Of a DNA stretch of 64,000 bases, positions 1 through 64,000 are shown piece after piece. The number at the start of each line of letters is the position of its first letter. The stretch's first letter is position 1. The DNA is taken from the NCBI GenBank assembly GCA_963733675.1, contig CAVTET010000001.1, forward strand, positions 64,001 through 128,000. Reading direction: 5' to 3'. A model generated the notes under the pieces. That model was not told where the DNA came from. It was given only the letters and a program-made list of their open reading frames with translations, and ran no database searches. The stretch is from an uncultured Methanosarcinaceae archaeon (GTDB lineage Archaea; Halobacteriota; Methanosarcinia; Methanosarcinales; Methanosarcinaceae). Both the position numbers and the translations under genes were made by a program.

Positions 1-357
1 TCCACAATCTTGCAGGGATGTAATGTGGGCATTGAGTTTTAACAGTTTTATTCATGGCTATGGTCAGGTCATCTATCACATAATCTAGTGCCTGAGTATC
101 GATACAACATAAAGGATCCCGATAAACCTCTGATTTTCACGAATTATTTATATCTAACTTATATAAATATGGTAAAATGTCGGAGTTTATCAAAATTTTC
201 AACAACCTAAATTATTCTAGGCTGCAGCATTAAATCAGGCAACTACAGAAGGATAACAAAAAATAAACAAAGAAAGAAAATAAAACATATACTTTTATTG
301 ATCCTTGATTTAATAAATAAGAAGGTAAATAAAATAATTAAAAAGGGTTTTTAAAAA

Positions 358-1050
358 ATGTTTAAGCAGAGATTTGTGCTGGACACTACAGCACTAACGG
401 ATCTGCAGACACGTGAGGTCATGGGCTATACTTCCCTTTGTGTAGGAATGAAAGAGATTCTTGATTTGATAGCCGATGCCCGCCTGCAGTTTGGAATAAG
501 TTGTTACGTACCCTATCCATCAGTATACAAGGAGATGTATGAATTTACAATTCGAAATGGCTGTGACAGAGAGGTTATAGCCAAGATTGATACGTGGCTG
601 GTGAAAAAATCTCCTGATCGCTATAGAGTAGATGTAACCTCTCAGATATTCCACGAATATGTATCTCATATGCGAGAAAGGATTGACCGAGGAATGGGAG
701 TTGCAGAGGATGCGGTCTGGGAGGCAGCTACTGCATGTCTCTCTATTGAATATTCGCAAAGTAAAGGAAAAGAATATAGAGAAGAGATTGAAAGAGAAGT
801 AATTGGTGGGATCATCGGCAAATTTAGGAACAAGTATCGTGCCACTCTAAGGTATGGAATTCTTGACAGTGCTCCTGATATTGATGTCCTGATTCTTGCC
901 AAGGAGCTTGATGCAGCAGTTATTGCGAGTGATTATGGAATTGAAAAATGGGCAGAACAACTTGGAGTCCGTTTTGTACCTGCAAATACTTTCCCTATGA
1001 TGATTAAAGAGTATCTGAAGCATCTTCCTGAGAATGAAAATGAATCCTAG
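358..1050 (+). CDS. PIN-domain RNA-free RNase P (HARP / UPF0278, 'RNA ligase partner' family)
   Basis: N-terminal RFVLDT motif and C-terminal [23 protein letters not shown]..DxGI..WAEQLG, typical of HARP. Confidence 0.88.
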
Positions 1051-1479
1051 CCTGAAACTAAGATCAAAGAAAGAAGGGACATTTGAAATAGATAAAATTC
1101 ATTTAACAAGTTTACTGGTTTTCGAAGCTCGAATAACAATAATTATCTTAAAAATAGGATTAGAAGTGTAATTATCCTCACTCATAGGGTTATATCTTCA
1201 TTTATATGGTCATGTTTTCATTGATTCCTAAGTTTGATAGTTGAGTAAATATATGTTCCTTTGTTTTTGTTGTTCTGTTCAATTAATACCATCTCAAAAC
1301 TGAGAACATTCCCTACAATTTCTAACAGCTTAAATTCTGCAGATATACACAGATGTATGATTTGTTTGCCTATTTACCCACTATTTTTCATTGAAAGTTA
1401 GATTAATTATTAAGCTACTTTCATGTTGAGAAACTAGATGGCATTTTTGCGTACATCTGTGGGAAGTAGGTAAAATAAT

Positions 1480-2300
1480 ATGGAATTCCTAATCGGATAG
1501 ATTCTTACGGTTAAATTTTTTTATGTAATACTTAATTTTGGTGAGATTTTTAGCAAGCCTAATGAAAGATTTTGGATCTAAGTAATTTATTGATAGCTGC
1601 TGAGCTATAAGCTCATCGGTAGTTTTAGCATCAAAGAAGCTGACAAATGGTTCAATCTGGAGGAAGTTATTGACATCTTTAATTTTGAAAAATTCAATGA
1701 AAAAGTTCTTTATATAATTCTTGAAATTTTGTGGGATACAAAGAGGAAATTTTATTTATCTTCTGATCAATCTATTTTAGGTTTATGATATTAAAGAAAC
1801 GGATCTAAATTTGGATGGACAAATAGAGTTCTCCAAGTACTTAATATAAACTTGGTAAGTATGGATCAGTAAGGATCATAAAACTGACGAGTTACATATA
1901 ACCGTTGGAGTTAGTAAACTCAAGAACTTATAAACGTGCCTATTGTAGTTAAGTAAATGGAGTCAAAGTTCTTACTAACAGCATTTTTCTGGCACTTATA
2001 ATCAGATGAAAAGTAGACTCAAAAAAGTTCTCTTACTATTTTTGATGAAGGAGTTTATACAGCAAATAATATTGAATTTTTGCAACAAAAAAAGATGAAG
2101 TACCTAATATACATGAAACTTTTCATCTAGTTCTTTAGCAATACTTTAAGCAGGCAAAGCTAAGATTTCACTTACTCTGAAATTAGTTATGATCTTTTTC
2201 ATCTTTCTGGGTGGGGACATCTTGCGGGTAAGATTCAGCTACAGTAGTTAGTATGGCTTTTTCAACTCTCAAATACTTCTCAAATATACCTGTTTCAACA
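1480..2300 (+). pseudogene. Degraded IS1634-like transposase remnant
   Basis: Broken frames read ETDLNL-WT..KLGKYG-SKDHKTDELHITVGVS..FSGTYNQMKSRLKKSSLTIFDEG, resembling IS1634 transposase (GYSRDHRPD..QITVGVS); many stops; boundaries approximate. Confidence 0.6.
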
Positions 2301-2353
2301 GGAAACTCGCAGAACGTTTATATACTATTTAATATGTATTTGATGAAATTTCC

Positions 2354-3271
2354 TTACTTTCCATGTTTATTTTTTTCCTGAATTAAATTGATTATTTGTC
2401 TGTTTAGGGTTACTATGAGATCACTGAGGATGCCAAAAATAAACATCTGCAGACCGAATATTGTGAACAGGGCTGTGAGAACAGAAAGTTGAACACGTGT
2501 GACTCCCTGGAACCACTGGGATATCACAAAGACTCCCGAAATCAGGCCTGCCAGAATAAAAAAAGAGCCTATGATCCCAAAGTAAAACATTGGGTTATGT
2601 ACTTTTGCAAGCTTGTAGATAGTAGAACCAATTCTGAACCCATCTTTTACCGGACTTAGTTTGGTTGCACCTTCTTTGCTTCTAGGGAGGTAAGTAATTG
2701 GGACTTCTAGAACCCTCTGCTTTTTAAGGATGCATTCTACAGAAATTTCAGTCTCAATTTCAAAGCCTGTTTTGTTAAGTTCCAGTTCCTTTACACTCTC
2801 AAGAGTAAATGCACGATAACCTGAGAGAATGTCCTTTAAATTTACACCGTATGCAATGCCAAAAAACATGTTTATTAGACGGTTGCCCATCAAGTTAAGC
2901 TTTGTAAAAGCTCTTGGAGAATAATTTTCAAGCCGGTTACCAATTACATGGTCGGCTCTTCCTTCCTGAACAGGTCCGAGAAGAGCTGGAGCTTCACAAG
3001 CAAGATATGTCCCGTCCCCATCAACCATTACTACATAGGGGCTATCTATAAGCCTAAAAGCCTGGATCACCGCTTGCCCTTTACCTTTTCCGGTCTGAAT
3101 GATAACTTTTGCTCCTTTAGCTTCCGCAATTTGACTTGTGTCGTCTTTGCTGTTTCCGTCAATCACCAGAATATTAAAAAAACCCTCTTTTTTGAAATCT
3201 TCGATAACCTGTCCTATTGTCGCAGCTTCGTTCAGAGTGGGAATAAGAATACATACGTCTACGCTGTTCAA
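2354..3271 (-). CDS. aglJ: GT2 glycosyltransferase, AglJ-like dolichol-phosphate glycosyltransferase
   Basis: LIPTLNE, VIDGNSKD, DGDGTY and DILSGYRAF motifs; two C-terminal TM helices. Confidence 0.75.
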   Translation of the reverse strand: MNSVDVCILIPTLNEAATIGQVIEDFKKEGFFNILVIDGNSKDDTSQIAEAKGAKVIIQTGKGKGQAVIQAFRLIDSPYVVMVDGDGTYLACEAPALLGPVQEGRADHVIGNRLENYSPRAFTKLNLMGNRLINMFFGIAYGVNLKDILSGYRAFTLESVKELELNKTGFEIETEISVECILKKQRVLEVPITYLPRSKEGATKLSPVKDGFRIGSTIYKLAKVHNPMFYFGIIGSFFILAGLISGVFVISQWFQGVTRVQLSVLTALFTIFGLQMFIFGILSDLIVTLNRQIINLIQEKNKHGK

Positions 3272-3403
3272 GTTTCACACATATCCTTTGCTTGAATCCT
3301 ATGCCTATCGCAGAGACCATTTTATTGTGACTTTCGATAATCTCCTTTTCCGTAGAAAAAAATCCATGAGGGGTATATATTTAATGCGATAGATTGATGG
3401 TTC

Positions 3404-3955
3404 TTATAAAAGGCCCATGTTGTCAAGCTGCTGGCGGACGACTTTGACACCCTTTTCGCAATCTTGAGGGGACTTGCCACCTGTAACGACCAATTTTCCG
3501 GAACTGAAAATCAGAACAACTACCTTGGGTTCATCGATCCTGTATACAAGTCCTGGAAACTGCTCGGGTTCATATTCAATGTTTTCCAGTCCAAGCCCGA
3601 TTGCAATTGCATTAAGGTTCAGAATGGTGTGTAGATCTGCTGAAGCAACAATATTTTGGACAGTAATATCGGGATTTTCTAGGGTCTTGATTCCTATGCT
3701 GTTAAGCTTTTTTGCCATATTACCTATAACTGTGTGCACATCGGCTACATTTTTTGCTCCTGTACAGACAACTTTTCCAGAGGTAAAGACTAGGAATGCA
3801 GCTTTTGGATCTGAAACCCTGTAAACGAGCCCAGGAAACTTCTGTTTATTGTACTCAGCTCCTTCGAACTCAGATTCTATTACCATTAAATCGAATTCTT
3901 CAGCGAGTTTGGTGGATGCGACCACGTTTTCGATCTTTATACTAGATTCGCTCAT
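3404..3955 (-). CDS. tbp: TATA-box binding protein
   Basis: Two repeats of NVVAS/NIVAS..FPGLVYR..FxSGK. Confidence 0.97.
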
Positions 3956-4139
3956 TCGTCAACCCTCAGTATATAAAGCAAAAGTAATATCCTCTAACCG
4001 ATATATAAAGCTATAGTTAAATGCCCCGTATGGTTTATAAATACTTTATATATGAAATACAAATCAAGCATAAATATTTAAATTAAAGTTCCAGCTTTTA
4101 TAACAAATTAAGAGAAATTAAGGCTGCACCATCGGTTTT

Positions 4140-5279
4140 TCAGGCGCCTCGGTTTTCAAATTTACTCAGACCTTTAAGAATAGAATCATATTTTTTGCAT
4201 ACCCTTTCGAGGAGATCGCCCTCTACATTGTGGTGAGTGGGTATTAGGATTTGACCTCCTCTCTCTATTTTTATGTCGCTTCTTAAAGTCCCGCAGTCTG
4301 GAGCAATAAGAATGCCTTCTGAAGAAATTACAAGAGAAAGGTCATTTATGATCCTTGAGACCATTTCAGTTGCTGGTTTTACCTTTTTCTCAATGAGAAC
4401 AGAGGAAGAAACATACTTTCCCCTGGTATCCCTTATTTTCTTGAGAGTATTTTCCACTGCTTCAGGGTCTACTTCATTAGTAAGTTCCTCAGATAATAAG
4501 GAGACTGCTTTTGCAAGATCTTCAAAGGTTGTCGAATGAATTTCAAGGATTTTCCCGTCAAAGTACTGTCTCAAAGTATCAATATAACCTGCAGAGACTA
4601 CAAGCACATCAACCTCAAGCAAACGTGAGATCTCTTCTTTTGAAGGCGAGTAGGCATTAACAACAAAGTACTCTTTAATTCCACACATGCTCATGAGAGA
4701 TTCATACATAGGAGTCACAGCAACAGTTCTTCTTCCAATCCACAAGTTGATCTCACTTTGCCCACCCTGCGACTTTAGAAGTTCAAGAATTTTCTCCTTT
4801 ATGGCTTTCGGATCATTTTTCATAAGCCCAAAATAATCTGCAAAAAGAGAAGTCGTGGAAAGCTGCCTGCTTTTCCCGCAGGGTATGGATTCTACAAATC
4901 CTCGCTTTATCAGATCCTTAATATGATCATAAGCGCCACTGCCTCTCATATCAATAAGATCTGACTGTAGCAAAGGCTGATGATATGCAACCATCGAAAG
5001 AGTGCGGAGTTTAGGGGATGATAGCTCTTTTGGTGCAACTTCCTGCATAAGTTCTGCATATTCGGGCTTGACCTGCATAACATAACGATCTCCAAGGTTT
5101 ATAATCTCGAGGGCAGATATTCTGGAAGAATAAGCCTTCATTAGCTCCTTTAATGCCAAAAGAACAGCTTTTTTGGGTTTCCCGCTTATTTTTGTAAGCT
5201 TCTCGAGGCTTATTGCACTGCCAGTAGCAAAAAGAGCTGCTTCGATAATTTCAAATTCATACATAAGTTTCACGTCCAT
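4140..5279 (-). CDS. scpB: SMC-Scp complex subunit ScpB with C-terminal extension
   Basis: IIEAALFA, LRTLSMVAYHQP and TTSLFADYFGL; downstream of scpA and smc. Confidence 0.9.
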   Translation of the reverse strand: MDVKLMYEFEIIEAALFATGSAISLEKLTKISGKPKKAVLLALKELMKAYSSRISALEIINLGDRYVMQVKPEYAELMQEVAPKELSSPKLRTLSMVAYHQPLLQSDLIDMRGSGAYDHIKDLIKRGFVESIPCGKSRQLSTTSLFADYFGLMKNDPKAIKEKILELLKSQGGQSEINLWIGRRTVAVTPMYESLMSMCGIKEYFVVNAYSPSKEEISRLLEVDVLVVSAGYIDTLRQYFDGKILEIHSTTFEDLAKAVSLLSEELTNEVDPEAVENTLKKIRDTRGKYVSSSVLIEKKVKPATEMVSRIINDLSLVISSEGILIAPDCGTLRSDIKIERGGQILIPTHHNVEGDLLERVCKKYDSILKGLSKFENRGA

Positions 5280-5471
5280 AAAAGGAATAAAAACTAATCA
5301 GATTATCTATTCTTCAAGTGGATTTAGCTTTATATGTTTCAATTAAAAATAATGACTTTGGTAATGTTTTTTCAGGCCAATTATCCACTTACTCGTCCAG
5401 AAAGACGTCACTTATTAAATTTGCTTCAAAAGAGTTCGGAGTCTGATACCTTGAAAATTCGCTTTTTGATT

Positions 5472-6383
5472 CTATAACTTAATCTCATGAAATAAAGGGG
5501 GATTATTCTCAGTGGAAAAGCCAGATTCTTCTCCTGGGTATATATATAGTTCCCCAAATAGCTCATTCTGGAAAAGCCAAATTTTTCTGTTTGAAGCCAG
5601 AAAGAGAAGAGATAGATAATCCATAATCCTATCTTCACTTATTTTGAGGAAGCTGGAAAAAAGCACTACAGGCTGAATCATAAATAATTCTGCAAGACTG
5701 GCCCAGATAAGTACCAGCCGCGAGCTAATGGCTTCTTCATGCGCAATACCTAGGACATCACCGGTATTTAGGTGAATATCTTCATGAAGATGAAGTTGTT
5801 CTGAAGCTCTAAGAGCTTTCTTTTCATTTTTTTTGGAAATGGTTTTCTCGACTTTTTTGAGTTCAAGCATCAACTCATTGAGTGTAACTGGCCTAGTTGA
5901 AGTGCGGCGTATCGGAAACTTCGGGAGAGGAAAGTCTTCAGGTTCAGGCAGATTTAGTTCGTCTACAAAATCAGAATCAAATTCTTTAATTTCTTCCTCC
6001 TCTACTTCTAGAATTCTCGAGGATTTCATACGAAGAAGAATGGCAGAATAAAGAAGTGTTCGTGAGGAAATTCTGAGGTCCATTTTCTTGAGCTCCTCAA
6101 CCCTTCCAAGGAAACCGTCGGTGAGCTGTACAATATCGATATCCCATGGATCTATTTTTCCACCCTTAGCAAGCTCAACCAGTATGCCAAGGGGTTCAAA
6201 TGTCTCAAACTCAGAAATATCAATCAAATTCCAATCAATTCCAAGGTGTGAAAGAGTCTTTGGAAGCCCATAGGTTTCGGGATCTAAAAAAAAAGAGTTA
6301 TTTTCCTCAGATTCACGGAAATTATGACCCGATAGGTTGGGAACTTCAATTGTCACACCCACGTTATCCATAAGTTCAGCCAT
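5472..6383 (-). CDS. scpA: Kleisin ScpA
   Basis: IDPWDIDIVQLTD..LLYSAILLRMKS..RPVTLNELMLEL; overlaps the smc stop. Confidence 0.92.
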   Translation of the reverse strand: MAELMDNVGVTIEVPNLSGHNFRESEENNSFFLDPETYGLPKTLSHLGIDWNLIDISEFETFEPLGILVELAKGGKIDPWDIDIVQLTDGFLGRVEELKKMDLRISSRTLLYSAILLRMKSSRILEVEEEEIKEFDSDFVDELNLPEPEDFPLPKFPIRRTSTRPVTLNELMLELKKVEKTISKKNEKKALRASEQLHLHEDIHLNTGDVLGIAHEEAISSRLVLIWASLAELFMIQPVVLFSSFLKISEDRIMDYLSLLFLASNRKIWLFQNELFGELYIYPGEESGFSTENNPPLFHEIKL

Positions 6384-9300
6384 TAAGCTTCACTCCAGTA
6401 ATGCTAGTGATGTTATTTTCCTGCATTGTGACCCCTATTGTTCTGCTTGCAGCCTGAATCATGGGTTTTCGTAAAGAGACAACAATAAACTGAACTTTTG
6501 ATCCTGAGGATTTAATTCGCCTTGAAACTCTCTCCACATTCCAACCGTCCAGAAACATATCAATTTCATCAAAGGCATAAAAAGGAGCAGGACGGTACTG
6601 CTGAATCGCAAAAATGAACGCAAGAGCTGTAAGGCTTTTTTCTCCTCCTGACATGGATTCGATCCGTTGAAGAGTTTTTTCCTTGGGCTGGGCCCGGAGG
6701 GTCATACCTCCTGCAAAAGGATTAGCGGGGTCTTCAAGTAAGAGCTCACCCATGCCCTCGGAAAGCTCAAGAAAGATATCTTTAAAATTGGCATTGATGA
6801 TTGTATAAGCTTCCATAAAAGAATCCCGCTTTAATTGTTCGTACTGGTCTATACGTTCAAGTAGTTGCTTCCTTTCAGTAGAAAGGATATCCCGCTTTTC
6901 CTGAAGATTCAAAAGCCTGAGTTCTACCTCTTCATACTCGTCAATTGCTCTCATGTTTATTGGCTCAAGTCTCATGAGAGCTTCTTCGATTGCTTGAATC
7001 CGCATATAAATGGTTTCGTAATTTGGGACTTCATATGTTTCTTTTATGCCTCTCCTCTGGACTTCTTCAGTGAACTTTTTTTCTTGGTCAAGAAGCGCAT
7101 TTCTAGTAGCTGTAAGCGTAAACACCTGCTGTTTTGCATTTTCAAGGGTGTTTGCAGCAATGCTAACCCTGCGCTTCACAGTGCTGTGTTCTATCTTAAC
7201 ACTATCTCTTTCTGTTTGAAGCTCTATCAGCTTATCGGAAAGCTCAAGTTCAAGAGTCTTCTTTTCATCGAGTTTTTCTTTGAGTTCCTTTATTTTTACC
7301 TTTAGAGAATCAACTTTTTTAAGCTTTGAGTTTTTCTTTTCATCAAGATCCCCGATGATTTTCTTTGCATCGGCAATTTTCTGTTCAACGTATTCTTTTT
7401 CAAGCTTCAGAGCATTCAGGTTAGCCTCGATATCCCTGATTCTACCTTCAAGTCTTCTTAGTTCCTGGTCAACGGACTCCAGCTTTTTATTGATCTCAGG
7501 TAGAGGAGAATCAGCAAGTTTTGCCTCAAGTTCGGAAATATGTGCTTCAATTTCAGCTGTAGATTTTTCTTTTTCGCTTTTTTCTGCAATAATTTTATCC
7601 ATCTCAACCCGGAGTTCAGTCCTTGAGTTCTCTATTGCTTTAAGATCTGTTTGTTTAGTTTCCAGAAGTTCTGCAAACTTGGCTCCTCGCCCTGCTATTT
7701 CCTCTAGCTGGTGTCCCTTTCGAGAAATCGTAACTTCACAGTCCCTAATTTTCCGGCTCAATTCAAAAAGATGACTTTCAATGTTATCCTGTTTGCTTAT
7801 AGCTGCAGTCCGGCTTGTATCTAAAGAATTTATCTCTTCTGCAAGCTCAAGAAGTTTATCTTTTTCCGCAGCCTCAAAGGTAATTCCAGATTTTGAAGAA
7901 AGGAACCCTCCTATCATTGCCCCGCTCTTTTCCAGGAGTTCCCCTTCAAGGGTAACCATTCTTGCCTTTCCCATGAGTTGGCGAGCACTGGCTAAATTTT
8001 CCGTCACAAGGGTATCCTGGAATACATACCAGAAGGCAGGTTCAAAATGAGAATCGAATTCGAGAAGATCAATTGCATATCCTATGACACCATTTTCATA
8101 ATTGAGATTTTCAAGACTTCTAGATTTTTTCATTTTGTTGAGTGGAAGAAAGGTAACTCTTCCTCCTTTTCTGCGCTTTAAGTATTCGATTGCTTCAGCA
8201 GCTTCGGCATCGGTGTCTACAACAATTGCTTGCATTCTATTTCCTGCGGCAATTTCCAGAGCTGTTGCATACCTCCTGTCCACTTTTCCCAGCTGGGCAA
8301 TTGTACCATGAATTCCGAAAAGTTCCTCTTGCATAAAAGCTTCGATCACCATTTCGACAGCTTTGGAATAGCTTCCTCCTTGTTCAGATGCCCTGATCCT
8401 CGCTTCAGTAATTGCATATTCTTGCTGCAGGCTATGAAGCTTGCTCTCGAGTTTCCTGATATCTTCCTTGATTCTGAAATGACTGCCTTCGATATCGTTA
8501 TTATCTTTTATAAAAGATTCCATATTTTTGGAAAGCATTTCGATTTCGTACTGGACAGAAAGTGTGTCACTATCGGAACTAGAGGCTGTTGCTTCAGCAT
8601 CTTGGATCTGTTTTTCTATCTCCCTAAGTTCCGAAGATCTTCTCCTGAGAGTATCTAAAAGTCTGTCCTCAGTTCGAATGAGCTCATTTCTCTCATTCTT
8701 TATACTCTCAAGTTCCCTTCTGGCAGCCATGAGCTCGTCTCTTGTCACGGCAAATTTTGTATCCACATCAGCAATCTTGCTATGGAGTAATATGCACTCT
8801 GTTTTGCGCTCGGAAAGCTCTGATGATATACTATCCTTTCTAAGGTTTTCAACTTCTATTTTTTCTTCAATTTCCTTGATGTTGTTCTTGTTAAAATCGA
8901 TATCTATAAAGGCTTTCCTACGTTTTGAATCAGCTTCCTCAAATTCATCTTCCAAAAGTTCAATGCTATCTGTACAGCGCGAAATTTCTCCCTTGATCTC
9001 TTCTATTTCCCTCTTGACGTGGAGTTGTTCATCTTCCCCTTTTTTGCGGATTTCAAGAGAAATTTTTTCAAGAGTCTCTTCAAGGGCTTGGATTTCCTGT
9101 GTTCTCTCGTTTAACAAAGCCTGCACTTTTTCGAGATGTTCTTCTTTTCTGACCAGCTCGTTATTCACGTTATTCAGTTCAATCCTTGCATCCTTTAGTT
9201 TAGAAAGCAAAATGTAGCCCTCAAAGTTAACTTTTTCAGCCTTGAGTGCCTGGTATTTTAAGGCTTGATCACGCTCTCCGGTCAATTTTCCCAGTTGAAT

Positions 9301-9903
9301 TCTTACTTCCTCTAGAATTATATCAACACGTTCGATTTGCTGTCTGACAACTTCCAGTTCTCCAAAAGATTTTTGCTTGCGTTCTTCAAATTCCGTAACC
9401 CCTGCAATTTCATCGATAACCTTTCGCCGTTCTACAGAGGTCATGGAGGTAATCTGTGTGACATCCCCTTGCATTACCACATTATAACCTTCAGGAGTCA
9501 CACCGGCTTTTGCGAGCTGAAAATGTATCTCTCCAAGGTTTACATTTCTTCCATTGAAGTAAAAGTAGCTATAGTATCCGCTTTTAGTCCGCCGGACCTT
9601 TCTTGAGATCTCAACTTCGTCAAGTTCCAGAGGTAGCTTGCGGTCGGAATTGTCAAAACGAATTGTAACTTGGGCAAAATCAGGTTTTTTTGCTTCTTCA
9701 CCGTTGTAAATCAGATCAGTGAGTTTCTCGGCTCGAAGAGTTCTGGAACTTGTAAGCCCTAGTGCAAAGAGAATCCCATCTATTATGTTTGATTTTCCAC
9801 TACCATTAGGGCCGGAAATTGTGGTAAAGTCGTTATAAAATGAAATCTTTACTTTTTTTCCGAAGGATTTAAAATTAACGAATTCAATCTCTTTTATGTA
9901 CAC
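6376..9903 (-). CDS. smc: Chromosome segregation protein SMC
   Basis: Walker A GPNGSGKSN, hinge GRVTFLPL, signature MSGGEKS, Walker B FDEID, long coiled coils. Confidence 0.98.
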   Translation of the reverse strand: MYIKEIEFVNFKSFGKKVKISFYNDFTTISGPNGSGKSNIIDGILFALGLTSSRTLRAEKLTDLIYNGEEAKKPDFAQVTIRFDNSDRKLPLELDEVEISRKVRRTKSGYYSYFYFNGRNVNLGEIHFQLAKAGVTPEGYNVVMQGDVTQITSMTSVERRKVIDEIAGVTEFEERKQKSFGELEVVRQQIERVDIILEEVRIQLGKLTGERDQALKYQALKAEKVNFEGYILLSKLKDARIELNNVNNELVRKEEHLEKVQALLNERTQEIQALEETLEKISLEIRKKGEDEQLHVKREIEEIKGEISRCTDSIELLEDEFEEADSKRRKAFIDIDFNKNNIKEIEEKIEVENLRKDSISSELSERKTECILLHSKIADVDTKFAVTRDELMAARRELESIKNERNELIRTEDRLLDTLRRRSSELREIEKQIQDAEATASSSDSDTLSVQYEIEMLSKNMESFIKDNNDIEGSHFRIKEDIRKLESKLHSLQQEYAITEARIRASEQGGSYSKAVEMVIEAFMQEELFGIHGTIAQLGKVDRRYATALEIAAGNRMQAIVVDTDAEAAEAIEYLKRRKGGRVTFLPLNKMKKSRSLENLNYENGVIGYAIDLLEFDSHFEPAFWYVFQDTLVTENLASARQLMGKARMVTLEGELLEKSGAMIGGFLSSKSGITFEAAEKDKLLELAEEINSLDTSRTAAISKQDNIESHLFELSRKIRDCEVTISRKGHQLEEIAGRGAKFAELLETKQTDLKAIENSRTELRVEMDKIIAEKSEKEKSTAEIEAHISELEAKLADSPLPEINKKLESVDQELRRLEGRIRDIEANLNALKLEKEYVEQKIADAKKIIGDLDEKKNSKLKKVDSLKVKIKELKEKLDEKKTLELELSDKLIELQTERDSVKIEHSTVKRRVSIAANTLENAKQQVFTLTATRNALLDQEKKFTEEVQRRGIKETYEVPNYETIYMRIQAIEEALMRLEPINMRAIDEYEEVELRLLNLQEKRDILSTERKQLLERIDQYEQLKRDSFMEAYTIINANFKDIFLELSEGMGELLLEDPANPFAGGMTLRAQPKEKTLQRIESMSGGEKSLTALAFIFAIQQYRPAPFYAFDEIDMFLDGWNVERVSRRIKSSGSKVQFIVVSLRKPMIQAASRTIGVTMQENNITSITGVKLNG

Positions 9904-9952
9904 AGAATGCCTCTTTAATTTGCGTTTTTGAGGATGTTTCTGTTTTTAAGCC

Positions 9953-10864
9953 TCAATCTGCTCTGAAATTTTTCCGGCTGCAGATGATAAGTTCTGCGTC
10001 CTCTGTTTCTCTCGTTTCCACAGACTCTTCTACTAAATGCTTTTTTGGAGCCTTTTCAGCAATTATATATTCACACTTATAATCATCTGCAGGTATTGCT
10101 CTCATAAAATCTCCCCTTTCAGTGGCATTCTGTCTCATAGTGGATAGCTTTTTGGTAGATTGCTGTCTCATAGGCTCCACTTTCCTCGAAAGCTGCTGAT
10201 TTATATTGCCTTTATATAGTCTTTTATCCCCGCTCTCGGCAATAATATACTCACATTTTGGTTCAATTTTTTCTTTATCTTGTTCTTTTGGCTCTACCTC
10301 TTCAAGCTTTAACTGAACTTTTGCACTGGTGCCTGGTAGGTGGGTAGAAGCTTCCCCAAAATCAATCATTCTATCTGTTGGAGTTTCGTTTTTAAATTCT
10401 GAGCTATGTCTGATCTTTCTGGAAAGAGAAGGGTGATCCAGAGGATCTTCAAGTGAAGGAACTAAAACAGGAGAGAAGGGTTCAAGAGTAGTGTTTTTCA
10501 TATCTTCTAGTTTTTTAGTGAGATTTTCGATTTCTGTTCTCAGTTTTTTCACAATCATTTTTTGGTCAAGTAATTCCCGAATGAGACCGTCTTGAACTCC
10601 CGCTAGTTCTCTTAGCCGTCGATCAGTTGTTTCCAAATTATTTTTTTCGGAAGCATTCAATTCAATTTTCAAATCATTGAGGATGGAAGTCTTGAGTAAT
10701 GCAGGATTAGGAATTTCTATCAATTCAGTTCTGATATTGGAAAGTATGGTATCCTTTAAGTATTGCTGATCGGAAATTTTTTCCATTTCGGCTTGCAGTT
10801 CGTTGAGAACCGAAACCTTAATAGATTTCTTGAGAGTCTCAAGCTCCTCACAGCTTATTGACAT
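9953..10864 (-). CDS. Hypothetical protein (N-terminal coiled coil, repeated KCEYIIAE motif) immediately upstream of smc
   Basis: Long ORF; likely start is the ATG at 10864 after AGGGGA; 49 bp from smc. Confidence 0.7.
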   Translation of the reverse strand: MSISCEELETLKKSIKVSVLNELQAEMEKISDQQYLKDTILSNIRTELIEIPNPALLKTSILNDLKIELNASEKNNLETTDRRLRELAGVQDGLIRELLDQKMIVKKLRTEIENLTKKLEDMKNTTLEPFSPVLVPSLEDPLDHPSLSRKIRHSSEFKNETPTDRMIDFGEASTHLPGTSAKVQLKLEEVEPKEQDKEKIEPKCEYIIAESGDKRLYKGNINQQLSRKVEPMRQQSTKKLSTMRQNATERGDFMRAIPADDYKCEYIIAEKAPKKHLVEESVETRETEDAELIICSRKNFRAD

Positions 10865-12166
10865 TCCCCTTTTTGGTATATTGTGCACGTCCCTCTGTCT
10901 AGTTCTCATAAAATACCTCATATCTGGTCCACATCTTTGATTGCCTGCAGTTTTTTGCCAGCAGGGCATATAAGCATAACTATAGCGAATTTCTGTAATC
11001 CTAAATTTGTTTTATGCTTATAAATGATCTATAAATGACCTGTGAAAATCAGAGGTCTATCTAAATCCTCTGTAGTAAATTGATTCTCTAAGACAAATTT
11101 AAATAATGTGTATAATTTACATGTGATCTTACTTTATATATATATGGTGATTGATAGTAGTTTTTCATTCTCAAATTAAGTCCCTTTTTCTTATATTATT
11201 AATAAGAATAATTCGAAGATCTTTCCATCATATGGGGAATATCCATCAATCTAATTCTAAGCGTCGTGACATTCTAACTCTTATTATAAAATAGCTAACT
11301 TGCATAGTTCTGATCGCAAAATTTGTGAATTTTTCACATATTGATTCATTTTTGATTAAAATATCCAAATTTAGCGCAGACGCTACATAAGTTGGATAAA
11401 CGCCAATACTTTGAAAGATAAATAACTATTAATATATTTAAAAGAAGAATGCTATATATATAATTTACTCGCGAAAAATTATAAAATATGGCTATTTTTG
11501 CGATTCGACTATATAATCAGCCAATATGATATATTTCTATTTATAATTCATTCATGCTTAACATCTAAAATAATGTTAGATTCAATATCCTTTTTCATTT
11601 TAATTGGTTGAAGGCGGTTGACTGTTAAAGATGAGAAATGGGATTATTTTTAACCTATTCAAGGTAATTTTAAGGATCGGATACAATAATCACAAGGAAG
11701 TAAATCAGAACATTTATTGTGAAGACTTAGAATTAATCGAATTTTGAAGGAGAAGGAAAAGCATGAATCATCTTTACTAACTGATATAGTTTACCCACAA
11801 AGGATACTAAAATATCTAAAGAGGAGTGCATACAATTGTCTAAACATAACATGTGAGGCTCACAGGATCAGCGTAATTGTTTCGCGGAGTTATTTTGCAG
11901 ATTTTTTCCAACTTCATTGCTCTTACTAATTTAATAAAATTTATCTTTGGTAAACTATATAGATATTTATTTTAGTTTTCAATGGACAAAATAACACAAA
12001 CAAAGGCATTTCTTTACTCAACTGTCACATTTAAATTTTGAAGCTGAGAGAATAGAGGTTACAATATGAGCTACATTTGAAGTGAAATATGATTCAAAAG
12101 GAATAACCTTAAGATAGATTCTTCAAAATATATTTTCGCCACCGTATTCATAGACTTCTCGAGTTC

Positions 12167-13129
12167 TTACTCTTTTGTAGAGAATTTCACATCTCCTTTT
12201 TCGATAAGGAGTTTAAGGTCTTCCAGGCTCAAACGAGCGTTTTTATGGAGCTTTTCGCGAGCATCGCTATGTTTTTGATTTACTTTGTGCTCATCTTTAG
12301 TGAGCTGCACGTCCTTCAACCTGTCAAGATATAGGGAGATCTCATTCCGACTGCTATCAATATTCGTTTTAAGTGGGTCAATTTTTTCCTTGATTTTATT
12401 TATATTTGTGATGTTTTCTGCAAGCTGGGCGTGGTACATATTTGCTTCTTTTCGAATTTCGTCAGCAGACTTGAAATTTTCGAGCATTTCTAAGTGGCAT
12501 ACCTGAGATTCGTCAGAGAGTGCCTGGATTTTTTCATGGAACTCATCCCCCTCTTTATGGATTCCCTTAGATTCTTTATAACTTTCCTGAATTTGTGCGT
12601 GCAATTCATTTGCCTTTTTTGCAGCTTCAAGGCGTTTGCTGAGGTCATTCAATTTCTGGAATATCTTAATTTCCACTACAAGAAGAAGCTCTTTATTAAG
12701 GAAAGAATCGAGCTCAGCTTCATAAATATTTGAGATAGATCCCATACTTCCATGGGAAAATTTATTGCACTCATCCCGTTGTTCTTTGAGTCCCGCAATT
12801 CCTGAAAACAATTCTTGTGTCTTCGAGTTTACCCCACTTCTTTTTTCCTTATACTTGCCAATTGCCCTGTTAATCTCGTCCCGTCTACGTCTGAGTTCCT
12901 GCGCTTTTGCAACCTTTTCTTTTACCTGCTGGTTCAAAAGGTCTCTCTTTTCCTTCAGTTCGTCTACATCAGTTCTATTTATTTTCAGTTCTTTAAATAT
13001 CGAAGCTAACTGATGTTCGCTTTTCTCTATCCTGCTTCTGATTTCGTTTACCTTTAACTTCAGCTCCCGTTCGCTAAGGTTTGAAAGGTCGGCCGTTGCA
13101 ATTTCTGTGGTTGAAACGTCGTTGTCCAT
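12167..13129 (-). CDS. Archaeal coiled-coil protein (COG1340-like)
   Basis: Continuous heptad pattern; C-terminal LSLEDLKLL motif. Confidence 0.7.
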   Translation of the reverse strand: MDNDVSTTEIATADLSNLSERELKLKVNEIRSRIEKSEHQLASIFKELKINRTDVDELKEKRDLLNQQVKEKVAKAQELRRRRDEINRAIGKYKEKRSGVNSKTQELFSGIAGLKEQRDECNKFSHGSMGSISNIYEAELDSFLNKELLLVVEIKIFQKLNDLSKRLEAAKKANELHAQIQESYKESKGIHKEGDEFHEKIQALSDESQVCHLEMLENFKSADEIRKEANMYHAQLAENITNINKIKEKIDPLKTNIDSSRNEISLYLDRLKDVQLTKDEHKVNQKHSDAREKLHKNARLSLEDLKLLIEKGDVKFSTKE

Positions 13130-13160
13130 GTACTACCACTCGCATGTTTTCGAAAAATAA

Positions 13161-13784
13161 TTATTTTTTCAATTTTTCCCAGTAATCCAGGGCTTCTTCG
13201 TGATTTTTTATTTTGCTATTGAGCAATTTGTGCTGAGATTTACTTTTAGAAATCTCTTCATCTTTGATGCTATCATCTTCTTCAAACTGTTTTTCAGATT
13301 CTACTATTCCTTTTAGTTCGAGATTTGAATTCCTGGCTTCCTCTAATCTAACTTGGATTTGTAGAAGAAGATTTTCTTCAAACTCAGTTACCCGAAAAGT
13401 TTCACGCAGGTTTTCTATAAATAAGTCCTTAAGTTTCTGTTCCTCTTCAGGTTCTATCTGGCCTTTGAGTTTTTTAATCTCTTCCTTGAGTTTATTGGCA
13501 GTTATTTGGTTGAGTTTCGGGAACATTTCCTTTTCAAGCAATGCTTCTGCTTGATGGTAAAACTGTTGCCGTTTCTCCGTCAGGATTTCTTTTCTCTCCA
13601 TAAACTTGATTCTGGAATTCTTTAAATTTTTAGCGCCCTCTTCGATTTGGTTCAATTTGCTGGTTAGTTCTTCGAATTCCTTTCTATCATCTTCCAGAAA
13701 CCTTCTGTGTTTTTCCACAACTGCTGATATCAGCTCCTCTTCTGTTAGCACTCTGATCCCAATTTTTTCGGTTTTTTCATTCAC
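13161..13784 (-). CDS. Hypothetical coiled-coil protein
   Basis: E/K-rich ORF ending HEEALDYWEK; 31 bp upstream of the COG1340-like gene. Confidence 0.75.
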   Translation of the reverse strand: MNEKTEKIGIRVLTEEELISAVVEKHRRFLEDDRKEFEELTSKLNQIEEGAKNLKNSRIKFMERKEILTEKRQQFYHQAEALLEKEMFPKLNQITANKLKEEIKKLKGQIEPEEEQKLKDLFIENLRETFRVTEFEENLLLQIQVRLEEARNSNLELKGIVESEKQFEEDDSIKDEEISKSKSQHKLLNSKIKNHEEALDYWEKLKK

Positions 13785-13913
13785 GGTATCACAATCTGTA
13801 ATTTACGTTCTATAACTAAGTTATTATCTTCCGATCTATTCCAGCCTGGAAAACTAAATCAACTAATTTCTGCCGAATTTTGGCTTTCAGGTATCCTTCC
13901 GACAGTATCTTTA

Positions 13914-14204
13914 TTAAATTCTGAAAATCTGGGCATGGGGTACATAATCGATCATTATCACGGAATTCGGATCAATAAACCCGCACTTTATGGCGCATTG
14001 GATAGTTTTTTCCCCAAAGAGATTTACAATCGTGGCTCCCTGAATAGATTTTTGCAGTTCTTCCTCTGAGACATATGTCTCTCCATAAAAGGCCTTGCTA
14101 ATCTCCACTATAGAGTTGCCATGTTTTAGTTTTTTTCCAAGCACTTCCTTATCACAGGCTGCAATAAGAATGTGCTCTCCATTTTTATAGATCTTTAGAT
14201 ACAT
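13914..14204 (-). CDS. DUF424 family protein
   Basis: LIAACDKEVLGK..FYG..ATIVNLFGE..PHAQ. Confidence 0.85.
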   Translation of the reverse strand: MYLKIYKNGEHILIAACDKEVLGKKLKHGNSIVEISKAFYGETYVSEEELQKSIQGATIVNLFGEKTIQCAIKCGFIDPNSVIMIDYVPHAQIFRI

Positions 14205-14328
14205 ATTCTACATCCCAGTAGTATTTACAGCTTGATCGTGTTCACATAGTTTTTATGTGTGGTATTTTTCTCTGGGGTTTGGGAAGATTTTTTAGACTTA
14301 GTTTTTGGAGTTTCACTCAATCTAAAAA

Positions 14329-16437
14329 TCAGTTGACGAGTCTTATATGTTTTTGATCTGGAGAAAGAATGTCTCCTCCCTGCTTCATTTTCTTGATATA
14401 CTCTTCTGCATGAGTTCTATTTATTCCATGTTTGCTTTCAGCTTCTGTATACACTTCTTCTAATGGAGCTCCTTCTTTTCCGGGATATCTCTCACTTACC
14501 TTTTTAATTATGTCTCTAAGGGCTTTTATCTTGTTCCTTTGGCTCATGCTTGTGCCAGATGCAATTATATCTGCATCAAGAGCTCCTGTATCAGGATCAA
14601 TACCTACGTTTTTCAGGCAATTCATAACGATTTTGATAGTTCTTTCTGCATCCTCTAGAGTGACTGTATTGCTCAGGCGGACTCTTGCACTCGCTTCCGA
14701 CAGACGGACAAGGGCTTCAAGCTGTCTGGCTGTCACAGGTACTGGTGTATCTTTGCCTTCTCCTGTTTTTCGAAGATCTGTATAAAATTTCATTAGGCGA
14801 TCACGTGCGTTGCCCTCCATCACCGGGAAAACATTTTTACGAGCATATGCAACATATTTTTGCATGATTTCAGGGTCTATGATAGGTTCGATAACTTCCA
14901 TTTCGGCTTCGACTAAATCTTCCGTAATATGGGAACCAGGAAGTTTTTGACGCTGTTCGAAAAGTTCTCCTGCATAATGAGACTGAAGAATGTGGTTTGC
15001 AATCCTGCTGTCTAGAGCATGGTTCGGGGTATCAAGCAAAACAAAGATAAGGTCAAAACGAGAGAGCAGAGCTGGAGGCATGTTGATTTGTTCTGCAAGG
15101 CCTTCATAACGGTCAAAACGTCCATATTTTGGATTTGCAGCTCCTAGAAGAGCGCAACGAGACTTAAGAGTAGCAATAATCCCGGCCTTGGCTATACTTA
15201 TAGTCTGCTGCTCCATTGCCTCGTGCAGGGCGCTCTTATCCTCTGACTTCATTTTGTCCATTTCATCAACTGCAGCAACTCCCATATCTGCCATGACAAG
15301 GGCTCCTCCTTCGATTGTCCATCTCCCGTCATTCAGATCATCTTTTACGGCAGCTGCAGTCAACCCGCTTGCAGATGCACTCCGTCCTGAAGTAAAGACT
15401 CCCCTTGGGGAGAGTTTGACCACATATCGTAGGAGCTGGCTTTTTGCAATTCCAGGGTCTCCTACAAGCATCACATGAATATCTCCTCGTATCCTGGAAC
15501 CATCCGGAAGATTTTTCACCACTCCTGAAAATAATTGGAGGGAGAGGGCTTCTTTTATGTCCTCGTACCCATAGATTGAAGGTGCAACAGAACTAACAAT
15601 TTTGTTGTAGATTGCAGGGTCACTGGAAAGTTCAAGAATCTTTACTTCGTCTTCTACAGTTATTTCGAGTTCGTCATAATCCCTATCCAGGCGTTCGATA
15701 GAACTTGCTTGGAGTACAAGGTCATAGAAGGTAGATTTCCCATCTTTTAAAGTACGTTGGACAGATTTCAAGATCCCATTAATTATGACCCTATCCCCAG
15801 GAGTGACATTTCCTGTTAGATCGTCATCAGAATCAATTTCCAGACTCTGTGGCTGAGACCCTCCTTTGAGATTTTCGGGTGATTCCTGAATCTGGAGTTT
15901 TTGGGCATCGAGAAAAGTAGATTCCTCTATTATAACTTTAAAAGGTCCTTTCTTTCCACAATTTTCATCTTCACAGCCTGCAAAGGGCTCCTCAAATTTG
16001 AAGCTGCTTTGCTCCACAAAGGTCATATGCCCGCACCTGAGACACTGGAAAGCAGCTTTCGTAATCCTTGGCCTGACCTCAGTAGCTTTTCTTATCATAC
16101 CTTCAATAGCAACAAAGCGTGAAAGATGTTTACTTCTTAAATTTCTTATTGGTATCTTATTCGGAATTTTTATTATCCTTACATGAGCCTGTTCGAGGTT
16201 TTTTTCTACAGGGAGGTCTATTTCCTTCAGTGCAATCTCAGCAGCTTTTAGAAGTTCTCCAGGATGCTCAAGAAACTCTTTTGAAAGCTCTCTGTCAAAT
16301 TTCTCTATATCTGTAAAATCCACACCAAGGCTTCTCTGGTCAGGATACTCGTTTGCAAGCTGGAGAATTTCATTCCAATAATAGTCCTTAAAAAATTTTT
16401 TTAGCTTTTCTTCCCACTTGCTTTCTGTTTCAGTCAT
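14329..16437 (-). CDS. mcm: Replicative helicase MCM
   Basis: Zn finger CxxC..CxxxxC, GDPGIAKSQ, VDEMDKM, LLSRFDL and TARQLE; start taken at MTETE (16437); no intein seen. Confidence 0.97.
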   Translation of the reverse strand: MTETESKWEEKLKKFFKDYYWNEILQLANEYPDQRSLGVDFTDIEKFDRELSKEFLEHPGELLKAAEIALKEIDLPVEKNLEQAHVRIIKIPNKIPIRNLRSKHLSRFVAIEGMIRKATEVRPRITKAAFQCLRCGHMTFVEQSSFKFEEPFAGCEDENCGKKGPFKVIIEESTFLDAQKLQIQESPENLKGGSQPQSLEIDSDDDLTGNVTPGDRVIINGILKSVQRTLKDGKSTFYDLVLQASSIERLDRDYDELEITVEDEVKILELSSDPAIYNKIVSSVAPSIYGYEDIKEALSLQLFSGVVKNLPDGSRIRGDIHVMLVGDPGIAKSQLLRYVVKLSPRGVFTSGRSASASGLTAAAVKDDLNDGRWTIEGGALVMADMGVAAVDEMDKMKSEDKSALHEAMEQQTISIAKAGIIATLKSRCALLGAANPKYGRFDRYEGLAEQINMPPALLSRFDLIFVLLDTPNHALDSRIANHILQSHYAGELFEQRQKLPGSHITEDLVEAEMEVIEPIIDPEIMQKYVAYARKNVFPVMEGNARDRLMKFYTDLRKTGEGKDTPVPVTARQLEALVRLSEASARVRLSNTVTLEDAERTIKIVMNCLKNVGIDPDTGALDADIIASGTSMSQRNKIKALRDIIKKVSERYPGKEGAPLEEVYTEAESKHGINRTHAEEYIKKMKQGGDILSPDQKHIRLVN

Positions 16438-16597
16438 ATTATTCTCGGAACTATTTTGACTTTTATGTAAAACTCTCTTTTTCAAACTGGTTTTGCACAA
16501 AATAATTCAAAAAATTGGAAAAAACGATAATAAAATCTAATGTAAGAACATGCTTATTCTCATATGAACTTTTCCATGTTTTACTGATTTTCTATTC

Positions 16598-17326
16598 CTA
16601 GCTTTCAGATTCTTTTATTGAGCATCCCATTTTTCTCTCTATTTTCCTTATTATACCCCTCAAAGTTTGAACTTCCCTTGGAGTCAGACCAGCTCTTCCG
16701 AATATTCTCCGTAGCATAAGAGAAGTTTTGTTCTTTTTGTGGAAAGGATAGTCTATTTTCTCCAACAGTTCTTCCAAGTGCCCGTAAAGAAGCTGCAGGT
16801 CAAACCCATCTGCAAGCGGATTGTTTCCTCCTCCCAGCTCCGAAAGTTCGTAAAGTACAACTGTAACTGCATGGGAAAGATTCATTATGGGATATATTTC
16901 AGAGGTTGGAACCGTAATGAGCATATCAAAATTTTTTAGTTCATCGTTTCGGAAGCCATGGTTTTCTCTCCCAAAAATAATGGAAGCAATCCCTCTATAC
17001 TCTTTGAGTTTCTCTTTGAGTTCTCTAGATGTATAAAGCGGAAGGCGGATGTGTTCTCCTGCCTTAAGGCTAGAAACTCCAGTGGTTCCTATCAGCAGGT
17101 TTGAACCTTTTACGGCATCATCAAAACTTGAGGTAACCAGTGCACCTTCAAGAATATCTCTTGCATGAGATGCCATTGCTCTTGCTTCTCCTTCTAGTTT
17201 GCAGGGATTTACCAGCACTAGGTTAGTATATCCAAAGTTCTTCATTGCTCTTGCAACAGATCCGATATTTCCCTGGTATATGGGTTCTACAAGCACTACA
17301 CGGATATCAAGTGACAAATATCTCAA
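16598..17326 (-). CDS. SPOUT tRNA methyltransferase, TrmJ/TrmH family
   Basis: VVLVEP..GNIGSVARAMKNFG, IFGRE and YPIMNLSHAV. Confidence 0.9.
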   Translation of the reverse strand: MRYLSLDIRVVLVEPIYQGNIGSVARAMKNFGYTNLVLVNPCKLEGEARAMASHARDILEGALVTSSFDDAVKGSNLLIGTTGVSSLKAGEHIRLPLYTSRELKEKLKEYRGIASIIFGRENHGFRNDELKNFDMLITVPTSEIYPIMNLSHAVTVVLYELSELGGGNNPLADGFDLQLLYGHLEELLEKIDYPFHKKNKTSLMLRRIFGRAGLTPREVQTLRGIIRKIERKMGCSIKESES

Positions 17327-18435
17327 TCCTTTTTTTGAAATCAGTTATTAAGGGAGATTTCATTTCCATAAAGACAGTCACAAAAATTCTGTACCCCAGG
17401 CAGTAAGATAAATCCTTCAAAAAAATACCTTCTTTTTACTTTTTCTATGGAATAAATGCGGGTCTCTCGGGCAAACAGCTTTGTATTTCCCATAGCTTGT
17501 ACATTTTTTTTTCTATCAATATAAATTTTAGTCGCTTATTTTTATGGATTGATATTTGAGAAGACCTAAATGTCTTTAGATCCCTTAATGTTTACTTTGA
17601 CCCCATAATATCATATTCTCTAGCAAGTGTATTTTTGAATTTAACTTTCCTTTCATCTTCATAAGCTAATCCATTATTCTCTCCACGAAAGTTAAAATTA
17701 GTGCATTAGAGCTTTATATGACTAATTAATCACTTTATTTTTTTGAAAATTTAATTATCTTTCTCAAGACTCTATTATTGTCTAGTTTGTATGTTAAGTT
17801 TGCTTTTCAAGTTTATTTGTTGATATCTTATATTCTTATTCTTCTTTTTCCCTGAATATAGAGGATTCGATAAACTTCTAAATTTAGTCGTACAGTTGTA
17901 AATTATCTATAAATGACTATTGAAAATCAAAGATTTATCAAAATCCGCCAAATAAATGGGTTTGAAGGAGGAAAAAAAAATCTTCAAAGACTTCATAAGG
18001 TAAATTAGACTAAAACATAAAGCTTCTGATGCACTTCGTTATTAAAAAATCTCCATATTTTCTCTCTAGCATATAATATGGATATATCCTAAAATAGAAT
18101 AGAGGTTAAAAGATTGTATTGATACTGTATTACAATCAACATTCTGCAGATGCATACATATGTATAATTTGTTTGCCCATTTTCCAACTATTATCTATTG
18201 GAAGCTAGATCAATTATTTAAGGTACGTCGTATTGAGAAAATAGGTGGTCTTCTGGTGTAAATATGCGAAAATTGAATGAAGTGAGTGATAAAACAACAA
18301 ATATATTATACACAAACAAATAATACTTTTACTGCTTCTTTGAACTATACATGTGATACGTGAAACGCGAATTTAAGTTTTCGAATCTCAATTGTTTAAT
18401 TACATCATTTTATAGCATTAATACAAAATTTCGGC

Positions 18436-19704
18436 ATGAGTATGACTACAAATATGGAAAGGATCCCAATAGCTTTCGGGAATAGGGTAATTGAGCTGGA
18501 AATTCCTGAAAAGAATCTCTTCAGCATTATATTGCCTTCAGAACCTGAAAAAAGAGAAGAAGCAGCTGTTTTGATCAAAAAAGCGCTTGAAAATCCCATC
18601 AAAAGCAGGCGCCTCTCGGAGATTGTTGACCCAAATACCAGAATCGCAATCATCGTTAGCGATGTAACAAGGCCAACTCCTACTGCGAAAATTCTTCCCT
18701 CTCTGCTTGAAGAGCTTTATATGGGTGGAGCAAAGGACGAGAACATAAGCATTATCTTTGCTCTCGGGCTTCACCGCAAGCTAACTGAAGAGGAGTCAAA
18801 AAAAATTGTCGGAGAGGAGATATATAAAAAAATATTATGTATCCAGCATGACACTCACAGATGCCAACGTATTGGTGTGACTTCACGTGGAACTCCTGTA
18901 GAAATATTTGAAGGCGTTATAGATGCGGATATTATTGTAGGAACCGCAAATATTGAGTTTCATTATTATGCAGGGTACAGCGGAGGAGCAAAGTCAGTTC
19001 TTCCGGGTATAAGTTCGCAAGAATCCGTGATCACAAATCATAAAATGATGTTTGACGAAAACTCTATTTCCGGAAGAGTGGACGGTGCTGTCAGGCAAGA
19101 TATGGAAGAAGCCGCAAAAATATTTGGCCTTGACTATATCCTTAATGTGGTGCTTGATAGCAAAAAAGAGATAGTTACTGCAGTTGCTGGGAATTTTATC
19201 GAGGCCCACAGAAAAGGGACTGAATGTGTGGATTCCATGTATAAGGTACCTGTGGAACCTGCTGACGCAGTTATAGTTTCTTGTGGTGGCTTTCCAAAGG
19301 ATGTCAACCTTTTCCAGGCAACTAAGGCTCTTGATAACGCAACCAAGGCAGTAAAGGAGGGTGGTTTCATTATCCTTGTGGCTGAATGCGCAGAGGGAAT
19401 CGGAAATCAAGTATATGAGTGCTGGAATAAAGAATGTCAGAGTCCTGAGGATGCAATCGAGCGTTTTAAAAATTGTTTTGAGTTTGGAGGGCATAAGAGT
19501 GCAATTGTTGCAAAAATTTCAAAAAAATTCAAAATTTACCTGATATCAAAACTCTCTCAAGAACAAACTAGGACTGCGTTCTTTACTCCAATGCCAAACT
19601 TGAAAGAAGCTCTTTCTGTAGTCCTTTTCGAAAAACCTGATGCAAAGATTCATCTGATGCCTTACGGGGGGCAGACACTGCCATTCAAAAAAGATTTCAA
19701 TTGA
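18436..19704 (+). CDS. larA: Nickel-pincer-dependent lactate racemase (LarA) family protein
   Basis: SDVTRP, ALGLHR, HYYAGYSGG and GGFPKDVNLFQ; substrate unknown. Confidence 0.82.
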   Translation: MSMTTNMERIPIAFGNRVIELEIPEKNLFSIILPSEPEKREEAAVLIKKALENPIKSRRLSEIVDPNTRIAIIVSDVTRPTPTAKILPSLLEELYMGGAKDENISIIFALGLHRKLTEEESKKIVGEEIYKKILCIQHDTHRCQRIGVTSRGTPVEIFEGVIDADIIVGTANIEFHYYAGYSGGAKSVLPGISSQESVITNHKMMFDENSISGRVDGAVRQDMEEAAKIFGLDYILNVVLDSKKEIVTAVAGNFIEAHRKGTECVDSMYKVPVEPADAVIVSCGGFPKDVNLFQATKALDNATKAVKEGGFIILVAECAEGIGNQVYECWNKECQSPEDAIERFKNCFEFGGHKSAIVAKISKKFKIYLISKLSQEQTRTAFFTPMPNLKEALSVVLFEKPDAKIHLMPYGGQTLPFKKDFN

Positions 19705-20024
19705 TACGCTCTCTTGAGCTTATTTTTAAGTTTTAAACTTAGATTTTTTGAAACACTGAGGGTTATATTAAGAAACATTCGTGGTATTCTTTGAGTAACA
19801 TCTTTAAATGTATTTTTTTACAAACATAGTTTATAATTATCAAAAAAATATATATGTACTATTTTGTCTAAATAAATTTCACAACTATATATTTCTTTTG
19901 ATCAACTTGATTGGCACATAAGGATAGAGCAGAATACTAAAGAGGATTTCGATAATCCTCTGATTTGCAAGGGTCATATATATAATTTATGAACATGTGA
20001 TAAAAGTTCTTTCCACTATGTTCA

Positions 20025-20200
20025 TAAAGTGGATCTGAAGATGTTGTGTACACCTTTTTGTTATATATCTCTTTCAGTTAATTACATTGAAAATAAAAGG
20101 GATATTTTTTGGATAGTTGAAGTAATCTTTAAAATCAAATAATAATGAACACGAAAAAATAGACTCAACTGAAGAAATTTGTGGGAAAGATTTGGACATT
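20025..20200 (+). mobile_element. 3'-end remnant of an IS5-family element
   Basis: Similar to 52170-52340 (ATCTGAAGATGTTGTGTAC..CATTGAAA..AAAAGGG..GTGGGAAAGAT). Confidence 0.55.
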
Positions 20201-20344
20201 ATTTCCGCGAAAAATGGAATCAGAGGTAACTCGGAATCTTCTATATCTGGAGCTTGCTATACATAGAATAGCAATGAGAACAAAAAAAGAATAAAAAGAT
20301 TGGGAAAAGGAAAGTAAAGTACATTTAAAAAAGGGCAACTGCCT

Positions 20345-21310
20345 TTATACATGCCTTATTTCGAAAGATTGAAACAAAATTTCGGGATAAATTTCACCGC
20401 TCGAGATTGTTTTTTTGTTTTTAAGGTCGTTTACATTAAGCCTAGCAGGCGCAAAAATACCCTCATCAACCTTATAAAAGTCAAACCCTGCTTCTTTGAA
20501 GGTCTGATAAAATGGTTTCCCGAAATGGTGGGAATTTATAGAAGGTACCTTCTGTACGAATTCTTCAAGTTCGGCCAGTTCTCCGTTAAAGCACAATGTA
20601 TAGTTTGTTTCGCCGCCGTAAATCACACAGTCATTGGTTGAACCCATGCACTGAATATCGTTTCCGACTATCGGGGCAATGGGAGCAATGCCGTAGCCGC
20701 TCTTAATGCAGTTGATGTCAAAGCCAATTGACTTGAGTTTGTGGATTCCAGCTTCCACGACACGGGCCGAAATTTGGACAGAGCCGGCAATAGAGGCTGT
20801 GGGAGCAACTGCAATCATCACGTTTTCAGGATCCACGCTGCAGTGCTTTGCAATGTAATCGACAACTCTTTCATCAGGTAGTCTATTGGATTCTATGAAC
20901 AGAATTGCAGCTTGGAAGTCATCGTGATATCCTATCTCTTTATAGAGTTCTCTGGGTTTTAAGGCGAGTGCACGCGCAGGACCTGACCCCATTCCGAAGT
21001 AATCTCCGACAGAGATCCTCCAGCCTGCATACTGGGAAGCCATACAAGCAATTACCGGATTGTCAGTTGCTATCTGAATGGCAGGCCACTTGAGACCTTT
21101 CAGATCAAAGGTGGTATATTGTAGGTCAGCAAGGTCAGCTAAGCAGAGTCTCGCCAGGTACAGCCCGGCTTCATATCCCCCATCTTCTTTAACTCCGCAG
21201 TCAATAACTGTAGCCCCATTTTTGAGCTTTGTAACTTCGGTGTTTAGGTCTTCGCTCCAGTCGAGCATTTCTTCCATGACATATGATCCCATTTCGTTGA
21301 CACTTATCAA
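20345..21310 (-). CDS. mch: Methenyl-H4MPT cyclohydrolase
   Basis: [41 protein letters not shown] and FAPA; TTG start. Confidence 0.96.
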
Positions 21311-21739
21311 GGTATCACCCTTCTGGTTCTGGATGAACAGAAATAATGTTGTTAGCCAATATATTTTTATCAGACTTTACATCTTGAATATAATTTTTTA
21401 TAGACCTGAAAGCCATTTGTTAGTCATGGATACTTTTTAATTAGAATGGCTTGCAGATCAACAAATCTCCTAGTAATCGGCAACAGTTTACTTAGATGGA
21501 TTTTGCTCATTCAATGAGGTTAACTACAATATTATTTTGGAGTTTTGTCCAATCAATCAGGGTTAACGACCATATTATATATAAAAAGATATTAGCCGAC
21601 AAGATTATTTCCGGAGTTCTATATACTGATTCTTTTCTGTAATTTTTATCTATATAAGAAGAATTAACATTTAACTATTATTATATTATTCTAATTAGAT
21701 TATAAAGATACGGTCATTTCTTCTTACTATACACTTGAC

Positions 21740-22330
21740 ATTAAGGTTTACTTTCTCCCTTTTCAGTTCTTGTGAGGTCTTTATCTCACTTTTTCAGGAA
21801 CTTATGTCAAATAAGTTGTGTTTCCCTCAATAATTATTTCATCACCGATTTTTATCCCTTCTTCTAGGAGCCTCACTGCCGTAACCTTCAGTTTCGGATA
21901 AAAATTCACAACCATTCCCATAGCCAGACGTTTCTTTCTGGAAGTATTCATATCCTTTCCAGAAGAAAAATCATCGAGACTCGGAATCCCAAGGTAAAAG
22001 CATATAGAAAAGGTACTATTATAAACAGAGGAAAGTTCTAGTTTCCAGATCTCTACTTTTTTCAGATGATAATTTCCTTCTCTTAAGGCGTCGATAGCTT
22101 CCATATAGCAATTGGAAACAACTTCAAGATAACATGGATCTCGCAACTATCCTCCCACCTTAAAGGAATTTATTCCAGCTTTAATAAGCTCTGGAATTTG
22201 CTCTATAAAGCAAATATTTTTACACTAAGAAGATATTTTCCCAGAATCTCTGTACCAACTCCGTTTCCCCCAGTGAGCCTCCATTCCTATCTATATGGTT
22301 AGATGAACTCTCCACAGTTTCCGGATTTGC
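21740..22330 (-). pseudogene. U32 peptidase-family gene, C-terminal remnant
   Basis: Fragments CFIEQIPELIKAGINSFK.GG and RDPxYLEVV..Y.EAID..GIKIGDEIIIEGNTTY, broken by frameshifts and stops. Confidence 0.7.
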
Positions 22331-22594
22331 CTATAATTTTAAACAATTGAAAAAATTAAAATAAATACAGTTTTAAAATTATTTGCGTGCAATCAATGTA
22401 TTATGAATTCAAATCTAATTTAATAATGTTTCAGAGTTAACTGGTAACGAAGCCTCAAGATAAACTCTATAAAAATAAGAGAATGAACTCACTAGTTAAA
22501 GTTTCCTAAAAAAATTCGGAGAACATATACTTTCTCTATTAGGTATTGCTTCTTCCTCCCAGTTTATATGTAGGCAAAAAAATAGTTGCATGAT

Positions 22595-23896
22595 TCACTT
22601 CTTCTTTCGGATCTTTGCAAAAAGCTGTCTTAATGTATCCTCGTTACTTCTTGTGAACTCAAATGGAGAACTTGTAAAAGGTTCAAAGTGTACTGCTACG
22701 TCATCTTGCCTGTAAAAAGTCCCGTCGCATTCCATGGCATCAATGACTCCAGGAAGCACGATGTCTGAAATAACTGTTGTCAGGCAAGGTGCAATGTCTA
22801 GGCAGACGATGGGTATTTTGGCAAGGTAGGTAGCGCAGTCCGCAGGGAGATTGCTAATCAGATCAGAACACACTACAAGAGCTGCATCCACATCTCTTTC
22901 CCGAAGCATATCTACAGTCGTAAATTCTCCGGGATTGAAGCGTGGATATCCCCGCGTGAAATCGAGCCCGAAAGGATAGCCATACATGTAGGAAGCCACC
23001 TGGTTAAAACCTGCCACGTTGCAGTGGCTATGGAGAACTCCAAGAGTAAATTTAGTAAATTTATTAATTTCTTTTACTAAATTCATGACAATTTCCGCGT
23101 TCCTATGCTTTCCGATTGATGATGAAAGTCCTAAACCTACCGAAATGAAACCGAAGTTGCAATTTTTCATAATATCGAGCATCTGTTCCACTATTGAAAT
23201 AGGAACACCTGTGACCTCTTCAACTGAGGGGTGGGGTTTTTTTCCATGCAGAAGCGTAAGAAGTGCGCTGATAAGTTCATAATCGGAATTAGGCTTTAGC
23301 TGCACGTGCAAATCTGAAGCTTCAGTAGTTGGAGTTTTTCTGGGGTCCAGTGTGATGATCATTCTGTCGAAACGACCACGTTTAGTCCAATATCCACGAG
23401 GGAAAACGTCATACCTTGACATCTGCCTCGGAATGGACTCAAGAGGGTTGGTTCCCCAATAGACTATTAGGTCACATCTGTTTTTTTTCTGCCCTTCTGT
23501 TGCAGCGACTTTCCCTGCTTCCTGGATTCCCATAACTGTTGGCCCATGGTAGAGAGATGTATTTGAGTCTACAACTGCACCAAGGTATTCTCCAATATGG
23601 AACCCCACTTTGTGAGCCTCACAAGAGGTCTCGCTGCCCAAGAAGAGCAAGGGCCGTTTTGCAGAAGTAAGGATATCTGTGGCTTTTTCAAGAGCTTCAT
23701 CCCAAGCTACAGATCTCAATTTTCCCCCTTTCTTTATAAGAGGTTGCCTGAGTCGCTTGGAACTTACAACCTTCTTAAATTTGGCATTTCCAATCTTACA
23801 TGCATTTTTAGTTTCAATTGTCCCATCCCCAAGTTCTATTTGGATGTCATCGCAGGCAGCCCCACAAGCCGGACAGACTATATTTTTAAATGCCAT
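22595..23896 (-). CDS. fmdB: Formylmethanofuran dehydrogenase subunit B, non-canonical active site (Cys->Tyr, Arg->His)
   Basis: CPACGAACDD..NACKIG Fe-S motif, YWGTNP, YMYGYPFGLDF and FNPGEFT; SLYHGP instead of xxCHGP; LHSHCNV instead of LRGHxNV. Confidence 0.93.
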   Translation of the reverse strand: MAFKNIVCPACGAACDDIQIELGDGTIETKNACKIGNAKFKKVVSSKRLRQPLIKKGGKLRSVAWDEALEKATDILTSAKRPLLFLGSETSCEAHKVGFHIGEYLGAVVDSNTSLYHGPTVMGIQEAGKVAATEGQKKNRCDLIVYWGTNPLESIPRQMSRYDVFPRGYWTKRGRFDRMIITLDPRKTPTTEASDLHVQLKPNSDYELISALLTLLHGKKPHPSVEEVTGVPISIVEQMLDIMKNCNFGFISVGLGLSSSIGKHRNAEIVMNLVKEINKFTKFTLGVLHSHCNVAGFNQVASYMYGYPFGLDFTRGYPRFNPGEFTTVDMLRERDVDAALVVCSDLISNLPADCATYLAKIPIVCLDIAPCLTTVISDIVLPGVIDAMECDGTFYRQDDVAVHFEPFTSSPFEFTRSNEDTLRQLFAKIRKKK

Positions 23897-24287
23897 ATTC
23901 ATTCCCTCCTACATAAACTTTCAGGACTACATCTTCGGCGCTCAGTACCCTTTCTTCAGTGGGCTCAATTTCCACTGGAGCACCTTTGTAGAGAGGGGAT
24001 CCAGTAGAAAGGGTGTCAGGGTCCACAACTACATTGGACCAGATCGCTTTTGGCATGAATACATTCCCTGGTCTGACTGAATTCATGCATTTTGCATAAA
24101 CTACAACCGAATGTTTACCGTTTTTACTTGTTATCTCAACTTTCTCAGGAGAGCAGAGAGCCACAAAATCAACTGGGGAAATCCAGCAGGTTGCACACTC
24201 CTTAGCATACTCAGCCTTGAATTTATCCCAACCCTTTACAAGTCTGCCTTCTTCAATCGTACTTCCAGTAATGAGTAATACTTCCAT
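23886..24287 (-). CDS. fmdD: Formylmethanofuran dehydrogenase subunit D
   Basis: MEVLLITGSTI..VFMPKAIWSNVVVDPDTLSTGSPLYKG; operon position. Confidence 0.92.
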   Translation of the reverse strand: MEVLLITGSTIEEGRLVKGWDKFKAEYAKECATCWISPVDFVALCSPEKVEITSKNGKHSVVVYAKCMNSVRPGNVFMPKAIWSNVVVDPDTLSTGSPLYKGAPVEIEPTEERVLSAEDVVLKVYVGGNEYGI

Positions 24288-24297
24288 ACATCTGACC

Positions 24298-25107
24298 TCA
24301 AAGCTCGGGGTTTGTATCCACAGCCACATAAAGCACTCCTTTTGCTCGCGTGCTAATCGCATAATCCCCTATGAATTTTTTGAATTTACCTTTTAACTCA
24401 ACACCACCAAGAGTGAGCCCTTCTTCAATGCCTACATATTCGAAACCCGGTGAAAAGCGTTCGATTTTACCCCCGATAACTATGGTTCCGGCTGTCATTT
24501 CGGCACCTACCCCTCTAAGAGCTCTGCCTTTTACAATGATGAGTCCGCCGTTCTGGTGAATTCCACAGAAGCCTTCAACATTGCCTTCCACAATGATTTC
24601 ACCTCCATCCATTCCACCTCCGACCTGATGTCTGGCCGAGCCTTCGATTACAATCCGCCCACCTTTCATACCGTGCCATTTGCCTCTGTAAGCACAGCCA
24701 ACATGATCTCCAGCATTACCTTTAATGTGAAGTAGTCCACCTGTCATTTCCATGGCTGGCCAGGAATCCATATCTCCGGCAACGAAGATTTTGCCACCTT
24801 TCATTCCAGTTCCTAAATGTATGCCTACAGAACCCTCAATTTCAATTTTTCCTGCACTCATATATCCTCCAATTCTTTTGACCCTGGTTACATCACCTTT
24901 TATGCGGATTAGGGTCTCAGCTTCAGAAATATCTCCATTTCCTTGTACTTCAAAAAATTCGCAGAGAGGATATGTCCTTGGCCCCTGCCAGATGGACATA
25001 TTTCCGATTTCTTCCGCACTTTTACCAGCAAAAGAGTCCGGAGTTATAATATCTGCCTCCAGTTTAATATCGACATTCCTTTTCGGAATAAGTATTACTT
25101 CTTTCAT
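24298..25107 (-). CDS. fmdC: Formylmethanofuran dehydrogenase subunit C
   Basis: GxxMxGGxIxxxG beta-helix repeats; GCAYRGKWHGMKGG. Confidence 0.95.
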   Translation of the reverse strand: MKEVILIPKRNVDIKLEADIITPDSFAGKSAEEIGNMSIWQGPRTYPLCEFFEVQGNGDISEAETLIRIKGDVTRVKRIGGYMSAGKIEIEGSVGIHLGTGMKGGKIFVAGDMDSWPAMEMTGGLLHIKGNAGDHVGCAYRGKWHGMKGGRIVIEGSARHQVGGGMDGGEIIVEGNVEGFCGIHQNGGLIIVKGRALRGVGAEMTAGTIVIGGKIERFSPGFEYVGIEEGLTLGGVELKGKFKKFIGDYAISTRAKGVLYVAVDTNPEL

Positions 25108-25111
25108 CACT

Positions 25112-26866
25112 TCACCTCTCACCATTAACCTTTATTGGAGTCGGGTTTGTGAGATACTTTTTGGGAGTTGGGTAGTTGGCAAAGCCAAGGGTATAGTACC
25201 TGAACCATTTCTTCACATCGGCCAGCATCTCCTTTTCCGTTTCGTCCTCTACATGCACTTCGGAATAGTAAGTCTGCTTTTCAGGAATAGAGACGATCTC
25301 TCCTTTAGCAACAACAATTTCGCCTCCCTTTATGGTATATTCTGCCTTCCTGAAGGTTCTGAGGAGAGCTTCGTAATTGTTTGGATCAAGTTGCTGCGGA
25401 TTTATATTGTAAATTGTAATATCTCCGTCAGCACCCACTCCAAGAGAGCCTTTTCTGTGCGCCATGCCAATTGTCCGGGCAGGGTTGGCTCTAGTTAGGA
25501 TCGCAAGATCATAGAGGGAAAGTTCCCGTTTTACTCCTCCTATCTCACTTCTATCATTGGCCCATTTGTGGCATTCACTTATGGTTTGCTTCCTGTAAGC
25601 TTCAGACATGAGCCAGGTAATGACTTCCGGATATTTAGTAAACGGGCCACCATTGGGGCTATCCGTTGTCATAATGGTCTTCCAGGGGTCGTTGATTAGC
25701 AGGAGACATTCAAGTCCCATCGCCCACTGCACGCTGTGCACTGGATTGGACTTGAGGTAGGTAAAGGGCAGGACACCTGAGCCGCCCTCCATCTCAACGT
25801 CTTTATTTGACCACTTGTTTCCTGTAAGTTTGTAAATATCGTAAATGGCAGGCCCGTCTCCCGTCATGGCTGTAGCTTCACCGAAAGGCACGCATCCACT
25901 GTCTATTACGACATGATCCTTGTTGTTGATATATCCTGCAAGTTCTTTAACACCTGATTCAAAATCTGCCCAGGTGGTGCCTCCAAAACTATTAAACATA
26001 AGATGGGCAAGGTATACTGAACGATTCCTTGTTGGATCCATTTTGATTTCAGCCCATTCCACGTCCATGTTCTGCTTGGGCTTTATGCCATCAAGAATTT
26101 TGAGAGATTCTTTTGTAATAGTATAGCAACCCGGATGTCCTAAATTGTTTGCGTGCAAGTGAAGAGGCATCGGCATGCCCAAACGTTCGTTAATCTCGGA
26201 AAGTCCTTTTATGATCTCTCTTGGGGTAATTTCAAAATGGATGTTGGCTTCATCAAGAGACCTTACGTTTTTTCCCCAACCCCAGTTTTCGACTCCTGCG
26301 GGATTGACGCATTTGACTCCATAAGTCTTATGAGTGTTCATCATCCAAGACACGTAAGCAGCAGCCTTTTCGATATCACCTTCTCGGAGGTAGCGCATCA
26401 TAAAGAAATTGTTCCCGAGTTCCAGATACCCTCCCATATCAACAATTGGAGTTGCACGCATTTCTTCATGTGTATGGCGAGCTTCTAGAGGGGGAATTGC
26501 AGCTTCAAAGATAGTTGTATAACCCATTGCTGCGTAATCATAACCCTGTTTGTAAACTGAGGGGACGGTATAACCTGAACCTGAGTGAAGGAGTGAAGTT
26601 TTCTGGATAGTTGCTTTATAGTGGTCTTCCGGGCGCATCATCCTACCGACGTTAACCTTTGAGCCTGCAACGTGAGAATGTGAGTCGACCCCCCCGGGCA
26701 TGACAGTCATTCCGAAAGCATTAATAACCGTTCCTGTTTTCAGTTCGGCAGTAGGAAGTTCTGTCACAACTTTTCCATCCTGGACGAAGATATCCATTAT
26801 TTCGCCCTTTATTTCGTTGAGTGGGTCAAAGACATATCCATTTTTGATCACAACTGTTCCGGTCAT
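25112..26866 (-). CDS. fmdA: Formylmethanofuran dehydrogenase subunit A (binuclear amidohydrolase)
   Basis: DSHSH, GVKCVNPAG, HLHANNLG and TTDSPNGGPF all present. Confidence 0.97.
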   Translation of the reverse strand: MTGTVVIKNGYVFDPLNEIKGEIMDIFVQDGKVVTELPTAELKTGTVINAFGMTVMPGGVDSHSHVAGSKVNVGRMMRPEDHYKATIQKTSLLHSGSGYTVPSVYKQGYDYAAMGYTTIFEAAIPPLEARHTHEEMRATPIVDMGGYLELGNNFFMMRYLREGDIEKAAAYVSWMMNTHKTYGVKCVNPAGVENWGWGKNVRSLDEANIHFEITPREIIKGLSEINERLGMPMPLHLHANNLGHPGCYTITKESLKILDGIKPKQNMDVEWAEIKMDPTRNRSVYLAHLMFNSFGGTTWADFESGVKELAGYINNKDHVVIDSGCVPFGEATAMTGDGPAIYDIYKLTGNKWSNKDVEMEGGSGVLPFTYLKSNPVHSVQWAMGLECLLLINDPWKTIMTTDSPNGGPFTKYPEVITWLMSEAYRKQTISECHKWANDRSEIGGVKRELSLYDLAILTRANPARTIGMAHRKGSLGVGADGDITIYNINPQQLDPNNYEALLRTFRKAEYTIKGGEIVVAKGEIVSIPEKQTYYSEVHVEDETEKEMLADVKKWFRYYTLGFANYPTPKKYLTNPTPIKVNGER

Positions 26867-27904
26867 TTAGTTCACCTCTCTTTTCACAAACCAGATCGCA
26901 TCAACAGGACAAATAAGGACGCATATTCCATCTTCCCCGCAGAGGTCTTGGTTTACAACAAAAATTTTTCCATTTTTGACCTCCAGAAGAGCTTTTTCGT
27001 CCATGTTATTTAAGTGTCCTGCTGCAAGCTCACGGTTATTGAGAGCATTTACCGGACAGACAATAACGCAGTTCCCACAGCCTAGGCATGCATCTTCATC
27101 CGTTTTTATGCATACACGATGCGTAGATTCTGGAACAGGAGCTTCGAGTATCTTTTTCTCTAGGATACTCTTTTTCTCCAAACTCGGCATAATTGAAGTT
27201 TTTCGAACAGTAATAGCGTTCACAGGACAAGCAACTGCACAGGCTCCACAATAAATACATGCATCTGGACGGTGAGTTATCTTTTCGACTCTTTCTCCAG
27301 AGTTGGCCTTTTTGTTAAAAAGAGCATTTGCCGGACAGACTTCTACACAGGTATGGCAGGTTTGACAGACATCCTCATCCAAGATCCATCGTCCTTTAAA
27401 GGGCTTTTCCACGAAAATTGCATTCATCGGGCACACTGCAGCACACCAGCTACAGTGAACGCAGCACGCCGAATTAATGAGAGTCTTTCCAACCAGCTTC
27501 AGGCTTCCATCCTTTGAAATATCCCGGACTACCTCAATACAGTTTCTTGGGCAGATATCCTCACAAAGCCCGCAGTGAACACAGTTTTCATTCACTGTCG
27601 TCGGTTTCATGGCTTTGAAAATATAAGACATGTCATTAAGGATTTTTCCTTCTTGCCTCAACTCAAGAGCACCTGTGGGACAAACTCTTGCACAAATTCC
27701 ACAAATAAGGCAATCTTCCCCCTTTCTTTCCAGAAAATTCGCATCCAACAACTTTCTTACTACAGCCCCTACAGCACCTATTGAAAGGCCACTTTTGGGG
27801 CATGCTTGTACGCAAGTCCCACAGCCGATGCATTTTTCAGGTATATAGATTAGCTGTCGGTTTTTTTTTCCGGAGAAGACCGAAAATCGTTCCCATTCTT
27901 TCAT
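26867..27904 (-). CDS. fmdF: Formylmethanofuran dehydrogenase subunit F polyferredoxin
   Basis: Eight CxxCxxCxxxCP-type motifs (the last reads CGEDGICVLICP). Confidence 0.93.
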   Translation of the reverse strand: MKEWERFSVFSGKKNRQLIYIPEKCIGCGTCVQACPKSGLSIGAVGAVVRKLLDANFLERKGEDCLICGICARVCPTGALELRQEGKILNDMSYIFKAMKPTTVNENCVHCGLCEDICPRNCIEVVRDISKDGSLKLVGKTLINSACCVHCSWCAAVCPMNAIFVEKPFKGRWILDEDVCQTCHTCVEVCPANALFNKKANSGERVEKITHRPDACIYCGACAVACPVNAITVRKTSIMPSLEKKSILEKKILEAPVPESTHRVCIKTDEDACLGCGNCVIVCPVNALNNRELAAGHLNNMDEKALLEVKNGKIFVVNQDLCGEDGICVLICPVDAIWFVKREVN

Positions 27905-27922
27905 TTTGCTTACCTCTCAAAG

Positions 27923-28090
27923 TTATTCTGTGCATGCGCTGCAAAGTAGCTAATTTCCAATGTTCGAATACCTGGCTTGGAGTTCTTGATAGTTCGTCTT
28001 CTTCTCTGAGTCTAGGTTTCTCCGAATACCTCTTATGCTGTAGACTCCTTCAAGAGCCTTTTTGCTTATTATGACCGTTATTTTCCTCAT
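27923..28090 (-). pseudogene. fmdE: Internally deleted fmdE relic
   Basis: Translates MRKITVIISKKALEGVYSIRGIRRNLDSEKKTNYQELQARYSNIGN*LLCSACTE; resembles a recalled Methanosarcina FmdE mid-segment joined to its terminal LLCxxCxE; fmdE position. Confidence 0.65.
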
Positions 28091-28489
28091 GTTACTGATG
28101 ATCACATCAATTGTTTTCGATTGTAGCTACAGCAAGGAACTAAAATGATGCGTGAGTGCCGCATTGAGTCTCATATATCAGATATATACGTTCACCTCCT
28201 CGAATATCGACCATCTGACTTGTAATATTAATATATAGATGCCGGTTAATGCTCCAAAGTTAAGAAAACCATGAAAGAAAATTACCTATTAGATTTGTGA
28301 AAGCACCTAAGGCTCTTTTCCCTGTTCCATCAGGTATTTATCGGAATTTTATTTTTTTATACAATGTGGATAACCATGGGTTTTATTCTTAAATTTTCTT
28401 AAACATGAAGTAGAAAGATACGAGGAGGCAACATAGAAACATATTGCAAGAAATCTTGTTTTATGAATGTAAGATGCAACATATCCATG

Positions 28490-28730
28490 TGAAAGTAAGA
28501 TAAGATTATTACGCTCAAAATTATAGATGATGCTGGTATCATTTGAACCATCCTCAACAACTATACATCGCTTTGGCCGAACTCTGATGTGTCGGACCAA
28601 TTCATCCAATGCATCTTTAGAGCCACTTTGTGTGACGGAGCCTATAACTTTGCCTTTAAGGTCTCAGTTTTCAACAAGCAGTTCATTGGTAACAACGAAG
28701 TCATTATCAGAAGCCTTATAGGCTTCAGTG
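28490..28730 (-). pseudogene. serB: Phosphoserine phosphatase (SerB, HAD) C-terminal remnant
   Basis: DFVVTNELLVEN*DLKGKVIGSVTQSGSK..CIVVEDGSND resembles SerB NELxVxxG.LTG..GDGAND; internal stop, no N-terminus. Confidence 0.6.
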
Positions 28731-28879
28731 GCATAAATTATATAAATATTAAGCAAAAAGGTATATATAATGTATAAATTTATACAATCTGTCAGATATA
28801 TAAGTGCATTGATAAATTGTTTATAAATTATTTAGTAATTTCTTATAGAAGAAAATGGTCAACGCAGGATTTTGGAAAA

Positions 28880-29710
28880 ATGGTTAAGATTGGGATTATA
28901 AAAATGGGCAACCTGGGGATGAGTCAGGTTATTACTCTGATCCAGGATGAAATGGCAGCTAGAGAGGGAATCACAGTAAGGGTATTTGGAACAGGCGCTA
29001 AGATGGGCTTAGCCGAAGCTTTGGATACTGAAAATTTCAAGCAGTGGCAAGCAGACTTTGTGATAATTATCAGCCCTAACGCAACAGCTCCAGGACCCAC
29101 TGCAGTCCTTGAAGCATGGAAGAACGTGCCATGCATTGTGATCTCAGATGGGCCAAAAAAGAAAGAAGCTAGAGATGCTTTGGAGCAACAAGGCTTTGGA
29201 TATATTATCCTCCCCGTAGATCCGCTCATCGGAGCAAAAAGAGAGTTTCTTGATCCAGTGGAAATGGTAGTCTTCAACGCTGATGTGATGAAAGTTCTAT
29301 CTATTTGTGGTGTTGTAAGACTTCTTCAAGAAGAACTCGACAAAATTACAGCGCAGCTTGCTTCCAAAAAGTCCGAAAAGAAACTAGAGCTCCCACATAT
29401 TTTTGCAAAACCAGAAAAATGCATTCAACATGCAGGTTTCTCAAATCCCTATGCGAAAGCAAAGGCTCTTGCCGCCCTTCACATAGTTGAAAAAGTAGCA
29501 CAGGTTAATTACCCTGTCTGTTTCACGCTAAAGAATCTTGACCAAATATGTCTTACAGCTGCAGCAGGACATGAAATAATGGGAGCTGCTGCGCATCTCG
29601 CAACTCAGGCAAGGGAAATTGAAAAATCCAATGATACTGTCTTCAGACAATCCCATGCAAAGAGCGGCATCCTGCTGACGAAAACTAAATTATATGAAAA
29701 ACCAAAATGA
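28880..29710 (+). CDS. mtd: F420-dependent methylene-H4MPT dehydrogenase, copy 1
   Basis: KMGNLG..QDEMAAREGI..GTGAKM, DPLIGAKREFLDPVEM and NPYAKAKA. Confidence 0.95.
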   Translation: MVKIGIIKMGNLGMSQVITLIQDEMAAREGITVRVFGTGAKMGLAEALDTENFKQWQADFVIIISPNATAPGPTAVLEAWKNVPCIVISDGPKKKEARDALEQQGFGYIILPVDPLIGAKREFLDPVEMVVFNADVMKVLSICGVVRLLQEELDKITAQLASKKSEKKLELPHIFAKPEKCIQHAGFSNPYAKAKALAALHIVEKVAQVNYPVCFTLKNLDQICLTAAAGHEIMGAAAHLATQAREIEKSNDTVFRQSHAKSGILLTKTKLYEKPK

Positions 29711-30406
29711 AAATTGAAAATTATTTTAAAGTTTTGAAATCGAAAACCTTATCAGAAAATCATGAAAAAATGTTACTGGGTGAGAATAGGAGACTTGTTA
29801 TTATTTTCAGGGGTTTTGATTGATAGAAGTCAATTGCTAGTGGAATTAAAGATCAATTTTGGAGATCCTCGAAGATGTTAAAAATCTCGAGATTTAAGCA
29901 ACAATTTAATTAAATAACATATTTGATTAAATAGTTTCTCCAGTAAGACATGAGAAATTAAAAAATTTGAAGCTGGGAATCGAAGAAGAAACTTGAACAA
30001 AAAATATGAAATAGTGAATCTATCTAAAGTATCCCACAAAAGTTTCAAATTTGATTATTTTAACTGATATTCTTGAGATGTACCTATATGTATAATTCTT
30101 TGCCTATTTGCTATGATCATTCTCGAACTCATTTCATGTAGATGAACACATGAATTTTCTCTATTTTCTTAATACGAAAGTAGCTTAAAAATTAATTTAG
30201 CTTTCAAGAATAATAGTAGGTATATAGGCAAACAAATTATATCTCTGTATATATTTGCGAAATTTAGGATTATTCATTGAAGAACATTCTCCTGAATTTT
30301 TGATTTATTGCAGTCAATTACCAGTATAATTGATGATAAATTTTTGCGATCTCAGAATATATTCAAAAATCTCTAAATTAACAATGATTGAAAAAGAGGG
30401 ATTTTT

Positions 30407-31300
30407 ATAGAAATCAATGGAGTAGAAATCGAAAATACATATGCAGAAGCTTTTCAGATCAAGATTGCACGAGTGCTCATCACAGCCGTTACAAAACGCT
30501 GGGCTCTTGTGGCAGCTACTGAAGCTACAGGCTTCGCAACGTCTGTTATAATGTGTCCTGCAGAAGCAGGAATCGAAAAACTAGCAGATCCAAGTGAAAC
30601 CCCTGATAAGAGGCCTGGAGTCTACATCCAAATCTGTAATTTCAAATATGAAGCTCTGGAAAAACAATTACTTGAAAGGATCGGGCAATGTATACTTACA
30701 GCTCCTACAACTTCAGTTTTCAATGGGCTTTATGAAGCTGAAAAGCAATTTAACATCGGCTCCAAACTCAAATTTTTTGGGGATGGTATGGAGTCAGAAT
30801 CCCAGATTGCTGGTCGCAAAGTATATAAAATTCCTCTAATGGGAGGAGATTTCCTGAATGAAGTAAATATCGGAGCTGTAACTGGAATTGCAGGAGGCAA
30901 CTTCTTTATTTTTGGAGACTCGCAGATGAGCGCCCTTACAGCAGCCGAAGTTGCTGTGGATGCAATTGCAGAGCTCGAAGGCACAATTACCCCTTTCCCT
31001 GGTGGCATTGTAGCTAGCGGATCCAAATCCGGAGCAAACAAGTACAAATTCCTGAAGGCTACAACTAACGAAAAATTTTGCCCCTCCATAAAACACAAGA
31101 TTGAGGACACTGAAATTCCAGCAGATGTCAATTCTGTTTATGAAATAGTTATCAATGGGCTTGATGAAGTAAGTGTTAAAGCTGCCATGAGAGCAGGAAT
31201 TAAATGTGCTGTAACTGTTCCAGGCATCAAGAAAATCACCGCAGGAAACTACGGTGGAAAGCTCGGGAAATACCAGTTCAAACTGCACGACCTATTCTGA
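30407..31300 (+). CDS. ftr: Formylmethanofuran:H4MPT formyltransferase; the expected start codon reads ATA
   Basis: ATA GAA ATC AAT GGA GTA GAA ATC = (M)EINGVEI, the Ftr N-terminus, in frame with 30473..31300; GFATSVIMCPAEAG, LTAPTT and AGNYGGKLG. Confidence 0.9.
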   Translation: MEINGVEIENTYAEAFQIKIARVLITAVTKRWALVAATEATGFATSVIMCPAEAGIEKLADPSETPDKRPGVYIQICNFKYEALEKQLLERIGQCILTAPTTSVFNGLYEAEKQFNIGSKLKFFGDGMESESQIAGRKVYKIPLMGGDFLNEVNIGAVTGIAGGNFFIFGDSQMSALTAAEVAVDAIAELEGTITPFPGGIVASGSKSGANKYKFLKATTNEKFCPSIKHKIEDTEIPADVNSVYEIVINGLDEVSVKAAMRAGIKCAVTVPGIKKITAGNYGGKLGKYQFKLHDLF

Positions 31301-31859
31301 TCTCTATATTTTTTTCGGTTTCAGTTTTCACAATTTCCTTTTTTACTGATTAAGGACGAAGTAGTCAAGAACAAAATGTAATATGGCGATGAGAAAAAAA
31401 TACAAAACAAGAAATATTGACTTCATGGTTTGATTTTTTTGAGATTATATGTAGAGAAAATATTGTCGTGCTAATTGGCTATTTTTGGGTCATCAAATTT
31501 CAAGAGATCTGAAACCAGCAGAATGAATTTCTTCTGATCAATGCCAGTAACTCATATCATTACATAAGCTGCGAGGAAAGCTCCTGTAATCATTCCGAGA
31601 TTTGCAAACTGACAACAAGGAAAGTAAGCATGAACCAATTTTTAACATATCTTTGAAGGTTTTAATTCTTCCAGGGCTTTTATATCAGCTATGGAGGATT
31701 TTGCGGTTTTGCCTCCTACAGCCAGCAAACTAGCCTTCAGTAATCAATGGCTTCGGAGTGATTAGAAAGGCGATCAAAAAAGCATTCAGAGGTAAATAAG
31801 GGTGGTCTTCGTAGAGTAGATTCCAGTCTGCACTCTGGACTCTGTTGAGAATGAATCTA

Positions 31860-32880
31860 CATATGAAAGCTATTAAAAATAGTATACTCAAAATAAGTAA
31901 ACTATTTTATAGATAAGATACGAAATTGAATTAACCCACAGTATTCAAATGCTTGGATCAACAAAGGCAATGCTCTTGGCAATTTAAACAGGTTTGAAGA
32001 TGCAATGAAAACAGTTGACAAAGAAATTGAAATTAACATACAGGGTTCATATGCGTGGTAAAATAAAGCAGTTGTTCTCTATAATTTTAATAAATTCGAT
32101 GAAGCAATGAGATTCTGTAACAAAGCAATTGAAATTAACCCGCAACTCCGAAGCTTGGTACGATAAAAGCACCTTATCTAAATAAAATAAATTCAATTTG
32201 TAATTTGAATAATTATTTTAATTTTCATGGGGGTAACAGTGGGTTTTCTACTAAATATCAATGATTAGATCATATTTAACATATTTATTCTGCAAATATT
32301 TATTTATTTTATAATTATATAATCAGTATTATGTATAAGAAACTAATTATAATCGTACTTATGATAGTATTTATATCATTGATATCAACGATCTCTAGCG
32401 CATCGACGGACTCACAAACTTTTGGTGATAAAGGAAACAGGTTTGATAGCTCAGGCCAACACGATGAAGCCATAAAAACCTATGACAAAGAATTGCAAGT
32501 GACCGACTGGACGAAAATGCTTGGATCGGTAAAAGCGACTTTTTATCTAAATCATATAAGTGCGATGAAGTAATCAAAGTAGATAACCAAGCATGTGAAA
32601 TTTTTTACAATCAAGGAGCAAATCTTGTGAACTCGGGCCAACGTGATGAAGCAATAAAAGTTTATGGCAAAGTACTTTTAAGGAAACCGGTGGGTTCAAA
32701 AGCTTGAATCTGAAAGGGTGACACTCTTGAGAAATTAGGTAGATTAGATGAAGCATACACAGATATGATAAAACAGTGATCCGGGTGGTTTGACCAAAAA
32801 AGCCATAATTATCGAAAAAATTAAGCAAATAAATCGTGGTTCTTAAACACAAAGAAGAGCTGTGATACTCTTGGTAAGAT
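31860..32880 (+). pseudogene. Fragments of TPR-repeat genes, one with a signal peptide (32331..32573)
   Basis: Repeated KAIEINPQ/AWxNKG/DEAIKxYDK pieces broken by stops and frameshifts. Confidence 0.7.
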
Positions 32881-33149
32881 ACATCTCCAATATTTTGGTT
32901 GTTTCCATTTTTTACACAGATGCACAGATTTTGCTATAAAACCTATGCATCAATGAAACTGAGAAATCCTGTTTTATAATGAAAGAAGGGAATGCATGAC
33001 AATCATTTTTACAGAACTTTCCAGGGCTCTAGGCACTTATTTTATGGAAGAGTATATCTTAACCAAAGCCCAATAAGAGGTTATTAATAGATTAAAATGA
33101 ACAAATGCTGTATACCAAAGAAAAATCATCTCTATACGCTTGTAACTAA

Positions 33150-34394
33150 CTATACTATTTGAGTCAATGTCGGTGCTGAATGCGACATTTGGTTCCGTTG
33201 CAAAAGTTCTGGAAACAGTCTCATCCATAGAATTGCAATGATTATTGTACCAATTCCACCAAGTAACACAGCAGGTATAACCCCCAAAAAGGAGGCAGTT
33301 AACCCGGATTCAAATTCTCCAAGTTGATTTGATGTACCTATAAACATTGTATTTACGGCGTTTACTCTACCTCTCATATTATCTGGGGTTTCCATTGGTA
33401 TCAATGTTGAACGGACGACTACACTTACCACATCAGATGCTCCTAACATTATAAGTGATGTGAATGATAATACAAAAGAGTTTGATAAAGCGAAAATTAT
33501 GGCAAATATTCCAAAAAATATTACCACAACAAACATAATAAGCCCTACATTTCTCTTTAATGGCTTTAGTGCCAAAATAACGGAGAGTATCAATGCACCT
33601 ATGGCAGGTGCTGAACGCAACAATCCTAAACCTAAAGGTCCAATTTTTAAAATATTACTAGCATAAACCGGTAATAAGGCTGGAGCACCTCCAAATAATA
33701 CTGCAAAAAGGTCAAGGGATATTGCCCCAAGTATAACAGGCTTGCTTTTAATGAACGATATTCCCCCGAATATTGAATTTATGGTCAGTGGTTCAGAGTT
33801 TTGCTGCTCCTTCTTTATTGAAATGAAGAGAATAATCACACTTGTCGCCAAAGGTAATATACCAGCTATAGAGTACGCAACTGTGGGATTTAATGCATAA
33901 AGGACTCCTCCAATTGCTGGGCCTAGAATGATTGCAAACTGGGCTGTAGAGGTTGCTAAAGCAGCTACCTATGGGAAAAGTTCCTTGCTGACAACATTAG
34001 GTAGCAAAGATTTCATTGAAGGGCCTTGAAAAGCATTGGCAATACCTATAAAAAAGATAGTAACGAGAATTCCCTCTTTGGTAATCCATCCGTTATGACT
34101 TTCGAAAGCAAGAAAAAAAATCCCTATACTTTCTACAATTTAACTGAAACAAATTATCAACTTTCGGTCATAACGATCTGCTACATAGCCAACTACAAGA
34201 GTAAGTAGAAACATAGGTAAAAACTGTACTAATCCAACAAGTCCAAGATAAAAAGGCATTTGAGTAAGTGAATAAATTTGCCAACCTACAGCAACACTTA
34301 ATATTTGAAAAGCAATGGTGGTTGATATACGGGCAGCCAATAAGAGTATTAAGGATCTGTTTTGAAATGCAAGTGGAACTTTAAGTGGAAACAT
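33150..34394 (-). pseudogene. MFS transporter, frameshifted
   Basis: N-terminal VAVGWQIY..LGLVGLVQFLP..ADRYDRK and C-terminal GAISLDLFAVLFGG..TPDNMRGRV..SNQLGEFESG lie in separate ORFs. Confidence 0.85.
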
Positions 34395-34754
34395 TCTATT
34401 ATTAGCTCCTTCTGATGGTAGTGCCTGGGAAGATGGAGATATCTTAGGGTTCTTCGAGGTGGCAGCGTGAGTCAAGCAGCCAGGGTCTGCACCTCAGTGT
34501 ACCGATATAGCTGCGAAAAAGATAAGTCCAGCGACTCTATTTCGGGCTTTAGTCTGTTGAGAGAACTGTGATTTTTGGTTTTGTTGCAAAATCAGTGTAA
34601 ACCTTTGCAATTAGGGAAGTTAATTATTCTTATCACCGGGAAACTAGTACACAAAGGCAATAATTGTAGTATCAAACTGCGGAAATATAATTTTTGCACC
34701 ACGACCTTTGATGGAGCTTCAAAGAAAGTGCATCAAATATCAAGATTAATATAA

Positions 34755-35339
34755 TTAATTCCTTATAGCCAACAGAAAATAGGCTTTAATGCTACTCGGT
34801 CCGAGTCCCGTATCGAAAGTTGAGTCTTTTATGTAAATAATGTTAAACAATGATTTGAAAGTAAGTTCTATTTCAGCTATTGAAATCCGCCTGAGCCCGT
34901 AGACTTTGTGCTCTTTCTCGGAAAAACAGAGCATGAAATATTTGCCGCCTGGTTTTAGCACTCTACGGACTTGCTGTGCAAAAACTGGTCTTTCCTCATC
35001 CGTCATCGCATCAAACAAACCCGAATCTATAATGAAATCAAATTCAGCCTCCATGAAAAGTCGGTCCATCTGTAACACATTTCCGACTACAAAATTCACT
35101 TTAACATGACGCTTTATGGCTTTTGCTTTTGCATCTTTGATAGCATCTTCAACAATGTCTATACCCGCGACATCACACCCATTTATGGCTAACATTATTG
35201 CATTATCACCCCGGCCACATCCAATATCCAGAGCTCTGCCAGGGTTAATTTCTCCGTCATTTATAAGAGCTTCGAAAACTGGCTGGGAATGACCGATGTC
35301 CCATGGTGGTGTGCCTATGTATGCTTTATTCCAATTCAA
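34755..35339 (-). CDS. Class I SAM-dependent methyltransferase
   Basis: PPWDIG, ALDIGCGRG, DSGLF and LKPGGKY. Confidence 0.88.
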   Translation of the reverse strand: MNWNKAYIGTPPWDIGHSQPVFEALINDGEINPGRALDIGCGRGDNAIMLAINGCDVAGIDIVEDAIKDAKAKAIKRHVKVNFVVGNVLQMDRLFMEAEFDFIIDSGLFDAMTDEERPVFAQQVRRVLKPGGKYFMLCFSEKEHKVYGLRRISIAEIELTFKSLFNIIYIKDSTFDTGLGPSSIKAYFLLAIRN

Positions 35340-35939
35340 GCTAATCTTCTCACGACTAAAAATTCAGTTACAAATTCGATTACGGATGAATAATTTACTA
35401 ATTGATCATTGTATGCTTTTAGCTTTCCCTAAATAAAATTATCTGATCAACTATAATATAGTTTTCTCAAAATAAAAGATTTTATATTATTCTCTGATTT
35501 TTTATTCCATTGAAGAACCATGTACCGAAAGTTTCATAAAAAGGAATGTTTTTAATTTCTTGCTACGATTACAAAATGAGATTTCACGGCTACGTAGGTG
35601 CAGAGATTTTTGTGATTAAACCTGTGCATCAATGAAAGCAACAAAAAATGAAACTTTGTCAGCAAAACTATTGGCTCAGTATCCGACTTTTTAATAAAAC
35701 AATGTTAATATTAAAAGTTGTTCAATGTTAAAATATTTTATGGGGAAAGAAGTTTTATTCAGAAACTATTTTTTTTATAATTAATTTATAATAACTAACA
35801 AACTCAGTAATTAATGTAGTTCATCAAAATTTATTGGTGTACTAGAATGGATATCAACCAATTAATTTTTTGTAGCTTAAATAGTTACCAAAAAAATTCC
35901 AGTATAATTATCAATTTTAGTCATAAAGAAGTAAACTAA

Positions 35940-36310
35940 ATGTTGAAACAAAAAATTAGTAGAATAAAAAAGATACTGGTTATTTTGCTTTCAGTCCTTT
36001 TTGTAGCATCAGTGACAGCTATGGCAGCTGTTACTGCTCCGCATGGCGGACACGGTGGACATATCATCATCACCATCATCACCATCACGGGTACTGGGGA
36101 TATGGTTATTATGGTTATTATGGTGGTTATGGTGGTTATTATCCAGAACCAGCTGCAGTAGAACAAGTTGTCATAGGTGGATATGGCTACGGATACGATG
36201 GAGATGGATACTGGAACAGTTATCATCACTGGCACCGCCACCACCCCCATCACCACCATCACCATCACCACCATCATGGTCACGGACACGGTGGACACGG
36301 CCATCACTGA
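35940..36310 (+). pseudogene. Secreted His/Gly/Tyr-rich small protein with a 1-nt frameshift near 36063
   Basis: Signal peptide MLKQKISRIKKILVILLSVLFVASVTAMA; after a -1 shift the frame reads HHHHHHHHGYWGYGYYGYYGGYGGYYPEP...HHHHHGHGHGGHGHH*. Confidence 0.75.
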
Positions 36311-37155
36311 TAGATCTAATAAGATAAGTCACGGAGGTATGAAGCTAGTCAATATGAAATGAAACAGCATCATAGCCATCTTTTAAAGCCATAATGAATA
36401 AATTCCTGATAACTGCTTGAATTGATGGCTATATTTTATTACCCTTTAAGCTTAGGTCCATATGAAATAAAAATAGAATTCACTTATAATTCAAGATCTT
36501 ACAATAGAAGAAACATAACTCATGCATCTTTTTCTCCGTTCCTTTAAGTATGCTTTATTACCATCTGTATTTTCGTTTAGATCTTGTCCAACTACAGATT
36601 AGAAATTTACCAGCGCATTCTAGTGTACCATTTATTGGATTGTATTTGAATTGTCGTTGATATCGTTTGCAATAAAAGTAGCATTTTATCAAGTGAAGGA
36701 AATACATTGGATTTCAACATAATTTCTTTCTGTTCTGTGAGGTTTACTATTATTTTATACTGAATAACTCTATGCACAGTTTTTTTGTCATAAAATCTCT
36801 GGATTTCCTAAATGCCATCAATAATAAGAAAACATTGCTGAGATATTACTCATGGAGCTTATGAGACTTCTAGAACATATGGAGTTCCTGAAACACTTGG
36901 AACTAATTAACCCAAACAATCATCGTAAATAGAAAAATAAGGAAATAAGATTATGCTATTTTAAAAATATTGCTTTTAAAAGTGTAGATCGATAAGAATT
37001 TAAAGAAACCGTTAATTTTAATGAGCTATTTATAAATGATTCACAACATATTGCAAATTTAAGAGTTTATAATAATCTACTAGAATAACTCATAGGCACA
37101 ACTAAGAATCTATATAGTTTCAAATATGGAAATTTGAATAAATGGAGGAATCTAG

Positions 37156-37629
37156 TTGAATAACGTTGTAGGATCAGAAGATAATAATCAAGATAATTTT
37201 CTTGAATACCGGAATGTAAATGTCCATGAAGCTTATAAAATGGTCATAAGCAACGCATTTGTTCCAAGTGATAAAGTATTCATTCTGGATGTTCGTACTC
37301 CGGCAGAATACAACTATACACATATTGAAGGAGCAAATTTGATACCATTGAGAAATGTACCGTTACATGATCCTGTTAATTTATCCGATAAAGAGCTGTT
37401 AGCGTGGCATATCCAAAATAATAAAGATTTGCCAAAAAACAAATGTACAAAAATACTTGTCCATTGCTTGAGTGGGAAAAGAGGTTCCATTGCAAGCCAA
37501 ATGCTGGTAGATTCTGGTTATAAAAGAGTCAATAACATACAAGGCGGTATCACAGCATGGGTAAATGCAGGGTATCCAGTTGTAGTTAACCTTAATTTTT
37601 GGACAGTTAATTATCCTAAGGTAATGTAG
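37156..37629 (+). CDS. Rhodanese-like domain protein
   Basis: ILDVRTPAEY..HIEGA, HCLSGKRG and GGITAW. Confidence 0.88.
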   Translation: MNNVVGSEDNNQDNFLEYRNVNVHEAYKMVISNAFVPSDKVFILDVRTPAEYNYTHIEGANLIPLRNVPLHDPVNLSDKELLAWHIQNNKDLPKNKCTKILVHCLSGKRGSIASQMLVDSGYKRVNNIQGGITAWVNAGYPVVVNLNFWTVNYPKVM

Positions 37630-38464
37630 CAACGCATTGATATTAGTTTAACTATACTTTTAGTGGTAAATTTTTGGCAATCTATTTAATTAATTTTTTG
37701 AGCCTGTCCCAAAACAAATTAGCCAGTGTACTGAAAGTTCTGTAAAATGATTGTTCTCAATATTTATCTTTCAGTAAAAAACAGGATTTTTAGGTTTCCT
37801 TCATCCACAGGTTTTCGCACAAAACTTGTGCATGAATAAAAAATAAATCATTTATTTTGTAACAAAGAAAAGGGTATAAATTAATGGTTGATTTCTTCTG
37901 ACTCATTATTATTAGCAATGCCATGAATTTGACTTTAATTGTCCAATTTTAAAACATTTTATGTGGAAATAATTTTTATTCGAAAACTATTTTTCATGTA
38001 ATTAATTTAAAATAACTATAGATGTAATTGCATATTGTAGCTTAAAGTGAAAAAAAATCAAAACGTTGCTTGAAGCAAACAGGTCAAAACAATAAATCAG
38101 AAAAAAATACAACAATAAGTGTTATTTTCAGTAAGTAAGAAATAACACTGATTTGTTTTATTTGAAGATTCTTAATACTTTCTGAGGCTGATAGATATCT
38201 AAATGCGAAGAGAGCAGTACATCTTATGGTTGCAGGCATGGCTGGCGGCGCATTTTGGGTATCTTGATATGAATGTTTGCTTTGGCCCTCTTAATCACGA
38301 AATCTATTGAAAACAAGGTACTAGAGATTAAACGAGTTCAAAGCATAAATAATCCGCCCATCTCATTTCATGAAGATGGTCTTAAATTTGAAGTCAGTTT
38401 TGATTCTGTTGAATAACTAAAGGGCTGTAACTAAATTATATCATACGTAGCTTATGGAGTTGAG

Positions 38465-38833
38465 ATTGTAACTAATCCAAATTTTTTATCAGTAAGTACG
38501 CTCAAAGGACATGTAGTTGTTAATAGGGCTAAAGAGGATCTGGGAAAGATCGAAGACTTGATGATTGATTTGGAAAATGATAGAATAGCACATGCAGTAC
38601 TTTCTTTTGGTGGATTCTTTGGTATGGGTAATAAATTCTTTGCTGTTCCTTGGAAGGCTATTGAATTGAGGCTCTATCAATACACATTGATCATCACTCT
38701 TAATTATCGATAAAGAAGTTCTAAAAGGAGCAGAAGGCGTTGATAAGGATAAATTGCCTATAACGAATGAGGAGCTATTTAAATTATATACTCACTATGG
38801 CTATGAGCCTTACTGGCAGATTCATCAGCAATA
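38465..38833 (+). pseudogene. PRC-barrel domain protein, frameshifted
   Basis: EDLGKIEDLMIDLENDRIAHAVLSFGGFFGMGNKFFAVPW, shift near 38705, then DKEVLKGAEG..YGYEPYW; no in-frame start. Confidence 0.8.
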
Positions 38834-38922
38834 AAAAGGATTCGTTTCACATTCACTTTTGAAGCGTCAAATGCGATGACTTTCAAAAGTTGGAAAGAAA
38901 CTTTAGAAAAGAGGGAGTATAA

Positions 38923-39102
38923 ATGAAAACAAGTACGAAGGATCAAGTAGAAGGTAAGCTTCACCAAGTGAAGGGAGAGATCAAGGAGACCGTCGGGAAA
39001 CTTATCAATGATTTCCACTTGAAAGCCGAAGGTAATGTTGAAAAGAAAGAAGGACAGGCGCAAGAAAAGGTAGGTCAAATAAAGAAAATCCTGGAAAAGT
39101 AA
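38923..39102 (+). CDS. CsbD family stress protein (59 aa, below the ORF-track cutoff)
   Basis: MKTSTKDQVEGKLHQVKGEIKETVGKLINDFHLKAEGNVEKKEGQAQEKVGQIKKILEK; GGGAG ribosome-binding-like sequence upstream. Confidence 0.85.
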   Translation: MKTSTKDQVEGKLHQVKGEIKETVGKLINDFHLKAEGNVEKKEGQAQEKVGQIKKILEK

Positions 39103-39679
39103 AAAGCGGCGTATTACGCGTCATACATTACCCTTTTCTTTCTTTTTCTAGTATTAAATTTTTTTGAACTTATTACATAGATAATAGAAATATATAAATT
39201 TCTACCGATTACATCCTCAATAAATCCAAAAATAACCTGAAAAATATCGTTTTACCATTTTTAGATATCATGAGACTGTTAATAAGAGATATTAATAATT
39301 CTGTTAGCTATTCTACAAAAGTATAATTTTCTATATATTTGCTTGATCTCGTTTCCATGGTTCCTGTTAAACGTTTAGAGTGTAGTTAGATAGTACTTTT
39401 GTAAAATTTTAAAATGCTTCTTGTAAGAGCTTAGAATCATAATTTCGATAAACCCTCATTTTCAACAAATTGCTTATACGTGTATTATAAATACTCAGTC
39501 AAAAATTGGGTTTATCGAAATACTCTCTATTATTTTTGGGATTTTTGATTATTTTAAATATTGTGCATTAAAGTTGAGTTAGTTTTAGGGACGGCCTTGG
39601 TACTAAATTATGGAAATTAACAAAAATAATTAAAAATTATGTATTTAATATCAAAATATTGTTTGCTTTTATAATTTGG

Positions 39680-40534
39680 GGTTCCGTTGCAAAAAATTCA
39701 AAAAAATATGTAAATCTATAAGTAATGAATACAAATCAAAATATTCAAGGAAAATGTATTAACATTATAAAACTATACCAAACAATTGATTAATGTATTT
39801 GACTTCATTAAAAACAGAGTAATTTAGATTATTGACTTGTCCTTTTTTGATCATATTCATAGCTTCAATTCCTTTTAAAGTCTTATTAGCAGATTGAAAA
39901 GACTGAAATCCTAACATTGGATTAACGATTCGCTTTATAAATCTATGATCTTGTTCTATAATGTTATTCAAATACTTGATTTGTCTAATGCCTACGTTTT
40001 TAGGTAGTATTTTATCATTTTTCAGTTTATCTATAGCATGTGGATAAGCTGGATTCTTATAAACAGTTATTACTCTTGGAATTTGATTATGATTTGAACT
40101 TAAAGCTTTCTTAAAAAATCTCTTCGCTGCTTTTCGATTTCGTTTTGCACTTAACATGAAATCAATTGTCTCTCCATTTGAATCAACTGCTCGATAAAGA
40201 TATTTCCATTTACCTTTTACTTTGATATAGGTTTCATCAACTCTCCACGAATAGTTTGTTAGTCTTAAATGTTTTCTTATCTTCTTTTCTATTTCAGGGG
40301 AATATTGATGTACCCATCTCATTATAGTACTGTGATCAACTTGAATTCCTCTTTCTATCATCATTTCCTTTAAATTTCTATAGCTCGATGGATATTTTAA
40401 GTACCATCTTACATTTAATAAAATAATTTTTCCTTCATAATGCTTCCATTTAAAGGAATTAGATAGCATATTACTATCTTTGGTTTTCTTTTTATTCTAT
40501 TGTATCATTAGAAAGGATTTTTTGCAACGGAACC
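39680..40534 (-). mobile_element. IS6-family element with TIRs and an 8-bp target duplication; transposase 39765..40469
   Basis: TIR GGTTCCGTTGCAAAAAA at both ends; TAATTTGG at 39672-39679 and 40535-40542; WRVDETY, YLYRAVD and NNIIEQDHR motifs. Confidence 0.95.
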
Positions 40535-40559
40535 TAATTTGGTATGTGGAAATAATTTT

Positions 40560-41034
40560 TATTAATAAACATTTTTTCGTATAAAAAAATAAAAATAATG
40601 TAAGTAAACATTATATTTTGAAGTTTATATCAGATGAATCAAAAGCTAATAGATCAAAAGAAGTAATTGCCAGGAAGATATTGTCCAGGTAATAGCATAT
40701 GAGTTATATTTTCAATAGTTATAGGCTCTAATTTTAATATCCAGAATATTGAAGAAATCACTACGGAATAAAAAAATACCTGAGTCCATAGGTCAATTAC
40801 TTTTTTAAACTGATATTTCTTATTTATTTGGAAAAAACCGCTGATTAAAATAAAACAGTCTACTGCGACAACACAAAAACTTTGGAATGCATTTGCAATG
40901 TTAAAATTAATATCAGATGAATTTAAATTATGTAATGCTCCGCAATACCCTATATAGTGAAGGCATATAATCATTAAGATTAAAATAATTCTTAAAAATT
41001 CAAAATTTGAATCCCGAATTGCCTTTTAAATCAT
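40560..41034 (-). pseudogene. Acyltransferase-3 family membrane protein, N-terminal remnant
   Basis: MI*KAIRDSNFEFLRIILILMIICLH..AVDCFILISGFF; premature stops; abuts the IS6 element. Confidence 0.7.
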
Positions 41035-41723
41035 CTAGTTGTTATCCAAATTGTAAATTGCTTTTAACTTCTCTAAGTAAAACCACAAAATCGTTTACTT
41101 TAGTAATATAAAATAACGTCACTTTTTATGTTGATATATAATGTAACGTCGATTATTAATATTTAAAGTGTTTGAAATTAGTTATTAATCTTTTTAGTTA
41201 CTGTTTTAATTTTTGTATATGACCTTATTTAAAGTGTCTTTTGTATACAACTTTTTGGCTTTTGAATATTACGTATCTTTTAGTAAAATCTATGTATTAT
41301 TTCTTAAATTTGACTAAAAATAACCTCTAATTTAGGGCGAAGCTGAAAAAATGCAGATATTTTACGACAAAAAAACTGTGCATTGGTAAAAACGGTAAAG
41401 TTCATTTTTGTGGCACAGTAAATTATATAAAATTGATCAGAATTTACAGAAATTTCAGTACACTGCTGAGTAATGCTTCGTGAATTTCCCTGGAATTCAA
41501 ACACTGTGAAAGTTTGTTCTATACAGGAGATGTCAGACAATTCAATTTTGAGATAAAAAGATAACAAAAAGGAAGAATTTAAGATCTTTAAATTGAAAAA
41601 AAGGAATTAAGTTTATTGCTTTTAGGAATTGTCTAACAATTTCCATTAGGCGAAGAAGAAAGTAGTAGGCTAAAAAGTGCACTTGCAATTCCCTCGCCTA
41701 AGTAGTAGATAGCTCTTCATTTC

Positions 41724-43607
41724 TTATTCGACCACAGCAATGCGATCTCTGGGTCCTGAAGATACTGGAGAGGAATGATTAAAGTAATCGACTATAGCAT
41801 CTATATCCAGAGATCCCCTAGTCCTATTGATTCCTGCCTTCAGGATAGATAAATTATCGCCTCCATCGGCCAGAAAGCTGTCTACTGTTACGCGATAAAG
41901 GCTACTCGGATTGATAGAAGTACCCTTGATCTTTATGCTGGATATATTGACCTTTTTGCCCAGGGGAGCACTTTTGTTCCAAGTATAGCCGAAGCCTTTT
42001 GAGACTTGTAATCTGTCTTTATCTCCAAGATATGTGTTGTCGAACTGTTGCTCTAATAAGGCGTCTATTTGAGTTCCATTCAAGGTCATTGTGACTAAGT
42101 TCTCTCCGAAAGGTTGAACGCTGAAGGCTTCATTATACGTGATATTAGCTGGTAGTTTACTTCCACTCAAAATTAGGTTAGAACGAATGCCACCTGGGTT
42201 CGTGAAAGCTACCACAGCACCGCCATAACAATTTGGGTTAGAGGTTGCATAGAGCTGGGCATCGGCTATGAGATCGCCCAGGGCGGATTCACCTGAATCA
42301 TTAGGTGTTGTTGTAATATTATCCGTGATGTTTCCGATCACCTTGTTTGCAAGGGGTGCAAGCAGACATTTATATTTCTTGACCAACTCGGCTACTCCGG
42401 AATCTGTAGGAACATTTCTGGACACTATAATGTTTTTGGCACTTTTCTCGATCACATTATGAGTCTTATTGCTGATCGTCAGATTGATATCTGTAAGTAC
42501 GGTTCCCTGCGCGTAAGCTTGTGTCAGTATGTGACCATCGATAAGCGTGTTATAGGCTTGATGAGTGTGGCCGGTGATGAATACAGTCACTGCACGATCG
42601 GTATGTTTGACTACATCTAAAATATGGCTACTCTTAGTTATATTCAGTTGCTCGTTGTATAATGAATCCTTATCCTGAGAGACTCCTCCATCGTGTATGA
42701 GCACCACTATGGTTTTTACCCCCATATGCTTCAGCTTCTTGACGTATTTGTTAATGGTCTCAGTTTCATTTAGAAATTTGAGTCCTTTTACTGCGAAAGG
42801 ACTAACTGTCGTTGGTGTATTCTCCAGGGCTATTCCAATGAATCCTATGGGCATTCCCTGAACATAGGTAATATTGTAAGCAGGGAATATTGTGGAGTTA
42901 GTGCTCTCATTGACTAAGTTCGCAGCCAGGAAATGGAAGTGTGCTCCTTCAAAGGATGAATTCCCCAGGTAGGCATCTTTCGGGTTACAATCGCCTTTTT
43001 GAACGCGTATTAGCTTGTTTAGTCCTTTATCGAACTCGTGGTTACCAACTGCTGAAAACTCGACTCCCATCATGTTGAGAGCCATTATTGTTGGATCGTC
43101 GTTGAAGTGGGCTGAGATCAGGGGGCTAGCACCTATGTTGTCACCAGCTGAAACTATGATTGTATTTGGGTTCATAGATTTAAGTTTCTTTATGTGAGCT
43201 GCTAGATATTCAGCACCTCCAGCATTGCCATATATATTATTCGTTTTATTGTGTCCTATAATCATTTGGCTGCTGGGTGGCTCAAGCTGGCCGTGGAAAT
43301 CATTAATAGCCAGGATCTGGACTACGATATTATCCTTTTTGCTAATGGAAGAATAAACACCTGCACGATCACACCTAGTAAGTGAATTCGGCGGATTAAT
43401 TTCAATTGCTTTGTCATATGCGTTTATTGCTTTATCGAATTTATTAAAATTAGGTACATTGTTGCTGCTGGAATTTTGAATACCCGAAAATTGTGCCGTG
43501 CTTGCGATACTCATTAGAATTAAGAATACCAATACAGTGATACCTACAGCAATTATGTAGGTATGCTTTCTATTTGCTTTATCAAATGATATTTTTATCA
43601 TTTTCAA
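41724..43607 (-). CDS. Membrane-anchored metallophosphoesterase / 5'-nucleotidase with a partial TPR
   Basis: INDFHG, AGDNIG, GNHEFD, GHTH, NPGGIR and QPFGE; N-terminal TM helix. Confidence 0.9.
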   Translation of the reverse strand: MKMIKISFDKANRKHTYIIAVGITVLVFLILMSIASTAQFSGIQNSSSNNVPNFNKFDKAINAYDKAIEINPPNSLTRCDRAGVYSSISKKDNIVVQILAINDFHGQLEPPSSQMIIGHNKTNNIYGNAGGAEYLAAHIKKLKSMNPNTIIVSAGDNIGASPLISAHFNDDPTIMALNMMGVEFSAVGNHEFDKGLNKLIRVQKGDCNPKDAYLGNSSFEGAHFHFLAANLVNESTNSTIFPAYNITYVQGMPIGFIGIALENTPTTVSPFAVKGLKFLNETETINKYVKKLKHMGVKTIVVLIHDGGVSQDKDSLYNEQLNITKSSHILDVVKHTDRAVTVFITGHTHQAYNTLIDGHILTQAYAQGTVLTDINLTISNKTHNVIEKSAKNIIVSRNVPTDSGVAELVKKYKCLLAPLANKVIGNITDNITTTPNDSGESALGDLIADAQLYATSNPNCYGGAVVAFTNPGGIRSNLILSGSKLPANITYNEAFSVQPFGENLVTMTLNGTQIDALLEQQFDNTYLGDKDRLQVSKGFGYTWNKSAPLGKKVNISSIKIKGTSINPSSLYRVTVDSFLADGGDNLSILKAGINRTRGSLDIDAIVDYFNHSSPVSSGPRDRIAVVE

Positions 43608-43760
43608 GCCTCTTTATAGGGGTTTAAACATTAATGACGAAAAAAATAATTACAACATTAGAAGTACTAAACAAAAATTTGATTTTGAAATTACAACAAA
43701 CTTGAAAGACTGCTTTTTTACATTCTTTTCTGAACTTTGGAGTTAAGTAAGCTGGCTTAC

Positions 43761-44777
43761 TCACAAACTTTCTTCATTTCTTCGATATAGATTAAATTTT
43801 TTGCAGATAACTACAGAAACCCAGATTGTAGATGCAGGAATGAAGGTTTTCAGAAATTCTATTGCAAATAAGTAATTTGTACAAAACCTGCAGTCTAGAA
43901 TCATTTTTGACACTTCAAACAGCAGGAGTGCGATAAACACCCGTGTAGCTAGCTGTCCCGCAGTTCCGGTGTCATCTGGCATTCCTTTTCTTATAATAAG
44001 GAGATATGCAACATTCATGCCAAGTAAATATCCCGTATCAGTGCTTAAAGGATGAGAGCTTATCAGAGAGAATGATACGAGTATAATAGGAATAACGAAC
44101 ATAAAACAGTAAAAAAATAAATTCTCGCGTCTGAAAGCTAATTCGAAACTCTCTTTTTTAAAAAAATCTTGTTTTAGCGAGCTTTTCAGAAAATACGCAA
44201 ACACGACTATGGAAATTAACCCGATGATAGCTCCACCTACAACATCTCCTATGAAATGTTTCCCTAGGTATACTCTTGAAAATGTCATCAATACCATCGC
44301 GAAAGGAGTTTATATTTTGATTAACCGATTGTCGAAAACAGTGGCACTCCCTCCCCATAGTGCGGTCGTAAGCGACACATGTCCTGAAGGAAAACCAAAA
44401 GAACCAGATTTATAAGTTTCTTGAAGACGAAATGTGTTAAGAATCTGGTTGTCAGGAAGAGCAAAAATGCCTTTTATTTCATTCCCACTAAAACTCGATG
44501 TACTTGTTATGTTATTTTCTAGGTTACTGATTTTTTTATCCACATAATAAGGCCTTGGAAATCCGACTAATATTTTTAGAATATCGGTAAATATGTCTGT
44601 CCACATAAATAGCTGAAACAGGAGAAAACTTTTTTTAAAATCAATACCAAAAATAGCTATAACTATGATTGGCACTATTAACGAGGGATATCCCATTTGA
44701 GTTATTTGTTGCATTAGATGTGTAAAAAATTGCTTTCCAAGGTGTTGGAGGCAAATTATAGGTTCAGTCTGGAACAT
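43761..44777 (-). pseudogene. PAP2-family membrane phosphatase split by an in-frame TAA at 44310-44312
   Basis: K..PRP and GFPSGH precede the stop; SRVYLGKHF follows it in the same frame. Confidence 0.85.
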
Positions 44778-44959
44778 TTTATAGCTCCCAAAAAAATAGT
44801 TTTATGGATTTGAATCCTATCAAAAAACACTCTTACATTTTTGAATCATTTAATACTTCTTTTGGACTAAGACCAGTAGCCAGCCCACAATAGCATCCAT
44901 GCTACCAGCTTATGGAGGTAGGTAGAAGATTAAAACCCAAAAACGATCCAATCTTCCAT

Positions 44960-45590
44960 TAACTCATTTCTTTTCTTTGCTATGAGTCCTTCAATATACT
45001 GCTCTTATTGGCATGCAATGGCTCCATCATACAGAGTAATTATGTTTTCAGCATTTTGCGTCGCATTTTGAGAAAAATTATAACTCTCCGTAACAACTAC
45101 CCACTGATCGACCATTAACACCTTATTGTGCATGAAATCATGAGGTCCATTTTCACTATATGGAGTGGAATGTTTTTCAACAAGGTTACTCTTTTATGAC
45201 ATTCTATTGCGCAATTTGGCTCGGCCAGTGCCACGAGTATTTCTTTCGAAGTCTTTTATAACCTGGTTTATCTCCAGCCCGTCGTAAACTCCAGATACAT
45301 TAACACTGCGTTCTATTGCATCAACAAGAGCACCTAAAACTGCTCCTGAAGAGATCACCATTGGAACAAGCATTATCTCGTTTTTGCTGTCGAGATTTGG
45401 CTGGCGATATTTAGATCCATTGCTACGCCATCACCAGGAGCAAAATCCACATCAATATCTACATCGTCGATTTCAGTTTCTCCATGATCATTCTTGCCTG
45501 TCCCAGTGATCCGTTCCGCCTCCCACAGTTCTGCAAAGTCAATTTAATAATCACTTGTGATATCTTGTGATTCCAAGGTAACAAGTTTAA
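44960..45590 (-). pseudogene. Phospholipase D-family gene remnant
   Basis: HDFMHNKVLMVD..TESYNFSQNATQNAEN (HKD motif); stops and frameshifts; 5' end missing. Confidence 0.75.
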
Positions 45591-46134
45591 ATCTACATTC
45601 AGACACATGATTACACTAAAACATTTTATTTCGGGATGATATCATAGTGTATTTACGGATCATTAAATATTAACTAAATATGATATTTGATATAATTTTT
45701 CCACGTTATCTATATAGTGACAACTTTAACTAAATAATAACAAGTGTCCATAGTCATAATACCACAGACCATTACAGCAACCTTTTGGTATAAAAGATTG
45801 CTAATCAACTAATATCCATATCGAAAAATGTAAACAGTATGGCGAAACATATTAAGAAATTCTATTCTATTAAAAATGAAAAAATAGAGATATGTGTTAA
45901 AAATTTATTGAGTTGGCCTATGATATTGAAAAATGGAGTTTTTGATTCAGTTTCTTCATGTTTTTAGTTTTGTTTAAAGTATTATATAATTATTTTTTAT
46001 GTTTTTTTATTCATGATTGTGGTTTAGGCTAATTTATTCCAAGTGTTCCAGGAGCTTCATTTGTTCCATGAGTCACATAAGCTCCATGAGTCATAGATCC
46101 ATAACTTTTTCTTATTTCTTATGGAACTCAGAAA

Positions 46135-46166
46135 ATGCATAGTTTTCAACACAAAAACTGTGCATC
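46135..46166. repeat. Dispersed ~32-bp imperfect palindrome (also ~32919, 35599, 36773, 37804, 41351, 48855, 63132)
   Basis: Consensus ATGCACAG-TTTT-N5-AAAA-CTGTGCAT. Confidence 0.7.
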
Positions 46167-46671
46167 AGTCAAAATGAAAAATCATCTTTTTTGCGCCAAA
46201 AAAAGGATATAGAGTCAATCAAAATTTTCAGATTTTTAGGTACATTGTAGTGAGAGTTGAGTTGGCTTTAAAAATTCAATATTTTTTCAAGAAAAAGAAA
46301 TTGAAAATCAGATAATTGCCAGAAAATTATTAGACAGGAGTAATATGATCGTGAATATAATTTTAAAATAAGAATTTCAAAGACTATATGAGCTTACATA
46401 CGATCAGAGAAGATTCATAGACTGAAAGTGTTCATTCATGTGAATTGCTTCGTATTAAGAGAAAATAGTATGTATTTGGGTGTGGAGCAGGATGGAACGT
46501 TCCATATGATTTTTTTTCTCATAAAGTCAATTCAGCTATCACAAAACACTAGCAAATTAATTAATGTTTAGAATTATAAATTTTCAATAGGTTATTTGCT
46601 CTACTTATACGGTCGATACTGGAATCAAGACATTGATTATCTAGTTTCAAATCGGAGATTGTGGAATAATT

Positions 46672-46880
46672 TTTTTGTTAGAAACTATTTTTTTAATAGT
46701 TAATTTGTTCAACATTAAAATATATCATTAAGAAGTATATTTTATTTAGAAACTGTTTTTTGTATGGTTAAATTTTATGGCAAGCTGAATTTCATTCGAA
46801 AACTATTTTTTTGTATAGTTAAATTTTATGACAAAGTAAATTTTATTCAGAAACTATTTTTTGTACAGTTTATTTAATAT
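46672..46880 (+). promoter_or_regulatory. Four tandem copies of a (C)AGAAACTATTTTTTRTAxxGTTAA-like motif
   Basis: Copies start near 46680, 46748, 46798 and 46849; single copies near 35760 and 37981. Confidence 0.5.
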
Positions 46881-46960
46881 GATTTAGGAAAATTAGAAAT
46901 TGTGTCGAAGAGAGAACTTATAGAAAACAAAAAAAATCAAACTTTGAAGAGGTAAAAATC

Positions 46961-47394
46961 ATGGTTGATTTCAAAAACTGTATGGATAAAGCAGCAGCTG
47001 AAAGGGGAGTAAACTTCAAAGGACTTTTGATACAAAAAGCTTCTATCAAAAACGGCGTAGGAAGAATAGCCGAGGATATTCTGGGATGGGATTGTCTCAT
47101 TCAAGGAATAAATCGAGAATGCTATGAATTTTATGTACCTGAACCAGGACATATATGGCATCCGTTAATCATTAGAAAAGAATGCCCTATTGGAATACGA
47201 ATCATTGACTCCTATGAAGTTGATTTTAAAGAAGCAATAAAGATTTTTCACGAGTACATTCATGAAGAGTGGTTCGTAGCTATGAGACTTTCCTGGCCAT
47301 TAACACCAGAATCTCTAGACCATATTGGCACATCAGATCAATAACGGGTGAAGAGGTTGCTATAGGCGCCGACAGTGGTACCCCATGCACATGA
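46961..47394 (+). pseudogene. Hypothetical protein with a probable frameshift near 47315
   Basis: ORF 46961..47344; an alternative frame continues PYWHIRSITGEEVAIGADSGTPCT* to 47394. Confidence 0.5.
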
Positions 47395-47559
47395 AGAAAT
47401 GTTCGTATATATGAAACTTTAATAGATAAGGAGATGAAAAATTAACGAGATTTGAACGGACAATTACAATTTTATCAATAGTATTTGTTTTCAGTTAACT
47501 GCATATTCGAAAGTAGGCTAATGGAAGAACAAATCTTTAGTAATTAGGTAGGTGAAAAT

Positions 47560-48573
47560 ATGCCCATAAACAAATATGGTGTGCTGAAGGGAAAGGCCAT
47601 AGATATGATGAATGGTCAAGGATCGAAACCTCATTTTCAGGTGAAAATCATTGATGATGATCTATTCAGAATAGCCATTGATGTCAAATCCCAGGAGGAG
47701 CCCTCAACCGTGCTCTACTATTTAGACGAGGATTTTAACCATCCTATCATTAAAGACCTTGGGACTCTATCCCCAGGCTTCCAGGATTTAGAGAGTCGGC
47801 CGGGGGGGAATGCACTAGATTACATTCGGGGGAATCTCTTTGATACAACACAAATGAAACCACTGCCCTATAACCTTCCAGGACCTGATAACGACCTTAA
47901 TGAGTTATTTCACAAATATGTTGATAAAGCAATTTCCATGGAAACTAGTGAGATATATGCTTTTGGCCAGCATTGGGGACCAGAGAATAACAAACGCGAC
48001 CAATACTTCGGTTTCAAGCCTGTAAATGGCATCCATGATATACATATGAACCAGGGTAATAGAGATCAATGGATAAATGATGATGGAACATGGCAGGACG
48101 GTGGCATCCTATTCCATTACCCTGACGAGAATAGATGGGTAGCCATCTTCCTGGCCTTTCAATCGCAGTGCTTCCACACATACGACACTACAGGTCACTT
48201 AATTCCAGAGGCATGCGAAGCTCAAACTGTTGCTGCTGCTGCTGCCGCTACAATCGACAAGCGTGTGAGCATTATTGCTGCCTTGGTGAACCCGGTAGGT
48301 TCTGAAGAAAGGAACGTTACCATCCTTAATGCTACTCCCGAGTCGGTTACACTTAACGGGTGGAAGTTGGCTGATAGGACTAAAATGAAGATGGATATGG
48401 CAGGAACTTTGAATGCTGGAGAAATCATGAAGATTCCGATTACAGTTGATGACTTCAAGTTACCCAAAGATGGTGGAATCATAACCCTATTGGATGATAA
48501 GGGTTTAAAGGTTGATGGAGTCAGCTATACAGAGGAGGATGCCTCCAAAGAAGGATGGACCACAGTCTTCTAA
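47560..48573 (+). CDS. YukJ/DUF2278-family protein with C-terminal lamin-tail-like domain
   Basis: YGVLKG, LDYIRGNLF, GIHDIHMNQG, WQDGG and FLAFQSQ; C-terminal IIAALVNP..LNGWKL..GGIITLLD. Confidence 0.8.
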   Translation: MPINKYGVLKGKAIDMMNGQGSKPHFQVKIIDDDLFRIAIDVKSQEEPSTVLYYLDEDFNHPIIKDLGTLSPGFQDLESRPGGNALDYIRGNLFDTTQMKPLPYNLPGPDNDLNELFHKYVDKAISMETSEIYAFGQHWGPENNKRDQYFGFKPVNGIHDIHMNQGNRDQWINDDGTWQDGGILFHYPDENRWVAIFLAFQSQCFHTYDTTGHLIPEACEAQTVAAAAAATIDKRVSIIAALVNPVGSEERNVTILNATPESVTLNGWKLADRTKMKMDMAGTLNAGEIMKIPITVDDFKLPKDGGIITLLDDKGLKVDGVSYTEEDASKEGWTTVF

Positions 48574-49028
48574 GCACCTACTCTAAAAGAGGAAGATGTT
48601 GATCTTATCTCGAATTAAATATACTACTGTGGGTATATATTCAAAGTGACTGTCCCTGCTACGACAGTATAGACAACTCTTCCAAGCTTTCATGTAATCT
48701 TTTTCAATGCGCTTGATTTAGCAGTATGCATAATTTTATATGAAATTTTCTATGTACCCTTTAATCTTTTGTTTCGATTACTGTTCAATTATTTCCATGG
48801 CAGCATAAGGAAATATGTTTTGTAAGTCATTTATATTCAATATGTAATTGCTAAATGCACAGTTTTTTGTACTAAAATCTTTGTACATTATAAGTTTTAT
48901 TCCAAATTAAGCATGTGGCAAAGCAATTGAAATTAACCCGCAGGACACAATAATTTGGGATGGTGAAGTCATTGAATTAAGGAAATTAGGTGATTTATAA
49001 GATCAGAAATTTCCTTATTTGGCTTACA

Positions 49029-50090
49029 CTATCTAAAAAAGTTTCCTCGGAAAGATTGAATTGAGAAGTAACAAAAAAATACAATTATAAGTCCAACAAT
49101 AATGAAGCCAATAGTTTTAAAAATGTCGAAACGTTTCTTCGGAATTTCTATAAGGGTGTTGAAGGCAGGAATACTTTTCGGATATTTAAGATATTTAATT
49201 ACTCCAGGTTTGTGCCCTGCTCCTATCACCACAACAACAGTTTTGTTTCCACCTGCAGCGACATTAAGTATATTTCCTGCAAGATACGCGTCGCGTTCAT
49301 CAATTAATACCTCTGCTGCTGTAGGGGCAAAACCCCTGAGTTCGCTTACAAGTGTAGTTACAACATCCTGTTCTGTTATTTGATCGATGTCTATATCAGT
49401 TCCTTTTCCAACTCCTATAAGACCATCGAGCAGAGAGATAATCATCCTTATTTTCTCCAGAAATTTCATCTTTCTCCAGAATCGTTGAAGAGTTACTTGG
49501 ATATCTCTGTCGATTAAGGCAACTTTAGACCCTAAAGTTTCGGCTTCCTCGATTGCAGCAAGCATCTCAGCGCCTGGTTTTACGCCCATGTCTTCCCCTA
49601 TCTTTTTTTGTATATAAGCAAGAACACATTGAATGGTGTAGTAGTAGATCTTTCCTTCAAAAAGAATATCTTTGATAGGAACCTGGTTCTCCTGGATATT
49701 CCCTTTTATGGAATCATAACGCCCCCTACAGAGCTCGACAGCAACTACATCTGGTTTCAGATTTTTGATAGCGTCTTTAACTTCGGCAACACTCTTTTCT
49801 GAAACATGTGCTGTTCCTATGAGCACAACTTTTGAAGGGTGGTATTCATCCTTGCTGTCACATGGGAATTGAGGAAGCAAAGGAATTGAGATTTCCACAG
49901 CTGAGTCGGTGAGCGTCTCTGTAAAAAATTCGGAAGTTATACCCAATTTTGCTTCGGTCTCCCTGGGTTCTACTGTAGATGAGGGGAAAGGAACTTCATT
50001 TTTTCTTTGTATGTCAATTGGAGAATCAGATGGTTTAGACTTATCGACAGAAATAGAATTTTCTATGGATTCGGTCACAAGTTTGTTCAT
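49029..50090 (-). CDS. TraB/GumN (pheromone-shutdown-like) protein, probably C-terminally truncated
   Basis: IGTAHVS, VAVELC, PGAEM, LIDRDI, LIDERD and VIGAGH; ends after a single TM helix. Confidence 0.8.
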   Translation of the reverse strand: MNKLVTESIENSISVDKSKPSDSPIDIQRKNEVPFPSSTVEPRETEAKLGITSEFFTETLTDSAVEISIPLLPQFPCDSKDEYHPSKVVLIGTAHVSEKSVAEVKDAIKNLKPDVVAVELCRGRYDSIKGNIQENQVPIKDILFEGKIYYYTIQCVLAYIQKKIGEDMGVKPGAEMLAAIEEAETLGSKVALIDRDIQVTLQRFWRKMKFLEKIRMIISLLDGLIGVGKGTDIDIDQITEQDVVTTLVSELRGFAPTAAEVLIDERDAYLAGNILNVAAGGNKTVVVVIGAGHKPGVIKYLKYPKSIPAFNTLIEIPKKRFDIFKTIGFIIVGLIIVFFCYFSIQSFRGNFFR

Positions 50091-50509
50091 AGAATATATC
50101 GACTCCTAATATTAACTGTGGGAATTGTAGTCAGGGTCACTGTTATGGTTATCTGTAATTTAGGGCTATGCATTATCAATCTCTCTGCTATGAAGAATTA
50201 GGAATTTGGATGAGGATGCATTACTTAAAGGATTATAGGTTTTGTCCAGAGAGGTTGTTGAATTCCAAATAAAACGAATATATCTTCATAATTTTTATAA
50301 TAAGTTAAAGATGGTCTCTTGCTCACAGTTTCCAATAACTCATCTCAACTACCAGATTGAGTTTTGTAGCATGAATAATATAACTCTCTCCCTAAAATAA
50401 CCAAGTTATAGAAAAGTTTAATTTCAAGCAAATAATTCTCTGATGTAATTACTTGTAGGAATTTATATCTTGCTGAGGTTATATTTTTTTATTTTTATTT
50501 ATATATATT

Positions 50510-52280
50510 TATTTTAAATTCTTGAAGTGTTTTTTTACTGTGGGACTATAAAATAGAATCTCTTAAATATTTAACTCGGATAATATCTGAAGCTGACGTA
50601 ATCATTATGTTTAAAATGCTTTTTTACAGTAATTTCATGGTCTTTCAGACTTTGAACTTGAGAAACAATGTATTGATAGGATTTCTTTTAGGAACTTTCT
50701 TAGTTTTTCCTGAGTACATACCAGACAGTACCACAGTCTGTTCATTCAGAAAAAGAATTATTGATAACTGCAAGGAAGAGTAAATATGGGGAAGTTGCAA
50801 AGCCAACTTAGAGCCTATCCGAAAAATAATCTACTTTCAATTTAAGATCATGTGTGGTAATGACAAAACGGAAAATTGTTCAGGACTACGAAATTTCTGA
50901 AGATTATTGGAAAAAAAATAGAACCTTTACTACCTGTACCTAAGCCAAAAAAGAAGTCTGGAAGACCTAGAAAGAGTGATAGGAAAATAATGAGTGGCAT
51001 TTTCTATCTCCTTGTTACTGGTTGCCAATGGAAAGCATCGCCACGATTTTATGGAGTGCCAAGCACTGTACATGATCGATTTCAGGAATGATAAAGATCA
51101 GGCTTATTTGAGAGCATGTGGATGGCTGGTCTTGTTGAGTATGATTTCGAAAAAGGATTAGAATGGGAATGACAATCAATTGATGGTGCTATGACAAAAG
51201 TACCATTAGGTGGAGCTGGAACAGGAGCCAATCCTACTGATCGTTGCAAAAAAGGCACAAAAAGGAGTGTTTTAAATGATGGTAAAGGCATACCACTTTC
51301 TGTTGTCTTTGATGGAGCCGATCGTCACGATAAAAAGCTTGTAAAAAGGACGTTAGATGCCATCTTCTTTGAAAGACCTTCTCCAGAAGACATAATTCAG
51401 AATATATGCATGGATAAGGGTTATGATTTCACCAATATCAGAAAATTGGTTGAAGAATATGGTTATACTGCGCATATCAAAAGTCGTGAAGAAGAAAACA
51501 TAAGAAGAGACATACCTGGTTTTAGGGCAAGAAGATGGGTTGTAGAAAGGACACATTCTTGGCTGATTAGATTCAGAAGACTCCTTATAAGATGGAAAAA
51601 GAAAATTGAAAATTACCTTGCTATGCTACATTTAGCGTGCGCATTGATAACATTCAGATCAGCAGGACTTTTCGGATAGCTTCTTAGTAGCCTTGGTTTG
51701 AAAATAAATATGGGAATGATTCAGGAAGCTGCTTTTGTCCATTCAGATTCTGGACATGCAAAAGAGGATAAGCCTCGGGAAAATGGAGCAAAAACAAAGA
51801 CAATCAGAGACATAATCTGGACAAAAAGGGTAATAAATCACACCTCGGATAGAAACTTCATAATATAATGTAAAGGGATTATGAGCTCACAGAAGATTTA
51901 AAAAACAACTACATAACTTCATGATTCGTATGTAGATTTATCTGAAAAAATAAAGTAGTTTGCAGAGACAGGAGACACTTTGGACCAAAATCAAAAGGTT
52001 ATTATTTAACAATGAAAAGAGTAGTAAAAGAATATCTTCTTGGAATGAGTGATGTATTATTAAGAAACAAAAGTATCAGCTTAAAAAGAGCTCAAGTAGA
52101 ATGAGTGTATACAGTAACTAAAAAGATACTCAAAGCAAGAAAAATTCTTTTTATTACTGTTCAAAGAGTAAATCTGAAGATGTTGTGTACGGCTTCTTGT
52201 TACACTCTATCTTCAGTTGCTGACATTGAAATTAAAAGGGTTATTTTAAGGATAGCGTAAGCTATCTTTAAGATAAAAAA
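50510..52280 (+). pseudogene. Degraded IS5-family transposase interrupted by a second IS
   Basis: Fragments LQSQL | SLGLKI..GMIQEAAFVHSDSGHAKEDKPR..SHLG*KLH..TSxHDSxVDLSEK flank the insertion; boundaries approximate. Confidence 0.65.
50811..51683 (+). mobile_element. IS5-family element (IS1031/IS427-like) with TTA target duplication and a transposase disrupted by stops
   Basis: TIRs GAGCCTATCCGAAAA and TTTTCGGATAGCTTC; TTA at both flanks; GRP..TGCQW, DKGYD and RWVVERTHSW motifs. Confidence 0.9.
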
Positions 52281-52734
52281 ATAATGAACCAGAAATGAAA
52301 AAAATAGAGTTAACTACAGAAATTCGTGGGAAAGATACGAGCAGGATTCCCGCTAAGAAAAACAATTATATGTAAATTGGAGTCTTTTTGGTATTCTGTT
52401 CATTCTGATGTACCAAACAAGTTTTTAGGAGAAATATTTTATTCAATAATATATTTTTTGAGATCTTGTTACAAATATATATATTTTTTAATAAAGTTGG
52501 ATACTTTATGTGGGAAACTATATCTCATGCTTCCATTTATCTAGTACTTTCTTATTTCTAATGGTTCATATTTTGAGTAAGTTAAATGTGAAATAGTAAC
52601 CCATAATAATGATAATTTCAAAAATTCTGAAGGAAATATTTTCCTTCGAATGAAGTAAGAAGTCTGGGAAAGCACAATTTTTTTAAGCGAATCTTCAAGT
52701 TAATCCTAAAAAATCTAGCTGGAGAAGATGCATC

Positions 52735-53289
52735 ATGCAGGAAAAAATCAAAGAAATCGCGCATAGAGTTCGTGAACTACGGGAACTGTCAGAAATTCAG
52801 GTCAAAGAAATGGCAGAATATCTGCAGATATCCAATGAGACTTATAATAAATATGAAAGTGGAATTGAAGATTTTCCAGTAGGTATCCTTTTTAAAATTG
52901 CACACAAGCTGCACATAGACATGACTGTTCTCTTGACAGGGGAAGAGCCTCACATGAATATTTTTACCGTCACAAGGGATAATAAAGGGACAAGCGTTGA
53001 AAGGAGAAAGCAGTACCGATACAAGAACCTGGCTGAGCAATTTATCCATAAAAAAGCCGAGTTTTTCATAGTCTCAGTTGAACCCAAACCTCAGGAGATG
53101 ATTCCTGAAACAAACTCCCACCCAGGACAGGAGTTCAATTATGTGCTCGAGGGAACTTTAAAGGTTTATATTCACAATAACGAAATTATTCTGAAAGAAG
53201 GTGATTCAATTTATTTTGACTCCAATTATGAACATGCTATGGAATCTATGGGAGGTAAACCTGTTAAGTTCTTGGCAGTTATAATGTAA
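52735..53289 (+). CDS. XRE-family HTH plus cupin transcriptional regulator
   Basis: N-terminal HTH; [24 protein letters not shown]. Confidence 0.9.
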
Positions 53290-53421
53290 ATTTAATATCA
53301 AACCAGATGAAAACTGGATGTTGTAGATAATGCCTCGAAAAAATTTTGAAACTCAAAATATCCTTAAGCTTTCTAAATACAGAATGCATGGACATACAAG
53401 TAAATATAACTGGTGTCAAAA

Positions 53422-55092
53422 ATGACTTCCTTGCTGAGCCAATTTGTTTCCCAAACCGATTTTGAATCTTATGAGGATTTCAAGGAAAATTTTAAAATCC
53501 TGATCCCTGAAAACTTCAATTTTGCCTATGACGTTGTAGATGCCTATGCGAGAGATTTCCCTGAGAAAGTTGCCATTGTTTGGTGTGACGATAATGGGGG
53601 TGAGAGAATCTTCACTTTCAAAGACCTCAAGTACTACAGTGATAAAACTGCAAATTTCTTCGCAAAACATGGGATAGGTAAAGGTGACCATGTGATGCTT
53701 ACCTTAAAGAGTCGTTATGAATTCTGGTACTGTATCTTGGGACTGCATAAACTTGGAGCTATTACTGTGCCTGCAACCCATATGCTCAAAACACGAGATA
53801 TAGTGTATCGGATCGAAAAAGTTGGATTGAAAATGATTGTCTGCATATCGGATGATGGAATTCCTGAACAGATGAACGAGTCCCATTCTCATTGTGGGAA
53901 TATCCCATTCAAAAAAGTAGTGGTTGGAGAAACAAATTTTGAAGGCTGGATTGATTTCAGGAAAGAACTTGAGGAGGTTTCCCCCTATTTTGAACGCCCT
54001 TCAGGTGAGGCTACTACTAAAAATGATGATATTTGTCTTGTTTATTTTTCTTCAGGAACTTCTGGTTTCTCAAAAGTGGTGGAGCATAACTTTACCTACC
54101 CTTTAGGCCATATTCTTACTGCAAAATACTGGCAGAACGTCGAAGATAACGGGTTACATTATACTGTTGCAGACAGTGGTTGGGGAAAATGCGCGTGGGG
54201 TAAAATCTACGGACAGTGGATAGCAGGTTGTGCGGTTTTTGTCTATGACTACAACAGGTTTGAAGCCAAAAATATGCTTGAAAAAGCCTCTAAATACGGT
54301 GTTACAACTTTCTGCGCACCACCTACAATATATCGATTCCTTATCAAGGAAGACTTGACCAAGTATAATTTCAGTACTCTTAAATATGCGGTTGTTGCGG
54401 GCGAACCCCTGAATCCGGAGGTATTTAATAGGTTCCTTAAATTCACAGGTATAAAGCTCATGGAGGGGTTCGGTCAGACTGAAACTGTTGTCGCTATTGC
54501 AACCTTTCCATGGATGGAACCTAAACCAGGATCTCTCGGAAAGCCAACTCCTGGTTATATGATTGAGCTTATGGATAAGGACGGCAGGTTATGTGAGGCA
54601 GGCGAAGAAGGAGAAATTGTAATCAACACAAAGGAAGAAAAACCTGCTGGGCTCTTCGTTCATTACGGGGGCGATCCTGAGAAAACTAAAGAAGCTTGGC
54701 ATGATGGTTATTACCACACAGGAGATATGGCATGGATGGATGAAGAAGGGTACTTCTGGTTTGTAGGAAGAGCTGATGATATTATCAAGACTTCTGGATA
54801 TAAAGTAGGACCTTTTGAAGTAGAAAGTGCTCTTATTCAGCACCCTGCAGTGCTCGAATGTGCAATAACTGGAGCTCCAGATCTTGAAAGGGGCCAGATC
54901 ATCAAGGCAACAGTTGTGCTTACAAAGGGCAATTTTTCTGGAGAAGCACTTAAAAAAGAGTTGCAAGAACACGTAAAAAAAGTCACTGCTCCTTACAAAT
55001 ATCCACGTATCATTGAATTTGTGGACGAACTTCCAAAAACAATTAGTGGAAAAATCCGAAGGGTAGAGATCAGGGATAGGGATCAAATTTAA
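53422..55092 (+). CDS. AMP-forming (medium-chain-type) acyl-CoA synthetase
   Basis: [25 protein letters not shown] and [10 protein letters not shown]. Confidence 0.92.
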
Positions 55093-55599
55093 TAAGGGAA
55101 GTATAATAATAAGGAAACTGTATGAATTTATAACAAAATTGGAACTCGCTAAAACTAACCAGTCTTTTTCCAGAAAAAAGCCACATAATTAGTCAGATAA
55201 TATACCTCTAAAAATAAAATATATTCTTAATTTATTTTTATTATATTTGAATTTTTCGTAGCTTGCAGCGGGGATGAAAACTTCTCAGCGAAATGTTATT
55301 AACTAACTACCATAAATATCTCTACTGTCCAAAGCTATCGTTTACTACTACTTGAAAATTAATTAATGCTGGGTTAAATAAATAATAAACACTTTATTTA
55401 TTTTGTTACACTGTGACATGTAACGGCAATTATATGAAAGAGACTAAATTTTCTAGATATGATATCTATATTGCGTTTTTTGGTTTCCTAAAGTTATTGA
55501 TATAAAATTTTGTTTTCGAAGGATGAGGACTTTAAGTCTCTAGAGCAAGTTCAGATTCATTGTAGTTCCTAAATTTACGAGCGCTAGTTTTCTATTCTT

Positions 55600-55690
55600 A
55601 GAGAATTTCGATAAACTTCAGATTTCAACAAATTGCATATATAGGCTTTATAAACAACCAGCCTAAAATTGGGGTTTATCGAAATCTTCC
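55600..55690. repeat. ~90-bp MITE-like family (also ~111-200, 10985-11071, 17860-17946, 19941 partial, 39441-39526, 61252-61343)
   Basis: Ends approximate AGAGRATTTCGATAAAC ... GTTTATCGAAATCCTCT. Confidence 0.75.
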
Positions 55691-55929
55691 TTAGCATTTA
55701 TCTTAATTTTAGCCCCATAATTTAAATATACAATGTAATCAATCCTTTTTTATCTATTTTTTGGAGTTTTCACAATTTCAATAAATATGACTATATCCTG
55801 TTTCGAAATTTATATATTGTAAATTTGATCTTGGCTACAACTGAATACCACGTAACCATAAAAATAGTTATCCATAGACACCATCCTCTCCACGCCGATC
55901 ATCCAGCTCGATCACACCGACTTAACAAA

Positions 55930-56085
55930 TATAGCATTGACCCTCAGGATTCAGATGCTTGGGCAGGCAAAGGACTTGTTTTAGATGAACTAAATAAATC
56001 CGATGAAGCAATAAAAACATTTGATAAAGTAATTGAACTTAACTAGCAGAATTCAATAGCTTTGAAATTCAAAAAATTGATCTAA
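55930..56085 (+). pseudogene. TPR fragment
   Basis: IDPQDSDAWAGKGLVLDELNKSDEAIKTFDKVIELN*QNS. Confidence 0.65.
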
Positions 56086-56789
56086 CGGGATTAGATAAAT
56101 TCAAGTTCTATGTTAAATAGTTATATGATTTTATTTATTTTTATCGTTAGCAGATATTATAGTAAATTTTCTGTAAAATCTTAGAGAATATCTCTAAATT
56201 TCAATGTTTAACTGATTGTTTATGAAGCCTACATAAGCAATTTGTTAAAATCAGAAGTTTGTAAAATCCTCTATATTCTTTTTCTTAGGATATAGGAAAT
56301 GTCCTCTGTTTTATGTTTGTGTTAATTTGACCCAATAAAACAATCTAAGTAATTCATTTTTAATTAAAGGGTAAAGTTAGTATACGAAATTAAAAGTTAG
56401 GCAGTGTACTAAAGTATCTGACTAAATATAAAAAAGGATTCTCTCACTTTTGCGAAAACATAGAGGGAGTTTTATGGTTATGATTTTCAACAGCTTATTG
56501 ACACAAACAAAAATTTAATTTAAAAACAATAAATGGTTCCAAAGAACTCCAGCAACGGTGGAGAGAATAACTAATCCCACATGAAATTTAAACGAGGTTT
56601 TAAATTTCAAATTTTCTTTTAAATAACTTGGGACACGACCAAAAAACGATGAGTGAAATACTTACTTGTATACAGTTACAATTGTCAGTACGAAACCTGG
56701 CTCAAAGAGTAGAAAATTAACGATTAAACAGATATTAAAATTATGAGTAGAAATCAGATTAATCTGATTTCAGTTTCATTTATCGAATA

Positions 56790-58205
56790 TTATTTTTCGT
56801 TGAAATACTCGCCAATAGCCCTTGCAGCTGTTTTACCTGCACCCATTGCGCTGATAACGGTTGCTGCGCCTGTGACAACATCTCCCCCTGCAAAAACTCC
56901 ACACTTAGAGGTTGTTCCGGTTTCCTCATCTGCAACTACGGTGCCCTTTTGGTTTTGCTCAAGACCTTCCGAGCCTTTAAAGATAACGGGATTCGGGGAT
57001 GTGCCTATGGCAATGACTACAACGTCAGCAGGAATTGTGAATTCCGAACCTTCAATAGGTACAGAGCTTCTTCGGCCTGATTTATCAGGTTCTCTAAGTT
57101 CCATTTTAATGCATTCGACGGCTTTGACATTGAACTTTTCATCTCCGTGGATTAATACAGCATTTGTAAGAAGCCTGAATATAATTCCTTCTTGTTTAGC
57201 GTGCTCTATTTCCTCCCTGCGAGTCGGCATCTCGTCTTCTCCGCGTCGGTAGATTATACTTACCTCGTCGGCACCCAGACGGAGCGCAGAGCGTGCTGCA
57301 TCCATTGCTACATTTCCACCTCCAACGACTACCACATGCTTCCCGTGCCTTACCATTGTATCATATGCAGAGTCATAGGCTTTCATTAGGTTTACTCGTG
57401 TTAGGAATTCATTTGCTGAATATACACCGCTAAAGTTTTCGCCTGGAATCCCCATAAAGTTAGGGAGGCCTGCACCTGTGCCTAAAAACACAGCCCCGAA
57501 TTCATCACAAAGTTCATCTAAAGTTTTTATCCTGCCTATAACATAGTTGAGCTTGAACTCAACTCCGAGATGCTTAACAGATTCGATTTCCTGCTGCACG
57601 ATTTTTTTTGGCAGTCTGAACTCAGGGATTCCATAACTCAGGACTCCTCCAGCTTTGTGCAGGGACTCAAAAATTATGACCTTGTGCCCTTGCTTTGCGA
57701 GGTACACTGCGACAGTAAGGCCTGCAGGCCCTGAACCAACAACAGCTACACTCTTTCCGGAGGATTTTATGACCTCAGGAACTTTTAAACCCCTTTGGAT
57801 CTCATAGTCCGCACAGAAACGTTCGAGACTTCCAATTTTCACCGGATGTCCCTTATTTCCAAGCACGCATCTGGCTTCACATTGGGTTTCCTGGGGACAA
57901 ACGCGGCCGCAGATTGCTGGAAGTGCGTTTGTGCGTTTTATTTTTTCGATTGCTCCTTCAAAATTTTCCTCGCATATCAGCTCGATAAAACCCGGAATAT
58001 CTACATTTACAGGACAGCCTTCGACACACTTAGGGTCTTTACAGGCAAGACAGCGGGAGGCTTCTGTAAGGGCGTCTTTTTTTGAGTATCCAAGAGTTAC
58101 TTCTTTGAAGTTCTTTCTACGCTCTTCGGCGGGTTGTTCGAGCATAAGGGTTCTTTCTTCCTTTGTTTTTTTGATTTTTCCTTCATGTAATCCTTGCATT
58201 TTCAA
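56790..58205 (-). CDS. NfnB/SudA-type GltD-like flavoprotein (large subunit)
   Basis: RCLACKDPKCVEGCP, ICGRVCPQETQC, GSGPAG, GGGNVAMDAAR and FAGGD. Confidence 0.9.
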   Translation of the reverse strand: MKMQGLHEGKIKKTKEERTLMLEQPAEERRKNFKEVTLGYSKKDALTEASRCLACKDPKCVEGCPVNVDIPGFIELICEENFEGAIEKIKRTNALPAICGRVCPQETQCEARCVLGNKGHPVKIGSLERFCADYEIQRGLKVPEVIKSSGKSVAVVGSGPAGLTVAVYLAKQGHKVIIFESLHKAGGVLSYGIPEFRLPKKIVQQEIESVKHLGVEFKLNYVIGRIKTLDELCDEFGAVFLGTGAGLPNFMGIPGENFSGVYSANEFLTRVNLMKAYDSAYDTMVRHGKHVVVVGGGNVAMDAARSALRLGADEVSIIYRRGEDEMPTRREEIEHAKQEGIIFRLLTNAVLIHGDEKFNVKAVECIKMELREPDKSGRRSSVPIEGSEFTIPADVVVIAIGTSPNPVIFKGSEGLEQNQKGTVVADEETGTTSKCGVFAGGDVVTGAATVISAMGAGKTAARAIGEYFNEK

Positions 58206-59061
58206 TCCTTTCCTTTAAGTGCAGTCCACACCTGCATTCCTCTTCATATTTTTCTACAGCTTTTATTTCTTCACCGCGGTACATTGCAAGCCTGTTGATA
58301 AGCTCTACAAAGTCGACCTTACGGGCATCGAATTCAGGTCCATCAACGCAGGTAAATTTCGTTCTCCCACCAATTGTGACCCTGCAGCCACCGCACATTC
58401 CCGTTCCGTCCACCATAATGGAGTTAAGGCTAACCAGGATTTCAACGTCGTATGGAGAAGCTATTACAGTTCCTACTTTCATCATTATTGGCGGGCCGAT
58501 GATTACAACCCTTGCAATCTTTTCGCCACTGTCCAGGATCTTTTTCATAATGTCGGTTACAAATCCGTGATGCCCTTTTGATCCATCATCAGTTGCAATA
58601 CATAGTTTGGCGCTTACTTTCCTCATTTGATCTTCAAGGATGAGAAGATCCTTGTTCCGAGCTCCTATAATTGAAATTACTCGGTTGCCTGCCTTTGTAT
58701 AAGCTTTTGCCAGGGGATAAATAGGGGCAACTCCTACTCCTCCCCCTACAAGAATAACATTGCCGAGATTCCTTATATCAGCAGGAGTTCCTAAGGGTCC
58801 AACAAAATCTTCCAGTGAATCCCCTGCTGAAAGCTTAGCAAGCTGTTTTGTGGTCTTGCCCATCTCCTGGAAAATTACGGATACTGTTCCTTTTTCTTTC
58901 TCAAAATCGAAAATAGTGAGGGGGATTCTTTCCCCAAATTCATTAAGTCTGAGAATTAAAAATTGCCCGGCTTTTGCAGCCTTTGCCACGTCAGGTGCGT
59001 CTATAACCATTTTGTGTATCGATTGGGCTATTTCTTCCTTTTTTAGTATTTTATATGCCAT
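58183..59061 (-). CDS. NfnA/SudB-type FAD/[2Fe-2S] small subunit
   Basis: GERIPLT, GPLG, GGGVGVAP and MVDGTGMCGGCR..CVDGPEF. Confidence 0.9.
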   Translation of the reverse strand: MAYKILKKEEIAQSIHKMVIDAPDVAKAAKAGQFLILRLNEFGERIPLTIFDFEKEKGTVSVIFQEMGKTTKQLAKLSAGDSLEDFVGPLGTPADIRNLGNVILVGGGVGVAPIYPLAKAYTKAGNRVISIIGARNKDLLILEDQMRKVSAKLCIATDDGSKGHHGFVTDIMKKILDSGEKIARVVIIGPPIMMKVGTVIASPYDVEILVSLNSIMVDGTGMCGGCRVTIGGRTKFTCVDGPEFDARKVDFVELINRLAMYRGEEIKAVEKYEEECRCGLHLKERIENARIT

Positions 59062-59389
59062 GATATCACATTTTACTGACTAAATATATCTTTTTAAACG
59101 AATTAATAGGCAATCTTAACTGTGTCTTAGTTTCTAGAGGGTTTCGTCTTCAGCGCTTTCTTCCTGGAAGTGCCCTTATATAGGTTATTGGATATATATA
59201 CTTCCAAATAATTTTAACTATTTTGTCTGTTTAAATCATTTTTGGGTTAGATTTTAAATGCTATTTCTTACGATATAGATGTCGTTTATCGAAATCTTCT
59301 GCAGCCATATCTGACTCGGAGATTTGGAGACATTTTATCATTTTTTGGTTTTTTGATTCATTGGAGTCGTAACTGCTCTCAATAAAATA

Positions 59390-59600
59390 GTGCCTACTCA
59401 GGGTTAGAGTTAGCTGCGTTACCTTGAGAACCGGTTGAATACCATCTTATAACCTGCAAACTGTTCTTTCTGATTTTAGAAATGTAGGCTACAATTTTGC
59501 AGAAAGCTTCTGATATTTTTGTTGTTCGGAAAGGTTCTGATATTTTTGACTGTAATTTCATCATTTCGATTCCTTTCTGGCTGGTTATTTTCAAATGAAA
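59390..59600 (-). pseudogene. IS66 transposase C-terminal remnant
   Basis: FENNQ..MMKLQSKISEPFRT..AFCKIVAYISKIRKN; a second IS66-like piece (KRGK..KTKAKN..DR) lies at ~60920-61090. Confidence 0.65.
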
Positions 59601-59989
59601 TTATTGACTCATTTCCAAAATCCAGCGATTAAAGTGAGTTAAACATAATTACATAATTTTTAGAATTTGCAATTATATAATGATGTTACGACACAAACGT
59701 ATTACTGATAAACCTAAACATTAATAACTTTTCGGTACTGATCACTTTCTTAGAAGTTTTTTGCTATTTGACAATAATTATGAAGACATTGCAGAAGGAA
59801 TTTTATGTAAAAAGTATTCCTATCTTCTGTTCTGAATTCAATAGTCTCATCATCATAACGGTCACAACGTATACACCAAAAAAGGGCTTAAGCCATCAAA
59901 ATCAGTAAATATAAATGTCCAAATTGTAACTGTACTCATAAAGAAAATAGTTGTTCTTGGGCGGGTCTTAAGTCTGTTATATTCGGTTC

Positions 59990-60710
59990 GTTTAATGATT
60001 TCTTCAAACTGCTTAGGTATCTTAATGTTTCACATGAAGAGATTTCTGCCATTGTGGATTTCATATATCCAAGATTAAAAAGCACCGTTCTCAGAGAATT
60101 CAAAAAGAATACGAAGTAAGAGGAGGTTTATTGTAGTTCACAATTTTCCAAGAAAAATAACAATTAAGAGGAATTGTTGAAATACAGGATTTTAAATATT
60201 TTTTATGATCGTGAAAAGGAAATAGAATTTCTCGAAGAACTTCTATCTGACTAATTAAATTCGATAAGTGATGAGAAAAGCATATAATTAGATTAAAAAT
60301 GCAAAGAAAAGATTAAAACATTATAGACATGATTAAACCTTGAAAGGCAACTAAATAAGGAAAATCTTCTGCATCAAAGTCTTGAAAAAGGAAAAAACAG
60401 TTTTGAAGAATTAATGAGACATATAAATAGCATATGATGAAGCTATTCAAAAACGGTTATGGATGGTAATTAATTATTGGCTGAACCTTACCTTATTTGA
60501 TTATCTACCTGGAGCTCCAGCAACAAATGGTCCTATGGAATGCTATTTTTCAAAAAATATGAAAATTGATAGTAAGAAGAAGTTTAGAACAGATGTTGGA
60601 ATTGAAAACCAGATTAAACTTGCAGAAATGAAAAGAGCAGGTAAGCTTACAAAACCAGATAAATCATTTTTGAAATTATTCAAAATATTTCTGCCATTTC
60701 GAGCATAATG
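59990..60710 (+). pseudogene. Transposase C-terminal remnant, family uncertain
   Basis: PATNGPMECYFS..KKKFRTDVGIENQIKL (TNNxxE-like motif); upstream frames broken. Confidence 0.55.
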
Positions 60711-61453
60711 AACGTTTTTAAGAAAAAATTTTACTACCAAAATAGCGAAGCATACCGATTTATTTCTATGAAAAAGTTAAAAATTTCTAATATGGATGTA
60801 ACTTTTTGAAGATTTAAAAAAATTTGGCACTTAAGGTGATACTAGAGGATGAAATTAATAAACTGATAAAAATAATTTTCAGAAAAGTCATAATCCAGGG
60901 AACAGAAAATGGTGAAATCACTTGATTATGGAATTGTGTCGAACTCTCAGATATGTAGGGAACATCATCATCTGTTCTCTGTGGTGTATATGCCTATCAA
61001 ATGGATTCTTCGCTTTTGTTTTTGGATTTGCACGGTGTTTTCCTCTTTTAGGAGGTTTAGAGGCAGCAGATTTTTTCAATCTATTTTAAGACCAGGGAAT
61101 TGAACCTTTTTTAGACTCTTTAATTTGCTCAAAAGTATATTTTTATCCATGTTTCATCACAATGGATGCCAGGACAAATCATTCACTTTTACTAATCACA
61201 TTTCCAAATTCCTCTTAGTCCCTGAAACATTCTCTTTTTGTTCCTAATTACAGAGAATTTCGATAAACATCTGATTTCAATATATTGCTTATATAAGGGT
61301 TTATGCACAACCAGCCAAAAATTGGGGGTTATCTAAATCCTCTCTACACAATGAAAAAACTTATATAGCAAGTATAAATTTATGCTGTATGTGAATCAGT
61401 TCTTTAGAAGTTCCATGATTGAAGAAAATGGTCAACTCCAGATTTTTGGGAAA

Positions 61454-62284
61454 ATGGTTAATATCGGCATTATAAAAATGGGAAACCTGGGGATGAGTCA
61501 GGTTATCAATCTAATCCAGGATGAAATGGCAGCGAGAGAGGGGATCACAGTACGAGCATTTGGAACAGGTGCTAAGATGGGTTTAGCCGAAGCTATGGAC
61601 ACTGAAAGTTTCAAGCAGTGGCACGCAGACGTTATGATAATTATCAGCCCTGACGCAACAGCTCCAGGTCCCACTGCACTCCTTGAATCATGGAAGAACG
61701 TGCCATGCATTGTGATCTCAGACGGGCCAGAAGATATGACAGCCAGAAAAGCTTTGGAGCATCAAGGCTTAGGATATATTATCTTGTCGGTAGATCCGCT
61801 TATCGGAGCAAAAAGAGAGTTTCTTGATCCAGTGGAAATGGTAGCCTTCAACGCAGATTTAATGAAAGTTCTCTCTATTTGTGGTGTTGTAAGACTTATT
61901 CAAGAAGAACTCGACAAAATAACAGAGCAACTTGCTTCCGGAAAGTCCGGGATGGAACTGGAGCTCCCACACATTTTTGCAAACCCAGAGAAATGCATTC
62001 AACATGCAGGTTTCTCAAATCCCTATGCGAAAGCAAAGGCTCTTGCTGCCCTTCACATAGCTGAAAAAGTAGCACAGGTCAACTACCCTGTATGTTTCAT
62101 GCTAAAGGAACTTGATCAAATATGCCTTACAGCTGCAGCAGGACATGAAATAATGGGGTCTGCTGCTCATCTTGCAACTCAGGCAAGAGAAATTGAAAAA
62201 TCCAATGATACTGTCTTCAGACAATCCCATGCAAAGAGCGGCACCCTGCTGACGAAAACTAAATTATATGAAAAACCAAAATAA
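61454..62284 (+). CDS. mtd: F420-dependent methylene-H4MPT dehydrogenase, copy 2
   Basis: Full-length paralogue of 28880..29710. Confidence 0.95.
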   Translation: MVNIGIIKMGNLGMSQVINLIQDEMAAREGITVRAFGTGAKMGLAEAMDTESFKQWHADVMIIISPDATAPGPTALLESWKNVPCIVISDGPEDMTARKALEHQGLGYIILSVDPLIGAKREFLDPVEMVAFNADLMKVLSICGVVRLIQEELDKITEQLASGKSGMELELPHIFANPEKCIQHAGFSNPYAKAKALAALHIAEKVAQVNYPVCFMLKELDQICLTAAAGHEIMGSAAHLATQAREIEKSNDTVFRQSHAKSGTLLTKTKLYEKPK

Positions 62285-62930
62285 AAATTGAAAATTATTT
62301 TAAAGTTTTGAAATCGAAAACCTTATCAGAAAATCATGAAAAAATGTTACTGGGTGAGAATAGGAGACTTGTTATTATTTTCAGGGGTTTTGATTGATAG
62401 AAGTCAATTGCGGGTGGAATTAAAGATCAATTTTGGAGATCCTCGAAGATGTTAAAAATCTCGAGATTTAAGCAACAATTTAATTAAATAACATATTTGA
62501 TTAAATAGTTTCTCCAGTAAGATATGAGAAATTAAAAAATTTGAAGCTGGGAATCGAAGAAGAAACTTGAACAAAAAATATGAAATAGTAAATCTATCTA
62601 AAGTATCCCACAAAAGTTTCAAATTTGATTATTTTAACTGACATTCTTAAGATGTACACAGATGTATAATTCGTTTGCCTATTTGCTCATGATTATTCTA
62701 GAACTCACTTTCCGTATGTGTACACATGAATTTCCTCTATTTTCTCAATACGGAAGTAGCTTAAAAATTAATTTAGCTTTCAAGAATAATAGTAGGCAAA
62801 TAGGCAAACAAATTATACATCTGTGTAAGTCTGCGAAATTTAGGATTATTCATTGAAAAATTTTTCCCGGAATTTTTGATTTATTGCAATCAATTGCCAT
62901 TGAGATTAATGATGAATTTTTGCTATCCCC
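62215..62930 (+). repeat. Direct duplication of the mtd 3' end and downstream DNA (partner ~29641-30350)
   Basis: Nearly identical to ~62640, then more diverged through the shared MITE. Confidence 0.92.
62650..62835. repeat. ~180-bp MITE-like element with ~30-bp inverted ends (also ~30075-30260; partial copies ~1337-1470 and ~18145-18270)
   Basis: ACACAGATGTATAATTCGTTTGCCTAT ... ATAGGCAAACAAATTATACATCTGTGT. Confidence 0.7.
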
Positions 62931-63589
62931 TAATATATTAAAAAGCATCTTGTGGTATGATTGAGAGCTCATTACCTTCTTGAAGAAACCCGATACAAAG
63001 GAATTCATTGAGATCAAGTTCTTCTAGAGATGTAGATGTATCATCTGTAGGTCATTTTTATTTCACTGCAAAAAGCATGATGCAGATTCAATGATTATGC
63101 TGACAAAGTTTCTGTTTTTATTATCTTCACTGATGCAGAGCTTTTCACACAAAAACTGTGCATTAACTATGAATCGAGTTTCAAGCTCTCTAATAGGAAT
63201 CCTCAATATTTATTTTTATACTTTAATCTAGGTTCCAATAATCAAAAAGTTAGCTTTCAGACTTGTGGACCCCCACATTTCCACTGCAACTACCCTTTCA
63301 TTAGAGATGTTGTTTCTCTTAATTTAGTTTATTTTTCCACCTTTGATAGTTTCTGTAACATAAGAATTCTCGGCTAGCACAGACCAATCAATTATCGTTA
63401 AACTTTTTTTAGTCCCGATTTCTACTGTAGGTTCCCTCTATGTCAGAAGATTAGGGAAACTGAAAACATGGAATTCCTGGAATAGACAAACTCGGAAATC
63501 TGCAGATCTATAAATTTTCTCAAAAATGGGTTCATTTTCATTGACCTGCTTCAGATATCTTTAGGCTACCTAATCTTTATAGGCCAAAG

Positions 63590-64000
63590 CATAAAACCAC
63601 TGGGTCTTCAGCTCAGTGTATGTAAGCGTCAACTTCACCCATGGTTCCGTATGTAATTCTCGGCTGCTTCTTTGTTAACATTGCCGATAGAAAATGTGAA
63701 ATATCCCTCATTTCATAGTGTATGTTCTTTCCAATAGTAAATTTTTCAAATACTTTTTTGAGTTTTCCGTATCCTAATTGTTGTCTCTTGTTTCAGTTTT
63801 CGAATGATCGCAAGAGTGCTGACTTTTGGCTCGCTTTCAAAGAGTATATGGATGTGTTTTTGTCGTTTTCATTTCTATTAAGTTCAAAATCTCTTCCTCT
63901 TCAATGTCATGAATTATCTATTAGAGTTCTTCTTCAACCTGTTCTAGTATCTTTTTAGGATACTTGCACACAAAGATAATGTGATGCATTAACAAAAATT
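63590..64000 (-). pseudogene. tnpA: IS200/IS605 TnpA remnant with terminal hairpin
   Basis: LMHHIIFVCKY, HIH (HUH motif) and EGYFTFSIGNVNKEAAENYIRNHG, with stops; hairpin CACTGGGTCTTCAGCTCAGTG at 63598-63618. Confidence 0.75.

Follow-up and report, generated by a model that had tools for sequence, protein, structure and literature searches.

Methanosarcina is considered a metabolic generalist, and formylmethanofuran dehydrogenase an enzyme that strictly depends on molybdenum or tungsten. The bacterial Fhc complex of Methylorubrum extorquens (PDB 6S6Y) combines an FmdA-type amidohydrolase, whose binuclear site is intact, with a B subunit unable to hold a metallopterin. Together with Ftr, Mch and Mtd-type partners, it takes H4MPT-bound C1 units to formate. 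FhcB is not known to carry the N-terminal Fe-S domain. The account of Fhc in PMC11656701 has the D subunit lost and the B loops remodelled, and it gives four His, Asp and carboxy-Lys as the binuclear-metal ligands of subunit A.

In Methanosarcina barkeri/acetivorans, the fmdEFACDB operon (Fmd1, names as in PMC2838876) encodes an FmdB with a Cys-His...Arg active site, includes an intact fmdE, and coexists with Fwd isoenzymes and molybdenum cofactor (Moco) genes. Methanosphaera is described as lacking Moco biosynthesis while retaining fmd/fwd in a branch thought to be anabolic (PMC6120340; PMC9723798), and Methanimicrococcus blatticola (Methanosarcinales) as having lost Moco synthesis along with the ability to reduce CO2 and to oxidise methyl groups (PMC9723798).

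RESULTS

An fmd operon clustered with mch, mtd and ftr

The window, that is, the whole stretch of 64,000 nucleotides analysed, belongs to a 3.9-Mb genome (G000) whose sister species is G019. Between positions 20345 and 31300, it carries eight genes, all open and full-length family members by profile score, with mch and the fmd genes on one strand and mtd and ftr on the other (Table 1). Matches to TIGR03121, TIGR03129 and TIGR03122 were above their cut-offs, so the A, B and C subunits are encoded together with D and F. The sequence-only reading of this DNA had described the cluster as open amid stop-ridden accessory genes, with neither mer nor mtr in the window. The same coordinates were recovered, the decayed neighbours turned out to be fmdE and a Peptidase_U32 fragment, and mer and mtrH were found intact elsewhere in the genome. 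The order F-A-C-D-B, the upstream fmdE remnant and 74-86% identity to canonical operons relate the locus to Fmd1.

Table 1. Features of the locus, with coordinates in the window
Feature	Coordinates	Strand	Evidence
mch, cluster copy, methenyl-H4MPT cyclohydrolase	20345..21310	-	TTG start; PF02289 433 bits, TIGR03120 456 bits
Peptidase_U32 pseudogene fragment	21689..22334	-	73% identity to intact C4 neighbour (tblastn); stops, frame changes
fmdB, without Mo/W ligand, 435 aa	22595..23902	-	TIGR03129 598 bits
fmdD, pterin-dinucleotide-binding-domain subunit	23886..24362	-	PF01568 41.7 bits; NF042908 65.6 bits (under cut-off 175)
fmdC	24298..25125	-	TIGR03122 293 bits
fmdA, amidohydrolase subunit	25112..26866	-	TIGR03121 840 bits
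fmdF, polyferredoxin, 8 x [4Fe-4S]	26867..27904	-	eight ferredoxin-type matches
fmdE pseudogene	27962..28333	-	35% identity/125 residues to G013 FmdE (tblastn); several in-frame stops
mtd, cluster copy, F420-dependent methylene-H4MPT dehydrogenase	28880..29710	+	PF01993 397 bits
ftr, formyl-MFR:H4MPT formyltransferase	30410..31300	+	TIGR03119 420 bits; ATA at start position
mtd, second intact copy	61454..62284	+	PF01993 388 bits; 83.6% identical to cluster copy

FmdB has lost the metal ligand and the catalytic arginine

FmdB was aligned to solved FmdB/FwdB structures. At position 118, the Cys that serves as Mo/W ligand is replaced by Tyr (codon TAC at 23549-23551), the reference residue being Cys in 9sw6_J and X in 9sfi_Q, and the catalytic Arg is replaced by His (Arg291His). 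Thus, of the hallmarks of Mo/W-dependent Fmd/Fwd, the Cys/Sec ligand is gone and the conserved active-site His and Arg are reduced to His119. Loss of the catalytic residues had been claimed before, and it holds with the exception of this histidine. Lys41, the four Fe-S cysteines and 84 of the 90 columns invariant in canonical FmdB are kept as well. Tyr118 is common to all nine sequences of a Tyr clade (G000, G019, P0001, P0002 and L057-L061). In 32 canonical sequences, the catalytic Arg does not vary. Its place is taken by His, Asn or Ser in these relatives, which are 86-97% identical, and the position is unconstrained inside the clade.

Cys118 is also missing from orphan FmdB paralogues of Methanosarcinales (the 'fmdB3' type), which share changes at positions 292 and 351 with the Tyr clade. 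Cys-less paralogues made up 48 of the 120 closest protein clusters. A maximum-likelihood tree united the orphans with the Tyr clade (UFBoot 99/SH-aLRT 98), but the alternative of a Tyr clade grouped with Fmd1 was not rejected (AU test, p 0.37). Unlike the operonic Tyr-type fmdB, the orphans stand alone (fmdA nearby in 0/18 loci), have lost His119 and Lys41, and coexist with canonical enzymes and Moco.

Molybdenum cofactor genes were not found

The cluster fmdB was the sole match to PF00384 and TIGR03129 in the 3.9-Mb genome, which holds no other molybdopterin-oxidoreductase gene. In profile searches of G000 and G019, assemblies that are each 92% complete, MoaA, MoaC, MoaE and MoeA were not found; PF01967, PF03453, PF06463 and PF02391 had zero matches there and were matched in most other genomes of the genus searched. 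MoaC was present in 27/31 and MoeA_N in 28/31 genus genomes, and only G000 and G019 missed both. MoaA-C and MoaE were present in 3/5 genomes, the missing pair being again G000 and G019. Together with the loss of the ligand, this strongly implies that FmdB would be pterin-free.

Other subunits are retained

The metal-ligand motifs of FmdA (HxH, K, HLH, H and D) were all kept in an alignment to 5t5i_A, so the hydrolase site seen earlier is indeed there. Of the cysteine columns that never vary across six canonical FmdF sequences, 32/32 were kept in FmdF of G000 and G019. The retention of FmdF, FmdD and the FmdB Fe-S cysteines, which the sequence-only reading had counted against its own proposal, is therefore a stronger objection than it had stated. 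By bit score, FmdA (620-630 to archaeal FwdA vs 242 to 6s6y_A) and FmdB (609 to archaeal 9sw6_J vs 28 to 6s6y_B) are archaeal proteins.

The clustering is conserved and derived

The order ftr, mtd, decayed fmdE, fmdFACDB, decayed U32 fragment, mch was repeated in every Tyr-type locus with sufficient flank. In such loci, mtd and ftr lay upstream in 3/3 cases vs 0/29 canonical Cys-type loci, and mch lay downstream in 3/3 vs 2/42. Four complete genomes of the genus have fmd, mch, mtd and ftr 0.2-4 Mb apart, in line with the scatter that the sequence-only reading had stated for model Methanosarcina, and the clustering was never seen with canonical FmdB, let alone in many relatives.

The ancestral loci of mtd and mch are on other contigs. 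A second mch copy, 89% identical to the cluster copy, occupies the ancestral locus C4:482919-483881, and orthologues of the cluster copy exist in L057, L058 and L059. The U32 fragment was co-duplicated with mch from C4, where the intact gene matches PF01136; it is decayed in L057 and L059 and deleted in L058. The ancestral mtd locus on C6 is decayed (48.6% identity), and a copy of the mtd-ftr spacer follows the second mtd (92% match to window 29711-30368). The clustering is thus not due to chance, as the clade conserves it and its mtd and mch copies were relocated. Decay of fmdE extends to G019, L058, L059 and L060.

The single ftr of the genome lacks an ATG, as had been noticed: ATA, preceded by a GAGGGA motif, stands exactly at the ATG position of G013 and is conserved in five loci (G000, G019, L058, L059 and L060). 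This implies that translation may be weak. In G019/L060, the one mtd that was assembled is a pseudogene with an ATT start and internal TAA stops, so at least one member of the clade has this branch interrupted.

The kept genes are under purifying selection

Between G000 and G019, dN/dS was 0.16 for fmdB, 0.12 for fmdA, 0.18 for fmdC, 0.33 for fmdD, 0.24 for fmdF, 0.20 for mtd and 0.12 for ftr. Across clade pairs, mtd ranged from 0.11 to 0.20 and ftr from 0.10 to 0.14, and the two mch copies gave 0.136. With dS up to 0.4, the fmd genes, mtd, mch and ftr had values of 0.10-0.33 in all pairs but one, the exception being fmdD between the two closest relatives (0.85, dS 0.03). The kept genes of the cluster are under purifying selection, and fmdE and the U32 fragment, full of stops beside them, are internal neutral controls. 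Contigs from RNA libraries (4 runs, 3 studies; 95-99% identity) covered fmdB, D, C, A, F, mtd and ftr, although such contigs do not prove transcription. Neither dN/dS near 1 nor lack of expression, the signs of decay named by the sequence-only reading, was thus encountered.

DISCUSSION

Our best reading, held with modest confidence, is that the locus encodes a Mo-free, Fhc-like complex that would hydrolyse formyl-methanofuran to formate. On this reading, a small clade of peat/soil Methanosarcina (G000, G019, L057-L061) had a common ancestor in which molybdopterin biosynthesis and all other Mo/W enzymes were lost. In the sole remaining fmdEFACDB operon, FmdB would have been stripped of its Mo ligand and catalytic Arg and the accessory fmdE would have decayed, while selection would have preserved FmdF, A, C, D and B and copies of mtd, ftr and mch would have moved beside the operon. 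With ligand, Arg and Moco gone, the complex would no longer interconvert CO2 and formate; since the metal-binding residue of FmdB is missing, formate is probably split off instead of CO2 being made. By analogy with Fhc, the intact FmdA site would most likely cleave formyl-methanofuran into formate and methanofuran, and a low-flux oxidation of methyl-H4SPT via Mer, Mtd, Mch and Ftr would end at formate. In a mainly acetate-using methanogen, such a branch may provide F420H2, recycling of carriers and formate, which could serve purine synthesis of the PurP type, among other uses. The genome has two intact genes of the PurP family, and no other formate source is evident, as a genome search of G000 found no Fdh.

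The CO2/formate couple lies at about -0.43 V. That of formyl-methanofuran is placed at -0.53 V in PMC11656701. Hydrolysis is hence the downhill direction; from these two potentials, condensation of free formate was calculated to be ~19 kJ/mol uphill at standard conditions.

Fhc offers a parallel in its amidohydrolase (6s6y_A), in a B subunit incapable of binding a metallopterin, as predicted for Tyr-type FmdB, and in its partner enzymes, from which we infer a similar route to formate here. It differs in having no D subunit, whereas the Tyr-type locus keeps fmdD under selection, and in a short B subunit (361 residues) matching only query residues 67-155 of the full-length Tyr-type FmdB. Ftr is a subunit of Fhc (FhcD), whereas the cluster ftr is divergent from the fmd genes. 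The Tyr-type locus also keeps FmdF and all Fe-S ligands; a pure hydrolase should need no electron wire, and Fhc has none. The retained Lys41, His119 and most FmdB columns, the broken mtd of G019/L060, the ATA start of ftr and the failure to find a FocA-type channel also count against the hydrolase reading. The convergent evolution suggested by the sequence-only reading is fair for function only; by sequence the proteins of the window belong with standard archaeal Fmd (600-630 bits to archaeal structures), outside the Fhc family. Its Fhc-like module withstood each genomic test applied and gains from the clade-wide residue loss, the Moco genes and further Mo enzymes not found in the searches, selection, clustering, mfnB and RNA contigs; the release or uptake of formate that it attached to the module is a prediction.

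It is unlikely, albeit conceivable, that the complex is still a redox enzyme, in which a preserved nine-cluster path leads electrons to a remodelled Tyr118/His119 site holding a Mo/W-pterin that is salvaged and bound through a tyrosinate, or else some other metal or cofactor, for CO2-formate interconversion or another redox reaction. The intact FmdF and FmdB cysteines, FmdD, the 84 preserved columns and the electron-relay Lys41, lost in all 14 orphan Cys-less paralogues, speak for it. Against it are the missing Moa and MoeA genes, the drift of the catalytic Arg and the tolerated decay of fmdE. Moreover, we know of no Mo/W-bisPGD enzyme with a Tyr ligand. Methanosphaera, which belongs to a phylum other than that of Methanosarcina, likewise carries a formylmethanofuran dehydrogenase and other H4MPT-branch genes without making molybdopterin, and external Moco uptake has been proposed for it (PMC6120340). 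In the Tyr clade, however, the canonical site could not be re-formed with salvaged Moco because ligand and Arg are gone; unlike Methanosphaera, this clade has mtd, ftr and mch rebuilt around the operon and CODH/ACS in the genome.

Slow decay is quite unlikely: the upper C1 branch would have been abandoned, as in methyl-reducing or strictly acetoclastic methanogens, with frames not yet broken. The losses of Moco, FmdB residues, fmdE and the ftr ATG, the broken mtd of G019/L060, and MtaB and MttB not found in G000 would fit, and M. blatticola is a precedent for loss of the whole branch (PMC9723798). Yet, the eight genes keep low dN/dS in nearly all pairs, while the sequences that share their history (the U32 fragment, fmdE and the old mtd locus) have gone down to 35-73% identity and gathered many stops. 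Three genes of C1 metabolism were brought to the locus and then kept, RNA contigs cover cluster genes, and ftr, despite an ATA start common to five loci, has the lowest dN/dS of the set. In M. blatticola, fwd/fmd, ftr, mch, mtd and the methanofuran genes are deleted; the Tyr clade keeps and clusters the former, and the methanofuran synthesis gene mfnB is intact.

We consider it very unlikely that external formate is condensed with methanofuran, or that FmdA acts on another amide with FmdB/D/F as scaffold. Canonical FmdA does perform the condensation (PMC11656701), hydrogenases able to supply F420H2 are present, and Ftr and Mch would remain usable in G019 without Mtd. However, the uphill energetics make the formate assimilation entertained by the sequence-only reading thermodynamically unlikely, the reaction needs formate concentrated in the closed internal cavity described for the canonical enzyme (PMC11656701), and a FocA-type formate channel was not found in the genome, as in two control genomes. 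Most improbable is a pterin-independent redox catalyst in which the eight FmdF clusters, the FmdB cluster and Lys41 feed the Tyr118/His119 pocket for the CO2/formate/formyl-methanofuran step or another reaction; if true, it would be a formylmethanofuran dehydrogenase functioning without molybdenum or tungsten.

The locus also brings to attention a large and apparently undescribed set of Cys-less FmdB paralogues. If the hydrolase reading is true, a Methanosarcina clade devoid of molybdopterin, with a maintained, re-clustered and apparently transcribed Fmd that has no metal ligand, would represent a natural intermediate on the way from the archaeal dehydrogenase to the Fhc hydrolase of bacteria. 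Such a clade would bear on the source of free formate in methanogens, on whether methyl oxidation in a methanogen can stop at formate, and on how peat methanogens cope without Mo/W.

FmdB without its metal ligand

FmdB residues are numbered here according to the M. wolfei convention. Alignment of the window FmdB with solved FmdB/FwdB chains revealed that the Mo/W ligand is replaced by Tyr (SLYHGP, codon TAC; the aligned position is Cys in 9sw6_J and X in 9sfi_Q) and the Arg of the RGH motif by His (LHSHC). His119, the residue adjacent to the lost ligand that is named in PMC11656701, is kept. Taking as reference the 90 alignment columns invariant across 32 canonical FmdB/FwdB sequences, 84/90 are kept in the source genome (G000) and its sister species (G019), the changes being C118Y, R291H, G292S/A, Y322F, and H351N; G019 alone also has T92I. 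In both, Lys41 and the four Fe-S cysteines of FmdB are kept. Among the partner subunits, FmdA aligned with 5t5i_A has all of the HxH, Lys, HLH, His, and Asp motifs, and FmdF retains 32/32 of the cysteine columns invariant in six canonical FmdF. We considered that Tyr118, His119, and His291 might form a new metal site. This idea was weakened on finding His, Asn, or Ser at position 291 among close relatives. Since position 291 varies while Tyr118 and His119 are constant, constraint seems to have been relaxed where the catalytic Arg once stood, which fits less well with a new metal site.

Stand-alone FmdB paralogues lacking Cys118 (orphans) are common in Methanosarcinales, accounting for 14/48 sequences of our genus sample and 48/120 among the closest protein clusters (loci L023-L025, L036, L037, and L041-L049). 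Most have Gly-Asn for Cys-His, with Lys41 replaced as well, and fmdA was not found near any of the 18 metagenome orphan loci. The ML tree favors an origin of Tyr-type FmdB from these orphans, but the alternative is not rejected by the AU test (p 0.37). At one locus (L049, in genome G005), the genes downstream of an orphan fmdB, all on its strand, encode a hexapeptide-repeat protein, a formate dehydrogenase alpha subunit (its gene split into two overlapping frames), and a subunit of the FdhB F420 type; contig C15 of another genome (G024) shows a similar adjacency. The L049 neighborhood hints at a tie between ligand-less FmdB and formate metabolism.

Apparent loss of the molybdenum cofactor pathway

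The window corresponds to positions 64001-128000 of contig C1 of G000. The G000 genome (3.92 Mb, 15 contigs, 35.7% G+C) is rated 92% complete; others in the genus span 2.3-5.8 Mb and contain Methanosarcina-type fmd/fwd sets. A genome-wide profile search returned the window FmdB as the sole TIGR03129 and sole PF00384 match in G000, and 2-6 FmdB-like matches per genome in relatives. Therefore, G000 has no FwdB, second FmdB, or formate dehydrogenase. Profile searches of 31 genus genomes found MoaC in 27, the exceptions being G000, G019, G003 (80% complete), and G021 (83% complete), and MoeA_N in 28, the exceptions being G000, G019, and G016 (75% complete). MoaA-C and MoaE were present in 3/5 genomes searched and not found in the other two, G000 and G019. 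Because the molybdenum cofactor (Moco) biosynthesis genes lie at five separate places in the complete genome G013, 8% incompleteness is unlikely to be the cause of the missing genes.

A conserved cluster with recruited partner genes

FmdA, FmdB, FmdC, Mch, Mtd, and Ftr all far exceeded the curated cut-offs in family-profile searches, and every gene of the cluster is open (table). The surroundings are unrelated (MCM, SpoU methylase, LarA-family racemase, a truncated MFS gene, a methyltransferase, and an IS240-type transposase).

Features of the cluster and related loci. Coordinates without a contig refer to the window; dN/dS is pairwise NG86, with G000 vs G019 at dS 0.17-0.33.
Feature	Location	Strand	State	dN/dS, G000 vs G019	dN/dS, G000/L058/L059/L060
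fmdB	within 20345-31300	minus	open	0.16	0.16-0.29
fmdD	within 20345-31300	minus	open	0.33	0.20-0.85 (0.85 from pair with dS only 0.03)
fmdC	within 20345-31300	minus	open	0.18	0.14-0.25
fmdA	within 20345-31300	minus	open	0.12	0.11-0.19
fmdF	within 20345-31300	minus	open	0.24	0.17-0.30
mch	within 20345-31300	minus	open		0.16-0.22
mtd	within 20345-31300	plus	open	0.20	0.11-0.16
ftr	within 20345-31300	plus	open	0.12	0.10-0.14
ftr start position	30410-30412		ATA		
Stretch aligned to G019 contig C30	22324-31904				
fmdE-pseudogene bin	28020-28420				
Dispersed repeats beside cluster genes	20002-20246, 30126-30270		non-coding		
Stretch of low coding density	31300-41000				
MFS gene	33150-33851		truncated		
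IS240-type transposase	39765-40469				
Second mtd	61454-62935 region		intact		
mtd remnant, G000	G000:C6:186709-187245		decayed, ~49-51% identity		
mtd remnant, G019	G019:C63:28730-29412		decayed, ~49-51% identity, stops		
Second FmdE-family gene	G000:C3:439029-439418		two in-frame TAA stops		
Third FmdE-family copy	G000:C5:5670-6074		intact		
Orphan fmdB array, L049	G005:C7, 7001-12495				

The sister species matched the window with 88.5% identity across 9.6 kb. Of 80 FmdB loci from a metagenome scan, 57 have Cys118, 5 have Tyr118 (L057-L061, 86-97% identical), and 18 have other residues. Upstream mtd and ftr accompany 3/3 Tyr loci with at least 7.5 kb of flank vs 0/29 Cys loci, and downstream mch 3/3 Tyr loci with at least 1.7 kb of flank vs 2/42 Cys loci, both distant (66-67% identity). 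Since the Tyr loci form one clade, the pattern records a single evolutionary event and should not be counted three times.

Distances between fmd, mch, mtd, and ftr are 0.2-4 Mb in the four complete genus genomes compared. Judged by synteny with G013, mch originally lay on contig C4, where an intact copy still stands, and mtd on C6, where nothing but a strongly decayed remnant (48.6% identity) survives: the original mtd copy died after the gene's move beside fmd. The cluster mch came along with part of the adjoining Peptidase_U32 gene. Numerous stops now interrupt this fragment in the window, L057, and L059; L058 has lost it, and there mch lies 140 nt behind fmdB. That the window mch is a duplicate specific to G000 was ruled out by an orthologous copy in L057, L058, and L059, with the same U32 fragment save for its deletion in L058. 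Upstream of fmdF, an fmdE remnant of 35% identity is interrupted by several stops, and the gene has decayed in G019, L058, L059, and L060 as well; the operon therefore descended from fmdEFACDB.

Two further FmdE-family genes occur in G000 (table). The second mtd of the window is 83.6% identical to the cluster copy; behind it, 660 nt duplicate the mtd-ftr spacer at 92% identity, with no second ftr there. The low-density stretch probably contains further pseudogenes. Repeats of ~100-250 nt, 72-83% identical, occur at dozens of sites genome-wide, many on every large contig, and an ~850-nt element is also dispersed in dozens of copies in G000. Such elements may have mediated the cluster rearrangements.

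Selection and expression

The dN/dS values are listed in the table; the cluster and C4 copies of mch gave 0.14. Sequences of the same age that evolved neutrally show the contrast: fmdE, the U32 fragment, and mtd at its old locus have all decayed.

Metatranscriptome contigs from four runs of three studies matched, with 95-99% identity, fmdB, D, C, A, F, mtd, and ftr, bearing in mind that RNA libraries can contain DNA and that the depth of contigs is no basis for ranking genes. A single 2199-nt contig spans fmdC-fmdA-fmdF. None of the four runs covered the fmdE-pseudogene bin, which we did not count as evidence.

The ftr start is ATG in G013 and ATA in the window, with a GAGGGA motif six bases ahead. 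The ATA is conserved in five loci, though no other gene of the set is under tighter constraint than ftr. This makes ftr a candidate archaeal case of translation by weak AUA initiation. An upstream short frame (ATG...TAG overlapping the ATA) was ruled out as a means of ftr translation, as L058 has no ATG there.

Working model and metabolic context

Because the ligand, the Arg, and the cofactor are gone, FmdB would be unable to interconvert CO2 and formate. The reaction left with an intact FmdA is formate + methanofuran = formyl-methanofuran. The CO2/formate couple lies at about -0.43 V. The formyl-MFR couple is given as -0.53 V in PMC11656701. Computed from these two values, formyl-MFR hydrolysis is downhill by ~19 kJ/mol. 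We infer that the simplest working model is a module resembling the bacterial formyltransferase/hydrolase complex (Fhc): Mer and Mtd would oxidize methyl-H4SPT, yielding two F420H2, Mch and Ftr would carry the formyl group onward to methanofuran, and FmdA would set formate free.

Against this model count the kept polyferredoxin, FmdB cluster, Lys41, and FmdD, which are not expected in a hydrolase and whose equivalents are absent from Fhc (PMC11656701); a structural role for them is possible. In G019/L060, the sole assembled mtd begins with ATT and is interrupted by internal TAA stops. Because mtd is broken there and intact in the close relative L059 (dS 0.10), the branch is dispensable, or was recently lost, in one clade member.

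The nearest precedents are Methanosphaera, which without Moco synthesis kept its fmd genes (PMC6120340), Methanimicrococcus, where the whole branch was deleted (PMC9723798), and bacterial Fhc, of which the present complex is not a member by sequence. Unlike these, the present case lies inside Methanosarcina, with catalytic residues replaced, fmdE decayed, and three partner genes recruited to the operon. As the FmdB catalytic residues are replaced, salvage of the cofactor could not bring the canonical site back. Searches of openly available full-text articles brought up no account of a Methanosarcina lacking Moco, of a Tyr-type FmdB, or of FmdB paralogues without the Cys.

A FocA-type channel was not found in G000, G019, or two control genomes; since the controls lack it too, this is uninformative. 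In G000, no member of the MtaB (methanol) or MttB (trimethylamine) families was found, other genus genomes having 1-3 of each; in G019 a single MtaB was found and no MttB. Most methylotrophy seems to have been lost by the clade. Intact elsewhere in G000 are Mer, MtrH, MfnB, CdhC, NiFe hydrogenases, and two PurP-family genes. PurP uses formate, and the module might supply reducing power, recycle carriers, or provide formate for PurP. This intact gene set, together with the missing MtaB and MttB, suggests that the organism is mainly acetate-using and unable to reduce CO2.
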